In this document: piece after piece, positions 1 through 64,000 of the stretch
Numbering within the stretch: the stretch's first letter is position 1
How the letters are laid out: the number at the start of each line of letters is the position of its first letter
Assembly: GCA_050273025.1 (NCBI GenBank)
Contig: CP158635.1
Span: 10,664,001 to 10,728,000, forward strand
Reading direction: 5' to 3'
Length of the DNA stretch: 64,000 bases
DNA from: Cenococcum geophilum
Taxonomy: Eukaryota
Translations under genes and position numbers: made by a program
Notes under the pieces: generated by a model
The model's input: the letters and a program-made list of their open reading frames with translations, nothing else
The model's database searches: none
What the model was told of the DNA's origin: nothing

Positions 1-229
1 CTAATACTCCTATACCTTTCCTATAGCATTTCTTAGGTTCTATAATAACTTCTAGGTAGTCTCGTTATAACCTATCCACTTTACTTTATACTATATTTTA
101 TTATTAATGTCCTTATAGTTAATAATCTTTAAAACTTACTATTTATCTTCTTTTTATCCTCTATATATATCTGCCTTATAGACTAATAGCTCTATATCTC
201 CGTATACTAGTTCTAGCATTATAATATAC

Positions 230-380
230 TATTAGTATAATATTCGTTTCACGTGTTACGTGACCTACGCGAGACGCGTATATGTATTAACACTGCATTA
301 GAGTAGAACCTTAAGAATCCAACTACACATCGCACTGCACGTATATTACGTCTATTGCATCGTGTTAAAGTATCCCGACA
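230..380 (+). repeat. Copia-1 5' LTR (151 bp)
   Basis: Direct repeat of 5940-6103; TGTCGG start mutated to TATTAG; ends CCCGACA. Confidence 0.95.
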
Positions 381-721
381 CTAATTAGTGAGCGCGCACA
401 GATTAGGAAACACGCAGATAGCTTGGAAGACAGTTATACTATCCACCTTGCAGCAGATTGGAAGATAGTTATACTTATCCACCTTTCGTATCAGCCTATT
501 TTAGTTAAAGAGAAGAAGAGAAACTACCTAGGAGTACTTGTTTGGTATCCACGACGACTACTAGACTTCTCGTTCTATCTATTCCAGAGGACCACTGCGC
601 AAAAACACCTACTTAAACCGCCCCCTTAACCGCCTCCTCAACTACCTCCTTAACCGCTCCCCTACCTTTACCCTATAAATACCCTTACCTTTACCTACCT
701 AAATAATCTATAAACTACAAG

Positions 722-3700
722 ATGTTAGGAACAGAGAAAGACTAGGAGGAAGAAGCAGCTAAATAGAAAGATAGAATTAACCTAACGGAAGCCTCTAAAG
801 ACGAACTAACCAACTACTTATAATATAAGATGTACGTATACACAGAGATATATAACTAGCTAGACTTAACACTCTAGAAATTATTCTAGGGAGATTTTAA
901 GGACTTTACGGTTAATATCTTCACGCAAATCCCCTTATACTAGCTTTAGCAGCTACACGATTGCCTAAATATTAGAGGAGTATAGGTTAATATTAACCAC
1001 AAATAAGGCAAAATACTCCCTTAGTCTTTATACGAAATAGTATAAGAAACAGACTAAACTAAATAGAGCAGAGAGATGATTAAATTAGCCAATAATAAGT
1101 ACAGACCGACGCTATTTAGATTAATTAAAGTATATATAATAAAGGGCACTTTAGAGGAGTAATAATAAGCTAAAGCTACCGCAACCTAACTAACTAGTAT
1201 ACTAACTACCTCTACCTCCACACTATCTGTTACGCCTTAATCTACAATAATAATATAGCAACTCTACGTATAACCTATAGACGAGGAGAACCGCCCTATT
1301 ACTACAACCGGCTATAAAAAGGAAATTATAAATGCAGCTAAGATATACATAGAGGAGTAGAAATACGGTGGAATAAACGAAAGCCTTAACTATAAATTAA
1401 CAATATTCTATAACATCTATAGTTAAGCGGATGTACCCCAAAAAGCCTACCTTAAGGCATTTCCTACTATGTTAAAAGGACTAGCTTTAGACCACTTCTA
1501 TATAAACTAACTATCCTACCTATTATTTACTAAAGCTTGCGAGTACCTTTGGAATTTCTTTAAAGGATTAGGATTTTAATGCAAGAACCTAAATAAGTGG
1601 AATACCGTTATACTTATAATAGTAATAGCAGGAAATATAGACAAGTCTATAAGCAAATGCCTCCAATTGCTAATTTATAGACTTTGTTAACTATAGCACG
1701 GCCTTAGATCCACCTTATAAACTATAAACTTCCTTTACAATAAAATCGTCACTTCTTGCTAGGGAATACTAGTATATAAATATGCAGTCTCTAACCTACT
1801 AGACAACTTTAGAGCCCTTATTAATAAACTTTAATCGTCTATTATAGTATATAAAAAAGAGTATATAGAGAAGATATAAGCTTTCTTTATAGACCAACAA
1901 TTCTATAAAAGAGACAATAACTATAACCGTAATAATTATAGCAACCGTAGCAACCGCCCGTATAACCACAACCAATAGAAACTACGTTACTTTATATGTA
2001 ATAAGGAAGGATATCGCTTATAGAAATATACTAAAGAGGAGCAAGAAGAGTCTAAGACTAAGTTTAAAAATAAGTTTAAGGACTACCTCTAGGAGCGAAT
2101 AAAGCAATATATTATAAACTATAAAGGCAATAATGACGAGGATAATAATAAGGACAACGAGATTACTAACGTATTTAACGCTCTGGTAGTTAATATAAAC
2201 CCTAATATTCTATTAGATAAGGACGACTAGGCTATAGTATACTACACTTTGTATAGTGAGATCGAACTAGATAATGTAACTACTATAGCTTTAGAACTGG
2301 CCAACAAAGTATATAGCCACGCAGTTACAACTATCAATACTATAATAGATATATTCCCTACTAACACAGACCCATTTGCGTACAATATAACCTCATACTA
2401 CACCTCCATAAAGTTTATAGGTGTAATAATCAACACTAGAGCCTCTAAACGTTTTATAGTAGGATATAGTTAGTTTTTTACGCTTTAAAAGATTAATAAA
2501 GTACAGTTAAACGAGTCTATAAGAGACATAGTTAGCGTATAGCTTAGAATAGGTTCTATATCTTCTATTAGTTCTATTAAGGTAGCTACACTAATAGGCA
2601 CAGTAGAGTTTTACGTTATTAAAGTTAATACCCCTTTCCTGCTTTGCCTAGTAGATATAGACAATTTATAAGTATACTTTAACAACCTAAAGAATGTCCT
2701 AATAACCCCCTTAAAGACCATACTAGTTATACGCCGATTCGGACACCCGTTTCTACTATAGAATACTTTATTGCATATATTTATTATAGAGTCCTTTAAC
2801 TAAAACCTATGCTATTTAACTGATGTAGAATTGCGACGCCTACACTAACGCTTTAGATATCCGTTAGTATAGCAACTCAAGAGAATACTAAACCGCGTCG
2901 GCTATAAAAATAATGCTAATCGTAAGACCCTTAAGCATATTACCCGCTACTGCCTATACTGTTAAAAACACGGAAAGTCAACAGGTAGATTTAGATTCAC
3001 CCTAAAGGACGACGTTAATTTTAACTATTATATTATCGTTAATATTATATATATCGACAGCAAACCTATACTTTATATTGTTAATAAAGGCACCCGATTT
3101 TAAACAGGTAGATAGCTATAAAATATTAGCGCTAAGTATATATAGGATATACTACGAGCGTACTAGATTAATATATACCTAGGTCCCCTAAATATAATTA
3201 CACATAATACAGGAAAGAACTTTATTAGTAGAGAGTTTAAGCAATATACGGTTAATATAGGCACTACTATAAAGAGCGTACCGGTCAAAGCTCACAACTT
3301 AATTAGCATAGTAGAACGTTACTACGGCCCCTTATAATATATATACCACATTATTACTTCTAAGATACTAGGAATTAATAAGGATATAGTACTATAAATG
3401 GCCTTTAAAGTAATTAACGACTCTACAAAACCAGATGGCCTAATACCTACGCTATTAGTATTTGGAGTGTACCCCTAAATAACAGAGTCTAACACACCTT
3501 TACCTACAGTGACATAGCGTGCGATTGCATTTAAGAAAGCTATAGAGGAAGTAAAAAAGATATAAGCGGAGCGCCAGGTCGCAGATGTACTTAGCATATA
3601 TAATAGCCCCAGTACTACCGCAATTCATAACCTACCCCTTAACTCTTTAGTACTAGTTTAGAGAGAAGGTAATATAGGATAACTTAGATACTAGGTAGGA

Positions 3701-5569
3701 CTATATAACCTACTAAATATTAAAGGAGAAACGTGTACTATTAACCTACCTAGCAGCCCAATAAAGTTCCGCAGTACTATTATTAAACTGTACTTAATAG
3801 ACCCCAAACACATTTAAGTTGAAGACATTTAAGATAACGGCACCTAAGTTAATAATATTTAAGCTGATAAAACCGTCTCTACATAGAAACCGTCCCTTAC
3901 CAAAACTAAAGCATAACCACCTCGCCGAGGAAGAGGAAGACCCCGCAAGTATCCCCCTTATGTTAATACTGCCGACATCACTGTATTCCTACAAGAGGAT
4001 AACAACTATAAGCAGTTTAAGACGTCCCGTTAAAAGGAAATTATAGGACTAATTAAAAAGGGCGTATTTAAAATAATTAACCCTTAGGATATACCCGCAG
4101 GAGCTAAAATCTTCAACTCACGATTTATAGATAAGATTAAGAACCCTAGTACTAAGAAAGCCTTTAAGAAATTAAGACTCGTCATCTAAGCATATAACGA
4201 TCTTAAAAAGGGCATTATACTAACCCAGTTACCTACTATTTAACGAGTTAGCTAACGCCTTATTCTATACATCGCAGCAATATTATAAGGTAACGGTATA
4301 CAGTTATACCTACAAAATATCTCCTAGGCGTATATCCAGTCTCTTATAAAGCTAAATTAAGACTTCTATATCTAACTACCTTACGAATTAGGAAGCCAAC
4401 TAGGCATTAAAAAGAACTCAATTCTAAAGGTAATTAGGCCTTTATACAGTGTTCTAGAAGTAAGTAATTACTAGTTTATAACCTACCACAATTATTATAT
4501 TAAGGAGTTAGATATAAACTTATTAATATATAACCCTTACCTCTTATAGAGTAACACTCCTAACTACTTCGGTATTATTAGCCTTTAAACTAATAATACT
4601 CTTTTCCTAGCTAATACTACCTTTATAGACGTGGAGCAATAATAGCTAGAAAAGGCTTACTTTTTTATAAAAGAGCGCGAGCAACTTACGGTTAAGCAGT
4701 CACTTAAATTCAACAAATGCATTATTTAACTCTCTTAGGAAGGCAATATTACAATAACCTAGGAACGCTGGTATAAGAACTTAAACATAGTCCGCCTTAG
4801 TAAAGTAGCTATAACTATAAGCTTAAAAGGCATTATTTATAATGCACTAACTATAAAGGAATAATACGTTGCGTAACGCGCTAGAGGTATATATATTGCC
4901 TCTATATACTAACCTAAAGCCTCTTTTAACCTTTCCTTTACTGCCTAGGTAATTAACCCTAAAAAGAGTGATATTATAGTACTTAATAAACGACTCCAAT
5001 GGCAAATTAATAACTTAGTAAGAGGCCTTACGTATATTAAGCTAGACATTAATATATTACGCCTACTTATATTTATAAACGCCTTATTTATAAATAATAA
5101 AGACCTCTTATTGTAAATAGGCTATATTCTAGTATTAGTAGATATAACAAATAAGGCTAATATTGTGTATTAGTCCTTAATTAAGTATAAGAGAGTTACT
5201 AGAAGCGTACTAGTATCTAAACTCTATGCAATAGCCTATATATTTAACATTGGCGCCATAATTAAGTTAACCGTTAAACAACTCCTACAGATTAAACTCC
5301 TACTTATAATTTATACCGACTTAAAATTACTCTACAAATATTTTATTAAGCTAGGCACTATATAAGAGAAACGTCTTATAATAGACGTTATATGTCTTCG
5401 TTAATTATATAAGCGCAAAAAGATTATAGAAGTTAAGTAAATTAATAGCAATAGTAACCCTGCTGACTTAATAACTAAGAGTAAGGTATCTACAGCCCTT
5501 AAGAAGCTAATTAATACCAACTACTTAGAACTATAGGCTAAGGAGTAGGTAGAACGGAAAGACACCTAA
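722..5569 (+). pseudogene. Copia-1 gag-pol pseudogene
   Basis: Protease II(D)T(G)AS ~2425; LRRLH*RF(G)(H)P ~2831; integrase core ~3030-3480; RT L(Q)T(D)(D)T ~4583; RNase H F(T)(D)A(S)F ~5072; C-terminal (W)VER ~5546. Many TAA/TAG stops from RIP. Confidence 0.9.
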
Positions 5570-5639
5570 AAGAGAAAGGAGATTTAATATAAAGAAGTCA
5601 AAAGCAATTATATATTAAAACACTTATTATTACAGTCTT

Positions 5640-5841
5640 GGCAGAATTTAGTAGAATTCAACAAACCTAACAGAATTTAGCAGAATTCAATAGACCTGGC
5701 AGAATTCGGCAGAAGTTACGGATATTACGGATATTACCAATATTGCGAACATAGGACGATTTTACGGTAGTAGGCAGAATATGGCAGAATATGGCAGGAT
5801 GCGGTAGGATGCGGCAGGACGCGGTAGAATGCGGCAGAATG
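5640..5841 (+). repeat. Degenerate ~10-bp tandem repeats in the Copia-1 3' UTR
   Basis: Units such as ggcagaatat, gcggcagaat, gcagaattca, plus ggatattac repeats. Confidence 0.8.
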
Positions 5842-5939
5842 TGATAGGTAGCATGCGCAAGGTGTTATAGGGTGGTCCTGTAATACTTACTATTGCAAAA
5901 GAGGTTCTATTGGTTTCCTAGCATTTAAAGAGTTGCCAG

Positions 5940-6103
5940 TGTCGGTATAATATTCGTTTTACGTGTCACGTGCTCTATGCACGTAACCTACGCGAGACGC
6001 GTATATGTATCAACACTGCATTAGAGTAGAACCTTAAGAATCCAACTATATATCGCACTGCACGTATATTACGTCTATTGCATCGTGTTAAAGTATCCCG
6101 ACA
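5940..6103 (+). repeat. Copia-1 3' LTR (164 bp)
   Basis: TG...CA termini; matches 230-380 with 13 extra bp. Confidence 0.95.
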
Positions 6104-9100
6104 TATACTATATAGGGTAGATCTTTATCTTCGCTAGTAAGTTAAGTCTATACGTAACTTCTAAAATCTTAGCTATAATTCTAAATAGTCCTAGTCTAAT
6201 ATAGTTTAACTTCTTACTTAGTTGTTAACTCGTAAAATTTTTATATAATAGCTATATTTTATCCCCCTCCTTAAGATCTAGTCCCTTAGATCTCTTAGCA
6301 TTATAGTACTTTTTTATTTTTTTATACTAATTTTGCTATAAAATAGAGGTCCTTATAAAGATTTATTAGAGTCTCTATTTTCTATTTTGCTATACTACTT
6401 ATTTTTTTACTTATTTTAGTAACAATAATATTCTAAGCCTATATCCGTAATTTGCCTAAAATAGTAACATCTTTATACCTTCCTATGGTGTTATATTATA
6501 TATAAACTATATAATTAGTAATAGCGATATCTAATTATTTTACGCATAATTAATATAATATTTTAGGTACTATTCTAGTATCTAATTTAATCTTTCCGTC
6601 TATCTATCTGTTTACGGGTAATATATAGTAAAAGTTACTATTCTAACTCCTTATTCCGCTAAAAATACTTCCTAAAATACTACTATAAATCTTAGATCTC
6701 TGTCTAATATAATCTTACTTAGTGCTCTATATTTTATAAATACTTCTTTAATATAGATTCTAGTAATATCCTTTGCTAAGATTTCTTCTATATATGCTAT
6801 AAAGTAGCCCTATTTAGTTAAATTATCTACTATTATAAGGATTATATTATACTCTTATCCGGTAATAGGATCTCTTAACTTTAGCAACTTTATAATAAAG
6901 TTCTATAATATTTTCTTCTATAGACGTTCTGGTACTTTAATAGGCTATAGCTTTCTATACGGCTTATACCTTATTAGCTTATTCCTTTAGCAATTTAAAT
7001 ACTCCTTTATAACTTTTCTCGCTAAGCCCTAAATTCTATAAATAATATATTCCTCTTAAAGTCTTAACACTAAGCCTATAGCTCCATTATGTCCCTATAT
7101 TATTCCCCTATGGAAATCTTTAATAAATTCTTTTGCTATTCCCCTTAGGATATACGTATTTGTTTTCTACTTATACTAGTCTATTTCTAAGTCCTTAGAT
7201 TACGCTTCTTAAATCCTCCTTATTTAATCGCTTTCCAATAGCTCGTACTTTTAAGTTGCTATACTCTTAAAATAATTATATCTAATTAATCTATTACTAT
7301 TTTTGCGTAGCATTGCTCCTAATGGCTTTTTATTATTTTATAGTTTAGCTTTTCTACTTAATACGTCTGCTCTTGTATTCTTAGTGCCTTTAATATACTA
7401 AATCTCGAAATAGTATTCTATAAGTATCTCTGCCTATCTAATCTATCTTTAATTAAGTTTTTATTATTATTAGGAACTCCGTTAGGTTCTTATAATCCGT
7501 TTTAACTATAAATAGTTTCTCTATACCTTATAAGAATACTCTCTATTTTTTAAGTACTATAACTATACTTAATAACTCCTTATTATAGATATCGTAGTTT
7601 AACTCTAGTAGTGTTATCTTTTAACTATAGTATGCTACTAGATGCTATATATTTTTGTACTTCTATAGTAAATATACTCTTAGTATAAAGTCTAATGCGT
7701 CCATTTCTATAACCGTTTTTAGTCCTGGTTAATAGATCTTAAGGATTAGTTCCTAGGTAAATAACTTCTTAAGTTTCTTAAATAACTTTTTTTGCTTATT
7801 CCCTTAAACCTATAGTTCCTCTTTCTTTATAAGCCTAGTAAAGGGTTTAATATTCTTTAACTATTATACTATAAACCTTCTATAAGTAGTTATAAAACCC
7901 TAAGAATAACCTTAACTGCGTTACGTTCTTTAGTTCTTACTAACTTACTATAGCTTCTATCTTCTTTAGGTCCATACTAATATAATCTAATTTAATAATC
8001 AATTTAATAAAATCTATCTTTCTTGTAAAGAACTTATATTTCTTAATTACTACTAGCATCTATTCTTCTTATAGTCTCCTTAAGACCTATTTAACATATT
8101 CTCCGTATTCTTCTTTAGTTATTAAGTAGATAATAATATTGTTAAGGTATACCATAATAAACTTATTAAGGTGTTCTCCTAATATACTATTAATTCGCTT
8201 TTAGAATATTACTAGTACGTTTATAAGCCCGAATTGCATAACTAATAGTTTATATAGTCCTTTCTTTAACCTAAAGGCTGCCTTTTATTTATTACCTTCC
8301 TTAATTCTAATCTAATAATACGTCTATCTTAGATATATCTTTATAAAGATTTATATATTACCTATTTAGTTTTAAATTTTGCTAATTAAGGGTAAAGGAT
8401 ATCTATCCTTTTTAGTAATGCTGTTTAACTGCCTATAGTTAATATATAACCTAAGTTTTCCGTTCTTCTTTAGTATAAATAGTACTAGATAACCTACTAA
8501 TAACTATAATAGTCTAATGTATTCCTTCTGTAGGTTTTCCTAAATAAACTCTTTAAGTGCTCTAGACTCTTCTTTAGTTAGTTTATAGATTAGAAAAAAC
8601 TTTAGACTTATTCCTAGTTCTAATTCTATTTTATAGTCCTATGCTATATACTTTAATAGCTTTTTACTTTCTAGGCTTTATGGTTTTTTATTATACTTAT
8701 AGTATTTCTTTAGTATATAGGATAACCCCTTTTCGGTTTCCTTATATATCGCTCTAACTTAGTACTATACTAACTTAGTTACTATACGCCTCTTATATTA
8801 TTAAGTATCTCTAATATTAACCTAACCTATAATTTAATTAATCTTTAGATTATATTCCTGTAACTAAGGCATGCCTAATACTGCCTTACCCCTTCCTAAT
8901 AGTAGGATATTAAAAGATATCTTAATTTATCTCCCTTTAATAGTTATCTAAATAGGTTCTATTTTAAGATTAATAATACCTCCTCTATAGGTTATTGGAT
9001 CTCCTAAAATTGTAATTAATAGATAAGGGTACTCCTTCTATTTATAAGGTAGTCCTATCCGTTTAACTACTACTAGTAAGATATAGTTTCTTATTACTCT

Positions 9101-10394
9101 ACTATCTATTAACGCTTTAAACTATTAATAGTACTAATTAATCTACAAATTTAGGTGTTGTTCTTAAATTTCTTTAAGGGTTTAAGGCTTTACTACTAGC
9201 TCCCTCTAGTTTTATAGGCCTCTACTTTTCCTAACTATTAGCTGCTTAATCCTTATATACTTAGCTTACTTTTTAGCTAATACCTAGTTCGCTTTTTATC
9301 CTTAATATACTATAGATATATATTCTCTAGGCATTTCTACCACTATTATCTGTCTAAGTATTTTTCCGTAAGGAATCTTTCTAATTAAAGTATTAAATTC
9401 TCTAATTTTTATACTTCTACTAGATGCTAGCCGTATATATACTTAATATTTTTATACTATTACTTATCTAGTACCTTAGGCTAATACATTCTTATAGGGT
9501 ACTTTTAATTCTTTTCCTTTAGATTCTTATGCATATTATATATATTATCTATATATATAATCTATACTAATATATAATATACTAGGTGTCTTAGGTTAAT
9601 TCTTAGCTTATCTTTACTTATAAGTGTAAACCTTTATCTAGCTAATCTAAACATTAGTCTATTATTTACTAATACTATAATTTGTTTTTTACCTCTTTAG
9701 TTTTTTAATCTTCCTTTAGATTTCTTAACGTTATAATTAATGCTCCTTTAATATAACTTATGCGTTTCTCCGTAATTACTTAGTCTTAAATAACTTTCTT
9801 ATTAGCTATATATAAAAGTCTTCTCACTTATTATTATGTCGCTACCTATACTATTTTTAGTATAGTTCCGTAAGCGTATATAATCTATCTATAAGAAAAT
9901 ATCTTATTATTACTGCATTATTATAACCTTTAGTGTGCCGTTCTTTAAATCTAGTTAAAACCCCTAGGTCCTCTTCTTGTTCCAGTTCTTTAAGCCACTT
10001 TACTCTTAGCGTGCCTACTCTTAGCCTATTAGTAATCTTTTATATAGGTACTTTAACCCTAAGTCTACCTAATATTCTTAACCCTTAGTAGCCTCTTTAT
10101 TTTTACTACGCTTTAATTTAGTTTTTAAATTCTTTTTAGCCTTCTTTTAGTCTATATCTAGCTATAGGATCCTCTAGATCTATAAACTTTATAATTCTAG
10201 TATTAACTATTTAACTTTAAGGCTAAATACTTTGTTTACCTACTATAGGTACTTTTACTTATTCTTTGCAGTCTTAAGTCCCTAAGAACTCTCTCCCTAT
10301 ACTTATTTTTTTGCCTTTAAATTAAGCTACTACTCTACTCTATCAATTTTTATTTATTATAGGTCCTTAAGCTTATCTTATCTTATACTAAGAA

Positions 10395-10823
10395 TGTAAC
10401 GGAGCCTTGTAGCAAGAACTACGGTAAACTCGTTAATAGGCTAGGTATATAGGTAATGCAGAAAGTTAATAACGTAATAATAACTGGTGGAGTAGTTGCC
10501 TAATAGATTAACTCTAATTATATTCTAAGAATTACTATAAAGAAAGGAACTATCTAGGTAGGGACTAAGGTCCTTTAAATACACAAACTGCGCCTAAGAA
10601 AGTCCTTACTCCGTTTACTCTATTTACTCTATCTACTCTATCTACTCTATTATAGATCCTATAGATTACACAGATTATATAGATTATATTATATAACCTT
10701 AGCTACTATTCCTTATTATATAGTTCTATGGGTTCTATCCTAGACCGTACTTATATTAACTAACTAGCTTCTTCTAACTCCTCTCCTAGTAGTTATAACA
10801 TTGTACTTAAAGCGTCCATAACA
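10395..10823 (-). repeat. Element B 3' LTR (429 bp)
   Basis: TGTAAC...ATAACA, adjacent to the PPT, repeated at 28638-29057. Confidence 0.95.
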
Positions 10824-10931
10824 CCATCTCCCTCCTCTTTATCTTTGTCCTTAAAGATACCTAATATCTCTAGGTTATTTATTAGAGGTATAATATCCGT
10901 CTAATTAATTTAGTTAATATCTTTACTTATT

Positions 10932-11605
10932 ATACCTAAAGCAATTTCTTCTTCTTCTACAGCTCGTTGGTCTCGTACCGTTACTGCAATATTATCTCTT
11001 AGTAAGATTATACTATCTCTATATTCTTGTTATATAAAAGAAGGGTTAGTCTATATTACGCTAGCGAGTCCTTTATCTTAGCAAACCCTCTTTATATTTA
11101 GAGTGTACTAAAGCAAACATTTAATTATCCTATGATGTTTACTTAGTCTCTAATGCTAAGTATACGCGTTCTACTACTCTTAATAGTCTTTAAGTTCCCT
11201 TATTAATTACTACTAGGGTCTTAGGTTTAATCTACTACTATAAAGCTTAATAATAAGCTTTCGGTGGCGCTGGCGGAACTTTATTACTCCTATAATGCTA
11301 AAAAAGAGGCTACTAATACCTAGCAACGCGCTTTTAATTCTTATCTTACTATATCCACTCGGTTAATCCGTCTTAAAAAGGTATATAAGAAGGTGCGTTT
11401 TAAGGAGTAGAAACTTATAAAATAAGGTTTATAGGAACTTAGCGATAAAAGAACAAATTCTCTTCTAATAGAGAAGGAAATAATTTTAAGTAGTTTAGCA
11501 ATCGTTCCTCCTAGGTCCCCCTTAGGTGGTTTATTCTTTAGTAATCCTTTTTTATTAATATTGCCTAACCTTTTCTCTTCTAATACTCCTATATCTTTTC
11601 TATAG
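10932..11605 (+). pseudogene. Antisense accessory gene of element B (Zn2Cys6-like cluster plus helical tail, probable intron), RIP-degraded
   Basis: Reads (M)PKAISSSTARWSRTVTAILSL...LECTKANI; homologous to 46575-47225 in element E; lies between the pol end and the 3' LTR. Confidence 0.65.
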
Positions 11606-13275
11606 CATTTTTTTAAATTTTCTAGTAGCTCCTAGGTAGTCTTATTATAGCCTATCCACTTTACTTTATACTATATTTTATTATTAACGTTTTTATAACT
11701 AATAATCTTTAAAACTTGCCATTTGTCTTCTTTTTATTCTCTATACGTATTTACTTTATAAACTGGTGGCTTAATATTCCTATATGCTGGCTTTAGCATC
11801 GCAATGTACTATATAGGGTAGATCTTTATCTTAGCTAGTAGATTTAACTTAAATATAACTAATAAAATCTTCTATATAATTTTAAAAGGTCCTAGTCTAA
11901 CGTAGTTTAACCTTTTACTTAATTGTTAACTCTTAAAATTTTTGTGTAGTAGCTATACTTTATCTCCCTCTTTAAGATCTAGTCCCTTAGATCTCTTAGC
12001 GTCATAGTACTTTTTTATTCTTTACTGTACCACCTTAGCTATTTCCGTAAGGTTTATATAAAGATTTATTAATATCTCTATTTTTTACTTAGTTATACTA
12101 CTTATCTTCTTTACTTAATATAGCAATAATAATATTCTTGGCTTATATCCGTAATTTGCCTTAAATAGTAATATACCTATTTCTTTTTGGGGTATTACGT
12201 TATATATAAACTATATAACTGGTAATAATGATATCTAATTATTCTGTATATAATTAATATAATATCTTAAATACTACTCCAGTGTTTAATTTAATCTTTC
12301 CGTTTAACTATCTATCTGTAGATAATATATAATAGAAGTTACTACTTAAACTCCTTATTCCGCTAAGAATACCTCCTAGAATACTGCTATAAATCTTAAA
12401 TCTCTATTTAATATAATTTTACTTAGTGCTCTATATCTTATAAACACTTCTTTAATATAGATTCTAGTGATATCTTCCGCTAAGATTTCTTCTATACATG
12501 CTATAAAGTATCCCTACTTTATTAACTTATCTACTATTACTAAGATTACGTTATAATCTTATCCAATAATAGGATCTTTTAATTTTAGCAACTTTATAAT
12601 AAAGTCCTATAATATAACCTTCTATAGTCTCTCTAGTATTTTAATAGGTTATAGCTCTCTATATAGCTTATATCTTATTAGTTTATTCCTTTAATAATCT
12701 AAACATTCCTTTATAACTTATCTTGCTAGTCTCTAAATTCTATTAATAATATACTCCTCTTAAAGTCTTAATACTAAGCCCATAGCTCTATTATATCCTT
12801 AAGTTAGTCCCTTATAAAATAACTTAATAAATTCTTTTATAATGCTTTTTAGTATATATATTACTTCTTAGTTTTTATACTACTCTAAGTTTAGATTCTC
12901 TATTTGTGCGTCTTAGATTTTTTATAACTAATTACTTTCTAGTAACTTATAGGTCTAACTAATTTCTCTAGTTACTGCGATTTTTAGGTAATTATATCTA
13001 ATTAATCCGTCTATATCTTTTTATAGTAAAGCCTCTAATAGCTTTTTATTATTCTGTAGTTTAGCTTTTCTACTTAGAGCATTTACTTATATATTATCTA
13101 TACCCTTAATATACTAAATCTTAAAATAGTATTCTATAAGTATCTCTACCTATCTAACCTATCTCTAATTAAGTTCTTTTATTATTAGGAACCCTGTTAG
13201 GTTTTTATAATCCATCTTAACTATAAATAGTTTCTCTATACCTTATAAAAATGCTCTCTATTTTTAAAGTACTAT

Positions 13276-13541
13276 TGTGGTGGTGTGATTTGGCCCCTGG
13301 ATTTAATATCTAGATTGGGCATAGCTTTGGGAGAGCCTAGGCCTTATATAAGTTATATAGATCGGTCTAAAGCCCTTAGAGTCAACAATAACTCGGATAG
13401 GCACGACTAACCAAGAATACATTCTTTCCTTTCTTCTTACTAACTGCTTTCCTACTGATTAATTACGACCGACCAACCGACCGACAGATAGATAGATAGC
13501 ATTGAGACTTTCCTATCTAAGAGTAATCGTACCCTCCTATA
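13276..13541 (+). repeat. Element D 5' LTR
   Basis: Direct repeat of 23633-23898; contains (ccga)n and (gata)n microsatellites. Confidence 0.95.
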
Positions 13542-13799
13542 TATTTTATGGCATTCCATATAGGGACAACGGCAAGCTCTTTGGATTAGAAGTCCAGCGC
13601 TATATATATAGGAGACGCATAGGAACGTGCTGCAGCCACTAAAAACTGTTAAGTTACTATTACCGGAAGCCGTTAAGTTACTAATAGGTGCGGAAATTAA
13701 GCACGGAACTACTAGCGACGTACGCGCAGGCATCACTATTACTAAGATAAGTTAATAATACTTTCGGAGATTATTATCTAAGACCTATAGTAGACGGAA

Positions 13800-16700
13800 T
13801 AGACGACTAGGAGTGGGAATATAAGCATAGGGTACGGCAGGACGGAGGATAAAAGAGAGGGTTATAATGCATCAGGACCAGTAGAAAGAAGTCTTTAATT
13901 TTTTATTTACTATATTTGCAACAGTCTATACAATTCTTCTAGCATTTATACAAGCCTCCCTTAAATTTATAAGAGCAATGGTGATAGGACCAATAAAGGG
14001 AATACCAGGGATGCTAGGCCTATTCTACAATAACGGCGGAGAAGAAAGTAGGCAGCCTACTAACCTACGAAGTTTTCCTAACCTAGAGGATGCGGTACTA
14101 GACCTAACTCCTACAACGTCCAGAACTAATGACCTTCAGCAAAAAGAGGACAAGAACTAGGAGGTTAACTTACCTATCCTAGGAGAAACTGCTAGTCCGT
14201 TATCTTGTAATAAACCACTAATAGAATAAGATAAGGTATATATTATAGCCCAGCCTATACTAGCTCTAGAGACTTTAGGGACTCCTTACTTTACGGGACA
14301 AAACATATTATAATTTATTAAACAATATAAGCGACTATATATTCAACACTGTATTACAGACAATAAGAAGCATTAAGGACTTCCGGAATATTGCGACTAT
14401 TAGATAGGGACCTAGATCTAAAGTCTATCTAAGTTTATTATTAGTAGATGGACGGAACTTATAAGAAAGCTTTGGACAGACTACTAAGGAAGTAACTACT
14501 TTTAACAAGTTAAGACGGTAGAATTCTTAGAAGCGTATATACTATAGTGTAAGAACAACCTACCTAGTAGTATACGCGAGTACTACAGACAATTTACACT
14601 AATTTCCTAGAAGGTTACTAAAGCTGGTAATTTAAAAAACCGTAAATAAGGATACTGGTTTATAAAAGGACTCCTATTTAAATATCGAAAATATACTATA
14701 ACTAAGACAGGAGCTAACCTGGATAGACGAGAGTCTTTTAACTTCCACCTACTAAGGAGGGCTGTAGAAGATAGGCTTAATTCGCATGAGGGCGCAAACC
14801 GTTTATTAATAATGAACCCTAAGGAGTAAGGTCTCCAACAACTAGTTAAACAATTCCACGAGCAGCAGCCGGCTATATTAAACCAGAGAGATGCTACTCT
14901 TTGGCCGCCCGTAGTCTCTTAGCTAAATAAGTCGGTAAGTGCCCGTTATATAACCTAAGAAACGGACCCTAAGCTAGAGAGCCTTACTAGTTAACTCCAG
15001 AAGCTTAATCTTGGGACGGTTGAATTGGTAAGCGTTGCATCTTTAATGCCGTTCTTTAATAGAATTCGCTAAGACCTAATACGGTATATACAGCTCCTAA
15101 ATAAGGCATTAGCGCGTTAAGAATAAGCAGGTCCGCGACTGGTAACGAATAATAATAGACTGCTGCCGTCCTATAAAGGGGCGCTATAAGAGTAATATAA
15201 GCTAGGTCTAGGAAGGTATAAAGGACTAGGAAACCCTAGTGCATACTAGGTATAAGATAAGACGTGTTATAAATGTGGAGGCCCTTATTATTTTATTAAC
15301 TAATACCTAGAGCTCTAAGAACTAGTTAGCCGGGGGTTCCTGTATATAAATAAGAACAACCAAATCTGCACTAGAACACGTTAGCGCCTAGGAAATCCAC
15401 TCCCGTATTTACCGAGCAGCTATTAAATTTAGTTCCTTAAAGACTGGCTAAGGTAGAATGCGAATATCGATCCTAATGCGATAGCAATAGGCATCTAACT
15501 AAATACGTCCTTAGTAGAGCTTATAGAAAGCAATGGCGCTAAAAGTAAAGAAGAGCTCGGTGAGTCTTGGGAAGATATATACCAAGTAGAGTCGGTATAC
15601 ATTAATCTAGTAGGAGCAGCAACCCAGTCGCAGCCTATAACACGGTTATACGATCTTAGGAAGCTAAGAGGAGATATTAGGGTAATAAAACTACCTCTAA
15701 AACCGACTGGTTCGCAACCGGCAATAGTTTAAAATATATAACTAGAAGGACATATCCAAATCGCACCACGACTATAGCGGCAGGCCCCCTATTTACTAGT
15801 AAATAATAAGGAGACTAATAAAATAGACTATGCTAAATAGCTAAGAAGAGAAGTAGAGTAAGGAACGAAAGCGACTATAACCGCTAAAGCACCGCAACTA
15901 AAGCCGGTTAGGATAATGGACATATTAAAAGGGAACGTCCTAAGCCTAACCGTAATGGCGGGCAAGATCTTATTAAAAACTATTGAAGTTACTATTGGTA
16001 ACTGCCTTGTGTATATGCCTAAAGTCGCAAGGTTATTCTTTAAGCCGCTCCCGCCACCTCTTGTAAAACCTTACCAACAAAAGTAAGAGGGCGTTAAGGC
16101 ATCTATGTTATCGGCGTACCTAACGTTTTATGCTAATTAAGCTAGCCTAACGACTATAAAGGTAGACTAGATTAAATGGGAAGCAGGATTTACCTGGTTT
16201 TAACGACAATATCTAAAGGTAAAAGTACAGATAGGAGACAAAAGGGTTAAGTGCTTAATTAACTCTAGAGCGAAGCTTAACCTTATTAAGGAAAGTGTGG
16301 CTTTATAACACGGCTTGCCGATATTAAGTCTACCCCTATAGTTGTAGGGCGTACGTCTAACGTCTATAAATGGGACTCAGTTTAAGTTTATTAGATTAGT
16401 GTATATAGCCGCTATAGTTATAGGGGACGTCTCAATATCCACGACTTTTATTGCTGTGGGAGAAATATCACATAAGGTAATACTTGGTGAGCCGTAGTTG
16501 GTAAGGGCTAGGTTAGCAACGCAGCGAACCGTAATAGGCCAGGTATCTTATATTATTTAATTAGAAGATGGCGGAGTTAAAATAAGGTTTTTAACATCCT
16601 ATAAGGACGCAATGTTCCTTAGACTAGATAAAGGAATTAGTATAGGTAGTAGTTTAGGAAACGTGTAACTGGTGCGACTGCTAGGATCGTATCTGGGGTT

Positions 16701-19700
16701 ACTTATAACCTGGTATATTAGGATAAGGAGGACGCCGAGGACAAAGAGGAGGGAAATAAGGTGCAACTTCGATAAGGACGTTTACTATTCTAGATATTCG
16801 CTAAATAGGGCAATTAACGGGAAGAAGAGCACAACGCTAGATAGAAAAAGCTCGACAGCGAAACGTTAAAGGAAGTCCTAAAGAAGCACTTGGGAGAAAG
16901 GTAGAAGCCAGTGTTTAAAGCAAAGGCTAGATCCCTTATATATTAAATGTTAAAGATAACGGATCTATTTATAATATAAATAGAAGGCTATAGGAGTAAG
17001 GCCTAACAGAACGCTATAAGTATAGCAACTGCGTATAAACAAAAGGCAGAGAAGGTCCGCCTGGTTAATTCGTCAGCACCAGATAGAACGGTTATAGGAG
17101 GAATAATAGAGTGGCGAGAAGTAGCCTTGCGTCGGCAAAAGGCGTCTATTTAAGAGTTGCCCCTTAGTCTATATAATCATTTCCTTAAGCCGCGGTATAC
17201 TAAGCTAGCCTATAGTACACGGCTAAAGCTAGAATAATTAGAGCGTGTAATTATAGGGGACCTCTAGCCAAGAGAACGAGAAATCTTTAAGGCCATATTG
17301 TTTAACTGAGAAGAGGCTCTAGTATAGGAGTTCTCTAAGATGGGTTATATTAGTAGAGACGTAACTCTACTATTAAAGATTAAGACTGTACCGTATAAAG
17401 TATAGTAAGTACCGAACTTCCCTATACCAAAAGCCCTATAAGGGGAAGTAATAAATATATTATAAGAATGACTAGCTTAAGGGACTCTAGAATATTACAA
17501 AAGCCTATATAGGAATCTATAGTTTCTTATAAGCAAAAAGGAACACAAGAAGTACCGGCTAATTAACGCGGCGATAAATATTAACTGAGTAACTATTAGG
17601 GACGTAAATCTGCCGCTATATACTAATAAGTTTTCTAAGGAGTTTATAGGGTGTAAAGTTATATCTCTAGTAGACTTCTTCTCTGGATATAACCAATTGG
17701 AGCTAGATATAGAAAGCAGGAACCTAATAGCCTTTATAACACCTCTGGGACTTCTATAACAAACAATAGTACCTATAAAAGGAACAAATTTAGTAGCCTA
17801 GTTTATAAGGATAATTACTAAGATTCTAGAGCGATATATCCCACACTATACCCTGCCGTTTCTGGATAATATTACAGTAAAAGGACCACAGACAATGTAT
17901 AATAGAGAAGAGAGCCTTTTAGGCGTGCGCAGATATATTCTAGAATATATTGTGTGGCTAAACGGAGTACTTATAGATTTGGAACGAGCTGGGTATACGA
18001 TCTTAGGCGTAAAGTCTTATTTCTATAAGGACGAGATTATAGTAGTTGGTTACCGCTGTAATGGAAAGGGGCGATATCCAAAAGAGTTAAAAGTCGCAAA
18101 GATTATTTACTGGAGAGACTATGAAGACGTTATATCTGCCCAAGCCTTTATAGGAGTTGTCGTGTATTACTAAATATGGGTAAAAGACTTCGCAATAAAG
18201 GCAGAGCCAATCTTCCGACTGCTATAAGTAAACGTTCCGTTTGTATAGGGTATAGAGCAGATAACTACTATAAAGACTCTAAAGTATGCAATTACTACTA
18301 TACCCGCGTTAGTTTAACTGGATTATAGTAAGGGGGCTAGGCTAATTGTTCTCGCCGTTAACGGATGTAAGAATGGGTGGGAATGCGGTCTTATATAACT
18401 GGACGTGTAAGGTCGTCGCCACCTATATTAATATAAAAGCGGCATCTAGTCTTAAGTGGAGCAAAAGTACGATTCAGGAAAGCTTAAATATTAGGTATTA
18501 CTGCATGCATTAAAGAAGTGTTAAGTATACCTATACGGCGTCCGCTTTACGGTTAAGACAGATATGAATACCTTAGTTACGTAACTAAATTATACTACCA
18601 CTGATTTACTAGGAGCCTTAATAACATAATAGCTAGCATAGATTTAGTTATAGGACTTCAATATTAGGCATGTTTTAGAGAAGAAGAATAGCCTAGCTAA
18701 TAGACTATTATAATAACTACTAGATGGCGAACGACCTAATAAGCCGACTAAAGATATTAAAGAGTTTATTAACTGTAAACTAAGTGCTTTAGAATATACG
18801 GCTAGCCTAGTTAAAATAGAGGTGGATCTATTACTAGAAGACTTATATTCTAGGGAGTCTTAAAAGATTATAAAATGGCTAGTAACCTTATAATGTTTAG
18901 AAGAAATAAATACTAAAGAATTTAAAAAGTTTAAACGATATACGCTGAAATTCCTAGTGTGCAATTAATAGCTCTTCCGCTAATAATCGAAAAATGTACT
19001 AATGCGAAGGGTAGTTAATAATAAGGACGCTTAGTAAGAGATTATTAAAAGCCTTTATAATCAAAGCGGATATTACGGATAAGAAGGAACATATTAGAGG
19101 ATCTTAAATTAATATTAGTGGCTAGGGCTATGGGATTAGATATTATAGTATATTAAGTCATATCTATAATGCTAGGAGCGACAGCCAAAACAGAAAGAAG
19201 AAGCGATGTACCCTATATAGAAGTCCACCTTATAGCAATAAGTAGTAGTAGATATTATGTTTATACCTTTAAGCCGTTTTAGATTCCGGTACCTGGCTAT
19301 TACTTAAGAATATATATCTAAATAGGTAGAAGCTCGGGCCCTTTAAAATAAGGATATAAAAAGTATAGCGAAGTTCCTCTATAAAGATATTATCTGCTAA
19401 TGGGGAGCATTCGGACAGCTCTCTATAGATAGTAGAGAAGAAAATACTAACGTTACTGCTACGCTCGCAGAACTCTACAATATTAAGAGGGTTGTAGCTT
19501 CCGCTTACTACGCTTAGGCGTAAGGCTTTATAGAGCGAGGCTATAAACCTATAATAGACGCTTTAGCGAAGATGGATGGCTTATAGCTAGATAATCTTTA
19601 TACCGTTTTATGGGTAGATAGGATAACTATTAAGCGGCTTATGGGAATAACACTAGTAAGAGTTATATGCGGATATAAGCATGTCTTTCCTATTAAACTC

Positions 19701-20280
19701 TGTATACCTACTTAGCAGATACTACCTTAGCAAACAGTCCAGACTACTATAGAGCTACTAGCACTTTATGTAAAGTAGTTTAACTAAAGAGACGTAGATA
19801 TAAAAGAGGCTGTTATATATAAGACGACTAAGGGTAGTAAATAAGAAGTACTTTAATAATACCTACCGCATTTGTTAGGACGGATTTAAGGTTAGAGATA
19901 TAGTTATGCTTTATAACACGCAGCTTAAGTAAGACTATTCTAGTAGTCGCAAGTTAGATCTAAAATGGCTAGGCCCGTTCTGTATATGTAAGAGTTACCC
20001 TTATAAAGGATGGTACTTAATTAAGGATCTTAATGGTACACCGTTCCGTAATTAAACTCCTAGAAATAGATTAAAGAGGTTTTATTAACGACAGATATCT
20101 AAAGTCTACTAGGAAAACCGGCTTAACTAGTTAGGCGGAACTATGCTATAAGAAATAACAGCAGAGCTAGAGCCTAAGAAAGATATACAAAATCCACCAG
20201 TATTGTAACGCCGCGTAGTTTAAGAAGTACGCGTTTTAGAAAGATCGTTTAATAGAACTAAGTATGAAATATTTAACTAG
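13800..20280 (+). pseudogene. Element D gag-pol pseudogene (start approximate)
   Basis: Zn knuckle CYKCGGP(H)...(C) ~15265; protease LI(D)S(G)A(E)L ~16255; RT SLVDFFSGY(D)QL ~17664 and PFLD(D)I ~17856; RNase H ~18340-18700; integrase ~19070-19900; no chromodomain seen. Confidence 0.9.
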
Positions 20281-20479
20281 GGGACAGTCAAGTTCTGCGG
20301 CGGGGGAGGGGATATAGATAATAGCCGTGCAATCCTTTTATTTACTGTATTTCCTAAAGCTCTTTCTATTACGCGTTTTTATTTGCTTTTTTAGTTAGGA
20401 ATTTAATGTATATTAATAGTAAGGTAAGGGTAGAAGAATGTTTGTAAATAACTATATAGTATTATTCACTGTAAAGATA

Positions 20480-23400
20480 TTAGTTCCGCTTACCGCCTTT
20501 ACTAAGCTAATAGCGATTTTCCGTACTAGGTATAGAAAATCATAATTAGTTTATTTAACGATTAGAGCTGGCAGAACTCTATACTACTACCTAAATTCGG
20601 TAGACTATTTAGATTAGGAAACCCTATTCAGAACTTTACCTTTTTGCCCTTAATAAACCTTAGAGATAGTTATAATTAGCTAAAGCAGAAACTAAGCAAA
20701 ATTAAAAATAATGGTATGCTTATTATATCTTTATCTAGCAAACCGCTGGTCCTCTATAAAGGAGCTAAGTAACAAATTAGTGACGTCTTAACGAAAGTTA
20801 GAGGCTTTGCGGTCAATTGGCGTTAAGCAGTGCTTATCTAAATCTGTGACGAGATTTTGCTCTTACGAGAAAACTACACAGATACGGCTAGTGTAGTAGT
20901 CAATTTCATTAACTAAGATAATAGACTGTAAGTATCTTTAGGAAAGGACGCATTTATATTAATCTTTAAGGATATTTTTGATGTTAGCAAAATGGCTGAA
21001 GATTAGAGAAACCGATATAATAAAGCTAGAGAAACTATCCGAAAGGCCTAGGGATAAAATGTTCTTAACGGACTACTAAAATACGCAGTCTTCTATAACT
21101 TCCTCTCCGCTATCTAAAAGCTCGTAATATACCTACTTCTTAAAGCTATAGTAAGAGTTAATAAAGCTCTAATCGATAGGCTTAAACGTCTAGGACGTGG
21201 CATTAAGAACACTACTTAACTATAGCCGACCAATTTTACGCTCGCATTTAAGATGTTAGGAAGAGCAATATTAGACTAGGTGGTGAATAAGTATAGTTTA
21301 GGAAGATACTTGACTAGCTTCCTTATTCTAAATAAGGACCTACCGCTAAGAAGTAGGAGATTAACTACTGTGGGACTAGAGGTTATTAATATTGGAATTA
21401 GATAAGTAGGAAAAAGCTTAGCTCTTATACTGCGAATATATTTATGGCATACTTCTAACATAATAAATCTCTTAGCCTTTTAGCCATTAACACCTGTTCG
21501 AGGAGGAGGCGTTAGCATTATGCTAAGCCCGTCCCAACAAGGATCGCCTATATTAGTTGACTCGCCTTTATTATCTATAAACGAGAGCATTCTTGCAGCT
21601 AGAACGCCTATTGGCTCGCCCCCGTAGCTGCTAGTATCTTCATTAAAAAGGAATCCAAGAAGGGGGCTAATAATTGCTCACCCAGAAGTAGGGGGGCTAG
21701 GAGTAGAATTAATGTTTAATAAGAACATTATTAAGCCGGGAGATAATGTAGAGTATATTAAGGAGGCTATAGATGCTATGGCGGTACTCTATACAAAATA
21801 AGGATGCGACTATAAGGATAACGTGCTAGCGTATCTTAAGGTGTCCCTAAATTAAACTACTAAAATTAAACCAATAGAGGTTATAAAGCTCTTACGCAGC
21901 TGGTATAGGGCGGCTAGTTCTAATCCGGAGATATATAAGGTCTACTAGATGTATACTTAAGCAATAGGAGGACATATGGGTTTGGCGATAAAAGGTCTAA
22001 ACTATACCGCACTATATTACAGACTCCGTTTAATATATTACGCCTATAACCACCTCGGCACTATAAAGACCGATCCCACTATATACTCCTAGTTTAGAAA
22101 GGCTTATAGACCTCTAGTTCTGTTTAATTCCTTAGGACTATATAAGTTTATTTATAACTTAGCGCTAAGGTTTTCCTACGATAGAGAGGCTTTACTTAAT
22201 TAGATAATATTACCAGAAGACTAAGAAGTATAGCAGCGAGAAGGATCCGTAATTTCGAATGTGTTTAAATAATAATAGGATTTTAGCATCTTAATAATAA
22301 TTAACAAGGAAATGTGTATATACCGCTATTATTAGCGTCTAATTAATAGGCGGCTAAATTATGGCTAGTTAAGAATGATAGTCTATAGTCTCTGCTAATA
22401 GCTAATAAGATAAGACCCTTAGTATTATTGTTTTTATTACGCCCTCAGACCTAATAGCTAGTGGTGACTTATCTCCTACCCTTATTATACGAAATTCGCA
22501 GTTAAAGGAGACTCTATAGCTTTCCGCCACATTAACGTTAATATTCCCTCGCTTCTTAAAAGTAAATACGGTGCCGATATAATCTAAGGGAGCGTTTCTC
22601 TAGATAATAAAACTAAGGATAACTATATAATTATTCTACCCGGTATATATTACCACCTAGAATTATAATAGGAAGATCTTAAGGCGTGAGGATTAACTAA
22701 AGGCGACGGATTTGTTTATAAGATCTCTAACTAAGACTAGACTACTAAAGACGTAGAAAAGTATGCGACTAACTAGGTAGCTCAGCTATATAAGAAAGGA
22801 GATATATATATAACTATGCCTTACCTTCCTTATAAAGCGAAAGGACCTTTAACTAGAACCTAGCAAACAATACTACTATAGTTTGTTAGTATTTAGGATA
22901 ATTATAATAACCTTAAGGTTACTAAAGGAGGTACTTAGGTAAAGTTGGTAAATGCGTACCAAGACTTAAGAGCGCCGCCCTATACGCCGTCTAGATATAC
23001 TAATCTCTACAGCGCAATTTTATATCGCTTCCCTATAGTAGTTAAGCTTATAGCTACCAGCGCTCTATCTAACGCCCTTTTTAGTAAACAATAATAGGAT
23101 TCTCTAGTGGTAGTTTAAGATTATAACCTTTTTCTTAATAGCAACGGGAACGAAGTTGGGAAATAGATACATTCCTACCGTTTTAGGGCCGTTAAGAATT
23201 ATAAAGATACGTTTAAGCTAATATGTGTAACTAAGATAGAACGCTTTAATAGCCGCTCTTACTTCTACTATATTAATAATAGAATCGATTCTTTAGCTGT
23301 TATAGTAGATCTAAGTAGAGTACCCCTAGTTATTATAGAAGGATAGAGTTATATGGAGTTGCCTAAAGAATTATAGGACAGAACTAAGTAAATAGAAGGG

Positions 23401-23600
23401 CGCGAAAGAGCTATATTATCTAAGAGCCGCCAATTTAAAGTCTCTTTTACTGCTTAGCTAAGTAGATAAGAACGGTCTCATTTAACCAGAACGGAGTCTC
23501 CTTGTTTGCTATCTCGGGTTTGTAGTAAGGGTAAGGAACGCATACGATTACCTACCGCGCCTTCGTTTTAAAGATAAGGAGTTTTAGAGTTTTAGAAGTT
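20480..23600 (+). pseudogene. Accessory gene inside element D with a C-terminal PhyH-like 2OG-Fe(II) dioxygenase domain, RIP-degraded (ends approximate)
   Basis: One frame ~22300-23250 reads LISYPYYTKFAVKGDSIAFRHI(D)VNIP...II(Q)GSVSLD...ILPG(M)(H)...KKGD(V)(R)ITMP(H)LP(H)(G)AKGP...(R)(R)T(M)L(P)(W)FV(G). H-x-D at 22528-22536; distal His codon (CAT>TAT) at 22831. Putative intron GTATGC..GCTAA..TAG ~20714-20780. Confidence 0.72.
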
Positions 23601-23632
23601 ATTAGGGGACAACGACTTAGGTAGGGGAGGTA

Positions 23633-23898
23633 TATAGTAGTATAATTTAGCCCCTAGATTTAATATCTAGATTAGGCATAGCTTTAGGAGAGCCTAGGCC
23701 TTATATAAGTTATATAGATCGGTCTGGAGCCCTTAGAGTTAACAATAACTTAGATAGGCACGACCGACCAGGAATATATTCTTTCCTTTCTTCTTACTAA
23801 CTGCTTTTCTACTAATTGATTATAACTAACTGACCGACCGACAGACAGATAGATAGCATTAAGACTTTCCTATTTAAGAGTGGTTATACCTTTTTACA
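23633..23898 (+). repeat. Element D 3' LTR
   Basis: Copy of 13276-13541 differing by transitions; ends TACA. Confidence 0.95.
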
Positions 23899-26800
23899 CT
23901 ATAACTATACCTAATAACTCCTTATTATAGATATAATAGTTTAGTTCCGGTAGTATTATCTTTTAACTATAGTATACTACTAGGTACTATCCATTTTTAT
24001 ATTTTTATAGGAAGCACGCTCTTAATATAAAGTCTAATATATCCGTTTTAACCACTATCTCTAGTTTTAGTTGGTAAATTTTAAGGATTAGGTCCTAAGT
24101 AAACAACTCCTTAACCTCTTTAAATAGTTTCCTTTACTCTTCTCCCTATACCTAAGGTTCTTCTTTTTTTATTAACCTTATAAATAGCTTAATATCCTTT
24201 AACTATTAAGCTATAAACCTTCTATAGTAATTATAAAACCCTAAAAATAATCTTAACTGCGTAACGTTCTCTAGTTTTTATTAATTTACTATAGCCTTAA
24301 TCTTCTTTAGATCTATACTAAGTTAGCTTAGTTTAATAATAAATCTAATAAAATCTATTTTTCTAGTAAAGAACTTGTATTTCTTAATTACTACTAGTAT
24401 CTGTTTTTCCTATAGTCTCTCTAAGACCTATTTAACGTATTCTCCGTACTCTTCCTTGCTTATTAAGTAGATAATAATAATATTAAGGTATACTATAACA
24501 AATTTATCTAAGTATTCTCTTAATATATTATTAATACGCTTCTAAAATGTTACTAGTATATTTATAAGCCTAAATTGTATAACTAATAGTTTATATAGTT
24601 CTTCCTTTAACCTAAAGGCTGCCTTCTATTTATCGCCTTCCTTAATTTTAATCTAATAGTATACCTATCTTAGATCTATCTTTATAAAGATTTATATATT
24701 ACCGATTCTATCTTAGATTTTGCTAATTAAGGGTAAAGAATACCTATCCTTCCTAGTAATGCTGTTTAACTGTTTATAGTTAATATATAGTTTAAGTTTC
24801 CCGTTCTTCTTTAGTATAAATAGTATTAGATAACCTGCTAATAACTATAATAGTCTAATATATCCCTTTTATAAGTTCTCCTAGATAAACTCTTTTAGTG
24901 CTCTCCCTTCTTCTTTAGTAAGCTTATAGATTAAAAAAACCTTAGACTTATTTCTAGTTTTAATTCTATTTTATAGTCCTATACTATATACTCTAACAGC
25001 TTTTTACTTTTTAGTAACTATAGTTTTTTACTATATTTATAGTATCTCTTTAGTATATAACTTAGTCCTTTATCTATTTCTTTATAGGTTGCCCCTACTT
25101 AGTATTATACTATTTTAGCTTATTATTACGTTTTACGGCGTTAAGTATCTCTAATATTAACCTAACCTATAATCTAATTAATCTTTAGATTATATTCCTA
25201 TAACTAAGGTATTCCTAATACTACCTTATTATTCCCTAATAGTAATATATTAAAAGACATCTTAATTTATCTTCCTTTAATAATTATCTAAATTAGTCCT
25301 ATTTTAAGATTAATAATGCCTCCTCTATAGGCTATTAGATCTCCTAAAATTATAACTAATAAATAAGGGTACTCTTTTTACCTATACGGTAGCCCCATCC
25401 TTTTAACTACTATTAGTAAGATATAGTTCCTTATTACTTTACTATCTACTAGCGCTTTAAACTATTAATCTTATTATTTAACTTATAAATTTAGGTGTTG
25501 TCTTTAAATTCCTTTAAAGGTTTAAGGCTCTACTACTAGCTCCCTTTAGTTTTATAGGCCTTTACTTTTCCTAACTATTAGCTACTAGATCCTTATATAC
25601 TTAACTTATTCTTTAGCTAATACTTTATTCGCTTTTTATTCTTAATATATTATAAATATATATTCTCTAGGCATTCCTACTACTATTATCTATCTAAGCA
25701 TTCTTCCGTAAGAAATCTTTTTAGTTAAAATATTAAGTTTCCTAACTCCTAAACTTCTACTAAATGCTAGCTGTGTATATACTTGGTATTTTTATATTAT
25801 TGCTTCTCTAGCGCCTAATATATCCTTATAAAGTATTTCCGGTTCTTTTCTTTTAGATTTTTATATATCTTATATATATTATCTATATATATAATCCATG
25901 CTAATATATAATACGCTAGGTGTTTTAGGTTAACTCTTAACTTATCTTTATTCTTAAGTTTAAACCTCTATTATATTAATCTAAACGTTATAACTTTATT
26001 CGCAGGTACTAAGATATATCTCTCACTTCTTTAGTCCTTTAATTGTTTCTTTAGATCCTTTAATATTATAATTAAGGCTCCCTTAATATAATTTATTGCT
26101 TTTTCCGTAATTAGGTGGTTCTAAATAACTCTCTTATCTAACTATATATAGAAATCTTTCTACTTGTTATTATGTCTCTACCTATACTACTTTTAGTATA
26201 GCTATTAGAGTGTATACGGCTTATCTATAAGGAAGTATCTTCTTATTACTATGTTATAATAGCCTTTTATATACTATTTCTTAAACCTAGTTAAAATCCC
26301 TAAATCCTCTTTATTTTCTAGTTTAGTAAGCTACTTAGCTCTTAGCGTACCTGCTCTTAGCCTATTAGTAATTCTTTATACTAGCGCTCTATTTTATATA
26401 TAACTTAATATACTAGAACTTATATCTAGTTTCTTTTCTTACTATATAAGGATTCTTGCTTTAAACTTATTTATAGTTTCTTACTATTTATATCTTATAA
26501 TTAAATCCTTAAAGTTCTTTTACTTCTTAATTGTAATATTGACTTTTTAATCTTTAGGCTAAATACTACGTTCCTCTAGTAAGTCTTTTAGGTTTATATA
26601 TCTATCTCCTAATCTAACTGCTGTTTATATTATAGATTCTTTAATCTATAGCAAAACTTTTTGCTTCTTACGTGTAGGTATCCTAATTTGTTCTTTAAAT
26701 TCTTAGTTCCTTAGATTCTTTAATCCTAAGCTCGCTTCTTTTTTAAGCTATGCTCTAGCCTTAGTCTAACTAGGCTTTATTAATATTCTTATCTCGTCTT

Positions 26801-28637
26801 AAGAGTCTTAAATCTCGCTTATCTTATCTTAAAAATCTTACGCCTTTAGGAAACTTCGTTCTAAGCTTATTTATATATTACTAAACTAAGCTATTACTCT
26901 ACTTTATCGGTTATCGTCCGTTATAGGTCCTTAAGCATACCTTATCTCGTCTTAAGAATCTTAGTTATCTCTTATCTTATCTTAAAAATCTTAAGCCTTT
27001 GGCCTTTTGCCTTTATTAAGTAGTAAGCTAGCACTAGCAGTTATCTACTTACTTAATTATCTTTAAATATTACTCCTTTTATCTTATAAAGCGATGGATA
27101 TTATATCTAATGGTATTATAATACCCGTTACTAAACCTTGCTTTATAGCGGTCTCAGTCTCTACTTCTATTACATTATTAAGGTTTAAATACCCCTAGTT
27201 AGTTTCTTTTTCTTTTTCATCACTATTAATTAATAAGTACTTTAACTCTATTATTATTGTTGCTAATCTTTATCCGTATATTACTGTAATATCTTAATCT
27301 AGCTTATAGAGTCGATATTATTCTTTATCTAACTCTATAGTTCCTTTAAGTCCTCTTAACTCTAGCTCTTATGGCTAATAGCTTATACCATACTTAGCAT
27401 CTTTATAAATTTAGTATATATTATTATAATAAAACGTAAAACTTTTAATTAAATATTCCTTTATTCCTTGCAGTATACTATTATCCCTCTATATATATAT
27501 ATTATATGCTATTAGTCTAGTTCCCTTTACTATATAGTAACTTTAACTACTTCTATAGTCTTTAGTAAAATAATCCTATTTTTTATAATTTATATAAGCT
27601 CCGTCTTTAAACCATTACTTTTGCTATAAAGTCCGCTTAAACGTCTTCTGCTACTAAGATCCTTAATTTAGCCTATACTTCTTAGTCCTATAATTACTTA
27701 ATCCTTAACTTCTAGGTTTCTATAGTTATTTCCTCTACCTTTTATAAGTTTCTTTAGTACCACTTAGGTCTATTAGCTCTGCGCTATACTATAGTTACTA
27801 TTTTAGCTTTAGTTATTGCGTACTTTACGTCTTATATAACTATAGAACTCTATCCTAGCCTCTCTTAGCCTATTCCCTTTAGAAGATCCTATTATTAATC
27901 CTAATCGCTTAATCTATTAATTCCCTAAAGGTGTCTGCATCTTCTATTAGAATAATTACGTCCTAGACTTTAGCCTTAAGTCCCTATTTATACTATACTA
28001 TAAGCGCCTTATTGTTCTATTTAACCTACGTAGCTAACGTCTAAAACTATATTATATACTTAATTGCTAAGGTTTACTGCGTTAGGTCCTAAAGCTTCCT
28101 TTCTACTATTATTATTGCTTCTGGGTCCCTAAATATTTATATTAATTATTTCGCGAATCCACTCTAACTTATAAATATATATCGTACTTCCTAATTGGTA
28201 GTTATTATACTATTATCTTATATTTCTGTAAGATAGGGTTTAAACTATTTAAGCGCCCTTCCTATTAGGAATAATCCTGCGTATGCTACTTAATCTATAG
28301 GTATTGCTAATCTTACTCCTTTCTATATGACTTTAAAGTGTATTTATGTAAGGAATCCTTTAAGCTTTAATCTCTCTCCTAAGAATTGTTTAATTAAAGG
28401 TAACTTAACCTTAGCTACTCCTATTCTATTAACCCTATTTTTAAGTGCCGTGTTATTATCTGTTAACTAATTAACTATTACCTATAACTATCCGACTATA
28501 ACTAGTTGCGAGTTAATATCTACTATACTAGTGTCGTTACCTAACCCTAAGGTCGTTGCTGCCGTTAATAGCGTTGTTATGGCTGCTTTTAGTAGTATAT
28601 TATTCGACTTCTAATACTATAACTGTGGTAGTGATTA

Positions 28638-29057
28638 TATAACGAAGCCTTGTAGTAAGAACTACGGTAAACTCGTTAATAGGCTAGGTGTATAGGTAAT
28701 ATAGGAAGTTAACAACGTAATAATAACTAGTGGAGTGGTTACCTAATAGATTAACTCTAATTATATTCTAAGAATTACTATAAAGAAAGGAACTATCTAG
28801 GTAGGGACTAAGGTCCTTTAAATACACAAACTGCGCCTAAGAAAGTCCTTACTCCGTCTACTCTGTCTGCTCTATCTACTCTATTATAGATCCTATAGAT
28901 TATACAAATTATATAGATTATATTATGTGACCTTAGCTACTATTCTTCGTTATATGGTTCCACGGGTTCCATCCTAAACCGTACTTATATTAACCAACTA
29001 GCTTCTTCCGACTCCTTTCCTAGTAGTCGTAATATTGTACTTAAAGCGTCCGTAACA
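28638..29057 (-). repeat. Element B 5' LTR (420 bp)
   Basis: Repeat of 10395-10823, followed by TSD AAGAA. Confidence 0.95.
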
Positions 29058-30619
29058 AAGAATCTTAAACTTATAGCCTTTTGCCTTAATTAAGTGCCGA
29101 AGTAGTTTACTATTCTACTTTTCTTACGTCTTATAAAGTAATAGATATTATATCTAATAAAGTCTTAATCCCTATTGCTAATCCTTCTTCTATAATAGAT
29201 TTAACTTTTGCTTCTATTATAATATCTCTAAGGTCAATATACTCCTAGTAAGCTACCTTTATTACCCTATCGTCGCTAAATATTTCGCCTATATTAAATT
29301 TATTGTCCTTAATATCCGATCTATAAGATAGTTTATTAGTTCCTAAACTCTAATAATTTTAGCTCCTATAGCCAATAGCTTGCGCTATACTTAGCGTCTT
29401 TATAAATTTGGTATACGTTATTATAATAAAACGCAAAACTTTTAATTAAACACTCTTTTATTCCTTATAGTATACTATCGTTCCTCTATATATATATATT
29501 ATTTACTAGTCTAGTTCCCTTTACCGTATAGTTACTTTAACTATCCTTATAGTTTCTAGCGAAATAATCCTATTTTCCATAATTTATATAAGCTCCTTCT
29601 TTAAACCATTTTTCTTATTATAGAGTCCGCCTAAACGTTTTCTGCTGTTAAGATCCCTAGTTTAGCCTCTGCTTCTTAGACCTCTAATTACTTAATCCTT
29701 ATCCTTTAGGTTTCTATAGTCGTTTACTTCTATACTCTTTAGTATCGCTTAAGTCTATTAGCTTTAGTCCGCCATTCTATAGTTTCTAACTTAGTTAATG
29801 TATACTCTGCGCCTTATATAACTATAGAACTCTATCCTAACCTTTCTTAGCCTACTCCCTTTAGTAGATCCTATTATCAATTTTAATTACTTAATTAATT
29901 AATTCCCTTAGGGTATCCATATCTTCTATTAAGATAATTACGTCCTAGACTTTCGCTTTAAGTCCTTATTTATACTATACTATAAGCGCCCTATTATTCC
30001 ACTTAACCTATATAGCTAGTGTTTAAAACTATATTATATACTTAATTACTAAGGTTTATTATACTAGGTTTTAAAGCCTTTTTTCTACTATAATAGTTGC
30101 TTCTAAGTCCCTAAATATCTGTATAAGTTATTCTATAAATTCTCCCTAACTTAAGAACATAAACTTAACCTTTAGATTTATAGTTATGCTTCCGTTCTCC
30201 TATATCTTAGTAAGGTAAAGTTTAAACTACTTAAGTGCTCTTTCTATTAGAAACAATCCTGCGTAGACTACTTAGTCTATTAGTATAGCAAGCTTTATAC
30301 CCTCCTATATTACCTTAAAATGCATTTATACCAAAAACCCTTTAAACTTTAACTTCTTCCCTAAGAATCGCTTGACTAATAGTAACTTAACCTTTACTAC
30401 TCCGATACTATTAATTCGTTCTTTAAGTATTTAATTATTATCTATTAATTAATTAACTCTCTCTTATAGTTAACCTATTGTAACTAGCTACGAATCTGTA
30501 TCCTATATATTAGTATCTCCACTTATCCCTAAAGTGGTTGCTGCCGTTAATAGCGTTATAACTAGTGCTTTTAGTAGCATATTGTTTAACTTATTAATAC
30601 TATAACTAGGTAGTAAATA

Positions 30620-31043
30620 TATAATAAAGCCTTGTAGTAATAACTACGGTGGACTTATTAATAAGCTAGGTATATAAATAACAACGAGGTTAACAATGTA
30701 ATAATAACTAGTAGAGTGGTTGCCTAATAGATTAACTCTAATTATATTCTAAGATTTACTATAAAGAAGAGAACTATCTAGGTAGGGACTGTAGTCCTTT
30801 AAATATATAATACTGCGCCTAAGAAATACTTGGGTATGTTAGTATATTAAGTAATCTAAGTATATAACGTTTTAACAGATCTTATAAATTCTACGTTCCA
30901 AACTTGTAACGTAACTGACTATATAACTTAGCTACCCTTTATCCTATAGCTCGATTGGTTCTAGCGCCTCCTATACTATCTTAACTAACCCGTTTATATC
31001 TCTTCTTAGTACTCGTACTACTGCTGATATAAGGTTTATAATA
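30620..31043 (-). repeat. Element A 5' LTR
   Basis: Adjacent to the gag start of A; reverse complement aligns with the LTR of C (37817-38236). Confidence 0.88.
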
Positions 31044-31531
31044 AAGGGTATAACCTAGACCCTACTTAGTACCCTATATAGAACTTTATAGGTAGTCTCT
31101 ATAAATATTAAAAGTTTTATAGCCGTTACTTTAATAAACCTAGGCCCCTAAAGTACCTTAATAAGTAGATAAAGTGCTAGAATAGCAAAGATAATAAGCT
31201 ACCTATTAAGCATAAAGATAAGAATACCCTATAGATATAAAATGGATATATAAAGCCTAAGGGCAGGCTTTTTTAGAGGGGGGGGTAATGTTACGGCGCT
31301 GGTGGAAACTGGTGGATATCGGTAGATTATAGTAGACAATCGTAGACAGTTTTAAACAGTTTTAGATAATTGCCGTCACGTAACCAGAGGATTGTATATA
31401 ATGTTAAGTAGCGCCGCCCTCCGTTTCCTTTCCTTTCTCTAGCTTTAAATTCTCGTTTATAGACTACTAATCGTATAGGCTTGCGCGTCCCTCTTGCTGT
31501 ACTCGTGCCTTGATTAACTAAGTCGCTAATA
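31044..31531 (+). mobile_element. 3' end of a different chromovirus (element F): chromodomain tail, PPT and 3' LTR (31289-31531)
   Basis: KGY(D)LDPT(W)YP..NF...KP(G)P(P)KYL chromodomain C-half; PPT agaggggggggtaa 31275-31288; LTR TGTTAC...GCTAA(C)A. Element A is inserted into it. Confidence 0.8.
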
Positions 31532-32041
31532 CTAGGGCTACTAAAGAATAATTATAAGTGGATTAATTACTTAATAGAGACCTATATTTTTGCTATTAGC
31601 GCCTAGCTATACTCTTTATTTATAACTACTTTACTTTACGGCCCTATTATAAAGCTAGTTACTTTATAGAACCGCTTTAAATAGTCTATCTATAATAATC
31701 TACTTTACTTTCTAGCCTACCAACCTAATACTCCTCCTACTATTACTAAGGACGATAGCGCCTATCTTAATTACGGCCTATACTTTATCTATTAGATACT
31801 TATAGATTAGTAGAAAACGCTTATAGACTATAGCTTACCCTAGTTCTAGTACTAGTAGGGTATTATTATAAAAGGAAGTAACCTACTTCTTATAGTAGAG
31901 CTACTGCAATATAACCCTATAAAGGAAGGACGCTAGTTTATTAAGCTATACTAGTGGCCAAATACGGATTAAGTAGCGTGCTTTAGTACTATTATTGCCG
32001 CTATAAATACGGATCTATAGACGGCCCGCTTCTTCCTTTAG
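31532..32041 (+). mobile_element. Helitron RepHel fragment (linker region up to the start of the Pif1 helicase), RIP-degraded
   Basis: Reads LGLL(E)(D)(D).(E)WI..L.E...FA.(G)A(Q)L(R)SLF...L(W).RF...I(C)(D)(D)L...(D)YGLY...KTL.DY(G)LP...NTD(Q)VACFSTII...RFFL(Q); stops just before Walker A. Confidence 0.8.
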
Positions 32042-32491
32042 TCGCTGATTGGCTTACCCTTACATTATACCTGCCCAAATTGGGTTAGAGAATTGGAGCT
32101 CCAAGAGCTCCACGGCTTCAAATCCGCTCCATCCAGCCAATCAAATCGACAGGATCCAGTCCAACCAAACTATAGCTCCACCATGGAGATCCAAGATTAA
32201 CCCAGTCTAAAAAGATCACTGCTTCTAAGCTCTATTGGTGGGACCTGCCCTGCGTACTAAACCGCGGTTAGCCTATAGAGTATTATAGGCTTAATCGCGT
32301 ACGATCCCCCTTAACTCCTGCTAGAAAGCCTTTAGATAGTAATCAAATCACCATCGGGTCGCCTTTGGGGCAGAGCTGCACCACTACACTGCTGATCGTA
32401 TGCAGGTATACCAATCGCCTTAGGAGATAATCGCGTACGATCCGGATAGCCCTAGGCTCGCAGCTGGATAGCCACCGTCTCCATTCTTCTT

Positions 32492-32700
32492 GATCCGTAT
32501 CTATCCAACCGTTATATACGGATGCGATCTGCCAGACGTCTGCTGGTGTAGCTGCTCTGCAGCATACGCGGTTGTCCTAGGTAAGGTAGAGGACCTAATC
32601 CGTATTCCAATGAACCTTTGTATGCGGATGCGATCTGCCAGGTATCCGCTGGTGTGCCCGCTCCGCAGTATACGCGATCGTCCTAGGTAAAAGTGGATGA
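32492..32700. repeat. Two-copy imperfect tandem repeat, unit ~106 bp
   Basis: atccgtat...cggatgcgatctgccag...gctggtgt...atacgcg...gtcctaggtaa occurs at ~32493-32584 and ~32598-32690. Confidence 0.8.
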
Positions 32701-33147
32701 TCGGAGCCTTCGGCTCGCCGCCGACTACCACCCACAAGGGTGTAAGATCGAACGTAAGGCATATTGCCCAGGTGTACGGTAGGGAGCAGGCAAGCCGAGC
32801 ACGAGTCACAGGAGAGTCGGTGGAAGAGGACGATATGGTAAAGAGTAGGTATGGTAATACCCCAGTACAGAGACGAACCGATGAGGAGGACAGGAGGGCC
32901 GCAAGCCCGAGTAAGGGATAAAAGATCCCTTACAATTAACGGTTAACAGCGTTCCAAAACCGTTAGCCAACGATAGCAAAAATTCACATAACAGCCTTAG
33001 AAATCACTTAGAACTATAATAAGATCAGCTAGAAAGGAACGACTCATGTTGGCCTAAGAATTGCTAATAGCTACAGCTGTTATTGCTCGATTGATTCTGT
33101 CTCAACAAATGAAAGCTACAGCCCGTTAAGGAGCCTGAAAAGACGTT

Positions 33148-34149
33148 TCAATGAAGATTTGGTGCTGGAAACTCTCTAGTCAGGTCATTAACGCTAACAT
33201 ATCGGGACAGCCCAATCCAACCCCACCTGAACCAAAGCATTTGGCTCACGTGCCCGTCAGTCATGGCCTTCTGTGCTCGTCTGTACCCGGATCCATTGCT
33301 TAGAAAGATTAATTTTTCTGGATTTGGATCGCTGCGATGAACTCCTGACCTTTTCAACGAGGATAACAAGACGGAGAGAGGAGCATCAAACAGAGATATG
33401 TATTTTCGTACTATGTTTGTTGTAGTGAGAGAGTAAATCGATACCGCGGCTCCAGAAGGGTCGACCTTGCGTACCCAGTGAAGCGCGCCGTAGTACAGCG
33501 AGATGTGGTTGGCATGCGAAGATATTCCTTGGTTGTCGAACGTAATGAGAACGTCGATGTCAATGTCGGAGGAACTAAGGGTTTGGCTCCCGGAAACTTT
33601 CTGCTTATTCTTCACGGAATAAGAAACAAAATTTTGGGATAATACATTGGCGATGTCATCGGCAGCCCAGGTTGTAGTCATGGCGTCTGGGAAATGGTCT
33701 GTGTCCTCAATAACGTCAACATCATTTGGAGAGCGAAGACCCAAGATGGCAGCAGATTTAATCAGTTCACTTTTTCGCGTTTCGCGGAGACTCTCGTCTT
33801 CGCCTGCTCTGCGTCAGATGTCGTGATCTAGCTAAAAAACCACGCGGCATTCCGAGTACTCATTTGACGTACCGCTGCATAAGCATAGTATCTTGACGTG
33901 ATTCCTCAGTGAGGGTTGGGTTAAAGCTAACACTGTAGGCGAGAAAAACATTGCTTCATCATCCGGATGTGCGATCAAGAGAACTATGCGCTTGTCGTGA
34001 AGAGTTGGGAAGTAAGCGCGAACGAAATAGGCCAAGCTGAACCATCCTGCAAAGAAGGAGAGTGGAAGAACGAAGAAGAAGAAGAAGCCCATTGCTATAG
34101 GTAGTGCGTGGTTGCTGTTAGTGTTGCGAGCCCGCTGCAGCTCGGTCAT
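33148..34149 (-). CDS. GPI12: N-acetylglucosaminyl-phosphatidylinositol de-N-acetylase (GPI12/PIG-L). Exons 34149-33873 and 33803-33148 (310 aa; 291 aa if the start is ATG 34092)
   Basis: N-terminal TM segment; IAHPDDEAMFFSPT; ITFDNQGISSHANH; HVSQMLWFRWGWIGLSRY. A 69-nt GT..CTGAC..CAG intron (33872-33804) joins the two ORF-track ORFs in frame. Confidence 0.93.
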
Positions 34150-34761
34150 TATATACAGACCTGGGGTGCTGCTGTATTGTGAGGTGGGAATGGGTGGCGC
34201 GGCTTGGGGTGGGGTCCGCACAAGGCTGAAAACCGCTAACCTCCGTTGGGGGGGTTCCGAGCGGTTACTGAGAGCCAACCGTCGCCATCCATCACATCCC
34301 CCTTTGATCTATCCTGCAATCTCTCACACGAGCGCCGCTCGGCGCGTCGCTTTGTCACCAAATGCAGCCATGGCTTTCCACAGAATCGTTCCATCATTCG
34401 CTGAAGATAACCACCACCTAAATCTTAAAACAGCAGTGCCTTTCAGACCTTGCACAAAGTTGCCCTGTTTGTATGGAGGGAATGCGTGTTTCTATATACA
34501 GTATGCATGCCTTCCTTCTCTAGCTTTTCGTGTCCCGGCTTTGGCAGCCTCTTTACCTGATACTTTCACAATATAGCCCCTGCTGTCAATTTAGTGTTTC
34601 TGTTGGAGGTGGGGTGGAGCAATGGCTGTTCGAGATATTTCATCGCTCCTTCGCTATATGCTGCATACCTCGCATTATAATTATGCGTATATTTTGTGTC
34701 TGCCTCTATTTCTCTCTTTGATCTAGTTCTCATACCATTCTCTGCTGTTTGAAGACTCTTA
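34150..34761. promoter_or_regulatory. Divergent intergenic region, probable shared promoter
   Basis: ~610 bp between head-to-head start codons; pyrimidine-rich tracts upstream of 34762. No specific sites identified. Confidence 0.4.
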
Positions 34762-35964
34762 ATGCATTTGCAGCCAAACACAACCTTGGACGGATGGCAG
34801 AATGGAGGTACGGACCGTTCATCGTGGAACATCCTCTGGAGTTGCCTTGCCACAATAATATCCTGTACTTGGACGGTTCTTCACCTCAACGTTCCGCGTC
34901 GCGGCTCAACCGAGAATGAGAATATCTTACGCAAACTGCGCTGGCTAGTTCTAACTGCGCTGGCACCAGAGTTGATTACATCTTACGCATTCGGGGAATA
35001 TCTACAAGCTCGGCGCTTGCTATCTGAGCTCAAAGAAGTTGGCGTCGCAGAGCAGGAGTGGAACCTATCCCATGCCTTCTACTTGAGCATGGGATCACTG
35101 AACCTCCGAACGGCAGACGGATACGAGTTTCCCCTCTGCAAACGCGAGAAAACCGAAGGTGGATGGGAAGTGCCATCTTGCAACTCCGATATCGTAGTTC
35201 TTCGAGCCAGCAAGGTGCTGCCAACATCATATCCGATCATTACGAAGGAAGAGATTCAAGACCGCAGCAAGGCCGACCCATTCACCAAGGCCTTCACACT
35301 TATACAAAGCACCTGGTTCGTTGTCAACGCCGTTGCACGCAGCATTACAGGTTTGCCTATTTGCCCTTTAGAGATTAGCTGCATAGCATATGTGTTCTGC
35401 ACATGCGTCACATATGGTTTCTGGTGGAAGAAACCCAAAGATATTTTAACAACTCTCGTTGTTCCTTGCCATTTCAACATAACTGGACTGCCAACGGACA
35501 TCCAACAGTCTATTAGAAGCTTTGATCCGGTAAATCGGGTACAATGCCATCAAGCCTGGAGCCGGCTGGACCTTCCGGACACGGAAAAAGATGTCATCAA
35601 TGTCATTCGCGGCCGTATGCCCGCATTGATGGGCCTGATAATCGGTGTCACGTTTTGCTCTATACACATCGCGGCTTGGAACTTTGAGTTTCCCAGTAGA
35701 GCTGAGGCAATCTTATGGCGGCTTTCAAGTGTTGGTGCCGCCGGGATTCCGATACTTTCCTTAAGCATCGTTTTCATTCGGGGTCTTTCACCTGCTACTT
35801 TTGACAGCCTTTGGGCTTATGTGCTCACGTTGTATTGTATGTTTATCATCTTATATGCAAGTGCGAGGCTCGCCGTGATCGCATTGCTTTTCTCTACTTT
35901 AAGGAATTTACCGGTTGGATCTTTCGTTACTATTAATTGGGCGAGGCAAGTACCACATATGTAG
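34762..35964 (+). CDS. Uncharacterised fungal multi-pass membrane protein (400 aa, single exon)
   Basis: Intact ORF with several hydrophobic helices and motifs of a widespread fungal family of unknown function: ILWSCLATIISCTWTVLHLNVP, APEL, HAFYLSMG, IQDRSKADPF, WWKKPKD, HIAAWNFEFPS, YASARL, W..QVPH. Confidence 0.9.
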   Translation: MHLQPNTTLDGWQNGGTDRSSWNILWSCLATIISCTWTVLHLNVPRRGSTENENILRKLRWLVLTALAPELITSYAFGEYLQARRLLSELKEVGVAEQEWNLSHAFYLSMGSLNLRTADGYEFPLCKREKTEGGWEVPSCNSDIVVLRASKVLPTSYPIITKEEIQDRSKADPFTKAFTLIQSTWFVVNAVARSITGLPICPLEISCIAYVFCTCVTYGFWWKKPKDILTTLVVPCHFNITGLPTDIQQSIRSFDPVNRVQCHQAWSRLDLPDTEKDVINVIRGRMPALMGLIIGVTFCSIHIAAWNFEFPSRAEAILWRLSSVGAAGIPILSLSIVFIRGLSPATFDSLWAYVLTLYCMFIILYASARLAVIALLFSTLRNLPVGSFVTINWARQVPHM

Positions 35965-36480
35965 CTTTAGTAAAATGAGGATGGAACGCCTGCGTCCATC
36001 TGGAGCGGTCCGTGCGGAACACCGAGCTCAAAAATACGCGTATATTGTATATAGATTCAAGCAATAGATTATTATCAACCATGCTTTCCAAACGTACTTC
36101 CAATGATATAGATCTTGTTAAACGGACTCAATATTAAGTAAATCCAAATTGCAAAACAAAAGAACACACCCCCCCAAGAGCTATGACCTCTACCTTATTT
36201 TAACCCCCTTTATATTAACAATTTTAATAATTATGGCAAGCTAAATCTACTCTTGGGCGTTAAGCAGAGCAATCCTTTTATAATATTTAATTAATTCTTT
36301 ACGTACAAGGTTATAGAATTGCAGCAAGAGGAAGGAATAATTACTATAGGCGTAAGTATAACAGCTAGCCTATAAGGACAAATTATATAGGTATTTAGGT
36401 ATACTTATTTACATAGGGCTTATATATAAATCTACTATTAAGAATTACTAGGGCTCTTTAGAGATAACTAGCTTAGAGTA

Positions 36481-37125
36481 TTTTTTATTTTTTATTATTT
36501 TTTTTAGGTCCATTGTATTATACTACGTATAATACTATGCATGCAGCCCTAGGCCATGGCGCTATAGTCCTATATATATAAATCCTTTCTAGGCAGCTTA
36601 ATATGTACTAGTAGCTATGTCCTAGTAGTTTATAAACCCCTAAACTAGGGATTTATAGTTCCTTAGTAAAATACTAAGTTACTATAACTACTAGGGAATA
36701 AGAAAACGGTAGGAAAAACCAAAAGAAATCCTAACATCTGTCCCTATCCTTTTGCAATTTATTTCTATTCTTTTACTCTCTACTATCCTTTTAAGAGCCT
36801 AGTAGAAGTTGCCTCCTTCTAGAATCCTATTTATTTTATTCTTCCATAGAATCTTCTGCGCTAGTACTATCTACTAGCTTAGCTGCTTTAAAAATCTCGC
36901 AATCTTTACTATTAGCAAAGTGTTTTTCTTTACAATTAATGCAAAGAGGGGTAGTGTGCTTGCAAGGCTTTCCTATTATTATACAGGTAGGACAGGCATG
37001 GTCTTTAGATAGATATATAGCCGCATAATATCTACAGGCCCTAGTAGAGCATCTGTCTCCTATATAGCCAAATTTTTGGCAGCTAGTGTACTGCGTAATA
37101 AGAGAGACATTGTAAGCTTTTGTAG
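36481..37125 (-). mobile_element. LINE derivative: ORF1 C-terminus joined directly to the LINE 3' end; 5' part displaced by Copia-2
   Basis: A-rich tail at 36481-36506; 36507-36828 is homologous to 39996-40350; minus-strand ORF Q(C)TSCQKFG(H)...C...CPTC...CINCKEKHFANSKDC ends at stop 36836-36838. Confidence 0.82.
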
Positions 37126-37816
37126 TGTGGGAAATGAATAAGCGACTTAATTGTAAATGTAGCTCTAGAGTATCTATATATACACAAACAAAGGTAGGTC
37201 ACTAGTACCCCTTAATCTTATCCTCAATATAGCCGTAATTAACACTTTAAGCTAATTAAAGCCGACTGTAACTATTACGGCCCACAGTACGTGATATAGC
37301 AGTGTTTTTAACGTAGTACTAGTAGTTAGTTACACACCCCCCTAGATTTAACGGTGTAGTTAAAGATATAGAAAATAAATAAAGGTAGAGACTATACTAA
37401 AATAGGAAATGTAGATATAATTTAGGAGTAGTAAAAGGATAGGGTGACCGTAACGGATATTATAAATAAAATTAATTGATTTAATATTAAATATCTACTA
37501 AATTCAATTGCTTTATCTAAGCCTTATACTTTTAATGGGGTAGGACCTTAGTAAGGCCGTTAGTAGGCATCTTATCTATTAGGACCTATTGGACGTTAAT
37601 CCCCTTATCTTAGACTTCCTATCTAAGCTAGTGCTGATATTCGTCAATATATTAAAGCTTGATATCCAGTTTTAGTGTATCCTATCTTAGCAGGCGGATA
37701 GTCTGCATATTATCGCATAGTAGGGTAAATTCGCGCTCTATATTAAAGCTAATTGCCTTAAAGAATCGTTACTACTAGATAATTTTAATAGTAGTAGTAG
37801 ATAGGGAGAGAAGCTC
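37126..37816 (-). mobile_element. Copia-2 3' end: RNase H, PPT and 3' LTR (~37126-37334); interrupted by element C
   Basis: Minus strand LCDNMQTIRLL...KL*(H)I(D)...KMP(A)(D)GLTKVLP; PPT ggggggtg at 37335-37342. Left LTR edge is inferred. Confidence 0.85.
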
Positions 37817-38236
37817 TATTACGGACCTTATATCGGCAGTAGTATAACTACTAAGAAGAGATATAAACGGGTTAGTTAAGACAGCACGGGAGGTACTAGA
37901 ACTAGTTAAGCTATGGGATAAGGGGTAGCCGAGTTACGTAGTTAGTTACGTTACAAGTTCGGAACGTAGGAACGTGGGAACGTGGGAACGCGACGTACCG
38001 ACGTACTAACGTACCGACATACTCAGTATATTTCTTAGGCGCAGTATTATATATTTAAAGGACTATAGTCCCTACCTAGATAGTTCTCTTCTTTGTAGTA
38101 AATCTTAGAATATAATTAAAGTTAATCTATTAGGCAACTACTCTACCGGTTATATTTATATTATTAACTATTTTATACCTATATACCCAGCCCATTAATA
38201 AGTCTACCGTAGTATTTCCTATAAGGCTTTATTATA
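37817..38236 (+). repeat. Element C 5' LTR
   Basis: T(G)TTACGG...TTA(C)A; TATA-like tatatatttaaa ~38048; internal ggaacgtgg and acgtaccg repeats. Confidence 0.88.
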
Positions 38237-38835
38237 TATTTACTACTAAGGTTATAGTAAAAGAAGTTAAACAATATACTACTAAAAGCACTAGTTATAA
38301 TACCGTTAACGGTAGCAACTATATTAGGATTAGGTAACGACACTAGTATAGTAGATACTAACTCTTAGCTAGTTACGGTTAGATAATTATAAGCTATAGT
38401 TAATTAATTAATAGATAACAATAGAATACTTAAAGAAAGGATTAATAGAATAGGAGTAGCAAAGATTAAGCTACTATCTATTAAGCGATTCTTAGGCGAG
38501 AAGTTAAAACTTAAAGAATTCCTTACGTAGATGCACTTTAAGGTTATATAAGAAGGAGTAAAGCTAGCAATACCTATGGATTAAATAGCTTACGTAGGAC
38601 TATTCCTATTAGGAAGGGCACTTAAGTGGTTTAAATCTTACCTAATAGAGGTATAGGAAAGAGGCATAGTAACTACTAACTAAGAAGTATAATATATATT
38701 TGCTAGTTAGAACGGGTTTGCAGAATACCTAATATAAATATTTAGAGACCTAGAAGCAACTACTATAGCAGAATAAAAGTTTTAAAACTTAATATAACGA
38801 ACCTTAGTAATTAAGTATATAATATAGTTTTAGAT

Positions 38836-40372
38836 TAAAAAGGCCTATATAGAAGAGGTTAATAAAGATAGGGACGAACTAGCAGCTAGTTCTAGCTCTA
38901 ATTCTAGCCCTAAAAACTCTACTATAAAGTACCTCTTACAGCCAAAAACACAGCTACTATCTCTAACCTCTAGAGTTTAGAAGCTAATCCAAAATTGGAA
39001 TATAGAGAGAGTCTCTCTAGACTGGCAAAAACCGTGGTCTCCTCCTATTCCTGCTTTCTTTTCTATCTCTAAGGGTAGTAAAGAAGAAGCTGCACAAGAA
39101 CATCTAAGACTAGTAGATATATACTATACAGATAGCTCTAAAGACAATAAATTAAATGTAGTAGCCGTATGCAAAATAGGAGAGAGAAATAGGATTAAAT
39201 ATGCAACAAACTGGAATCTAGGGCCCTATATGGAAATTATGGACGCAGAGCTTTACGCAGTCTATAGGGCCCTAGAACACCTAAAATAACAAAGACTAGA
39301 AGAGAAACAGGTTTATATCTTTATAGATAGCCAAGCAGCTATTAAGAGATTACAGCTTAATTCTCTTACAGGAGGGCAAGAACTAGTCTTTAAAATTACG
39401 CAAAGCTGTTCCTATCTAGCTAGTAGGAATATCTCTATTAACTTCTATTAGGTCCCTAGCCACCTAGAAATTTACGGAAATAAAATAGTAGATAAACTAG
39501 CTAAAAAGGGCCTCTCTAGAAGAAAATATAATCTTCTTATTCTTCTCTAGCCTACCTAGGGAAACGAGCAAGAGAAAAGATACTAGAATAGTAGAAAAAC
39601 AATTAGCAACAGAATAAAAGTAAAGGAAAACACTATACTAGAATCTATAAAGGAAACTACCCTTTCTCTTTTAAAGCCACTAAGGATAAATATCCTAAAA
39701 AGCTATAATCAGCTTTCTTTTAACTAAAACTAGGAAAAGGCTTCTTTAAATCCTTCTTTAAAATAATAGGGAAAGATAAAGAAGGTAGATGCTTTAAGGA
39801 CTATACCGCGGTACAAACCCCTACGCACCTCTTACTAGAATGCAGACTACATTGGGAAGATAGAAAGGAAATACAAAGACAAATAGGCTCTTCTCTCTCC
39901 TTAGAGAAGCTTTTTTGTATAAAGAAAGGAAGAAGGGCGCTTTTTCTATTCTTAAGTAGGACAAAAATAGCTACTAGGAAGTGGCTAAGAGCAAAAGGAT
40001 CTCTAAAAGGAGGCAACTCCTACTAAAGTCCTAGTAGATAGACTATAGAAAGCAAAAGGATAGAAATAAACTATAAAAAGGACAGGGACAGGCGTTAGGA
40101 TTATTTATAATTTTATTCCAATTTTTTCTACTATTTTCCTATCGTTTTCTTACTACTTAATAGTTATTAGCAACCTAGTATCTTATTAGGAAGCTGTAAA
40201 TCCCTAGTTTAGGGATTTATAAACTACTAGGACATAGCTACTAGTATATATTAAGCTGCCTAGAAAGGATTTATGTATATAGAACTATAGCGCCATAGCC
40301 TAGAGGCTGCATGCGTAGTATTATACGTAGTATAATATAACGGATATAAAAAAAATAAAAATAAAATAAAAT
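38836..40372 (+). mobile_element. 5'-truncated LINE with RNase H, inserted in the gag of element C
   Basis: YTD(G)SKD ~39125; DAELYAV ~39242; FIDSQAA ~39320; (W)VPSHLEIYGN(E)..DKLAK ~39450; C-terminal C..(C)...QTPTHLLLEC ~39790; (taaaa)n tail; approximate TSD tagttttagat / tagtttttaaat. Confidence 0.9.
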
Positions 40373-41237
40373 ATTAGTTTTAAATATTAGCTATATAAGT
40401 TAAATAGAATAATAAGGCGCTTATAGTATAGTATAAATAGGGACTTAAAGTAAAAGTCTAAGACGTAATTATCCTAATAGAAGATACGGATACTCTTAGG
40501 GAATTAATTAATTAAGCAATTAAGATTAATAATAAAATCTACTAAAGAGAGCAGACTAAAAAGGGTTAGGATAGGGTTCTATAGTTATATAAGGCGTAAA
40601 GCACGCAATAATAAAGTTAAAGTTAAAAACTATAGTATAGCGCAGAGCTAATATACCTAAGTAGTACCAAAGAAAATAGGAAATGAAATAAGAAACTATA
40701 GAAACCTAGAGGACAATGATTAAATAATTAAAGGTCTAAGAAGTAGAGGCTAAACTAGGGATTTTAGCAGTAAAAGGCGTTTAGGCGGACTCTATAGCAA
40801 GAAAAATGGTTTAAAAAAGGGGCTTATATAAATTATGGGAAATAAGGTTATTTTATTAGAGACTATAAGAGTAGTTAGAGTTACTATATAGTAAAAGGAA
40901 TAAGATTAGTAGATAATATATATATATATAGAGACAATAATATACTATAAGGAATAAAAGAGTATTTAATTAAGAGTTTTGCGTTTTATTATAATAACAT
41001 ATACCAAATTTATAAGAATACTAAGTACGGCGTAAGCTATTGGCTATAAGAGCTAGAATTATTAAAGTTTAGAGGAACTAATAAACTATCTTATAGATTG
41101 GATATTAAGGGCGAAATATTTAATAATAATAAGGAAATAAAGGCAGCTTACTAGAAGTATATAAACCTTAGAGATATTATAATAGAGGTAGAGGATAATT
41201 CCATTATAGAATAAGAAATATTAGTAGGGATTAAGAC

Positions 41238-41426
41238 TGTTGGAAACACAGGGTGACTCACCAATAACGACTACTCGAGTAGGGTTACAGTGATGTTAGT
41301 TGATAAAGCTTTTTGATAGGAATGAGGAAAGGGGTAAGGAACTTAAGGTTCCTCACCACGCTAGGGCCACGTCGACACGTGACGGCAATATGCTTCATGC
41401 GACGGCAACTTGCCTCATTCCCGACA
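41238..41426. mobile_element. Solo LTR (189 bp)
   Basis: TGTTGG...CCGACA termini; TSD AAGAC at 41233-41237 and 41427-41431; absent from the homologous position of element A (~29160). Confidence 0.92.
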
Positions 41427-42463
41427 AAGACCCCACTAGATATAATATCTATCGCTTCGCGAGATATAAGGGAAGTAGGATAACGAACCACTTTAGCACT
41501 TAATAAAGGTAAAAGGCTATAGGCTTAAAATTCTTAGAAAGAGATAAGAGACGCTTAAGATTCTTAAAAAGAGATAAAATATGCTTAAGGACCTATAATA
41601 GACGATAACTAATAGAGTAAAGCAACGGCTTAGTTTAGCGATATATAAATAAGCTTAGGACGAAGCTTCCCAAAGGCATAAGATTCTTAAGACAAGATAA
41701 GTAAGATTTAAGACTCTTAAGATAAGATAAGAACACCGCGGAAGCCTAGTTAGACTAAGGCTGGAGCTAAGCTTAAAAATGAAGTAAGCTTAGAATTAAG
41801 AGTTCTATAGGACTAAGATTTTAATACGCAAATAAGGACTATTAAAAAAATTAATACTAAGATCTAGAAGCAAGAAGACTTTAAGGATCTACTTATAAGG
41901 TAAAAAATAAAAGAAACTATAGAGGAATTTAGACAGAAAATCCTTATATAGTAAGAATAGAAACTAGACTAGAGATTTAGTATACTAGGTTATACTAGGG
42001 ATAGAGCACCTATATAAAGAATTACTAATAGGCCTAAGGTAGGTACGCTAAGAGCAAAATAGCTTACTAAACTAGAATAAGAAGAGGATTTAGGAATCCC
42101 TACTAGGTTTAAAGAACAATATATAAAAGGCTATTATAATATAGTAATAAAAAGATACTTCCTTATAGACAAGCCGTATATACTCTAATAGCTATACTGA
42201 AGTAGTATAGGCAACGATATAATGATAAGTAGGAAGATTTTTATATATAGTTAGATAAGCGAGTTATCTAGGACCACCCTATTATAGAAAAAGCTATAAG
42301 TTATATTAAGGGAGCCTTAATTATAACAGTAAGAGATCTAAAGGAATAATTAGAGGACTAAAGAAGTAAAAGGTAAATCTTAGTACCCGTAAATAAGGTT
42401 ATAACGTTTAGATTAATATAGTAAAGGTTTAAACTTAAAAATAAAGATATATTAAGAGTTAAC

Positions 42464-42700
42464 TGTCGAACGTTAAGGTCACTGTCAGGTACCACCTTAT
42501 GACTTACACCCTGTTTCTCTTACCTATCACCGACTGAGTGGCAATGACGACCTGGTGGCGATTGAGTAATAGTTCCAAATCGTCGTTAGTGTTGTCGTCA
42601 GTGTCGTCGTTAGTCTTTTGCCTTAATGCCATGTATATAGAGAGCTTCTAGAGCCAGCTTTAATCGATAGAGTTCTTATAAGTGACTTGTCTGTCTGACA
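42464..42700 (+). repeat. Copia-3 5' LTR
   Basis: TGTCGA...CTGACA; repeat of 56526-56762. Confidence 0.95.
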
Positions 42701-43220
42701 GTTATAAGCCCGGGCCATCTACTGTATTATCTTTAATTTAAAACCCTAATTACCCTATTGTTAACTGAACAGTAGAAGCCTTAAAATGTCCTCTTAATAA
42801 TCCGAAACCCTTATTACGACATATACTGTGATCCTAGCAGGCCTAAATGATTGGGACTAATGGATTGGTGTCGTTAAGTATAGAGCCGACGGTAAGAGTG
42901 TATGGGAGTATATCGATCCGGATGTTAAGAAAAATGATCTACCTAGACATAGAGCACCGTTAGAGCCATTACCATTAGTTATTAATCCTCAGAAGACTAT
43001 ATTCTTAGCCCTTAATAAAGGCGAGAAGGAAGAGCTTTAAGCTTTACGAAAATAGTACGACCAGAGTAGGCAAAAATCTAATCTTATCTTGATACGATCG
43101 ACGATCGACGATCAATACGATATCTCGTATCGATTAAAGTATCGTGATATTCCTTGGCATTCCCCATTAAATTTTCTTCTATTGAATTTACTGCTTTTCT
43201 ACTACAATATTATATAAAAT

Positions 43221-45372
43221 ATGGCTTTAGAAGCGGATTTATCTCTTCTTAAAAATACTCCTAGCTTAATTAAGAGCTCCGCTATATAATAGGCTTAGCT
43301 TCGGTCTCTAGTCTATGAATTTACTCGCCTACTATATAAAAACAAGCTAACACACGATAAAAAGAACCGAAGGCTTATATACTGTAATTAGTGCGAAAGT
43401 TACTTAGCAGTATTAACTATAAATATTAAAAACCACCTTGCGAAAGACTATGTAATCTCTATTAACTTAGAATAGCCTCGTATAAAGGAGTAAGTACTTT
43501 AAAAGCTTTAGGAACTTTAGGCATAAACAGTATTAGAATTTGGGATAGATAAAGTTAATTCTATAATCCTTATAAAGGTTCTAAATAAGGAAGTTATCCA
43601 GTAAGCTCTTATTAACTTAGTTGTTGTATAAAACCTTCTATTCCAGATTATAGAGTGGGAAGAGTTCTATGTCTTCTGTTAGGCTCTTAACCTAAAGTCG
43701 TCCAATTTAATAATAATAACGCATATAAAAATTTCTTAGATGATTACCTATTCCTTCTAGTTATAGAAAGATATCGTACGAAGATAAGTTTAATTAGCGT
43801 TAATAAGTATTTATCTTTTTATTAATATCTGGATGTCCCTAAATAACCACCTTCTTCTTATAGTCTGCGCCCATTTTATTAATAGCCAGGAAAACCGGAT
43901 AAAAGCTTTTCTTGCCCTTTATACAGTAGCTGGTTATAGTAGAGCTAAATAATAGAATACTCTTCTCCTAGTTCTAGAGGAGTATAGGATTATATAAAAG
44001 CTTAGAGCTATTATTGCAGATAATTCTACCATAAATAATACCCTCTGTTGTACGATTTATAAGTATTTTGCTAATAATAAGGATATTACCTAGGATCCCA
44101 TCCAATAACGTATCCGCTGCTAGGGGTATACTATTAATCTTACCGTCCAGGCCTTCCTCTTTAAAGATACTCTTAAACTTAAGGCTATTAAGTTGTATAA
44201 AAGGAATGACGTAAGTGGAAAGGAGCGAAGTTATAAGGAAGAGGTTAAGTAGAAATAGGCTTTCCGAGCAATAGGCCCACTTAGTAAGCTTTATAATATT
44301 ATAGTACACTTCTATACCTCAGTAAGTCATATAAAGGAGTTTAAGACTTTAGTTAGGAGGTGAGTTTTACTTAATAATCGTATAAGATGGAATAGCTAGT
44401 ACCAAATACTAAGCGTTCCACTTAAGTACGAGTTAGGAATTAATAACTATATTAAGAGTAACTTTAATACGCTTAAGGAGGATTATATCTCGCCGTAAGA
44501 CTAGAAGCTTCTTTATACAACTTATATATTTCTAAAGCCATTCCACTATACAACATTAAAGACATAAGGGGATTATACAACACTTAATTGAGTACTCTTT
44601 ATAATGGATATGCTTATTAAACATATAAAGAACTCTTTTATATAACTCTCCTTTTAGCTACTTTATCTAAGCTAAAGCTAATATTATATAATAGGTACTC
44701 TTTAAATTAAATAAAGCTCTCTTATTTTGAGTAAAGAATACATGGGCGAAATTTAATAAGTACTACCAGAGAACGGATAACTTGCCTCTTTACGCCGCTG
44801 CACTTATTCTTCACCCAAATCGTCGTATAAAGTATATTAAGACATTTTAGAAGAAGGAGTGGCAGAAGACGGTACTTCTAAAGGTCTAACGGCTCTAGGA
44901 AACATACCGAGAATTAGAGAAGCCTGTTACTTCTCTTTAGATAATATTATATAATAAGCTATTACAAAATAAGTATAAGGAACTTAACGAGTACGATTGA
45001 ATTATAAATAAGCTAAATAAAAAGGTTACTTAACTAGCAAGCTAGGACGAGTATAAGGACTACTGCTCTAAAGCACCGTACGAAATTAAAGTTTCTCTAC
45101 TTTAGTGGTGGTCTTAAGAGCAATAAATAAAGCGCTGGCTGCGGCTTTTACTCTTTATAAGAGAAGTGCTTTTAATTCCAGCTATAAGTAATAAACTAGA
45201 GAGAGTATTTTCAGGAGGACGTCGTACGATATCATGGAAAAGGATGTAGCTTAGAATACCAAGTGTTAAAAGAATAGAGTGTATAAAGAGTTGGTATAGG
45301 AGTAAAATTTTAAAAGAGAATAGCCAGATTTTAGATAAAAGGAGAAATAAAAGAAATATAGTAGTTGTATAA
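43221..45372 (+). pseudogene. hAT transposase pseudogene
   Basis: BED finger YC.*C...NHLAKD(H) ~43380-43450; (D)IW.S(P)N ~43825; RIRC*G(H)TINL ~44109; NR(T)RWNS(W) ~44376; dimerisation motif PA(M)S..(P)ERVFSG ~45178; possible intron ~44640-44693. Confidence 0.9.
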
Positions 45373-45535
45373 GGGAGGGTATATAAGAAATATGTTGTAC
45401 AACGCTAAGGGGTAGGGGTGTAGGGTATATAAATAAAATAATTTTAGGCAAAGGTAACCACTGAAGGCGCGTAGGTGGCGTATATAAATATATGCTAACT
45501 TTAAACTTAATAGATTATAAGTTTAAATCCCACCA

Positions 45536-46045
45536 ATGTCGTCCTTTATTGGGAATCGGGCAATACAATTATCTGGTATACTTCCCGTCCTACTATATAA
45601 GAGATTCTCCGGCAACATTGCCATACTATAAGTAACTCTCCTCTTTATATAATATACCTATATAACTAACTACTCTTAAAATAAGCAAAAAAGGGTAGAA
45701 GCTTTGCCGGCAATTAATGTAGAGGCTTAGGTAGGGGGGGTATTAGAGAAGCAGGTATAAATAGGGAGGCCCTTATATATATATACGATTCTAGTTTAGA
45801 GCCGTAGATCTTTAAATACAATTATAAGTAACCTATATTACTTATATAAGGTAGAGAGCTAATTAATATTAGCCATGCGAGGCTTATACGGCGACTCCGC
45901 GTTATCCAGTAGGCCTTTACCCCTTTACTAAGTATCGGAGTCTTCTAGGGTTCTATAGTAGGTGCTGTGGAAATTACAAGTAGCGGGATTATAAAGCTCG
46001 ATGTTCGTCGTACGATAAAAATTCTTAGCCTATAGCAGCGGCAGC
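45536..46045 (+). pseudogene. DUF3716-like cysteine-rich second gene within the hAT; tail continues at 54029-54083
   Basis: 45873-46007 reads PCEA(C)TATPRYPVGLYPFT.(C)RSL(P)GF...CCGN(C)K(W)RD(H)KARCS; ATG at 45536 and intron-like signals upstream. Confidence 0.65.
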
Positions 46046-46466
46046 TGTAACGGAGCCTTGTAGTAGGAACTACGGTAGACTTGTTAATAGGCTAGGTATA
46101 TAGGTATTGCAAGTAAGTTAACAACGTAATAATAACTAGTGGAGTAGTTGCCTAACAGATTAACTCTAATTATATTCTGAGAATTACTACAAGGAAGGAA
46201 CTATCTAGGTAGGGACTAAGGGTCCTTAAATATACAACTGTACTCCTATAAAATCCTTCTTATACGTAATATACGTGTTATATATAAGGTATATAAGTTC
46301 CCTTCGTTCCTCGCGTTCCTTACGTAGCACCTTATATAACCTTAGCTACTATTCCTCGTTATATAGTTCTATGGGTTTTATCCTAGACCGTGCTTATATT
46401 AACTAACTAGCTTCTTCTAACTCTTCTCTAAGTAGTTATAATATTGTACTTAAAGCGTCTGTAACA
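46046..46466 (-). repeat. Element E 3' LTR
   Basis: TGTAAC...GTAACA; repeat of 53603-54023. Confidence 0.95.
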
Positions 46467-46574
46467 CCATCTCCCTCCTCTTTATCTTCGTCCTTAAAGA
46501 TACCTAATATCTCTAAGTCGTTTACTAGAGGTGTAATATCTATTTAATTAATTTAGTTAATATTATTGCTTATA

Positions 46575-47225
46575 ATACCTAAAGCTTCTTCTTCTTTATA
46601 CGCGCAACGTCGTGCTCGCACTATTACTGTAATATTGTCGCTTAGTGAAATAATACTATCTTTGTGTTCTCGTTGCTTAAAAGAGGGGCTAGTATATATT
46701 ACGTTAGCGAGTCCTTTATCTCGGCAACCCTCCTTTTATTTAGAGTACACTAAAGCAAACATTTAATTGTCTTATGATATTCGCTCTACTTCTAACGCTA
46801 AATATACGCGTTTTATAACTCTTAATAGTCTCTAAGTTTCCTAAGTAATTTATTATAGGGTCTTATATTTAATTTGCTGCTATAAGGCTTAATAGTAACC
46901 TAGCGTAGGCCCTTACTAAACTTAAGCGTTCTTAGGATGCGGAATAGAAAGCTCTAGATACTCGCATTACGGCGTCTACCTATCTACTTTATCTTAAGAA
47001 AGTGTATAAGAAGGTTTATTTAAAGGAGTGTAAACTTATAAAATAAGGTCTATAGGAACTTAGTAATAAAAGAATAGGTTCTCTTCCAGTAGAGAAGGAA
47101 ATAACTCTAAGTAGTTTAGCAGTCGCTCTTTCTAGGTCCCCTTTAGGTAACTTATTCTTTAGCGATTCCTCTTTATTAATATTGCCTAACCTTTTCTCTT
47201 TTAATACTCCTGTACCTTTCCTATA
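46575..47225 (+). pseudogene. Antisense accessory gene of element E (Zn2Cys6-like cluster plus helical tail)
   Basis: ORF 46566-46766 and its continuation read CSRCLKEGLV(C)ITLASPLSRQPSF(C)LE(C)TKANI*LS(C); homologous to 10932-11605. Confidence 0.68.
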
Positions 47226-50200
47226 GCGTTCTTTAGGTTTTCTAGTAGTTCCTAGGTAGTCTCGTTATAGCATATCTACTTTACTTTATACTATATTTTA
47301 TTATCTATATCCTTATAACTAATAATCTTTAAAACTTACTATTTGTCTTCCTCTTATCCTCTATACGTATCTGCCTTATAGACTAGTGGCTTAACATTTC
47401 CGTATACTAGCTCTAGCATTATAATATACTATATAGGGTAGATCTTTATCCTAGCTAGTAGGTTTAACTTAAATATAACTAATAAAATTTTCTGTATAAT
47501 TTTGAAAGGTCCTAGTCTAACGTAGTCCAACTTCTTACTTAGTCGTTAACTTTTAAAAATTTTGTATAGTAGCCATACTTTATTTCCCTCCTTAAGATCT
47601 GGTCCCTTAGATCTCTTAGCATTATAGTATTTTTTTATTCTTTACTATACTACTTTAGCTATTTCCGTAAGGTCTGCATAAAGATTTATTAAACTCTTTA
47701 TTCTTTACTTAGCTATACTACTTATCTTTTTTACTTAACGTGGCGATAGTAAGGTCCTTAGCTTATATCCGTAATTTGCTTTAAATAGTAACGTACCTAT
47801 TTCTTCTTATGGTGTTATATTATATGCAAACTATATAACTAGTAATAGCAATACCTAATTATTTTATACATAATTAATATAATGCCTTAGATACTGTTCT
47901 AGTGTCTAATTTAATCTTTCTATTTAACTATCTGTCTATAGATAATATACGGTAGAAGTTACTACTTAAACTTCTTACTCTGCTAAGAATACTTCCTAAA
48001 ATACTACTATGAATCTTAGATCTCTATTTAATATAATCTTACTTAATGCTCTATATCTTATAAACACTTCTTTAATATAGATTCTAGCGATATCTTCCGC
48101 TAATATTTCTTCTAAACATGCTATAAAGTATCCCCACTTTGTAAGCTTATCTATTATTATTAAGATCGCGTTATAATCTTATCTGGTAATAGGATCTTTT
48201 AACTTTAATAACTTAATAATAAAGTCCTATAATATAACTTCCCATAGTCTCTCTAGTATTTTAATAGGTTGTAGCTCTCCATATAGCTTATACCTCGTTA
48301 GTTTATTCCTTTAGCAATTTAAATATTCTTTTATAACTTACCTAGCTAGTCCCTAGATTCTATTAATAATGTACTCTTTTTAAAGTCTTAACACTAAGCC
48401 TATAGCTCCGTTGTGTCCTTAAGTTAGTCCTTTATAAAATAACTTAATAAACTCTTTTGCAATAGATCTTAGTACGTATATTACTTCTCGATTTTTATAC
48501 TACTCTAAGTTTAGATCCTCTACCTATACGTTTTAGATCTTTTATATTTAATTACTCTTTAGTAATTTATAGATCTTTTCCTCTTATATTACTATAATCT
48601 TTAGATAATTGTATCTAATTAGTCTATCTATGTCTTTCCGCAACAAAGCCCCTAACGGCTTTTTATTATTTTATAGTTTAGCCTTTCTACTTAGAGCGTC
48701 TGCTCGTATATTTTCTATACCCTTAGTATACTAAATCTTGAAATAGTATTCCGTAAGTATCTCCGCCTATCTAACTTGTCTGCGATTAAGTTCTTTTATT
48801 ATTAGGAACCCCGTTAGGTTCTTATAGTCCGTCTTAACTATAAATAGTTTTTCTATACCTTATAAGAATAATCTCTATTCCCTTAGTGCTATAACTATAC
48901 CTAATAACTCCTTATTATAGATGTTATAGTTTAGTTCTAGTAGTATTATCTTTTAACTATAGTATGCTACTAGGTGCCATTTATCTTAATATTTCTATAG
49001 AAAGTACGCTCCTAGTATATAGTCTAATGCATCCGTTTCAACCACTGTCTTTAACTATAGTTAATAGATTTTAAGAACTGGCTCCTAGGTGAATAACTAT
49101 TTGATCTTCTTAAATAGTTCCTTTTACTTCTCTCCCTATGCCTATAGTTCTTCCTTCTTCGTTAATCTTATAAGTGGCTTAATATCCTTTAACCATTAAG
49201 CTATAAACCTTCTGCAGTAATTACAGAACCCTAAAAATAACCTTAGCTATATTATATTTTCTAGTTCTTGCCAATTTACTATAGCCTCAATCTTTTTTAG
49301 ATCTATGCTAAGTTAGCCTAGTTTAATAATAAATTTAACAAAATCTATCTTCCTAGTAAAGAATTTATATTTCTTAATTGCTACTGGCATCTATTCTTCT
49401 TATAGTCTCTTTAAGACCTATTTAACGTGTTCTCCATATTCTTCCTTACTTATTAAGTAGATAATAATATTATTAAGGTATACTATAACAAATTCATCTA
49501 AGTGCTCTCTTAATACATTATTAATTCGTTTCTAAAACGTTACTAGTACGTTTATAAGCCCGAATTGCATAACTAATGGTTTATATAGTCCTTCCTTTAA
49601 CCTAAAGGCTGCCTTCTATTCGTTGCCTTCCTTAATTCTAATCTAATAGTACGCCCATCTTAGATCTATCTTTGTAAAGATTTACGCATTACCAATCCTA
49701 TCTTAGATTTCGCTAATTAAGGGTAAAGGATACCTATCCTTTCTAGTAATACTGTTTAACTATTTATAGTTAATATATAGCCTAAGTTTTCTATTTTTCT
49801 TTAGTACGAATAGTACTGGATATCCTACTAATAACTATAATGGTCTAATGTATCCCTTTCAAAGATTTTCCTGGATAAACTCCTTAAGTGCTTATAACTC
49901 TTTTTCTGTTAACTTATAAGTTGGGTAAAACCTTAGACTTATTCCTAGTTCTAGCTCTATCTTATAGTCCTATACTGTATACTCTAACAGCTTTTTACTT
50001 TTTAGTAACCATAGCTTCTTGCTATACTTATAGTATCTTTTTGGTACATAGCTTAATCCTTAATTGGTTTCTTTATATATTACTCCAACTTAATACTATA
50101 CTAACTTAGTTTATTGTCGCATCTTACGTTATTATATATCTCTAATATTAACCTAACCTATAACCCAATTAATCTTTAGATTATATTCCTATAACTAAGG

Positions 50201-53200
50201 TATTCCTAATACTACCTTATTACTTCCTAATGGTAATATATCAAAAGACATCTCGACTTATCTTCCTTTAATAGTTATCTAAATTAGTCCTATTTTAAGA
50301 TTAATAATACCTCCTCTATAGGCTATTAGATCTCCTAAAATTGTTACTAATAGGTAAGGGTGCTTTTTCTGCCTATATAGTATTCCCATCCTTTTAACTG
50401 CTATTAGTAAGATATGGTTCCTTATTACTCTACTATCTACTAATACTTTAAACTGTTAATCTTACTATTTAATCCTTAGATTTAGGTGTCGCCCTTAAAT
50501 TCCTTTAAGCGTTTAAGGCTCTACCACTAGCTCCCTTTAGTTCCGTAGGCCTCTACTTTTCCTAACTATTAGCTACTTAATCCTATTATACTTAGCTTAC
50601 TCTTTAGCTAATACCTAGTTTGTTTTTTGTCTTTAATATGCTATAGATAGGTATTCTCTAGACATTCCTACCATTATTATCTATCTAAGCATCCTTCCGT
50701 AAGGAATCTTCCTGGTTAAAGTATTAAATCTCCTTCCTCTTAAACTTCTGCTAGATGCTAGCTGTGCATATACTTAGCATTCCTGTACTATTGCTTATCT
50801 ATTATCTAGTACATCCTTATAGGGTATTTCCGATTCTTTTCTTTTGGATTTTTATACATTTCGCATATGTTATCTACATATGCAATCTATAATAGTGTAT
50901 AGTATGCTAGGTGCTTTAGGTTAACTCTTAGCTCGTCTTTATCCCTAAGTTTAAACCTTTATTATGCTAATCTGAACGTCGTGACTTTATTCGCAGGTAT
51001 TAAGATACGTCTCTCGCTTTTCTAGTCCTCTAATTATTCCTTTAGATCCTTTAATGTTATAATTAATGCTCCCTTAATATAGTTTATCGCTTTTTCCGTA
51101 ATTAGGTGGTCTTAGATAACTTTTTTATTTAACTATATATAGAAATCTTCCCACTTATTATTATATCATTGCCTATACCACTTTTAGTACAGCTGCTAGA
51201 GTATATACAGCTTATTTATAAGGAAGTATCTTTTTATTACTGCGTCGTGACAGCCCTTTATATATCGTTCCTCGAACCTAGTAGAAATCCCTAGATCCTC
51301 TTCTTATTCTAGTTTAGTAAGCCACTCGGCCCTTAGTATGCCTATTCTTAGCCTATTGGTAATTCTTTATACGGGTGCTCTGTCCCTTATACGTCCCAGT
51401 GTACTAGATCTCTTATCTAGTTTCTATTCTTACTATGAGGTAATTCTTGCTCTAAACTCCTCTATAGTTTCTCTCTTTTCGCGTCTTACGAGTAGATCCT
51501 TAAAGTCTTCTTACTTCTTAATCTTAGTATCGAACTCTTAATCTTCAGTCTAAATATCTTGTTTAACTAGTAAGTCCTCTAGGTCTATATATCTGTCTCC
51601 TAATCTAACTGCTGTTTATATTACAGATTCCCTAATTTATAACGAAGCTTCTTACTTCTTGCTTACGGGTGTCCTAATTTATACACTAAATTCTTAATCC
51701 CTTGGATTCTTTAATCCTAAGCTTGCTTCTAACTTAAGCTTAGCTTTAGCCTTAGTCTAACTAGGCTTTACTAGTGTCCTTATCTCGCCTTAAGAGTCCT
51801 AGATCTTACTTATCTCGTCTTAAGAGTCTTATGCCGTTGGGAACACTTGTCCTAAGCTTATTCGTATATTCTTAAACTAAGCCGCTGCTCTGCTCTATCG
51901 GTTATTATCCATTATAGGTCTCTAAGCATACCTTATCTTATCTTAAGAATCTTAAGCCTTTGGCCTTTTGCCTTTATTAAGTAGTGAGCTAGCACTAGCA
52001 GTTATCTGCTTGCTTAATCGTCTCTAGATATTACTCCTTCCGTCTTATAAAGCAATGGATACCGTATCTAACGGTGTTATAATGCCCGTTACTAAACCTT
52101 ACTTTATAGCGGTCTCAGTCTCTGCTTCTATTGCGTTATTAAGGTTTAGATACCCCTAGTTAGTTCCTTTACTATCCTCGTCGCTATTAATTAATAAGTA
52201 CTCCAACTCCATTATTATTATTGCTAATCTTTATCCGCACGTTACTGTAATATCTTAATTTAGCTTATAGAGTTAATCTTATTCCTTATCTAACTCTTTA
52301 GTTTCTTTAAGTCCTCTTAACTCTGGCTCTTATAGCCAATAGCTTACACTATACTTAGCGTCTTTATAAATTTGGCATGCGTTATTATAACAAAACGTAA
52401 AACTTTTAATTAAATATTTTTTTGTTCCCCGTAGTACACTATCGTCCCTCTATACGTATGTATTATATACTATTAGTCTAGTTCCCTTTACTACGTAGTA
52501 ACCCTAACTACTTTTACAGTCTCTGGTAAAATGACCCTGTTTTCCGTAATTTATATAAGCTCCGTCTTTAAACTATTGCTTTTGCTATAGAGTTTACTTA
52601 AACGTCTTCTACTGCTAAGATCCTTAGTTTAGCCTAGTCTCCTTAGTCCTATAATCGCTTAATCCTTAACCTCTAGGTTTCTATGGTTTCTTACTCTATC
52701 TTTTATAGGTTTCTTTAGTACCACTTAGGTCTATTAGCTCTGCGCTATACTATAGTTTTTAATTTAGCTTAGGTCGTTGCGTACTCTGCGTTTTATACAA
52801 CTATAGAACTCTATCCTAGCCTCTCTTAGCCTGTTCCCTTTAGAAGATCCTATTATTAATCTTAATCGCTTAATCTATTAATTCCCTTAGGGTGTCCGCA
52901 TCTTCTATTAAAATAATTACATCCTAGACTTTAGCCTTAAGTCCTTATTTATACTATACCATAAGCGCCTTATTATTCCATTTAACTTATATCGCAAGTA
53001 TTTAAAACTACGTCGTATACTTAATTACTAAAGTTCGCTGTATTAGGTCCTAAAGCTTTCTTTTTACTATAGTTGTTGCTTCTGGGTCCCTAAATATCTA
53101 TATTAATTGTTCCGCGAATCCTACCTAGCTAAAAAACACAAATCGTATCTCTTAATTAGTAGTAGTTATCCCGTTAGTCTATATTTCTATTAAGTAGGGT

Positions 53201-53602
53201 TTAAACTATTTAAGTGCCTAACCCGTTAAGAATAGTCCTATATAGGCTATCTAGTCCATTATCATGGCTAACTTGGCCCCTTCTTACATAACTTTAAAAT
53301 ACATTTACATTAAGAATCCTTTAAGCTTTAATCTTTCTCCTAAAAATCGTTTAATTAAAGGTAACTTAACCTTTACTGCTCTAATCCCGTTAAGTCTGTT
53401 CTTAAGTATTATATTATTTTCTATTAATCGATCCACTATTTTTTGTAATTATCCTACCGTTACAGGTTGCTACAAGTTAGTGTCCACCATACTAGTGTTA
53501 CCCCCTAACCTTAAAGTAGTTGCCGCCGTTAATAGCGTCGTGGTGGCTGCTTTTAGTGGCATGTTATTCGACTTATTAAAACTGTAACTATAGTAGTGAT
53601 TA

Positions 53603-54023
53603 TATAACGGAGCCTTATAGTAGGAACTACGGTGGACTTATTAATAGGCTAGGTATATAGGTATTACAAGTAAGTTAACAACGTAATAATAACTAGTGGA
53701 GTGGTTGCCTAATAGATTAACTCTAATTATATTCTAAGAATCACTACAAGGAAGGAACTATCTAGGTAGGGACTAAGGGTCCTTAAATACACAACTATAC
53801 TCCTATAAAATCCTTCTTGTACGTAATGTACGTGTTATATATAAGGTACGTAAGTTCCCTTCGTTCCTCGCGTTCCTTACGTAGCACCTTATATGACCTT
53901 GGCTACCATTCCTCGTTATATGGTTCCACGGGTTCCATCCTAGACCGTGCTTATATTAACCAACTAGCTTCTTCCGACTCTTCTCTAAGTAGTCGTAACA
54001 TCGTACTTAAAGCGTCCGTAACA
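53603..54023 (-). repeat. Element E 5' LTR
   Basis: Repeat of 46046-46466; less mutated in U3. Confidence 0.95.
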
Positions 54024-56525
54024 GTAGCGGGAGCACTAGAGGGTAAGGATTGGATTATAGAACTAGAGGATAACAAGGAATAGATAAAAGTTACTAAATT
54101 TAATCTCCTCTCTTTTTACTACTTTTATTTTATTTTATAATATCTTATATAAGAAGAAGTATAAATAGAGAGGGTAAAGAAGAGATACCTAATTAATAGA
54201 GAAGCTAAGGACGTTAATAGTTAATATTTTAGCTATAATTACTCGCTTATTTGGTAGCGGATTAAAAAAATCAATTGATATAATATAATATGATATGATC
54301 TCGCTTACCGTATCGATAAGGTTTGATTGGATTTTTGCCCACCCTAAGTACGACCGTGCTTATAAGCGGTATAAGAAAGAGGAAGTAGCCCTTAAGTCTC
54401 TACGCACCTATATTATTAGCACTATTTCTTATAACTACATTAACTACACCTTCGAAGGAAATACCATCTATAATGTCCTTGTGTTACTTAAGCAGGCTAT
54501 CGCCCTAACTAATAACGCTTAGAAGGTTAACCTAGCTACCCAATATTTAAAAATAAGGAGTGCCCTAAAGAGTTAGAATATTAAGAAGTGGCTCCGCGAG
54601 TGGGAGAAGGTGTATAATAATTGCAAGAAGGTTAAACTACCTAAGGTAGATAGCAATTAACCAGTTAAGGACTTTATGTATGCCGTTAAATCTGTCTTAT
54701 TAGGATGGTTAGAATACTAGAAAAACGAATTACAGAACCTTAAAAGGAAGAAGGAAAGTCTACCTACTCTTTAAGTTATTATTAAGGTCTATTAAAATTA
54801 TTAATAATTAAAATCTACTTAGAGTGTAAGGAGCTAGGACGGATCCTATAGCTAGCTTTAAGGAAGAGCTAATTAATAAGCCTAAATCAGACGCTGAGTC
54901 AGAGAAGGAGAAGAAGGATTGGAAGTAGTGCCTGTGCGGAAAGCAGCACCCGTTTAAGTACCGCTGGTATTTAGTTAAGTTAATATAACTAATAGGATAG
55001 AGACCAAATGAGGCTGTTAAGCAGTTAGTAGAGTAGAGGCTTGCTAACTCTCCACCTAAGATTAAGGCCTTAATCGATTAATTAAGAAGCTAAGCCTTAT
55101 CTAATAAGAAGCTAGATAATATAGAGCAGAAGAGCTCACCTAGCAACCTATTTAGAAGCTTCGCAGTTTATTAAACTAGAGCTTATATCGCATTTAATTA
55201 TACTCTCCGTAATAGTGTAATTCTTAACCCTGTGATAATCTTATATGTCATTAACAACCGAATGGGATTTATAGGCGATATCCCACTGGCTAGTAATTAG
55301 TTATATACTAGATTTGGTACAGAAAATATTAAAGGCTTTGGAACAGCTAAAGTTACAGTTATTACCCCATTAGGAAAGCAGAAGATCTATCTTATTAACG
55401 CTATGTATATACTAGGATTTTATACAAATCTAGTCTATAATTAAAGACTTAATAAGAAAGGTGTCTTTTGGCATAATAAGGGGAACTACCTTTACCATTG
55501 CGGTGGCGAGAAGTTTATATATTGCGGATATTACTATAGTTAGGTAACTCTTAAATATAATAAATTAAAGCCGAGCACGCCGGAGGACGTATCCCCTATG
55601 GCTTAACTAACGGAGCCTCTACCGAATCAAAAGGTAGATGGACATTTTTCGTATAGTTAACTTAGATACGCAGGAATTAATGCGGTCGGGCGGCTGCCTA
55701 AAGAAATAACTGGAGCGGTTATAGAAGGCTCTACAACCGTCAAATATAAAACTTATACAGTTAGTAAAGCTTATAAGATAGTATTAAAAGGGACGCCTAT
55801 GGATAACAAGACATTATTTAGAGGTAAATTTAATAACTAGATCGCCGACTAAAGCATTATAATAGATTTGATAAAAAGGACGCCCTAGAAAGAACTTAAT
55901 AAGACGTTAAAGGAAAAACCTAATAAGATATTAGAGGACAAGAACGAGACGTTAAAGGACGAGGATAAGACTTAAGTGGATATCGGTGGAAGTTAATAGA
56001 TGAATTCTGGTGGAAATTAGGATTAAGCAACCGATCGAGAGGAGCTTAATTCTTAAGACAATGACGTAATAGGCCGACGAGCCTTAAAGGACGATCCTCC
56101 ACCTGGCCTTTTTACCCTAGCTTAGCTACCAGAGCCTTAATTAACTGTATTAACTAATTAAGAATCACAATTTAAATATATTTTAGAAAAGAAAGCCCGC
56201 CCAAGGCAGGAGATTTAAGACGATATAGGCGACAGTAAAATTACAGAAGGAGGACGACGGAAGAAGCAGCTAATGTAACACCAAGCCTACCTAACTAATA
56301 TCAATTAGCAAATATACAGTGACAGGTTTTAATCTCTACCCAAGAACTAGAAGGAGCTTTTAAGTCACCTATATTAAATATCAAGATCTAATTTAATTCG
56401 ATTTAGATGATATTTAGACAAGGTAACTCTATAGAGGATTTCTTTCACTTAACACCAAATTGGTATCGTGACTTTTTCTATTTTCTATTCAGCTGCTTAG
56501 TCAAGACTAAGCAGCTGGGGGGGTG

Positions 56526-56762
56526 TGTCGAACGTTAAGGTCACTGTCAGGTACTACCTTATGACTTATACCCTGTTTTTCTTACCTATTACCGACTGAG
56601 TGGCAATGACGACCTGGTGGCGATTGAGTAATAGTTCCAAATCGTCGTCAGTGTCGTCGTCAGTGTCGTCGTCAGTCTTTTGCCCCAACGCTATGTATAT
56701 AGAGAGCTTCTAGAGCCAGCTTCAATCGACAGAGTTCTTATAAGTGACTTGTCCGTCCGACA
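56526..56762 (+). repeat. Copia-3 3' LTR
   Basis: TGTCGA...CCGACA followed by TSD TTAAC. Confidence 0.95.
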
Positions 56763-59197
56763 TTAACCTAAAGCACCCTATATATTATACGCTATTATAG
56801 ATTGTATATATAGACGATATATATAATATATATAAGAATCTAAAAGAAAAGAATTAGAAGTACCTTATAAGGATATATTAGGCGCTAGATAAGCAATAGT
56901 ATAGAAATATTAAGTATATATATAGATAGCATCTAGTAGAAGCTTAGAAGTTAGGGGACTTAATACTTTAACTAGGAAGATTCCTTACGGAAGAATGCTT
57001 AAATAGATAATAGTAGTAGAAATGCCTAAAGAATATATATCTATAGTATATTAAGATAAAAAGTAAACTAGGCATTAGCTAAAGAGTGAGCTAAGTATAA
57101 TAGGATTAAGCAGCTAATAGTTAGGAAAAGTAAAAGCCTATAAAACTAGAGGGAGCTAGTAGTAGAGCCTTAAACCCTTAAAGGAATTTAAAAAAAACAC
57201 CTAAATTTATAAATTAATTAGCAAGATTAATTATTTAAAGTATTAATAGATAGTGGAGTAGCGCGGAACTATATCTTATTAGTAGCAGTTAAAAAAATAG
57301 GATTGCCTTATATATAGAAGGAGCAACCTTACCTATTAGTTATAATTTTAGGAGATCCGATAGCCTATAGACGAGGTATTATTAACCTTAAAATAGGACC
57401 TATTTAGATAACTATTAAAAAAAGATAAATTAAGATATCTTTTAATATCCTACTATTAGGACGGGATAAGGTAGTATTAGGTATACCTTAGTTATAGGAA
57501 TATAATCTAAAGATTAATTAGGTTACAGGTTAGGTTAATATTAAAAATACTTAATAATGCAAAATATAATAACAAACTAAATTAGTATAGTACTAAGTCG
57601 GAGTAATATATAAAGAGACTAAGTAAGGCTTAAGTTACGTACTAAAGAGATACTATAAGTATGGCAAAAAACTATAGAGCCTAAAAAGTAAAAAGCTAGT
57701 AGATTATATAGTATAGGACTATAAGATAGAATTAGAACTAGAAATAAGTCTAAAGTTCTTTTTAACCTATAAGCTTACTTAAAAGGAGTTAAGAGCACTT
57801 AAAGAGTTATCTAGGAGAACTTATAAAAGGGATATATTAGACTATTACAGTTATTAGCGGGATATCTAGTACTATTCGTACTAAAGAAGAACGGGAAACT
57901 TAGGCTATATATTAACTATAGATAGTTAAATAGTATTACTTAAAAGGATAGGTATCCTTTACCCTTAATTAGCGAAATCTAAGATAGAATAGGTAATGTA
58001 TAAATCTTTATAAAGATAGATTTAAGGTAGGCGTACTATTAGATTAGAATTAAGGAAGGTAATAAATAGAAAGCAGCCTTTAGGTTAAAGGAAGGACTAT
58101 ATAAGCTATTAGTTATATAATTTAGATTAATAAATATACTAGCAATATTTTAGAAACGAATAAATAGTATATTAAAAGAACACCTTAATAAGTTTATTAT
58201 AGCATACCTTAATAGTATTATTATCTACTTAATAACTAAGGAAGAATACGGAGAACACGTTAAATAGGTCTTAAGAAGACTATAAGAAGAATAAATGCTA
58301 ATAGTAATTAAGAAATGCGAGTTCTTTACTAGGAAGACTAATTTTATCGGATTTATTATTAAATTAGGTTATATTAATATAGACCTAAAGAAAATAGAAG
58401 CTATAGTAAGTTAGTAAAAACTAGAGAATATAACGCAATTAAGGTTATTCTTAGGGTTTTACAACTACTATAGAAGGTTTATAGCACAATAGTTAAAGAA
58501 TATTAAACTATTTACTAGGCTTATAAAGAAAGAAAAACTATAGGCATAGGGAGATAAATAAAGGAAGCTGTTTAAAGAACTTAAGGAATTATTCACCTAG
58601 GAACTAATCCTTAAAATCTATTAATTAAGACTAGACATGGTTATAGAAATAGATATATTAGACTTTATACTAGGAGTATATTTGCTATAGAAGCACAAGG
58701 ATATATAGCACCTAGTAATATACTATAGTTAGAAGATAATACTACTAGAACTAAACTATAACATCTATAATAAGGAGTTATTAGGTATAGTTATAGCACT
58801 AAAGAAATAGAGAGCATTCTTATAAGGCGCAGAAAAACTATTTATAGTTAAAATGGATTATAAGAACCTAATAGGGTTCCTAATAATAAAAGAACTTAAT
58901 TACAAATAGGTTAGATAGGCAGAGATACTTATAAAATACTATTTTAAGATTTAGTATACTAAGGGAACTAAAAATACAAGAGTAGACGCACTAAGTAAAA
59001 AAGCTAAATTATAAAATAATAAGAAATTATTAGGAGTAATACTATACAAGGACAAGGACGGATTAATTAGATATAATTACCCTAAGTTAGCAGTAACTTA
59101 AGAGGATAACAAACTAAGAAGAGTCTATAAGATACTAAAGAGCTTTTAGGTATAAAGGATTTTAAAGGCATAGCTAAAAAATCCGCAGATAGATATA

Positions 59198-62100
59198 TAA
59201 TAATAATTCATTGCTTAACGTCCGATTTAAATCCCTATTAGGCCCACACGGACTACTCCTTATTTACATATGGGGAGAAAACTCTATTTAAGAAAAATAA
59301 GAAAACCCCGTGATCTATCTCCCCGCCTTTTAGAACTCGCCTACTTAGCGCCTACGAGTTGCCTATAGTGCTCTACTACCTTACTGTTTAACCTCTTTAG
59401 GAACCACTGCTGCCGTAATAAGCCTACGGACGCGCTAGTATTACAAACTATTACTCTACTACTGTAGAGTTACTAGGGGGCACTTGCTGCTCGCCCCCTT
59501 GCCTTCTATTACTATTTCCCTTATAACCTAAAACTAATTTAGCACATTTTAACTAATAAGCCACTAGGTGACCGCCTTAAGGCCTTTTTATATTAAGAGT
59601 AGTATATTATAGTTCTCTGTGCTAGCTGCTAAGAGTATTATTTCTTAATTAGTGCGTAGAGGGCATAGCAGTATTACGTGTTTTGGTGTCTATCTTAGCC
59701 AGCCACATTCGCATCTCGGGCTACCTACTAGGACACCCACCCAGTAAAGCCAATCTTTTAGTCCTATTATTCCTGTTCTTAAGAGTGTTGCTATTATATT
59801 TTCTGCCTTTATTAGGCCTTCTTAGAGCCCTTAGGTATTTACCCCCTATAGCGTTAACCATGCTATAGCTTAGGTTCGTCTTACCTAAGTTAGCCTCTGT
59901 ACCTTTAACTCCCATTTACCTCTCTAGCGTTAGTCCAACCAGTATTATATTGCGGTAGATAGTTTCCTAGCGTTCTTACGTGTTTTACTTTAGCTCCTTT
60001 CTCTATCTTACTATTATCTTTACTAACCTCTTACGCGTCTCCCTTCCTCCTCTATATAGGCCTGGGCCCTAAAGCGGCACTATTCTTCTTCTACTTTCTT
60101 TACCTGTTTCTCTAATATCTCTTCCCTACTTTAGGGTTGTTAGTTTATTCTCCTATAGGGCACCCTAGGGTCCCTCTATAGTTTACTTAGGCGTATCTTA
60201 ATATACTTTATAACATTAGAGTTACGTTTATTTTACGTCCTTTATATTGCAGCGGCTTTAATATATAACTATAGGGGGGGAATATTGGATTCCTTCTTAA
60301 GCAGTACTGTGGCCGTTCGCTTGTACCCGCCTGTAATACTTTAGAAGTAGGCTATCTGGACCTTTTAAAGTGGTTTAAGAAGTAATTTAGGGGGGCCCTT
60401 CTTAGTTTCTCTAATGGCCTAAATACTAGATCTATATGTCATGGTTAGCCGGACGACTGCTGTATATAGTAGGCGTGACCTTTAGAAGCATGGACCCTAT
60501 ATAGAGTTAACAATCCTGGATAAAGCGATAAACTGTACTTAGCCTTTACGGGCCGCTTATACCGCATATACGCTCTACTAAAGCTTACTGTCTACCTATA
60601 CTCCTAATACCCTTAGGCCCTAAACTAGTTGACCCCTAAAGCCTTAGATACGAATTATATACTAAAGATCTATAGATTAGTTGCGTTTTCTTATAAAATA
60701 GATTAACTAGTATTTCTCTAGTAAAAATTAGACTCTATAATATTTTGCCTATTTTATATAAGTATTATAGGCTTTCTCTAATATTCTATAATTCTTTACG
60801 GCTGTTGGCCCGTATATAATTAGGTTTATATCGTTAACAAAGCCTATCCCCTAGGTCGCCCCTTTCTTAAAGGAGTCAAGTAGGTTGCTTATAAAGAAAA
60901 GGAAGAGTATAGGCGAGAGGGGTGATCTTTATAGTATTCCTATTGCAACTGTAATAAGGGGGCTCTAGTATCCGCTAAAGACCAGTAATATTTCTTTCTG
61001 GCCTATAAACCCTTAAACAAATTATATAATCTATTCTAGAAAGCCCTTTACCCTAAGGATATATAGGAGACGCTCGTGGGGTATATTATTATAGGCACCA
61101 CTAATGTCTAGGCTAAACATTAATACTATAAAGTCCTTTCGCATTACCCATGCAGATTTAATAGTGGCAGCAAGTAGCGTAAGTGCTAATAGTGTTAAGC
61201 GGTTCTTTCTTGCCCCTATTTAGCTTTGTGGTAGTAGGGCGTGTTCCTCTACCGTGTCTGCTATGCGTTCCACTATTACCCTTTCTAAGATCTTACTAAG
61301 GGTATTTTCTAAGACAATAGGGCGGTAGCTTCCTAGGATTAAGTAATCTGCTTTACCTTTTTTTTATAGGACAACCGTTATTATAGATCTTCCGAGTTAT
61401 GGGTAGTAGCCTATAGTAAAGCATGCTCTAGCTACATCTGCAAGCCAAAGTGCTATAAGTGGCCTATAGGTTTTTAGGGCCTTATTTAGAATCCTATCTA
61501 GTCCTAGTGCTATATTATTTAAAAGGCGGCTAATAGTTCTAGCCATTTCCTCTATTGTTATGTCGCTGTTAACCCATAGGCAAGTTACTAGTGTTTCGCC
61601 TATAATATTACTAAGGTCTACTAGAGCCAGTTAGGGGAAGAACCTTTCTATAAGGATCTTTACCTTCTTATCATTGTTGTTTATGGCCTATAATTCTCCT
61701 GCTCTTTGTAGGGGTGGTAGGTATAGGTCTTCTGCTAGGCGCCCTACCTTTTTCTTTACCTATTTTGCTATAGCCTAAAGGCCCTTATTATAGGGGAGGC
61801 TTAGGTTAGAAGTATACTTGTTTATAAACCGTCTCTAGTTATTCCTTACTTCTTTTTTTAGGGTATTCTTTAGCTAGTTTCTTATGTCTTTGTATCATCT
61901 CTTGTCTTTAGGGTTATGGCTACTTATATATTTCCTTCTTGCTTATTATTAGCTAGTAATTAGAACTGCGCATTATATAGACTATGCGTATCGCGTATAG
62001 GGGCCCGGTTTTAAGATCGGGCAGTACTCTTTTAGCCTATTTTTAATTGCTACCTAGATCCTTTCTAGTCTTTGGTCGATTTCCTTGGGGGTGGCCAATA

Positions 62101-64000
62101 AGCCTTACTCGTTTGGTATTAGGTGGATTTCTTCTAGGTTTTAGAGTTGTTATTTAACTATATTAAGGAAACTATTTATCTTAAGCTTCCTTATTACATA
62201 TCTTTTTTTATTTAATTACGCTTTAGTATCTAGGTCTAGCTGTATCTAGATAGGGATATAGTCTAAGGTAAGTGCCTATTCTTCTTTAGGGTTACACCTT
62301 TCAAGTCTCTAGTATAGGCCTTCGTCTATAAATGTAAGGTTAATTATGCTTCTGGCGGTGCCTTATTACCATATAATTGCTCCTAGGGGGGTGGCTAGCT
62401 TAAGGCCCTAGATATCTATAGCTCTTAGTAGGCACTTTAACTGTTAATCTATAGCAATATAAATACCCTCCTACTGTAGGTAGTGGAGGTTTATGTCTCC
62501 TAGTAGGATAGACTCTATACCTTTAGTTTCTAGTAAGCTTATTACTAATATAATATTCTCTATTTATGGGACCCCTTTAACCCTAGGGTTATATACATTA
62601 ATAATTTATACCAGTTCCCTATATGTTTGGATTGTTATAACTATAATATCTAGGTTAACTACCTGCTATAACTATAAGAATAGGCTAATAGCCTTACTAA
62701 TTATAAAGCACACGCGTATAGCTGCTTTTAGTTTATATAGGAGCTAGAATCCTTAGGGGCAGTATATTAATTGTATAAAGGTATTATAATACGGTTCTTA
62801 TATAGCAAGGATATAATATTTCTCTAGGTCTAGACTGTCTAGTAGGGGCCTTATAAGGCGGTGGTTTATGTTGCTGTAGTTATACTGTATAATAGATAAG
62901 TAGCGGACCCCCGGCAAGGGTCCTTCAACTCTCCTTTATTCCTCGCTTTTTCTATTTCTACTTTCTCTAGAATATTTAGAGCTTCTATCTCTTATGTCTA
63001 CACCCTAGTTACTACTTATTTTATATAGAGCTTTCTATTCCCATATCTTATGTTCCTATTAGCGCTTCTATATCTAAATCTGTTATTATTACCGGTTCTT
63101 CCCCTATTCTTACTAGTCGGCTATATGCCCTTTATGGGTTAGCTGCGAATATTATATTTGCCGTATTAAGTCTAATTCTTAATTGTCCTGGTTTTAAGCC
63201 TGCTGTCGCTATTTATAGGGGTCTTCCTACGGGGCGTCCTCTCCCTTATATCCCCTGTAACCCTTATATCCCTAATCGGTCTGGTAATATTATATAGCGT
63301 TACTTCTGGCCCGTTAAGGCTTGGGATGGCTGGCCTAGCCCTCTAGTGTTAAAGGTAGGAAACGCTAAAAAGGCGTTTACGTCCCCCTGGCTTATCGCCT
63401 ATTGTTTCCATTCATATAACCTAGCGTATAGTTATTCCCGCAGCTATTAAGCCCTTGCCTTCCGTCTCCTATATTTAATGCAGTTTTCTCTCTCCTACGC
63501 CTTATATGTGCTTTAGTGGCAGTTTATGCATTTTATTTAGTTTTAATTTAAGTAATATCTTATATTGTGGGGGCCTATATAGTGGCCGCAGCACACCTGT
63601 GCTGCGTATATAGATTAGGTGTGTCCCTATTATATATAGTAATAGTATTATTCTAGGCGTAGTCTGTAGTTATAGAGCCTTATATTATATATAAGGCCAT
63701 TTATAATTATTTCTTTTTAGATAAGGAGTTTTTGCATTTCTGGTGTATATATACTAATAATAAGGGAGCCATACGTTCGTCTGGCGTCTCCCTAGCAAGT
63801 CTTCGGCGACCCTTATATCCTCTTATTATTCTTATTATATACTTAGTTTATATTTTCCTATTAAAGCTATTAGATTTGGGTAATTTTAAGTCCTAGTATA
63901 AGGCGTTCCATTTGTCTTACTATCTCCTATATAATTGCTATGTTGTTTGCCTAGCGTCCCTTTTCTACCCTAAGGCTTATAGGAACCGCTAGGACTTTAA
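59198..64000 (-). mobile_element. Tad1-like LINE (ORF1 Zn knuckles; ORF2 APE endonuclease-RT, no RNase H seen), inserted in element C; 5' end beyond the window
   Basis: (att)n tail ~59198-59208; CECGW..(Q)TPKHVILLCP ~59660-59716; RT GFV(D)DIN ~60826-60845 and (G)SPLSPILF ~60902-60930; APE LGD.NLH ~62485 and IIQYN ~62878-62893; ORF1 knuckles ~63480-63670. Confidence 0.93.

What the first reader, a model, noticed from the sequence alone, without database searches (positions are those of the whole stretch)
10932..11605. Chromovirus family encodes an antisense Zn2Cys6-like protein between pol and the 3' LTR
Seen: copies B and E (46575-47225) both have an opposite-strand frame with spacing C-x2-C-x6-C-x13-C-x2-C-x8-C. 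Cys1-2 are intact in E and Cys5 is intact in B (TGT 11104); the other three are TAT codons, the RIP product of TGT. An intron-like segment and a helical tail follow, meeting the pol end tail-to-tail. Known: this spacing fits the fungal Zn(II)2Cys6 binuclear cluster. Inference: an element-encoded DNA-binding regulator expressed from an antisense promoter in the 3' LTR; antisense orientation would let the intron survive retrotransposition.
Basis: partly seen in the sequence, partly recalled or inferred. Interest (0 to 1): 0.72.

Follow-up and report, generated by a model that had tools for sequence, protein, structure and literature searches.

The report
Antisense cysteine-rich gene in fungal retrotransposon
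Two mutation-riddled copies of a fungal retrotransposon carry, on the strand opposite their polymerase gene, the wreck of a small spliced gene for a six-cysteine, helix-tailed protein that intact relatives keep under selection; a gene in this position (brtn) is already known from grey-mould fungi.

Summary
Copies B and E are RIP-degraded Ty3/gypsy chromoviruses on the minus strand. Between the chromodomain end of pol and the polypurine tract/3' LTR, the plus strand holds a two-exon gene: E 46575-46803 and 46859-47226, B 10932-11161 and 11217-11605, with a 55-nt intron. In the window alone the C/Y pattern is not beyond chance. Relatives settle it. 537 related stretches were found in metagenome contigs. 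Un-RIPped copies carry all six Cys with the spacing C-x2-C-x6-C-x13-C-x2-C-x8-C. Of 82 copies, 79 hold a complete intron with a GT (or RIP AT) start, a CTRAY branch and a YAG end. Six natural protein records show the exact spliced junction. dN/dS between subfamilies is 0.16-0.25 in the antisense frame, against about 0.8 in the pol-continuing sense frame. The product is about 205 aa: a six-Cys module, a long helix predicted to form an antiparallel dimer, and a conserved C-terminal motif. Membership of the Zn2Cys6 family is not established: Pfam Zn_clus matches stay below threshold and no confident fold was obtained. An antisense gene in this position, brtn, was described in Boty-like retrotransposons of Botrytis in 2011. 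So this is most likely a new member of a known kind. Its function is unknown.

The parts
46048..46466 (-). 3' LTR of full-length copy E (its 5' LTR is 53605-54023)
   Evidence: Self-BLAST gives 92.8% identity over 419 nt. The LTR edge reads TGTTAC on the minus strand.
46467..46484 (-). Polypurine tract of copy E; it also forms part of the antisense gene's upstream region
   Evidence: The minus strand reads a purine run directly before the LTR edge, conserved in B, E and the loci.
46575..46803 (+). Antisense gene exon 1 in copy E. The start is ATA (a RIPped ATG); the six-Cys module lies at 46665-46775.
   Evidence: Homologues start with MP... C or Y stands at all six positions in 122 of 155 fetched proteins.
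46804..46858 (+). Intron of 55 nt. Its 5' site is RIPped from GT to AT, and it ends in TAG.
   Evidence: the same segment is exactly absent from the six spliced records.
46859..47226 (+). Antisense gene exon 2 in copy E: helical region, C-terminal ..NTPVPFL, stop TAG at 47224-47226
   Evidence: The matching part of P0091 is predicted as a helix spanning residues 77-151 with pLDDT 95-98.
47201..47341 (-). End of pol in copy E: the chromodomain and the likely pol stop (47201-47203). It overlaps the antisense ORF by about 26 nt.
   Evidence: Translation. A stop stands at this position in 41 of 45 copies. The coordinates were counted by hand.
10394..10823 (-). 3' LTR of copy B. The element is cut off at about 13275.
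10824..10841 (-). Polypurine tract of copy B
10932..11161 (+). Antisense gene exon 1 in copy B. It starts with ATA and has a 1-nt insertion that shifts the frame. Cys5 is intact (TGT 11104).
11162..11216 (+). Intron in copy B, 55 nt
11217..11605 (+). Antisense gene exon 2 in copy B, stop TAG at 11603-11605
11602..11721 (-). Chromodomain at the end of pol in copy B
   Evidence: Pfam Chromo, E 0.033, residues 20-59 of the translation of 10830-11778 on the minus strand.

Best explanation
This chromovirus family carries a third gene on the strand opposite gag-pol, between the end of pol and the polypurine tract/3' LTR.

Shown:
- The gene has two exons and one phase-1 spliceosomal intron. The intron cannot be removed from the sense genomic RNA, so it is copied with the element.
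- The spliced frame encodes about 202-208 residues: a short N-terminal part, a six-cysteine module (C-x2-C-x6-C-x13-C-x2-C-x8-C), a Trp formed across the splice junction, a long amphipathic helix, an acidic Ser/Pro-rich stretch and a conserved C-terminal ..SFSxLPDxxSSDTPxPF.
- The frame has been under purifying selection across subfamilies.
- The window's two copies, B and E, are dead RIP-mutated versions.

Inferred:
- The cysteines bind zinc (about 0.6).
- The helix forms a homodimer. The model supports an antiparallel pairing.
- The protein acts in the nucleus as a regulator of the element's own expression or replication (about 0.3). It would be made from an antisense transcript that starts in or beyond the 3' LTR, in the manner of retroviral antisense proteins.
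- It is most likely the counterpart of brtn of Boty-like retrotransposons. Homology was not tested.
For: Homologues:
- Read with X at its stops, the E frame hits 90 predicted proteins at E<=1e-3 and 16 at E<=1e-10, all within query residues 1-113.
- A metagenome scan confirmed 537 related stretches and kept 80 loci.

Cysteines:
- The un-RIPped copy L013 and the proteins P0091, P0109, P0144 and P0084 have all six Cys.
- 122 of 155 fetched proteins keep the exact spacing with only C or Y at the six places.
- In laid genomic contigs the Cys5 middle base 46747 is G in the majority: 87368 of 126720 in X1, and 109 of 113 in X16.

Intron (82 copies):
- 46 start with GT and 36 with AT (a RIP-type change).
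- 69 end in TAG and 9 in TAA.
- A CTAAC/CTAAT/CTGAT branch lies upstream of the 3' end.
- The length classes are 55, 61, 64 and 115-133 nt.

Splicing:
- 6 of 155 proteins (P0091, P0144, P0146, P0149, P0150, P0152) carry the predicted junction ..DAE-W-SRVQ...
- They map on genomic loci with the intron as the gap.
- P0144 also lacks a second GT-AG segment.

Selection:
- Transversion diversity at codon positions 1/2/3 is .052/.043/.147 in exon 1 and .098/.096/.166 in exon 2. None of 20000 permutations reached the observed excess in either exon.
- dN/dS between the three subfamily consensuses is .16-.25 overall.07-.18 in exon 1 and .25-.32 in exon 2. The chromodomain control gives .035-.17.

Structure:
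- AF2 predicts a helix over residues 77-151 with pLDDT 95-98.
- Homodimer model: score 0.54, best of 3 controls 0.02. The runs agree in at least 95% of contacts and the partner's pLDDT is at least 87. This mark was reached by 21 of 30 proteins solved as pairs of one chain and by 0 of 23 solved as single chains. For eukaryotes the counts are 17 of 29, of which only 1 of the 7 with no older solved relative, and 0 of 30 single chains.

Precedent:
- brtn is an antisense gene in Boty-like chromoviruses. I read only passages in PMC8365987, PMC7264820, PMC4227169 and PMC5987419.
Against: - No RNA evidence comes from this organism (given in full under Tried and rejected).
- I cannot tell whether the six spliced records come from transcripts or from processed DNA copies.
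- 76 of the 80 loci come from one metagenome, so many copies may be paralogues within one genome.
- dN/dS was computed on consensuses that I de-RIPped myself, from 77 of the 82 copies; 5 with odd or cut introns were dropped.
- The opposite-strand frame that shares third positions with the antisense frame necessarily shows the same low ratio (.14-.33).
- The sense frame that continues pol has few stops after de-RIP, 4-7 in about 325 codons, and is open for 130 codons in L013.
- 78 of 79 complete introns have lengths equal to 1 modulo 3. My reading does not explain this.
- The zinc module has no confident fold: pLDDT 48-64 within the whole protein and 46 alone.
- Function and DNA binding rest on inference only.
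Confidence: 0.6

Rival explanations
1. The gene is real, but the protein is not a Zn2Cys6-type DNA binder. The six cysteines form another kind of zinc or disulphide module, and the protein acts through protein or RNA contacts. It might, for example, bind Gag, integrase or host factors, or the antisense transcript itself might be the active agent.
For: - Zn_clus never reaches Pfam's cut-off. The best match is 15.8 bits against 21; 7 of 14 Cys-rich members match weakly and 0 of 30 RIPped ones do.
- DUF3716 matches about as weakly, in 4 of 14 members.
- The basic residues usual after Cys2 are absent, and the loop is 13 residues long (sequences; the usual pattern is recalled, not from a call).
- The modelled dimer is antiparallel. 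Gal4's coiled coil is parallel (recalled).
- A family profile finds nothing in the PDB at E<=10.
Against: - Zn_clus is still the family that most members hit.
- The best, though non-significant, PDB match is the Zn2Cys6 protein PPR1 (1pyi, E 0.56).
- The nearest ESM Atlas cluster is named 'Zn(2)-C6 fungal-type domain-containing protein' (score 0.90, 200 of 256 features).
- A Cys module followed by a dimerising helix is the layout of Gal4-type factors (recalled).
Confidence: 0.3
2. The coding strand is the sense strand. Pol, or a further sense ORF, runs on through the spacer, and the antisense frame is only its open shadow.
For: - In L013 the pol frame stays open for 130 codons after the chromodomain, and another sense frame is open for 201 codons through the PPT into the LTR.
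- The de-RIPped pol-continuing frame has 4-7 stops, against 8-20 in the other two sense frames.
- Indels in the spacer are multiples of three. Intron lengths are 1 modulo 3 in 78 of 79 copies, and exon-2 indels are 21, 42 and 78 nt.
Against: - Over exon 2 the pol-continuing frame has dN/dS .76-.82, and its third positions carry no excess of transversions (P 0.98).
- With the antisense protein held fixed, shuffling synonymous codons gives about as few sense stops as are observed (P .07-.74).
- A stop directly after ..KAY is present in 41 of 45 copies. The two readable exceptions are CAG and TGG, each one transition away from TAG.
- The start codon, the splice signals and the six spliced records all belong to the plus strand.
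Confidence: 0.05
3. There is no gene. The C/Y spacing is a chance pattern in Tyr-rich RIPped DNA, and the similar 'proteins' are only open frames called on repeated DNA.
For: - The relaxed pattern is expected about 1.5 times per window by chance.
- All hits are unnamed singletons called on short metagenome contigs.
- Most of the variation among them is of RIP type.
Against: - There is codon periodicity in transversions, which RIP does not produce.
- dN/dS is well below 1 in only one plus-strand frame per exon.
- Six Cys are present in the un-RIPped copies.
- The intron is removed exactly in six records.
- Length changes are confined to the intron or are in frame.
Confidence: 0.02

Closest known systems
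brtn, the additional antisense gene of Boty-like (BcGypsy1) retrotransposons of Botrytis cinerea, also reported for Sclerotinia and seen in a Monilinia transcript (Zhao et al. 2011, Virology 417:248)
   Same: The host element is a fungal Ty3/gypsy element with a chromodomain. The extra gene lies in antisense between pol and the 3' LTR (passages in PMC7264820, PMC4227169, PMC8365987 and PMC5987419).
   Different: Sequence homology was not tested, because no BRTN sequence can be reached with these tools. The 2011 paper is not held, so I do not know whether it reports the intron, the six Cys or the helix. The host here is another, root- or soil-associated fungus whose copies are RIPped.
Antisense additional ORFs between pol and the 3' LTR of plant Ty3/gypsy elements (aORF-3R: Grande, RIRE2, Retand, PvRetro13)
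   Same: Same position and orientation. They are conserved within families and their function is unknown. A regulatory role and antisense or spliced transcripts have been proposed (PMC7264820, passages).
   Different: Those are plant elements, described in PMC11963269 (abstract only) as non-chromovirus Retand-type elements with long internal regions. No sequence relation was shown or tested here.
HBZ of HTLV-1, an antisense protein of a retrovirus (recalled, not from a call)
   Same: It is encoded on the minus strand, transcribed from the 3' LTR, has spliced forms, and is a small dimerising coiled-coil factor that modulates the sense transcription of its own element.
   Different: HBZ is a bZIP protein without a cysteine module, from an animal retrovirus. 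This is an analogy of layout only.
Fungal Zn(II)2Cys6 binuclear-cluster transcription factors (Gal4, PPR1; Pfam PF00172)
   Same: Six cysteines in two C-x2-C-x6/8-C triads, followed by a linker and a dimerising helix. Zn_clus is the commonest weak Pfam match, and PPR1 is the best weak PDB match.
   Different: The scores are below Pfam's cut-off. The loop is 13 residues, few basic residues follow Cys2, no confident fold was obtained, and the modelled dimer is antiparallel.

Membership tests
Ty3/gypsy chromovirus (LTR retrotransposon with a chromodomain) | LTR pair, PPT, RT, RNase H, integrase and a C-terminal chromodomain on one strand | tested here: met
   RVT_1 4e-12, RT_RNaseH 7e-18, SH3_Tf2-1 and Chromo (E 0.033) on minus frames. 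LTR pair 92.8% identical. PPT next to the LTR edge.
brtn-type antisense gene of Boty-like retrotransposons | Extra ORF in antisense between pol and the 3' LTR of a fungal chromovirus | tested here: met
   for the window. The same layout is seen in L001 and L013.
brtn-type antisense gene of Boty-like retrotransposons | Sequence similarity to the BRTN protein | not testable with these tools
   The paper is not held, and the supplements of PMC8365987 contain no brtn sequence. The protein searches returned only unnamed or 'hypothetical' records.
brtn-type antisense gene of Boty-like retrotransposons | Transcribed from the antisense strand | tested here: inconclusive
   Six intron-less records, one of which also lacks a second GT-AG segment and reaches into the LTR. 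Their origin, RNA or DNA, is unknown. The one RNA run laid was uninformative.
Spliceosomal intron | GT..AG ends, a branch site, variable length, exact removal that restores the frame | tested here: met
   Removing it joins T|GG into a Trp codon, in frame, in all three subfamily consensuses.
Fungal Zn(II)2Cys6 binuclear cluster (Pfam PF00172 Zn_clus) | Match to the family model at or above the curated cut-off (21 bits) | tested here: not met
   The best match is 15.8 bits, E 0.016 (P0109). 7 of 14 Cys-rich members match below the cut-off. 0 of 30 RIPped hits and 0 of 6 window frames match at E<=10.
Fungal Zn(II)2Cys6 binuclear cluster (Pfam PF00172 Zn_clus) | Six Cys spaced C-x2-C-x6-C-x5-12-C-x2-C-x6-8-C (range recalled from the literature, not from a call) | tested here: inconclusive
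   All six Cys are present and five of the spacings fit. The middle loop is 13 residues, one more than the recalled range.
Fungal Zn(II)2Cys6 binuclear cluster (Pfam PF00172 Zn_clus) | Binuclear-cluster fold | tested here: inconclusive
   AF2 pLDDT is 46 for the module alone and 48-64 within the whole protein. Foldseek found 0 matches and the family profile found 0 PDB matches.
Fungal Zn(II)2Cys6 binuclear cluster (Pfam PF00172 Zn_clus) | Binding of two zinc ions and of DNA | not testable with these tools
   This needs metal analysis and DNA-binding assays.

The most novel reading that the evidence does not exclude
The product is a highly divergent Zn2Cys6-type, dimeric, sequence-specific DNA-binding protein that recognises its own LTR and sets the balance between sense and antisense transcription. 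It would be a fungal retrotransposon counterpart of retroviral antisense regulators such as HBZ. It would also mean that the signature fungal transcription-factor fold is carried and spread by a mobile element.
Probability: 0.2. Interest if true: 0.75.

Novelty: new member of a known kind. Interest (0 to 1): 0.45.

Why it matters
Accessory genes of LTR retrotransposons are rare and mostly uncharacterised. For fungi, my searches of the held library turned up one described case, brtn, and nothing on its function.

This family gives a well-defined gene model: start, intron, stop, and about 26 nt of tail-to-tail overlap with pol. It also gives evidence of long-term purifying selection, natural spliced forms, and a domain layout (Cys6 module plus dimerising helix) that suggests concrete experiments.

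If the protein regulates its own element, it would parallel the antisense regulators of retroviruses. It would also show how an intron can persist inside a retroelement by lying on the non-genomic strand.

For genome annotation there are two points. The roughly 80-105-aa 'hypothetical proteins' called on such elements are unspliced read-throughs of this gene. And RIP turns its Cys codons into Tyr codons.

Tried and rejected
- No whole genome is held for this window.
- Earlier findings of the scan: nothing by place or by sequence.
- Sequencing runs: no RNA holder is listed.
- One RNA run (X21, another organism label) was laid. 50 reads matched, 49 only in part, none at 99% or better. None lay in 46552-46775 and there were no joints, so it says nothing either way. 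448 of the difference rows were not shown, so the other Cys positions could not be read from the lay.
- Pfam on the window's own plus frames found nothing at E<=10.
- The first alignment of 70 hits was too diverse for the locus search. A 10-member alignment worked.
- Structure: the Cys module alone gave pLDDT 46. Foldseek on the whole model gave 0 matches. The family profile against PDB sequences gave 0 matches at E<=10. I did not run a fold search on the low-confidence module.
- I considered a retained-intron protein as the cause of the intron lengths being 1 modulo 3 and rejected it, because the unspliced frame ends at different places in the three subfamilies.
- I considered L001's missing intron as evidence of splicing and rejected it, because its borders are not GT..AG.
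- Zhao et al. 2011 is not held, and the supplements of PMC8365987 hold no brtn sequence.
- Searches for LTR retrotransposon + antisense + Zn2Cys6 found 0 papers. Retrotransposon + antisense + binuclear cluster found 3 papers, of which the 2 listed are Cryptococcus genome papers.
- A wide Pfam scan of 29-46 kb failed because of its size and was replaced by ORFs of the GC island.

Full report
**Setting.** The window is AT-rich, with GC of 0.25-0.39, apart from an island at 32-36 kb. Copies B and E have RIP signatures: TpA/ApT of 1.6-1.9 and (CpA+TpG)/(ApC+GpT) of about 0.4, against 0.84 and 1.23 in the island. The usual thresholds for these indices are recalled, not from a call. B and E differ by 186 transitions and 83 transversions over about 1.3 kb.

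RT, RNase H, the integrase SH3 domain and the chromodomain lie on minus frames. The three plus frames of 6000-13500 match no Pfam family at E<=0.01. Copy E is full length, with LTRs at 46048-46466 and 53605-54023 that are 92.8% identical. Copy B keeps its 3' LTR (10394-10823) and is cut off near 13275. A purine run abuts each 3' LTR edge. Only B and E hold the roughly 750-nt spacer between the chromodomain and the PPT.

**The observation.**
- The plus-strand frame starts at ATA (10932 / 46575).
- Cys1 and Cys2 are intact in E (TGT 46665, TGC 46674).
- Cys5 is intact in B (TGT 11104).
- The other positions are TAT or TAC.
- The spacing is C-x2-C-x6-C-x13-C-x2-C-x8-C.
- A segment that breaks the frame follows, then a tail that ends at TAG 47224-47226 (E) and 11603-11605 (B), next to the end of pol.

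Taken alone this is weak. Tyr makes up 7.2% of six-frame residues. The relaxed C/Y pattern occurs 5 times in the window and 1.55 +/- 1.2 times in simulated windows. No Pfam family matches the window's own frames at E<=10.

**Relatives.** The E frame, read with X at its stops, found 90 predicted proteins at E<=1e-3, all within query residues 1-113. The ten I looked up are unnamed singletons from metagenome contigs. The hits start with MP.., which makes the window's ATA a mutated ATG, and they show only C or Y at the six places.

A locus search confirmed 537 related stretches and kept 80 loci. Of these, 76 come from one metagenome. In L001 and L013 the chromodomain again lies downstream on the other strand, and the PPT and LTR lie upstream.

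L013 is essentially un-RIPped (GC 0.447, TpA/ApT 0.88) and has all six Cys. So do P0091, P0109, P0144 and P0084. Of 155 fetched proteins, 122 keep the exact spacing. In laid genomic contigs the middle base of Cys5 is G in the majority. The six cysteines are therefore ancestral, and the Tyr codons are TGY-to-TAY RIP products.

**The intron.** An alignment of 82 copies shows a segment of variable length directly after ..AAG T.
- It starts with GT in 46 copies and AT in 36.
- It has CTAAC, CTAAT or CTGAT about 10-15 nt before its end.
- It ends in TAG in 69 copies and TAA in 9.
- Its length is 55 nt in the window's subfamily (6 copies), 61 nt (26), 64 nt (1) or 115-133 nt (46).

Removing it joins T|GG into a Trp codon and keeps one frame through exon 2 in all three subfamily consensuses. 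These give products of 202-208 residues.

Six natural records carry exactly this junction..DAE-W-SRVQSAA... They map on genomic loci with the intron as the gap. P0144 has the whole C-terminal part. It also lacks a second 62-nt GT..AG segment around the MPP start, and it reads on for about 10 codons into the LTR. Two exact GT-AG removals in one record point to an mRNA-derived contig, but I could not check the source.

**Which strand is selected.** RIP makes only transitions, so I measured purine/pyrimidine diversity per alignment column. In the plus frame, positions 1/2/3 give .052/.043/.147 in exon 1 and .098/.096/.166 in exon 2. In each exon, none of 20000 permutations reached the observed excess at position 3. 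The second half of exon 2 alone gives P 0.034.

In exon 2 the third positions of the pol-continuing sense frame fall on antisense position 2, and they show no excess (P 0.98).

dN/dS (NG86) was computed between de-RIPped consensuses of the three subfamilies, with 6, 27 and 44 copies; 5 of the 82 were dropped.

| Frame | dN/dS |
|---|---|
| Spliced antisense frame, whole | .16-.25 |
| Antisense frame, exon 1 | .07-.18 |
| Antisense frame, exon 2 | .25-.32 |
| Pol-continuing sense frame over exon 2 | .76-.82 |
| Other frames | .8-4.5 |
| Chromodomain control, sense frame | .035-.17 |

The opposite-strand frame that shares third positions with the antisense frame necessarily copies its low ratio.

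The sense frame has few stops after de-RIP and is open for 130 codons in L013. However, shuffling synonymous codons of the antisense protein gives about as few sense stops (P .07-.74).

A stop directly after ..ENLENAKDKIKAY is present in 41 of 45 copies. The readable exceptions are CAG (L017) and TGG (L004), each one transition away from TAG. So TAG is the likeliest ancestral pol stop. The two ORFs then overlap tail to tail by about 26 nt in E, at 47201-47226. I counted this by hand.

**The protein.** AF2 on P0091 with 75 aligned sequences gives mean pLDDT 81. It predicts a helix over residues 13-30, a poorly defined Cys region (pLDDT 48-64) and one long helix over residues 77-151 (pLDDT 95-98).

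Two copies of residues 72-152 are modelled as an antiparallel pair.
- The score is 0.54 and the best of 3 controls is 0.02.
- The runs agree in at least 95% of contacts, and the partner's pLDDT is at least 87.
- The mark was reached by 21 of 30 proteins solved as pairs of one chain and by 0 of 23 solved as single chains.
- On eukaryotes it was reached by 17 of 29, but by only 1 of the 7 with no older solved relative, and by 0 of 30 single chains.

The model supports pairing; it does not show it.

**Is it a Zn2Cys6 domain?** Pfam Zn_clus is the family that most Cys-rich members touch (7 of 14), but never at the cut-off. The best match is 15.8 bits against 21. DUF3716 is touched by 4 of 14. None of 30 RIPped hits matched.

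The best PDB sequence match is the Zn2Cys6 protein PPR1, at a non-significant E of 0.56. There, the first triad here aligns with PPR1's second triad. A family profile finds nothing in the PDB. The module alone folds with pLDDT 46. The nearest ESM Atlas cluster for the whole protein is named 'Zn(2)-C6 fungal-type domain-containing protein' (score 0.90, 200 of 256 features). For the module alone the nearest clusters are unnamed Ascomycota proteins of about 103-105 aa. These are leads only.

My reading is that the layout is Zn2Cys6-like, but membership is not shown.

**What is known.** Zhao et al. 2011 (Virology 417:248) described 'the additional antisense gene brtn' in Boty-like retrotransposons of Botrytis cinerea. 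I could not read that paper. I read only passages in papers that cite it.
- PMC7264820 lists Boty among elements with antisense ORFs between pol and the 3' LTR, and says their function is unknown.
- PMC4227169 describes a Boty-like element with a CHROMO domain and 'brtn-106'.
- PMC8365987 notes brtn in BcGypsy1 and says it is missing from the current genome annotation.
- PMC5987419 reports a Monilinia transcript similar to truncated Pol and to BRTN.

In the held library I found nothing that links such a gene to a Zn2Cys6 module.

The arrangement here is therefore a known kind. Its gene model, its record of selection and its domain layout may add to what is known.

**Mechanism.** Shown: a conserved, intron-bearing antisense gene that encodes a Cys6 module and a long helix. 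Inferred: zinc binding (about 0.6), dimerisation (supported by the model) and a regulatory role on the element's own expression (about 0.3). The intron's persistence follows from its orientation: the sense genomic RNA carries it as a reverse complement, which the spliceosome cannot remove. Consistent with this, 79 of 82 genomic copies keep it.

**Unexplained.** 78 of 79 complete introns have lengths equal to 1 modulo 3. Indels in exon 2 are multiples of three. This suggests some frame constraint across the whole spacer that the antisense gene alone does not require.

Noticed in passing
window 11162-11216 and 46804-46858; L001-L080: Intron lengths fall in the classes 55, 61, 64, 115, 121, 124, 127, 130 and 133 nt. 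78 of 79 complete introns are 1 modulo 3; the one exception is 131 nt in L055. Exon-2 indels are 21, 42 and 78 nt. This hints at a frame constraint across the intron that the spliced antisense gene does not explain.
   Followed up: partly
L017:273-334; L013 about 917-963: Protein P0144 lacks a second GT..AG segment of 62 nt (as measured in L017). This segment holds the MPP start codon, and P0144 reads on upstream through the PPT complement for about 10 codons into the LTR. It may be a 5' intron with an alternative start. Only 33 of 82 copies have CAG or TAG at its 3' border, and the window's subfamily has AAG there.
   Followed up: partly
L001:1103-1432: This genomic copy lacks the intron region except for 4 nt. 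The deletion borders are not GT..AG. The antisense frame stays open (P0051, 110 aa), but the sense frame is shifted.
   Followed up: partly
L013:1197-1940 (minus strand): In this un-RIPped copy the usual stop after ..AY is replaced by Arg, and the pol frame runs on for 130 codons. The copy also has frameshifts in integrase and in antisense exon 2.
   Followed up: partly
window 33148-34305 (minus strand) and 34753-35964 (plus strand): The only GC-rich, non-RIPped island holds a two-piece match to PIG-L (GlcNAc-PI de-N-acetylase, E about 1e-6 for each piece) and a 403-codon open frame with no Pfam match.
   Followed up: partly
window 10593-10692 against 46244-46335: The middle of the LTR differs between B and E. 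B carries short CTACTCTAT-like repeats there, which also produce two of the five chance C/Y pattern hits.
   Followed up: no
window 1-137: The window starts inside the chromodomain end of a further copy of the same family. Its antisense gene would lie just left of the window.
   Followed up: no
P0091 residues 79-150: The modelled homodimer is antiparallel, with residue 115 paired to residue 115 and residue 90 to residue 136. The coiled coil of Gal4-type factors is parallel (recalled).
   Followed up: no

Follow-up and report, generated by a model that had tools for sequence, protein, structure and literature searches.

Organization of the element

The window, that is, the whole stretch of 64,000 nucleotides of Cenococcum geophilum contig CP158635.1 that was analysed, contains at positions 13276-23898 a single RIP-killed copy of a Ty3/Gypsy retrotransposon, 10.6 kb in length and flanked on both sides by the target-site duplication (TSD) CTAT. 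The 5' TSD lies at 13272-13275, and the identical four bases follow the 3' LTR at 23899-23902. Three reading frames, gag-PR, RT-RH-IN and a third one designated ORF3, are located on the same (forward) strand, and a tblastn search with the ORFs of intact elements detected one copy of this element in the window. The 5' LTR (13276-13541, +) begins with TG, ends with TA, is RIP-mutated and forms a direct repeat of 23637-23890 (87%); the 3' LTR (23633-23898, +) is the repeat of the 5' LTR, and both were aligned to the LTRs of two intact elements, L001 and L002, which were found on metagenome contigs and have the same layout as the window copy. In L001 the LTRs enclose, on one strand, ORF1 (1540-4680, protease), ORF2 (4773-8297) and ORF3 (8746-11598), the last encoding protein P0002. 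In L002 the LTRs are 274 nt long and 100% identical to each other, and given identical LTRs the intact elements look recently active.

The ORF1 remnant of the window copy (13744-16668, +; start approximate) encodes gag and an aspartic protease and was delimited by a tblastn match of L001 ORF1 with 60% identity over 13699-16665; the first Met of L001 ORF1 corresponds to residue 73 of the frame listed for the window, and L001 ORF1 matches Pfam Asp_protease_2. The ORF2 remnant (pol; 16761-20280, +; stop TAG at 20278-20280) contains RT, RNase H and integrase, L001 ORF2 matching it in tblastn with 68% identity over 16761-19814 and 67% over 19822-20277. The domain order given by Pfam for L001 and L002 is that of Ty3/Gypsy elements, with Asp_protease at the end of ORF1 followed in ORF2 by RVT_1 (292-432), RT_RNaseH (529-629), Integrase_H2C2 (754-809) and rve, and in tblastn the window copy aligns to these domains over their full length. 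By its paired LTRs with TSD and its PR-RT-RH-IN order, the window element belongs to the Ty3/Gypsy (Metaviridae-type) retrotransposons.

The polypurine tract (PPT) region 5' of the 3' LTR (23603-23632, +) is homologous to L001 11624-11653, and the purine-rich GGGGAGG(TA) abuts the 3' LTR of the window element. Directly 3' of pol, at 20278-20312 (+), the letters of the window contain a second copy of this region (TAGGGGACA ... GGGGGAGG). Both motifs occur exactly twice in each of L001 and L002, once after pol and once before the 3' LTR, and the local alignment score of the duplication was matched by 1 of 1000 shuffles. Pol is separated from ORF3 by a non-coding spacer of 444 nt (20281-20724, +), which shows 79% identity to the L001 spacer, 73 of the 92 differences being C>T or G>A; across loci, 360-629 nt separate the end of the pol match from the beginning of the ORF3 match. 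The spacer also contains the remnant of a palindromic hairpin (20515-20541, +), with a perfect stem of 12 bp in L001 and L002. The calculated folding energies were -17.7 kcal/mol (z -3.3) for L001 and -16.7 kcal/mol (z -2.8) for L002, and the weakened version in the window gave z -2.7.

The third open reading frame and its decay

The preliminary description of this locus, made from the letters alone, had proposed a same-strand frame between the pol stop and the 3' LTR. Such a frame is real: between the stop at 20278-20280 and the LTR starting at 23633 lies the remnant of ORF3 (20725-23577, +), a PhyH-clan 2OG/Fe(II) dioxygenase-like gene of 950 codons with the original ATG changed to ATA, the stop TAA at 23575-23577 and 64% amino acid identity to P0002 over 950 residues. 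All 2853 of the 2853 bases were aligned with the intact homologue in a single phase and with no gaps. When translated with X at the stops, the window frame retrieves P0002 (E 2.9e-272, 64% identity, 100% coverage), well outside what chance would give, and matches 14 further fungal proteins. The unassigned N-terminal region that had been placed at about 20500-21700 is coding from 20725 only, its upstream part belonging to the spacer, and the remainder corresponds to the N-terminal domain and linker described below.

The frame is interrupted by 55 internal stops, every one of them at a TGG, CGA, CAA, CAG, CGG or CAC codon of the intact copy. A RIP load similar to that of pol had been suggested, and the comparison with the intact copy bears this out, RIP-type changes (C>T/G>A) making up 82% of the differences both in ORF3 (548/667) and in pol (632/771). 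The HxD iron motif is located at 22528-22536 (+), where, relative to P0002, H602 is kept (22528) and D604 has become N (22534); at 22831-22863 (+) the distal His, H703, is now Y (22831) and the candidate 2OG-binding R713 is now a stop (22861). RIP has thus destroyed three of the four catalytic residues in the window copy. The intact P0002 reads FRHIDVN, IQGSVSLD, ILPGMHHH, KGDVRITMPHLPHGA and RRTMLPWF, so that the residues which had been guessed behind the RIP mutations were correct. Pfam applied to the window's own ORF3 translation (stops as X) returned no family at E<=10; it was in intact relatives only that the domain was recognised.

Domains and fold of the ORF3 protein

According to the AlphaFold models, the ORF3 protein has four parts: a helical N-terminal domain is joined by a disordered linker to a catalytic module, after which comes a basic tail that is also disordered. 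The N-terminal domain (residues 8-205; 20746-21339, +) was delimited in the full-length model of P0002, with pLDDT values mostly of 76-98 per block and 64 in the first block (residues 11-20). Two of its residues, R152 and D170, do not vary among 48 full-length relatives. No Pfam match was obtained for this domain, and residues 1-210 gave no usable match in the protein atlas; the matches returned by the fold search with the full-length model were taken up by the DSBH core. The linker (residues 211-358; 21355-21798, +) is rich in Ser and Pro and, with pLDDT <50, is predicted to be disordered. The catalytic module (residues 359-866; 21799-23322, +) is modelled as a helical part with the conserved residues C361, C363, C407 and H410, followed by the DSBH core, and the model of residues 350-900 of P0002 reached a pLDDT of 92 and a pTM of 0.90.

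The closest fold neighbours of this model are DUF1479/YbiU/Gig2 (Z 19.6-21.0 over 275-280 residues, rmsd 3.1-3.6). PhyH-type enzymes follow with Z 13-16, human PHYH giving Z 14.0 over 216 residues with an rmsd of 3.9; proline, leucine and ectoine hydroxylases gave Z of about 15, and the protein prolyl hydroxylases PHD2, P4H, OGFOD1 and Tpa1 gave Z 9-11. Among 132 relatives, conservation of H602, D604, H703 and R713 is 90% or higher (H703 and R713 being H354 and R364 in model numbering), and R713 is taken from its position as the putative 2OG binder. The HxD...H arrangement with a distal Arg, which had been recognised from the mutated frame as PhyH-like, is thus present in intact P0002 together with a DSBH fold in the model.

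Pfam PhyH (PF05721, cut-off 22 bits) was exceeded by four of 15 members (P0005 24.6, P0011 35.0, P0013 23.6 and P0015 33.9); P0002 (17.1) and P0014 (18.9) stayed below the cut-off, and nine of the 15 had no match. PF07350 (DUF1479) was matched neither at E<=1 in the same 15 members nor at E<=1e-3 in 20 further ones. These 20, which are long or oddly matching family representatives, gave no Pfam family at all at that threshold, and no nucleic-acid-binding domain was recognised by Pfam in the members or by the protein atlas in the N-terminal domain. Searching the PDB by sequence profile gave chance-level matches (E>=0.099). An identity as TET/JBP was rejected, there being no Pfam match and NgTET1 appearing with Z 8.3 at rank 48 of the all-against-representatives fold search, compared with 21.0 for YbiU. 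An AlkB identity was likewise rejected (no Pfam match; ALKBH3 Z 8.5, AlkB-type entry 3h8o Z 8.4). The models support the assignment of ORF3 as a PhyH-clan Fe(II)/2OG dioxygenase-like protein with a fold closest to DUF1479/YbiU/Gig2.

The family comprises 2427 representative clusters at E<=1e-3, and the few source names seen read 'hypothetical protein' or gave an unspecific dioxygenase label. Longer fused forms, such as gene models joining ORF3 to pol or to a transposase, did not occur among 4612 candidates, which is weak evidence. Neither the 44 pattern matches in viral contigs nor the 21 in prokaryote genome contigs included an ORF3 relative. In BFVD, viral proteins annotated as PhyH match the ORF3 model at E 1e-6 to 1e-9.

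Occurrence, mobility and selection

The genomic context of ORF3 was counted at the best 80 of 342 confirmed metagenome stretches, all close relatives from four related metagenome data sets, behind which there may be a single fungal species or a few. At 67 of these 80 loci the C-terminus of pol precedes ORF3 on the same strand at a distance below 1 kb; at six a contig end truncates the locus, and seven lie inside a TIR DNA transposon that holds an internally deleted Gypsy copy. With pol directly upstream at 67 of the 74 assessable loci, the expectation that the gene is multicopy and a regular part of the element family was confirmed. A perfect 4-bp TSD of the form NTAN is present in all 25 copies, the window copy included, in which both LTR termini could be placed. 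The whole three-ORF unit has transposed repeatedly. Intact copies retain the triad and the DSBH fold, other copies exist, and inside the Gypsy element neither termini nor a TSD delimit ORF3; the preliminary description had named the opposite of each as grounds for abandoning its proposal.

Most copies are decayed, 78 of the 80 loci carrying 21-55 stops each, with a median of 42 over all 80. Because these 78 loci and the window copy are full of stops, ORF3 gives no long-run protection against RIP. A lineage free of RIP, 90-95% alike, was found in contigs from RNA-labelled libraries, a label that does not prove transcription, and here pol, spacer, ORF3 and LTR are contiguous. No joint between leader and ORF3, as expected for a subgenomic or spliced mRNA, was seen in the contigs of four runs, material that cannot show absence, starts or strand and in which a stretch of the element left uncovered has no significance. 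One contig skips 146 nt (8345 to 8492, ends GC..TC), which looks like a length variant of the spacer and was rejected as a splice; loose contig ends at 8527 were rejected as a splice acceptor, with no AG before them. Many relatives of pol at 50-66% identity lie on contigs of 10-13.7 kb, a size compatible with three-ORF elements.

The comparison of L001 with L002 gave dN/dS values of 0.071 for ORF3 (dS 0.33), 0.079 for pol and 0.196 for gag-PR. Within ORF3 the value was 0.071 for residues 1-350 and 0.053 for residues 351-870, and GC3 is similar across all three ORFs. As estimated from these ratios, purifying selection on ORF3 is shown to be as strong as that on pol.

Status and origin of ORF3

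We hold with good confidence that the window contains a RIP-inactivated three-gene Gypsy copy with an integral, selected gene for a PhyH-clan dioxygenase, a reading that covers everything but the class of substrate. On this reading ORF3 is the element's own third gene, kept by selection, and not a passenger or a distinct insertion. Its place is that of env in retroviruses. The rival view, in which ORF3 was captured from the host or inserted separately inside the element and does nothing for it, is very improbable and already contradicted. The duplicated PPT region that flanks the ORF3 cassette would fit a past acquisition by recombination, but the position of the gene is constant at the 67 of 74 assessable loci, no termini or TSD bound ORF3 itself inside the Gypsy copy, TSDs of the whole element were found in 25 of 25 copies, dN/dS is 0.07 across a dS of 0.33, and pol and ORF3 are contiguous in two intact lineages as well as in the third, non-RIP lineage from other runs.

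A different question is where the family came from. Its main home may be DNA transposons or host genomes, its acquisition by this Gypsy lineage being secondary and the association young and local; we consider this possible, if doubtful. The very large size of the family (the 2427 representatives at E<=1e-3), the occurrence of several relatives in named fungi on contigs as long as 596 kb and 4.56 Mb, the presence of ORF3 in a Transposase_21-type TIR transposon and the PPT duplication marking the cassette boundary would all agree with it. Yet in the single DNA-transposon case observed ORF3 is surrounded by Gypsy LTR sequence and a 4-bp TSD of the Gypsy type (GTAT), and therefore the transfer went from Gypsy to DNA transposon; the many pol relatives at 50-66% identity on contigs sized for three-ORF elements would, if they hold such elements, also speak against a young and local association.

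Possible function

It is proposed that ORF3 is a working enzyme which improves the replication success of its own element. It would oxidise, by hydroxylation or demethylation, a macromolecular mark on element RNA, cDNA, chromatin or a host silencing factor, and removal of this mark would delay the silencing of newly inserted copies. We prefer this mechanism at somewhat below an even chance. The anti-silencing role is drawn purely by analogy, fungal DNA transposons being carriers of TET/JBP and Gypsy elements of orchids being carriers of AlkB. The ranking of folds argues somewhat against a nucleic-acid or chromatin role, small-molecule and amino-acid hydroxylases giving Z 13-21 and AlkB/TET about 8 with the model; of the nearest solved fold relatives, some have no known function and the others work on small molecules or on amino acids in free form.

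The same ranking bears on two other proposals. ORF3 could be a protein hydroxylase of Gag, protease, integrase or a host factor, acting in particle assembly, nuclear entry or integration and not removing a nucleic-acid or histone mark. This would be consistent with the proline, leucine and ectoine hydroxylases among the solved neighbours (Z about 15), with the prolyl hydroxylases PHD2, P4H, OGFOD1 and Tpa1 (Z 9-11) outscoring AlkB and TET, and with selection as strong as on pol; docking might be the task of the large conserved N-terminal domain and of the helical part with its Cys/His residues. We know of no protein hydroxylase in the PhyH/DUF1479 branch, which counts against this proposal, and on balance it appears unlikely. 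An oxygenase of small molecules or metabolites, the product of which would shift host physiology in favour of element transcription and spread or would benefit the host, seems quite unlikely. Wherever the function of a top structural match is known, it is that of a small-molecule or amino-acid enzyme, and PhyH-type genes with an unknown role occur in giant viruses and phages; but metabolic enzymes do not usually have 950 amino acids, an extra conserved N-terminal domain and long disordered stretches, and the selection measured from one element lineage to another is selection on replication of the element.

The preferred anti-silencing mechanism can be extended to a broader and more tentative proposal, according to which ORF3 would found a large and hitherto unannotated transposon-borne family of PhyH/DUF1479-type dioxygenases, whose target would be a mark on nucleic acid or chromatin and which would postpone, for new insertions, silencing linked to heterochromatin, methylation or RIP. 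It would be the third independent recruitment of this kind after TET/JBP and AlkB, the first in a fungal retrotransposon, and able to move between Gypsy elements and TIR transposons. As it stands, this wider claim is rather doubtful.

It is rare for LTR retrotransposons to hold additional conserved genes, and where they do, a conflict with the host is usually indicated. A functional assignment of ORF3 could cover a large group of fungal 'hypothetical proteins', and work on this protein could show whether retrotransposons counter RIP or heterochromatin by enzymatic means.

Comparison with known systems

ORF3 shares the DSBH core, HxD...H and the distal Arg with DUF1479/YbiU/Gig2 of Candida albicans and with PHYH, EctD, GriE, proline hydroxylase H11, SnoN/SnoK, EvdO1 and KanJ, the sequence identity to the solved DUF1479/PhyH-type structures being 10-18%. 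A fish gene that is also named Gig2 is unrelated. Those enzymes are stand-alone cellular proteins of 250-450 amino acids, whereas the ORF3 proteins have 850-1000 amino acids, are encoded by mobile elements and contain, beyond this core, the extra N-terminal domain, the linker and the Cys/His helical part. AlkB domains occur in plant RNA virus replicases, and like these and the PhyH genes of giant viruses and phages, ORF3 is a 2OG oxygenase-type gene on a selfish element. The viral PhyH-annotated proteins are short and uncharacterised, and their relation to ORF3 is one of shared fold.

The literature searched yielded no account of a fungal LTR retrotransposon with a PhyH or dioxygenase gene as cargo: the word 'dioxygenase' has no occurrence in PMC3248453, and a mention of PhyH in PMC5987419 concerns an ordinary secondary-metabolism gene and was set aside. 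TET/JBP genes are described on fungal DNA transposons of the Kyakuja-Dileera-Zisupton, Plavaka, EnSpm, hAT, IS3EU and Helitron groups, passing between superfamilies, and are thought to counter methylation- or RIP-type silencing (PMC12730594). The same survey, of 2025, states explicitly that no retrotransposon carries TET/JBP (PMC12730594). As far as that account goes, ORF3 resembles these genes as an accessory 2OG dioxygenase of fungal transposable elements that has crossed a boundary, here from Gypsy to a Transposase_21 TIR transposon; it differs in not being TET/JBP and in having a retrotransposon as its main carrier.

The nearest parallel is given by Ty3/Gypsy elements of Phalaenopsis, about 25 kb long, in which many copies of one lineage contain an extra ORF for an AlkB-type 2-ODD, read as a counter to host surveillance, and the AlkB-like enzyme demethylates m6A RNA in vitro (PMC9289625). 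On the basis of that report, both cases have an additional Fe(II)/2OG dioxygenase ORF in an LTR retrotransposon of the Gypsy type. The orchid gene is of the AlkB type and resides in a plant, whereas ORF3 is PhyH/DUF1479-like, belongs to an element of 10.6 kb in a RIP-proficient fungus and is known from sequence and model. Dioxygenases of the 2OG superfamily borne by transposable elements are therefore already known; what this family adds is the PhyH/DUF1479-type branch, different from TET/JBP and AlkB, in a fungal Gypsy family that has also handed the gene on to a DNA transposon.

Structure and decay of the element in the window

The region 13-24 kb of the window has a GC content of 0.33-0.39 and consists of AT-rich fungal DNA degraded in the manner of RIP, the C>T/G>A mutation of repeats. 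A 254-nt direct repeat (13280-13533 and 23637-23890, 87% identity) represents two LTRs, the ends of which, read against intact relatives, are at 13276-13541 (5' LTR) and 23633-23898 (3' LTR). Both are on the plus strand and are flanked by the 4-bp target-site duplication (TSD) CTAT at 13272-13275 and 23899-23902 (plus strand). Tblastn queries with all three proteins from an intact relative located, on the same strand, ORF1 (gag and aspartic protease) at 13699-16665 with 60% identity, ORF2 (pol) at 16761-20277 with 67-68% and the dioxygenase-like ORF3 at 20725-23574 with 64%, and showed a single copy of the element in the window.

Two minus-strand pieces with a GC content of about 0.25 (12376-12513 and 24713-24844), which from their motifs we take to be integrase-like and reverse-transcriptase-like, flank the element. 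Because of these opposite-strand pieces and the very AT-rich DNA, the element seems to have inserted into an older retroelement that RIP has hit harder. Between RIPped repeat blocks, a GC-normal island with long open frames (32000-36000, GC 0.46-0.50) was observed as a host gene island; one frame has an HPDDEAMFF-type motif that presumably resembles GlcNAc-PI de-N-acetylase, and another, of 403 aa, is membrane-like.

The preliminary description read a same-strand frame in the region after pol, and this frame begins at 20725 and keeps a single phase as far as its TAA (23575-23577), its 2853 bases aligning to the intact gene without gaps. It contains 55 internal stops, all at codons that are TGG, CGA, CAA, CAG, CGG or CAC in the intact copy, and ATA replaces the ATG start codon. 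Compared with the intact element L001, a metagenome-contig locus, 548 of the 667 ORF3 differences are C>T or G>A changes, with a preference for CpA/TpG, as are 632 of the 771 in pol, in agreement with the earlier view that both genes were RIP-mutated alike. The translation, with X at stops, gave no Pfam match; it matched P0002, the intact 950-aa homologue encoded on L001, with E 2.9e-272 and 64% identity over 100% coverage, as well as 14 further fungal proteins of 529-999 aa. The residues proposed earlier by reversing RIP (FRHIDVN, IQGSVSLD, ILPGMHHH, KGDVRITMPHLPHGA and RRTMLPWF) are exactly those of P0002. In the window copy H602 is retained (22528), D604 is changed to N (22534), H703 to Y (22831) and R713 to a stop (22861).

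ORF3 as a gene of the Gypsy family

Scanning metagenome contigs gave 406 matching stretches; 342 of them code for a relative, and the 80 best of these 342 were taken as loci L001-L080. In 67 of the best 80 the C-terminus of pol lies less than 1 kb upstream of ORF3 on the same strand, a nested insertion splitting pol or ORF3 in some of them; six end less than 500 nt upstream of ORF3, so that their context is not judgeable, and in seven ORF3 is inside a DNA transposon. L001 is intact, with ORF1 (1540-4680), ORF2 (4773-8297) and ORF3 (8746-11598) all between LTRs; in L002, which shares this three-ORF layout, the 274-nt LTRs are 100% identical, suggesting a recent insertion. According to Pfam, an aspartic protease closes ORF1 and ORF2 carries RVT_1, RT_RNaseH, Integrase_H2C2 and rve, an order that is that of Ty3/Gypsy. 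The proposal that ORF3 follows pol within a multicopy, LTR-bounded element is thus borne out by these 67 loci, the two intact copies among them. Among the best 80 loci ORF3 is open only in L001 and L002, the other 78 having 21-55 stops each (median 42 across all 80). P0002 belongs to a 90% cluster of 17 members, to which other assemblies contribute additional full-length proteins (949-1013 aa).

Placement of the LTR termini by script was tried on 50 copies, and 25, chosen by eye, were kept, in which the 3' alignment stops at a recognisable LTR terminus; in the other 25 the alignment overran the terminus, and these, being omitted, neither support nor contradict the result. All 25 placeable copies (from L003-L080 and the window) have a perfect 4-bp TSD of the form NTAN, such as ATAG, CTAG, ATAT or CTAT, which suggests that sites with a central TA are preferred for insertion.

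L001 and L002 each contain the motifs TAGGGGACA and GGGGGAGG exactly two times, as a pair right at the pol stop and a pair immediately 5' of the 3' LTR. These polypurine tract (PPT) regions (L001 8295-8326 and 11624-11651, TAGGGGACA ... GGGGGAGG; window 20278-20312 and 23603-23632) bracket the ORF3 cassette, and the local score of their alignment was reached by 1 of 1000 shuffles. The doubled region may have been left behind by an old acquisition event, or may provide a second site for plus-strand priming. At L001 8292 and 11621, contigs of the runs X2, X4 and X5 match only from the PPT-like motif onward, the preceding sequence being different, and the PPT junction region may be common to other element families. 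The 444-nt non-coding spacer between pol and ORF3 (window 20281-20724) contains, in both intact lineages, a hairpin with a 12-bp perfect palindrome (z -3.3 and -2.8) some 185 nt before ORF3 begins (L001 8539-8565; decayed in the window, 20515-20541). The hairpin may act as a promoter, as a regulatory site or as structured RNA.

Contigs from two metatranscriptome runs, and from two others presumed to be RNA, were aligned to L001 at a likeness of at least 90%. They were 90-95% alike to L001 and unbroken across pol, spacer, ORF3 and LTR (L001 3963-11727, 7960-11771 and 8191-10459), with no spliced form of ORF3 seen in the contigs of these four runs. As their transitions are balanced (in one run A>G 146, G>A 146, C>T 101, T>C 80), the contigs stem from a non-RIP lineage. 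Of the words sampled from the ORF3 region, 94% were present in one DNA run and 12-17% in RNA-labelled runs, occurrence in an RNA library not being proof of transcription.

Fold and selection of the ORF3 protein

Of 1.84 billion representatives searched with a profile of 12 ORF3 members, 2427 representative clusters matched at E<=1e-3, and 618 did so at E<=1e-30; a pattern scan gave no relatives among prokaryote genomes or viral contigs. Pfam PhyH was above the cut-off in 4 of 15 members, P0002 remaining below it (17.1 bits vs 22). For residues 350-900, an AlphaFold model based on 132 sequences (pLDDT 92.0, pTM 0.90) had only PhyH-clan enzymes as top Foldseek matches in the PDB (E about 1e-6). 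The PhyH-like fold suggested earlier was upheld by VIA-align comparison of the model with solved structures: the DUF1479 proteins YbiU (4rgk, 7twe, 2csg) and Candida Gig2 (6akz) gave Z 19.6-21.0 (275-280 residues, rmsd 3.1-3.6) and PhyH-type hydroxylases Z 13-16 (human PHYH 14.0), whereas protein prolyl hydroxylases gave 9-11, ALKBH3 8.5, the AlkB-type entry 3h8o 8.4 and NgTET1 8.3. The anticipated HxD...H and distal Arg are present in P0002 as H602, D604, H703 and R713, conserved at 90% or more in the 132 sequences.

The full-length model (pLDDT 78) has four parts: a helical N-domain (8-205), a disordered linker (211-358), the catalytic module (359-866) and, C-terminal to it, a disordered Arg/Ser-rich tail. 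The N-terminal region left unassigned in the preliminary description is therefore coding only in its later portion, which is N-domain and linker, its first part being the spacer. In the helical part preceding the double-stranded beta-helix core, C-x-C ... C-x2-H (P0002 361-410; window 21805-21954) has C361, C363 and C407 invariant and H410 near-invariant among 48 full-length members, and these may form a candidate zinc site.

Between L001 and L002, two diverged intact lineages, dN/dS of ORF3 was 0.071 (dS 0.33, dN 0.023), compared with 0.079 for pol and 0.196 for gag-PR, GC3 being 0.48-0.52 in all three ORFs. The N-terminal 350 codons gave 0.071, the catalytic part (codons 351-870) 0.053 and the basic C-tail, clearly looser, 0.315. 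Since this constraint is like that of pol, ORF3 is not a passenger devoid of a role in the element, which would not persist in this way. The data show that a PhyH-clan dioxygenase gene with its catalytic residues is under selection in this Gypsy family and transposes together with the element.

Transfer into a DNA transposon

The seven loci without gag and pol (L007, L008, L009, L011, L013, L019, L022) have in common a 9.25-kb unit (L007:4279-13527), the copies of which are about 91% alike and which ends in terminal inverted repeats of about 50 bp beginning CCCTACGG. Identical 3-bp flanks (TSDs) were found in 4 of 6 copies examined, L013 being left out as its 5' end is cut by the contig end, and the minus strand, opposite ORF3, carries Pfam Transposase_21 (E 2.8e-7). 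In the Gypsy part, LTR bases 1 to about 98 are joined directly to the post-pol PPT copy, followed by spacer, ORF3, PPT and full LTR, and GTAT borders the whole on both sides. The transposon thus contains an internally deleted Gypsy insertion, and the composite multiplied afterwards; hence the dioxygenase-like gene moved from the retrotransposon to the DNA transposon.

Possible role and comparison with known systems

The ORF3 enzyme is probably active and probably raises the replication success of the element. It is tempting to speculate that it oxidises a macromolecular mark through which new copies would otherwise be silenced. Precedents are TET/JBP dioxygenases carried by fungal DNA transposons (PMC12730594) and, in plants, AlkB carried by orchid Gypsy elements (PMC9289625). 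This anti-silencing mechanism is our preference, a tentative one held at somewhat below an even chance. Three observations speak against it: the nearest relatives of the fold have small molecules as substrates, a nucleic-acid-binding domain was not found in ORF3 and nearly all copies of the element are eventually RIPped. Hydroxylation of a protein, be it Gag, integrase or a host factor, is a rather unlikely alternative, and a metabolite oxygenase is slightly less probable still.

Full-text literature searches brought up no fungal LTR retrotransposon described as carrying a dioxygenase, whether of the PhyH type or another; a comparable element may sit uncommented in Repbase or unpublished TE libraries, which lie outside that scope. 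What is shared with the TET/JBP transposons and orchid AlkB elements is a 2OG dioxygenase gene, here predicted, borne by a transposable element. We rate as new the other enzyme branch among such genes and the new host kingdom for retrotransposon carriers, together with a documented jump between element classes and the large unannotated protein family behind ORF3.
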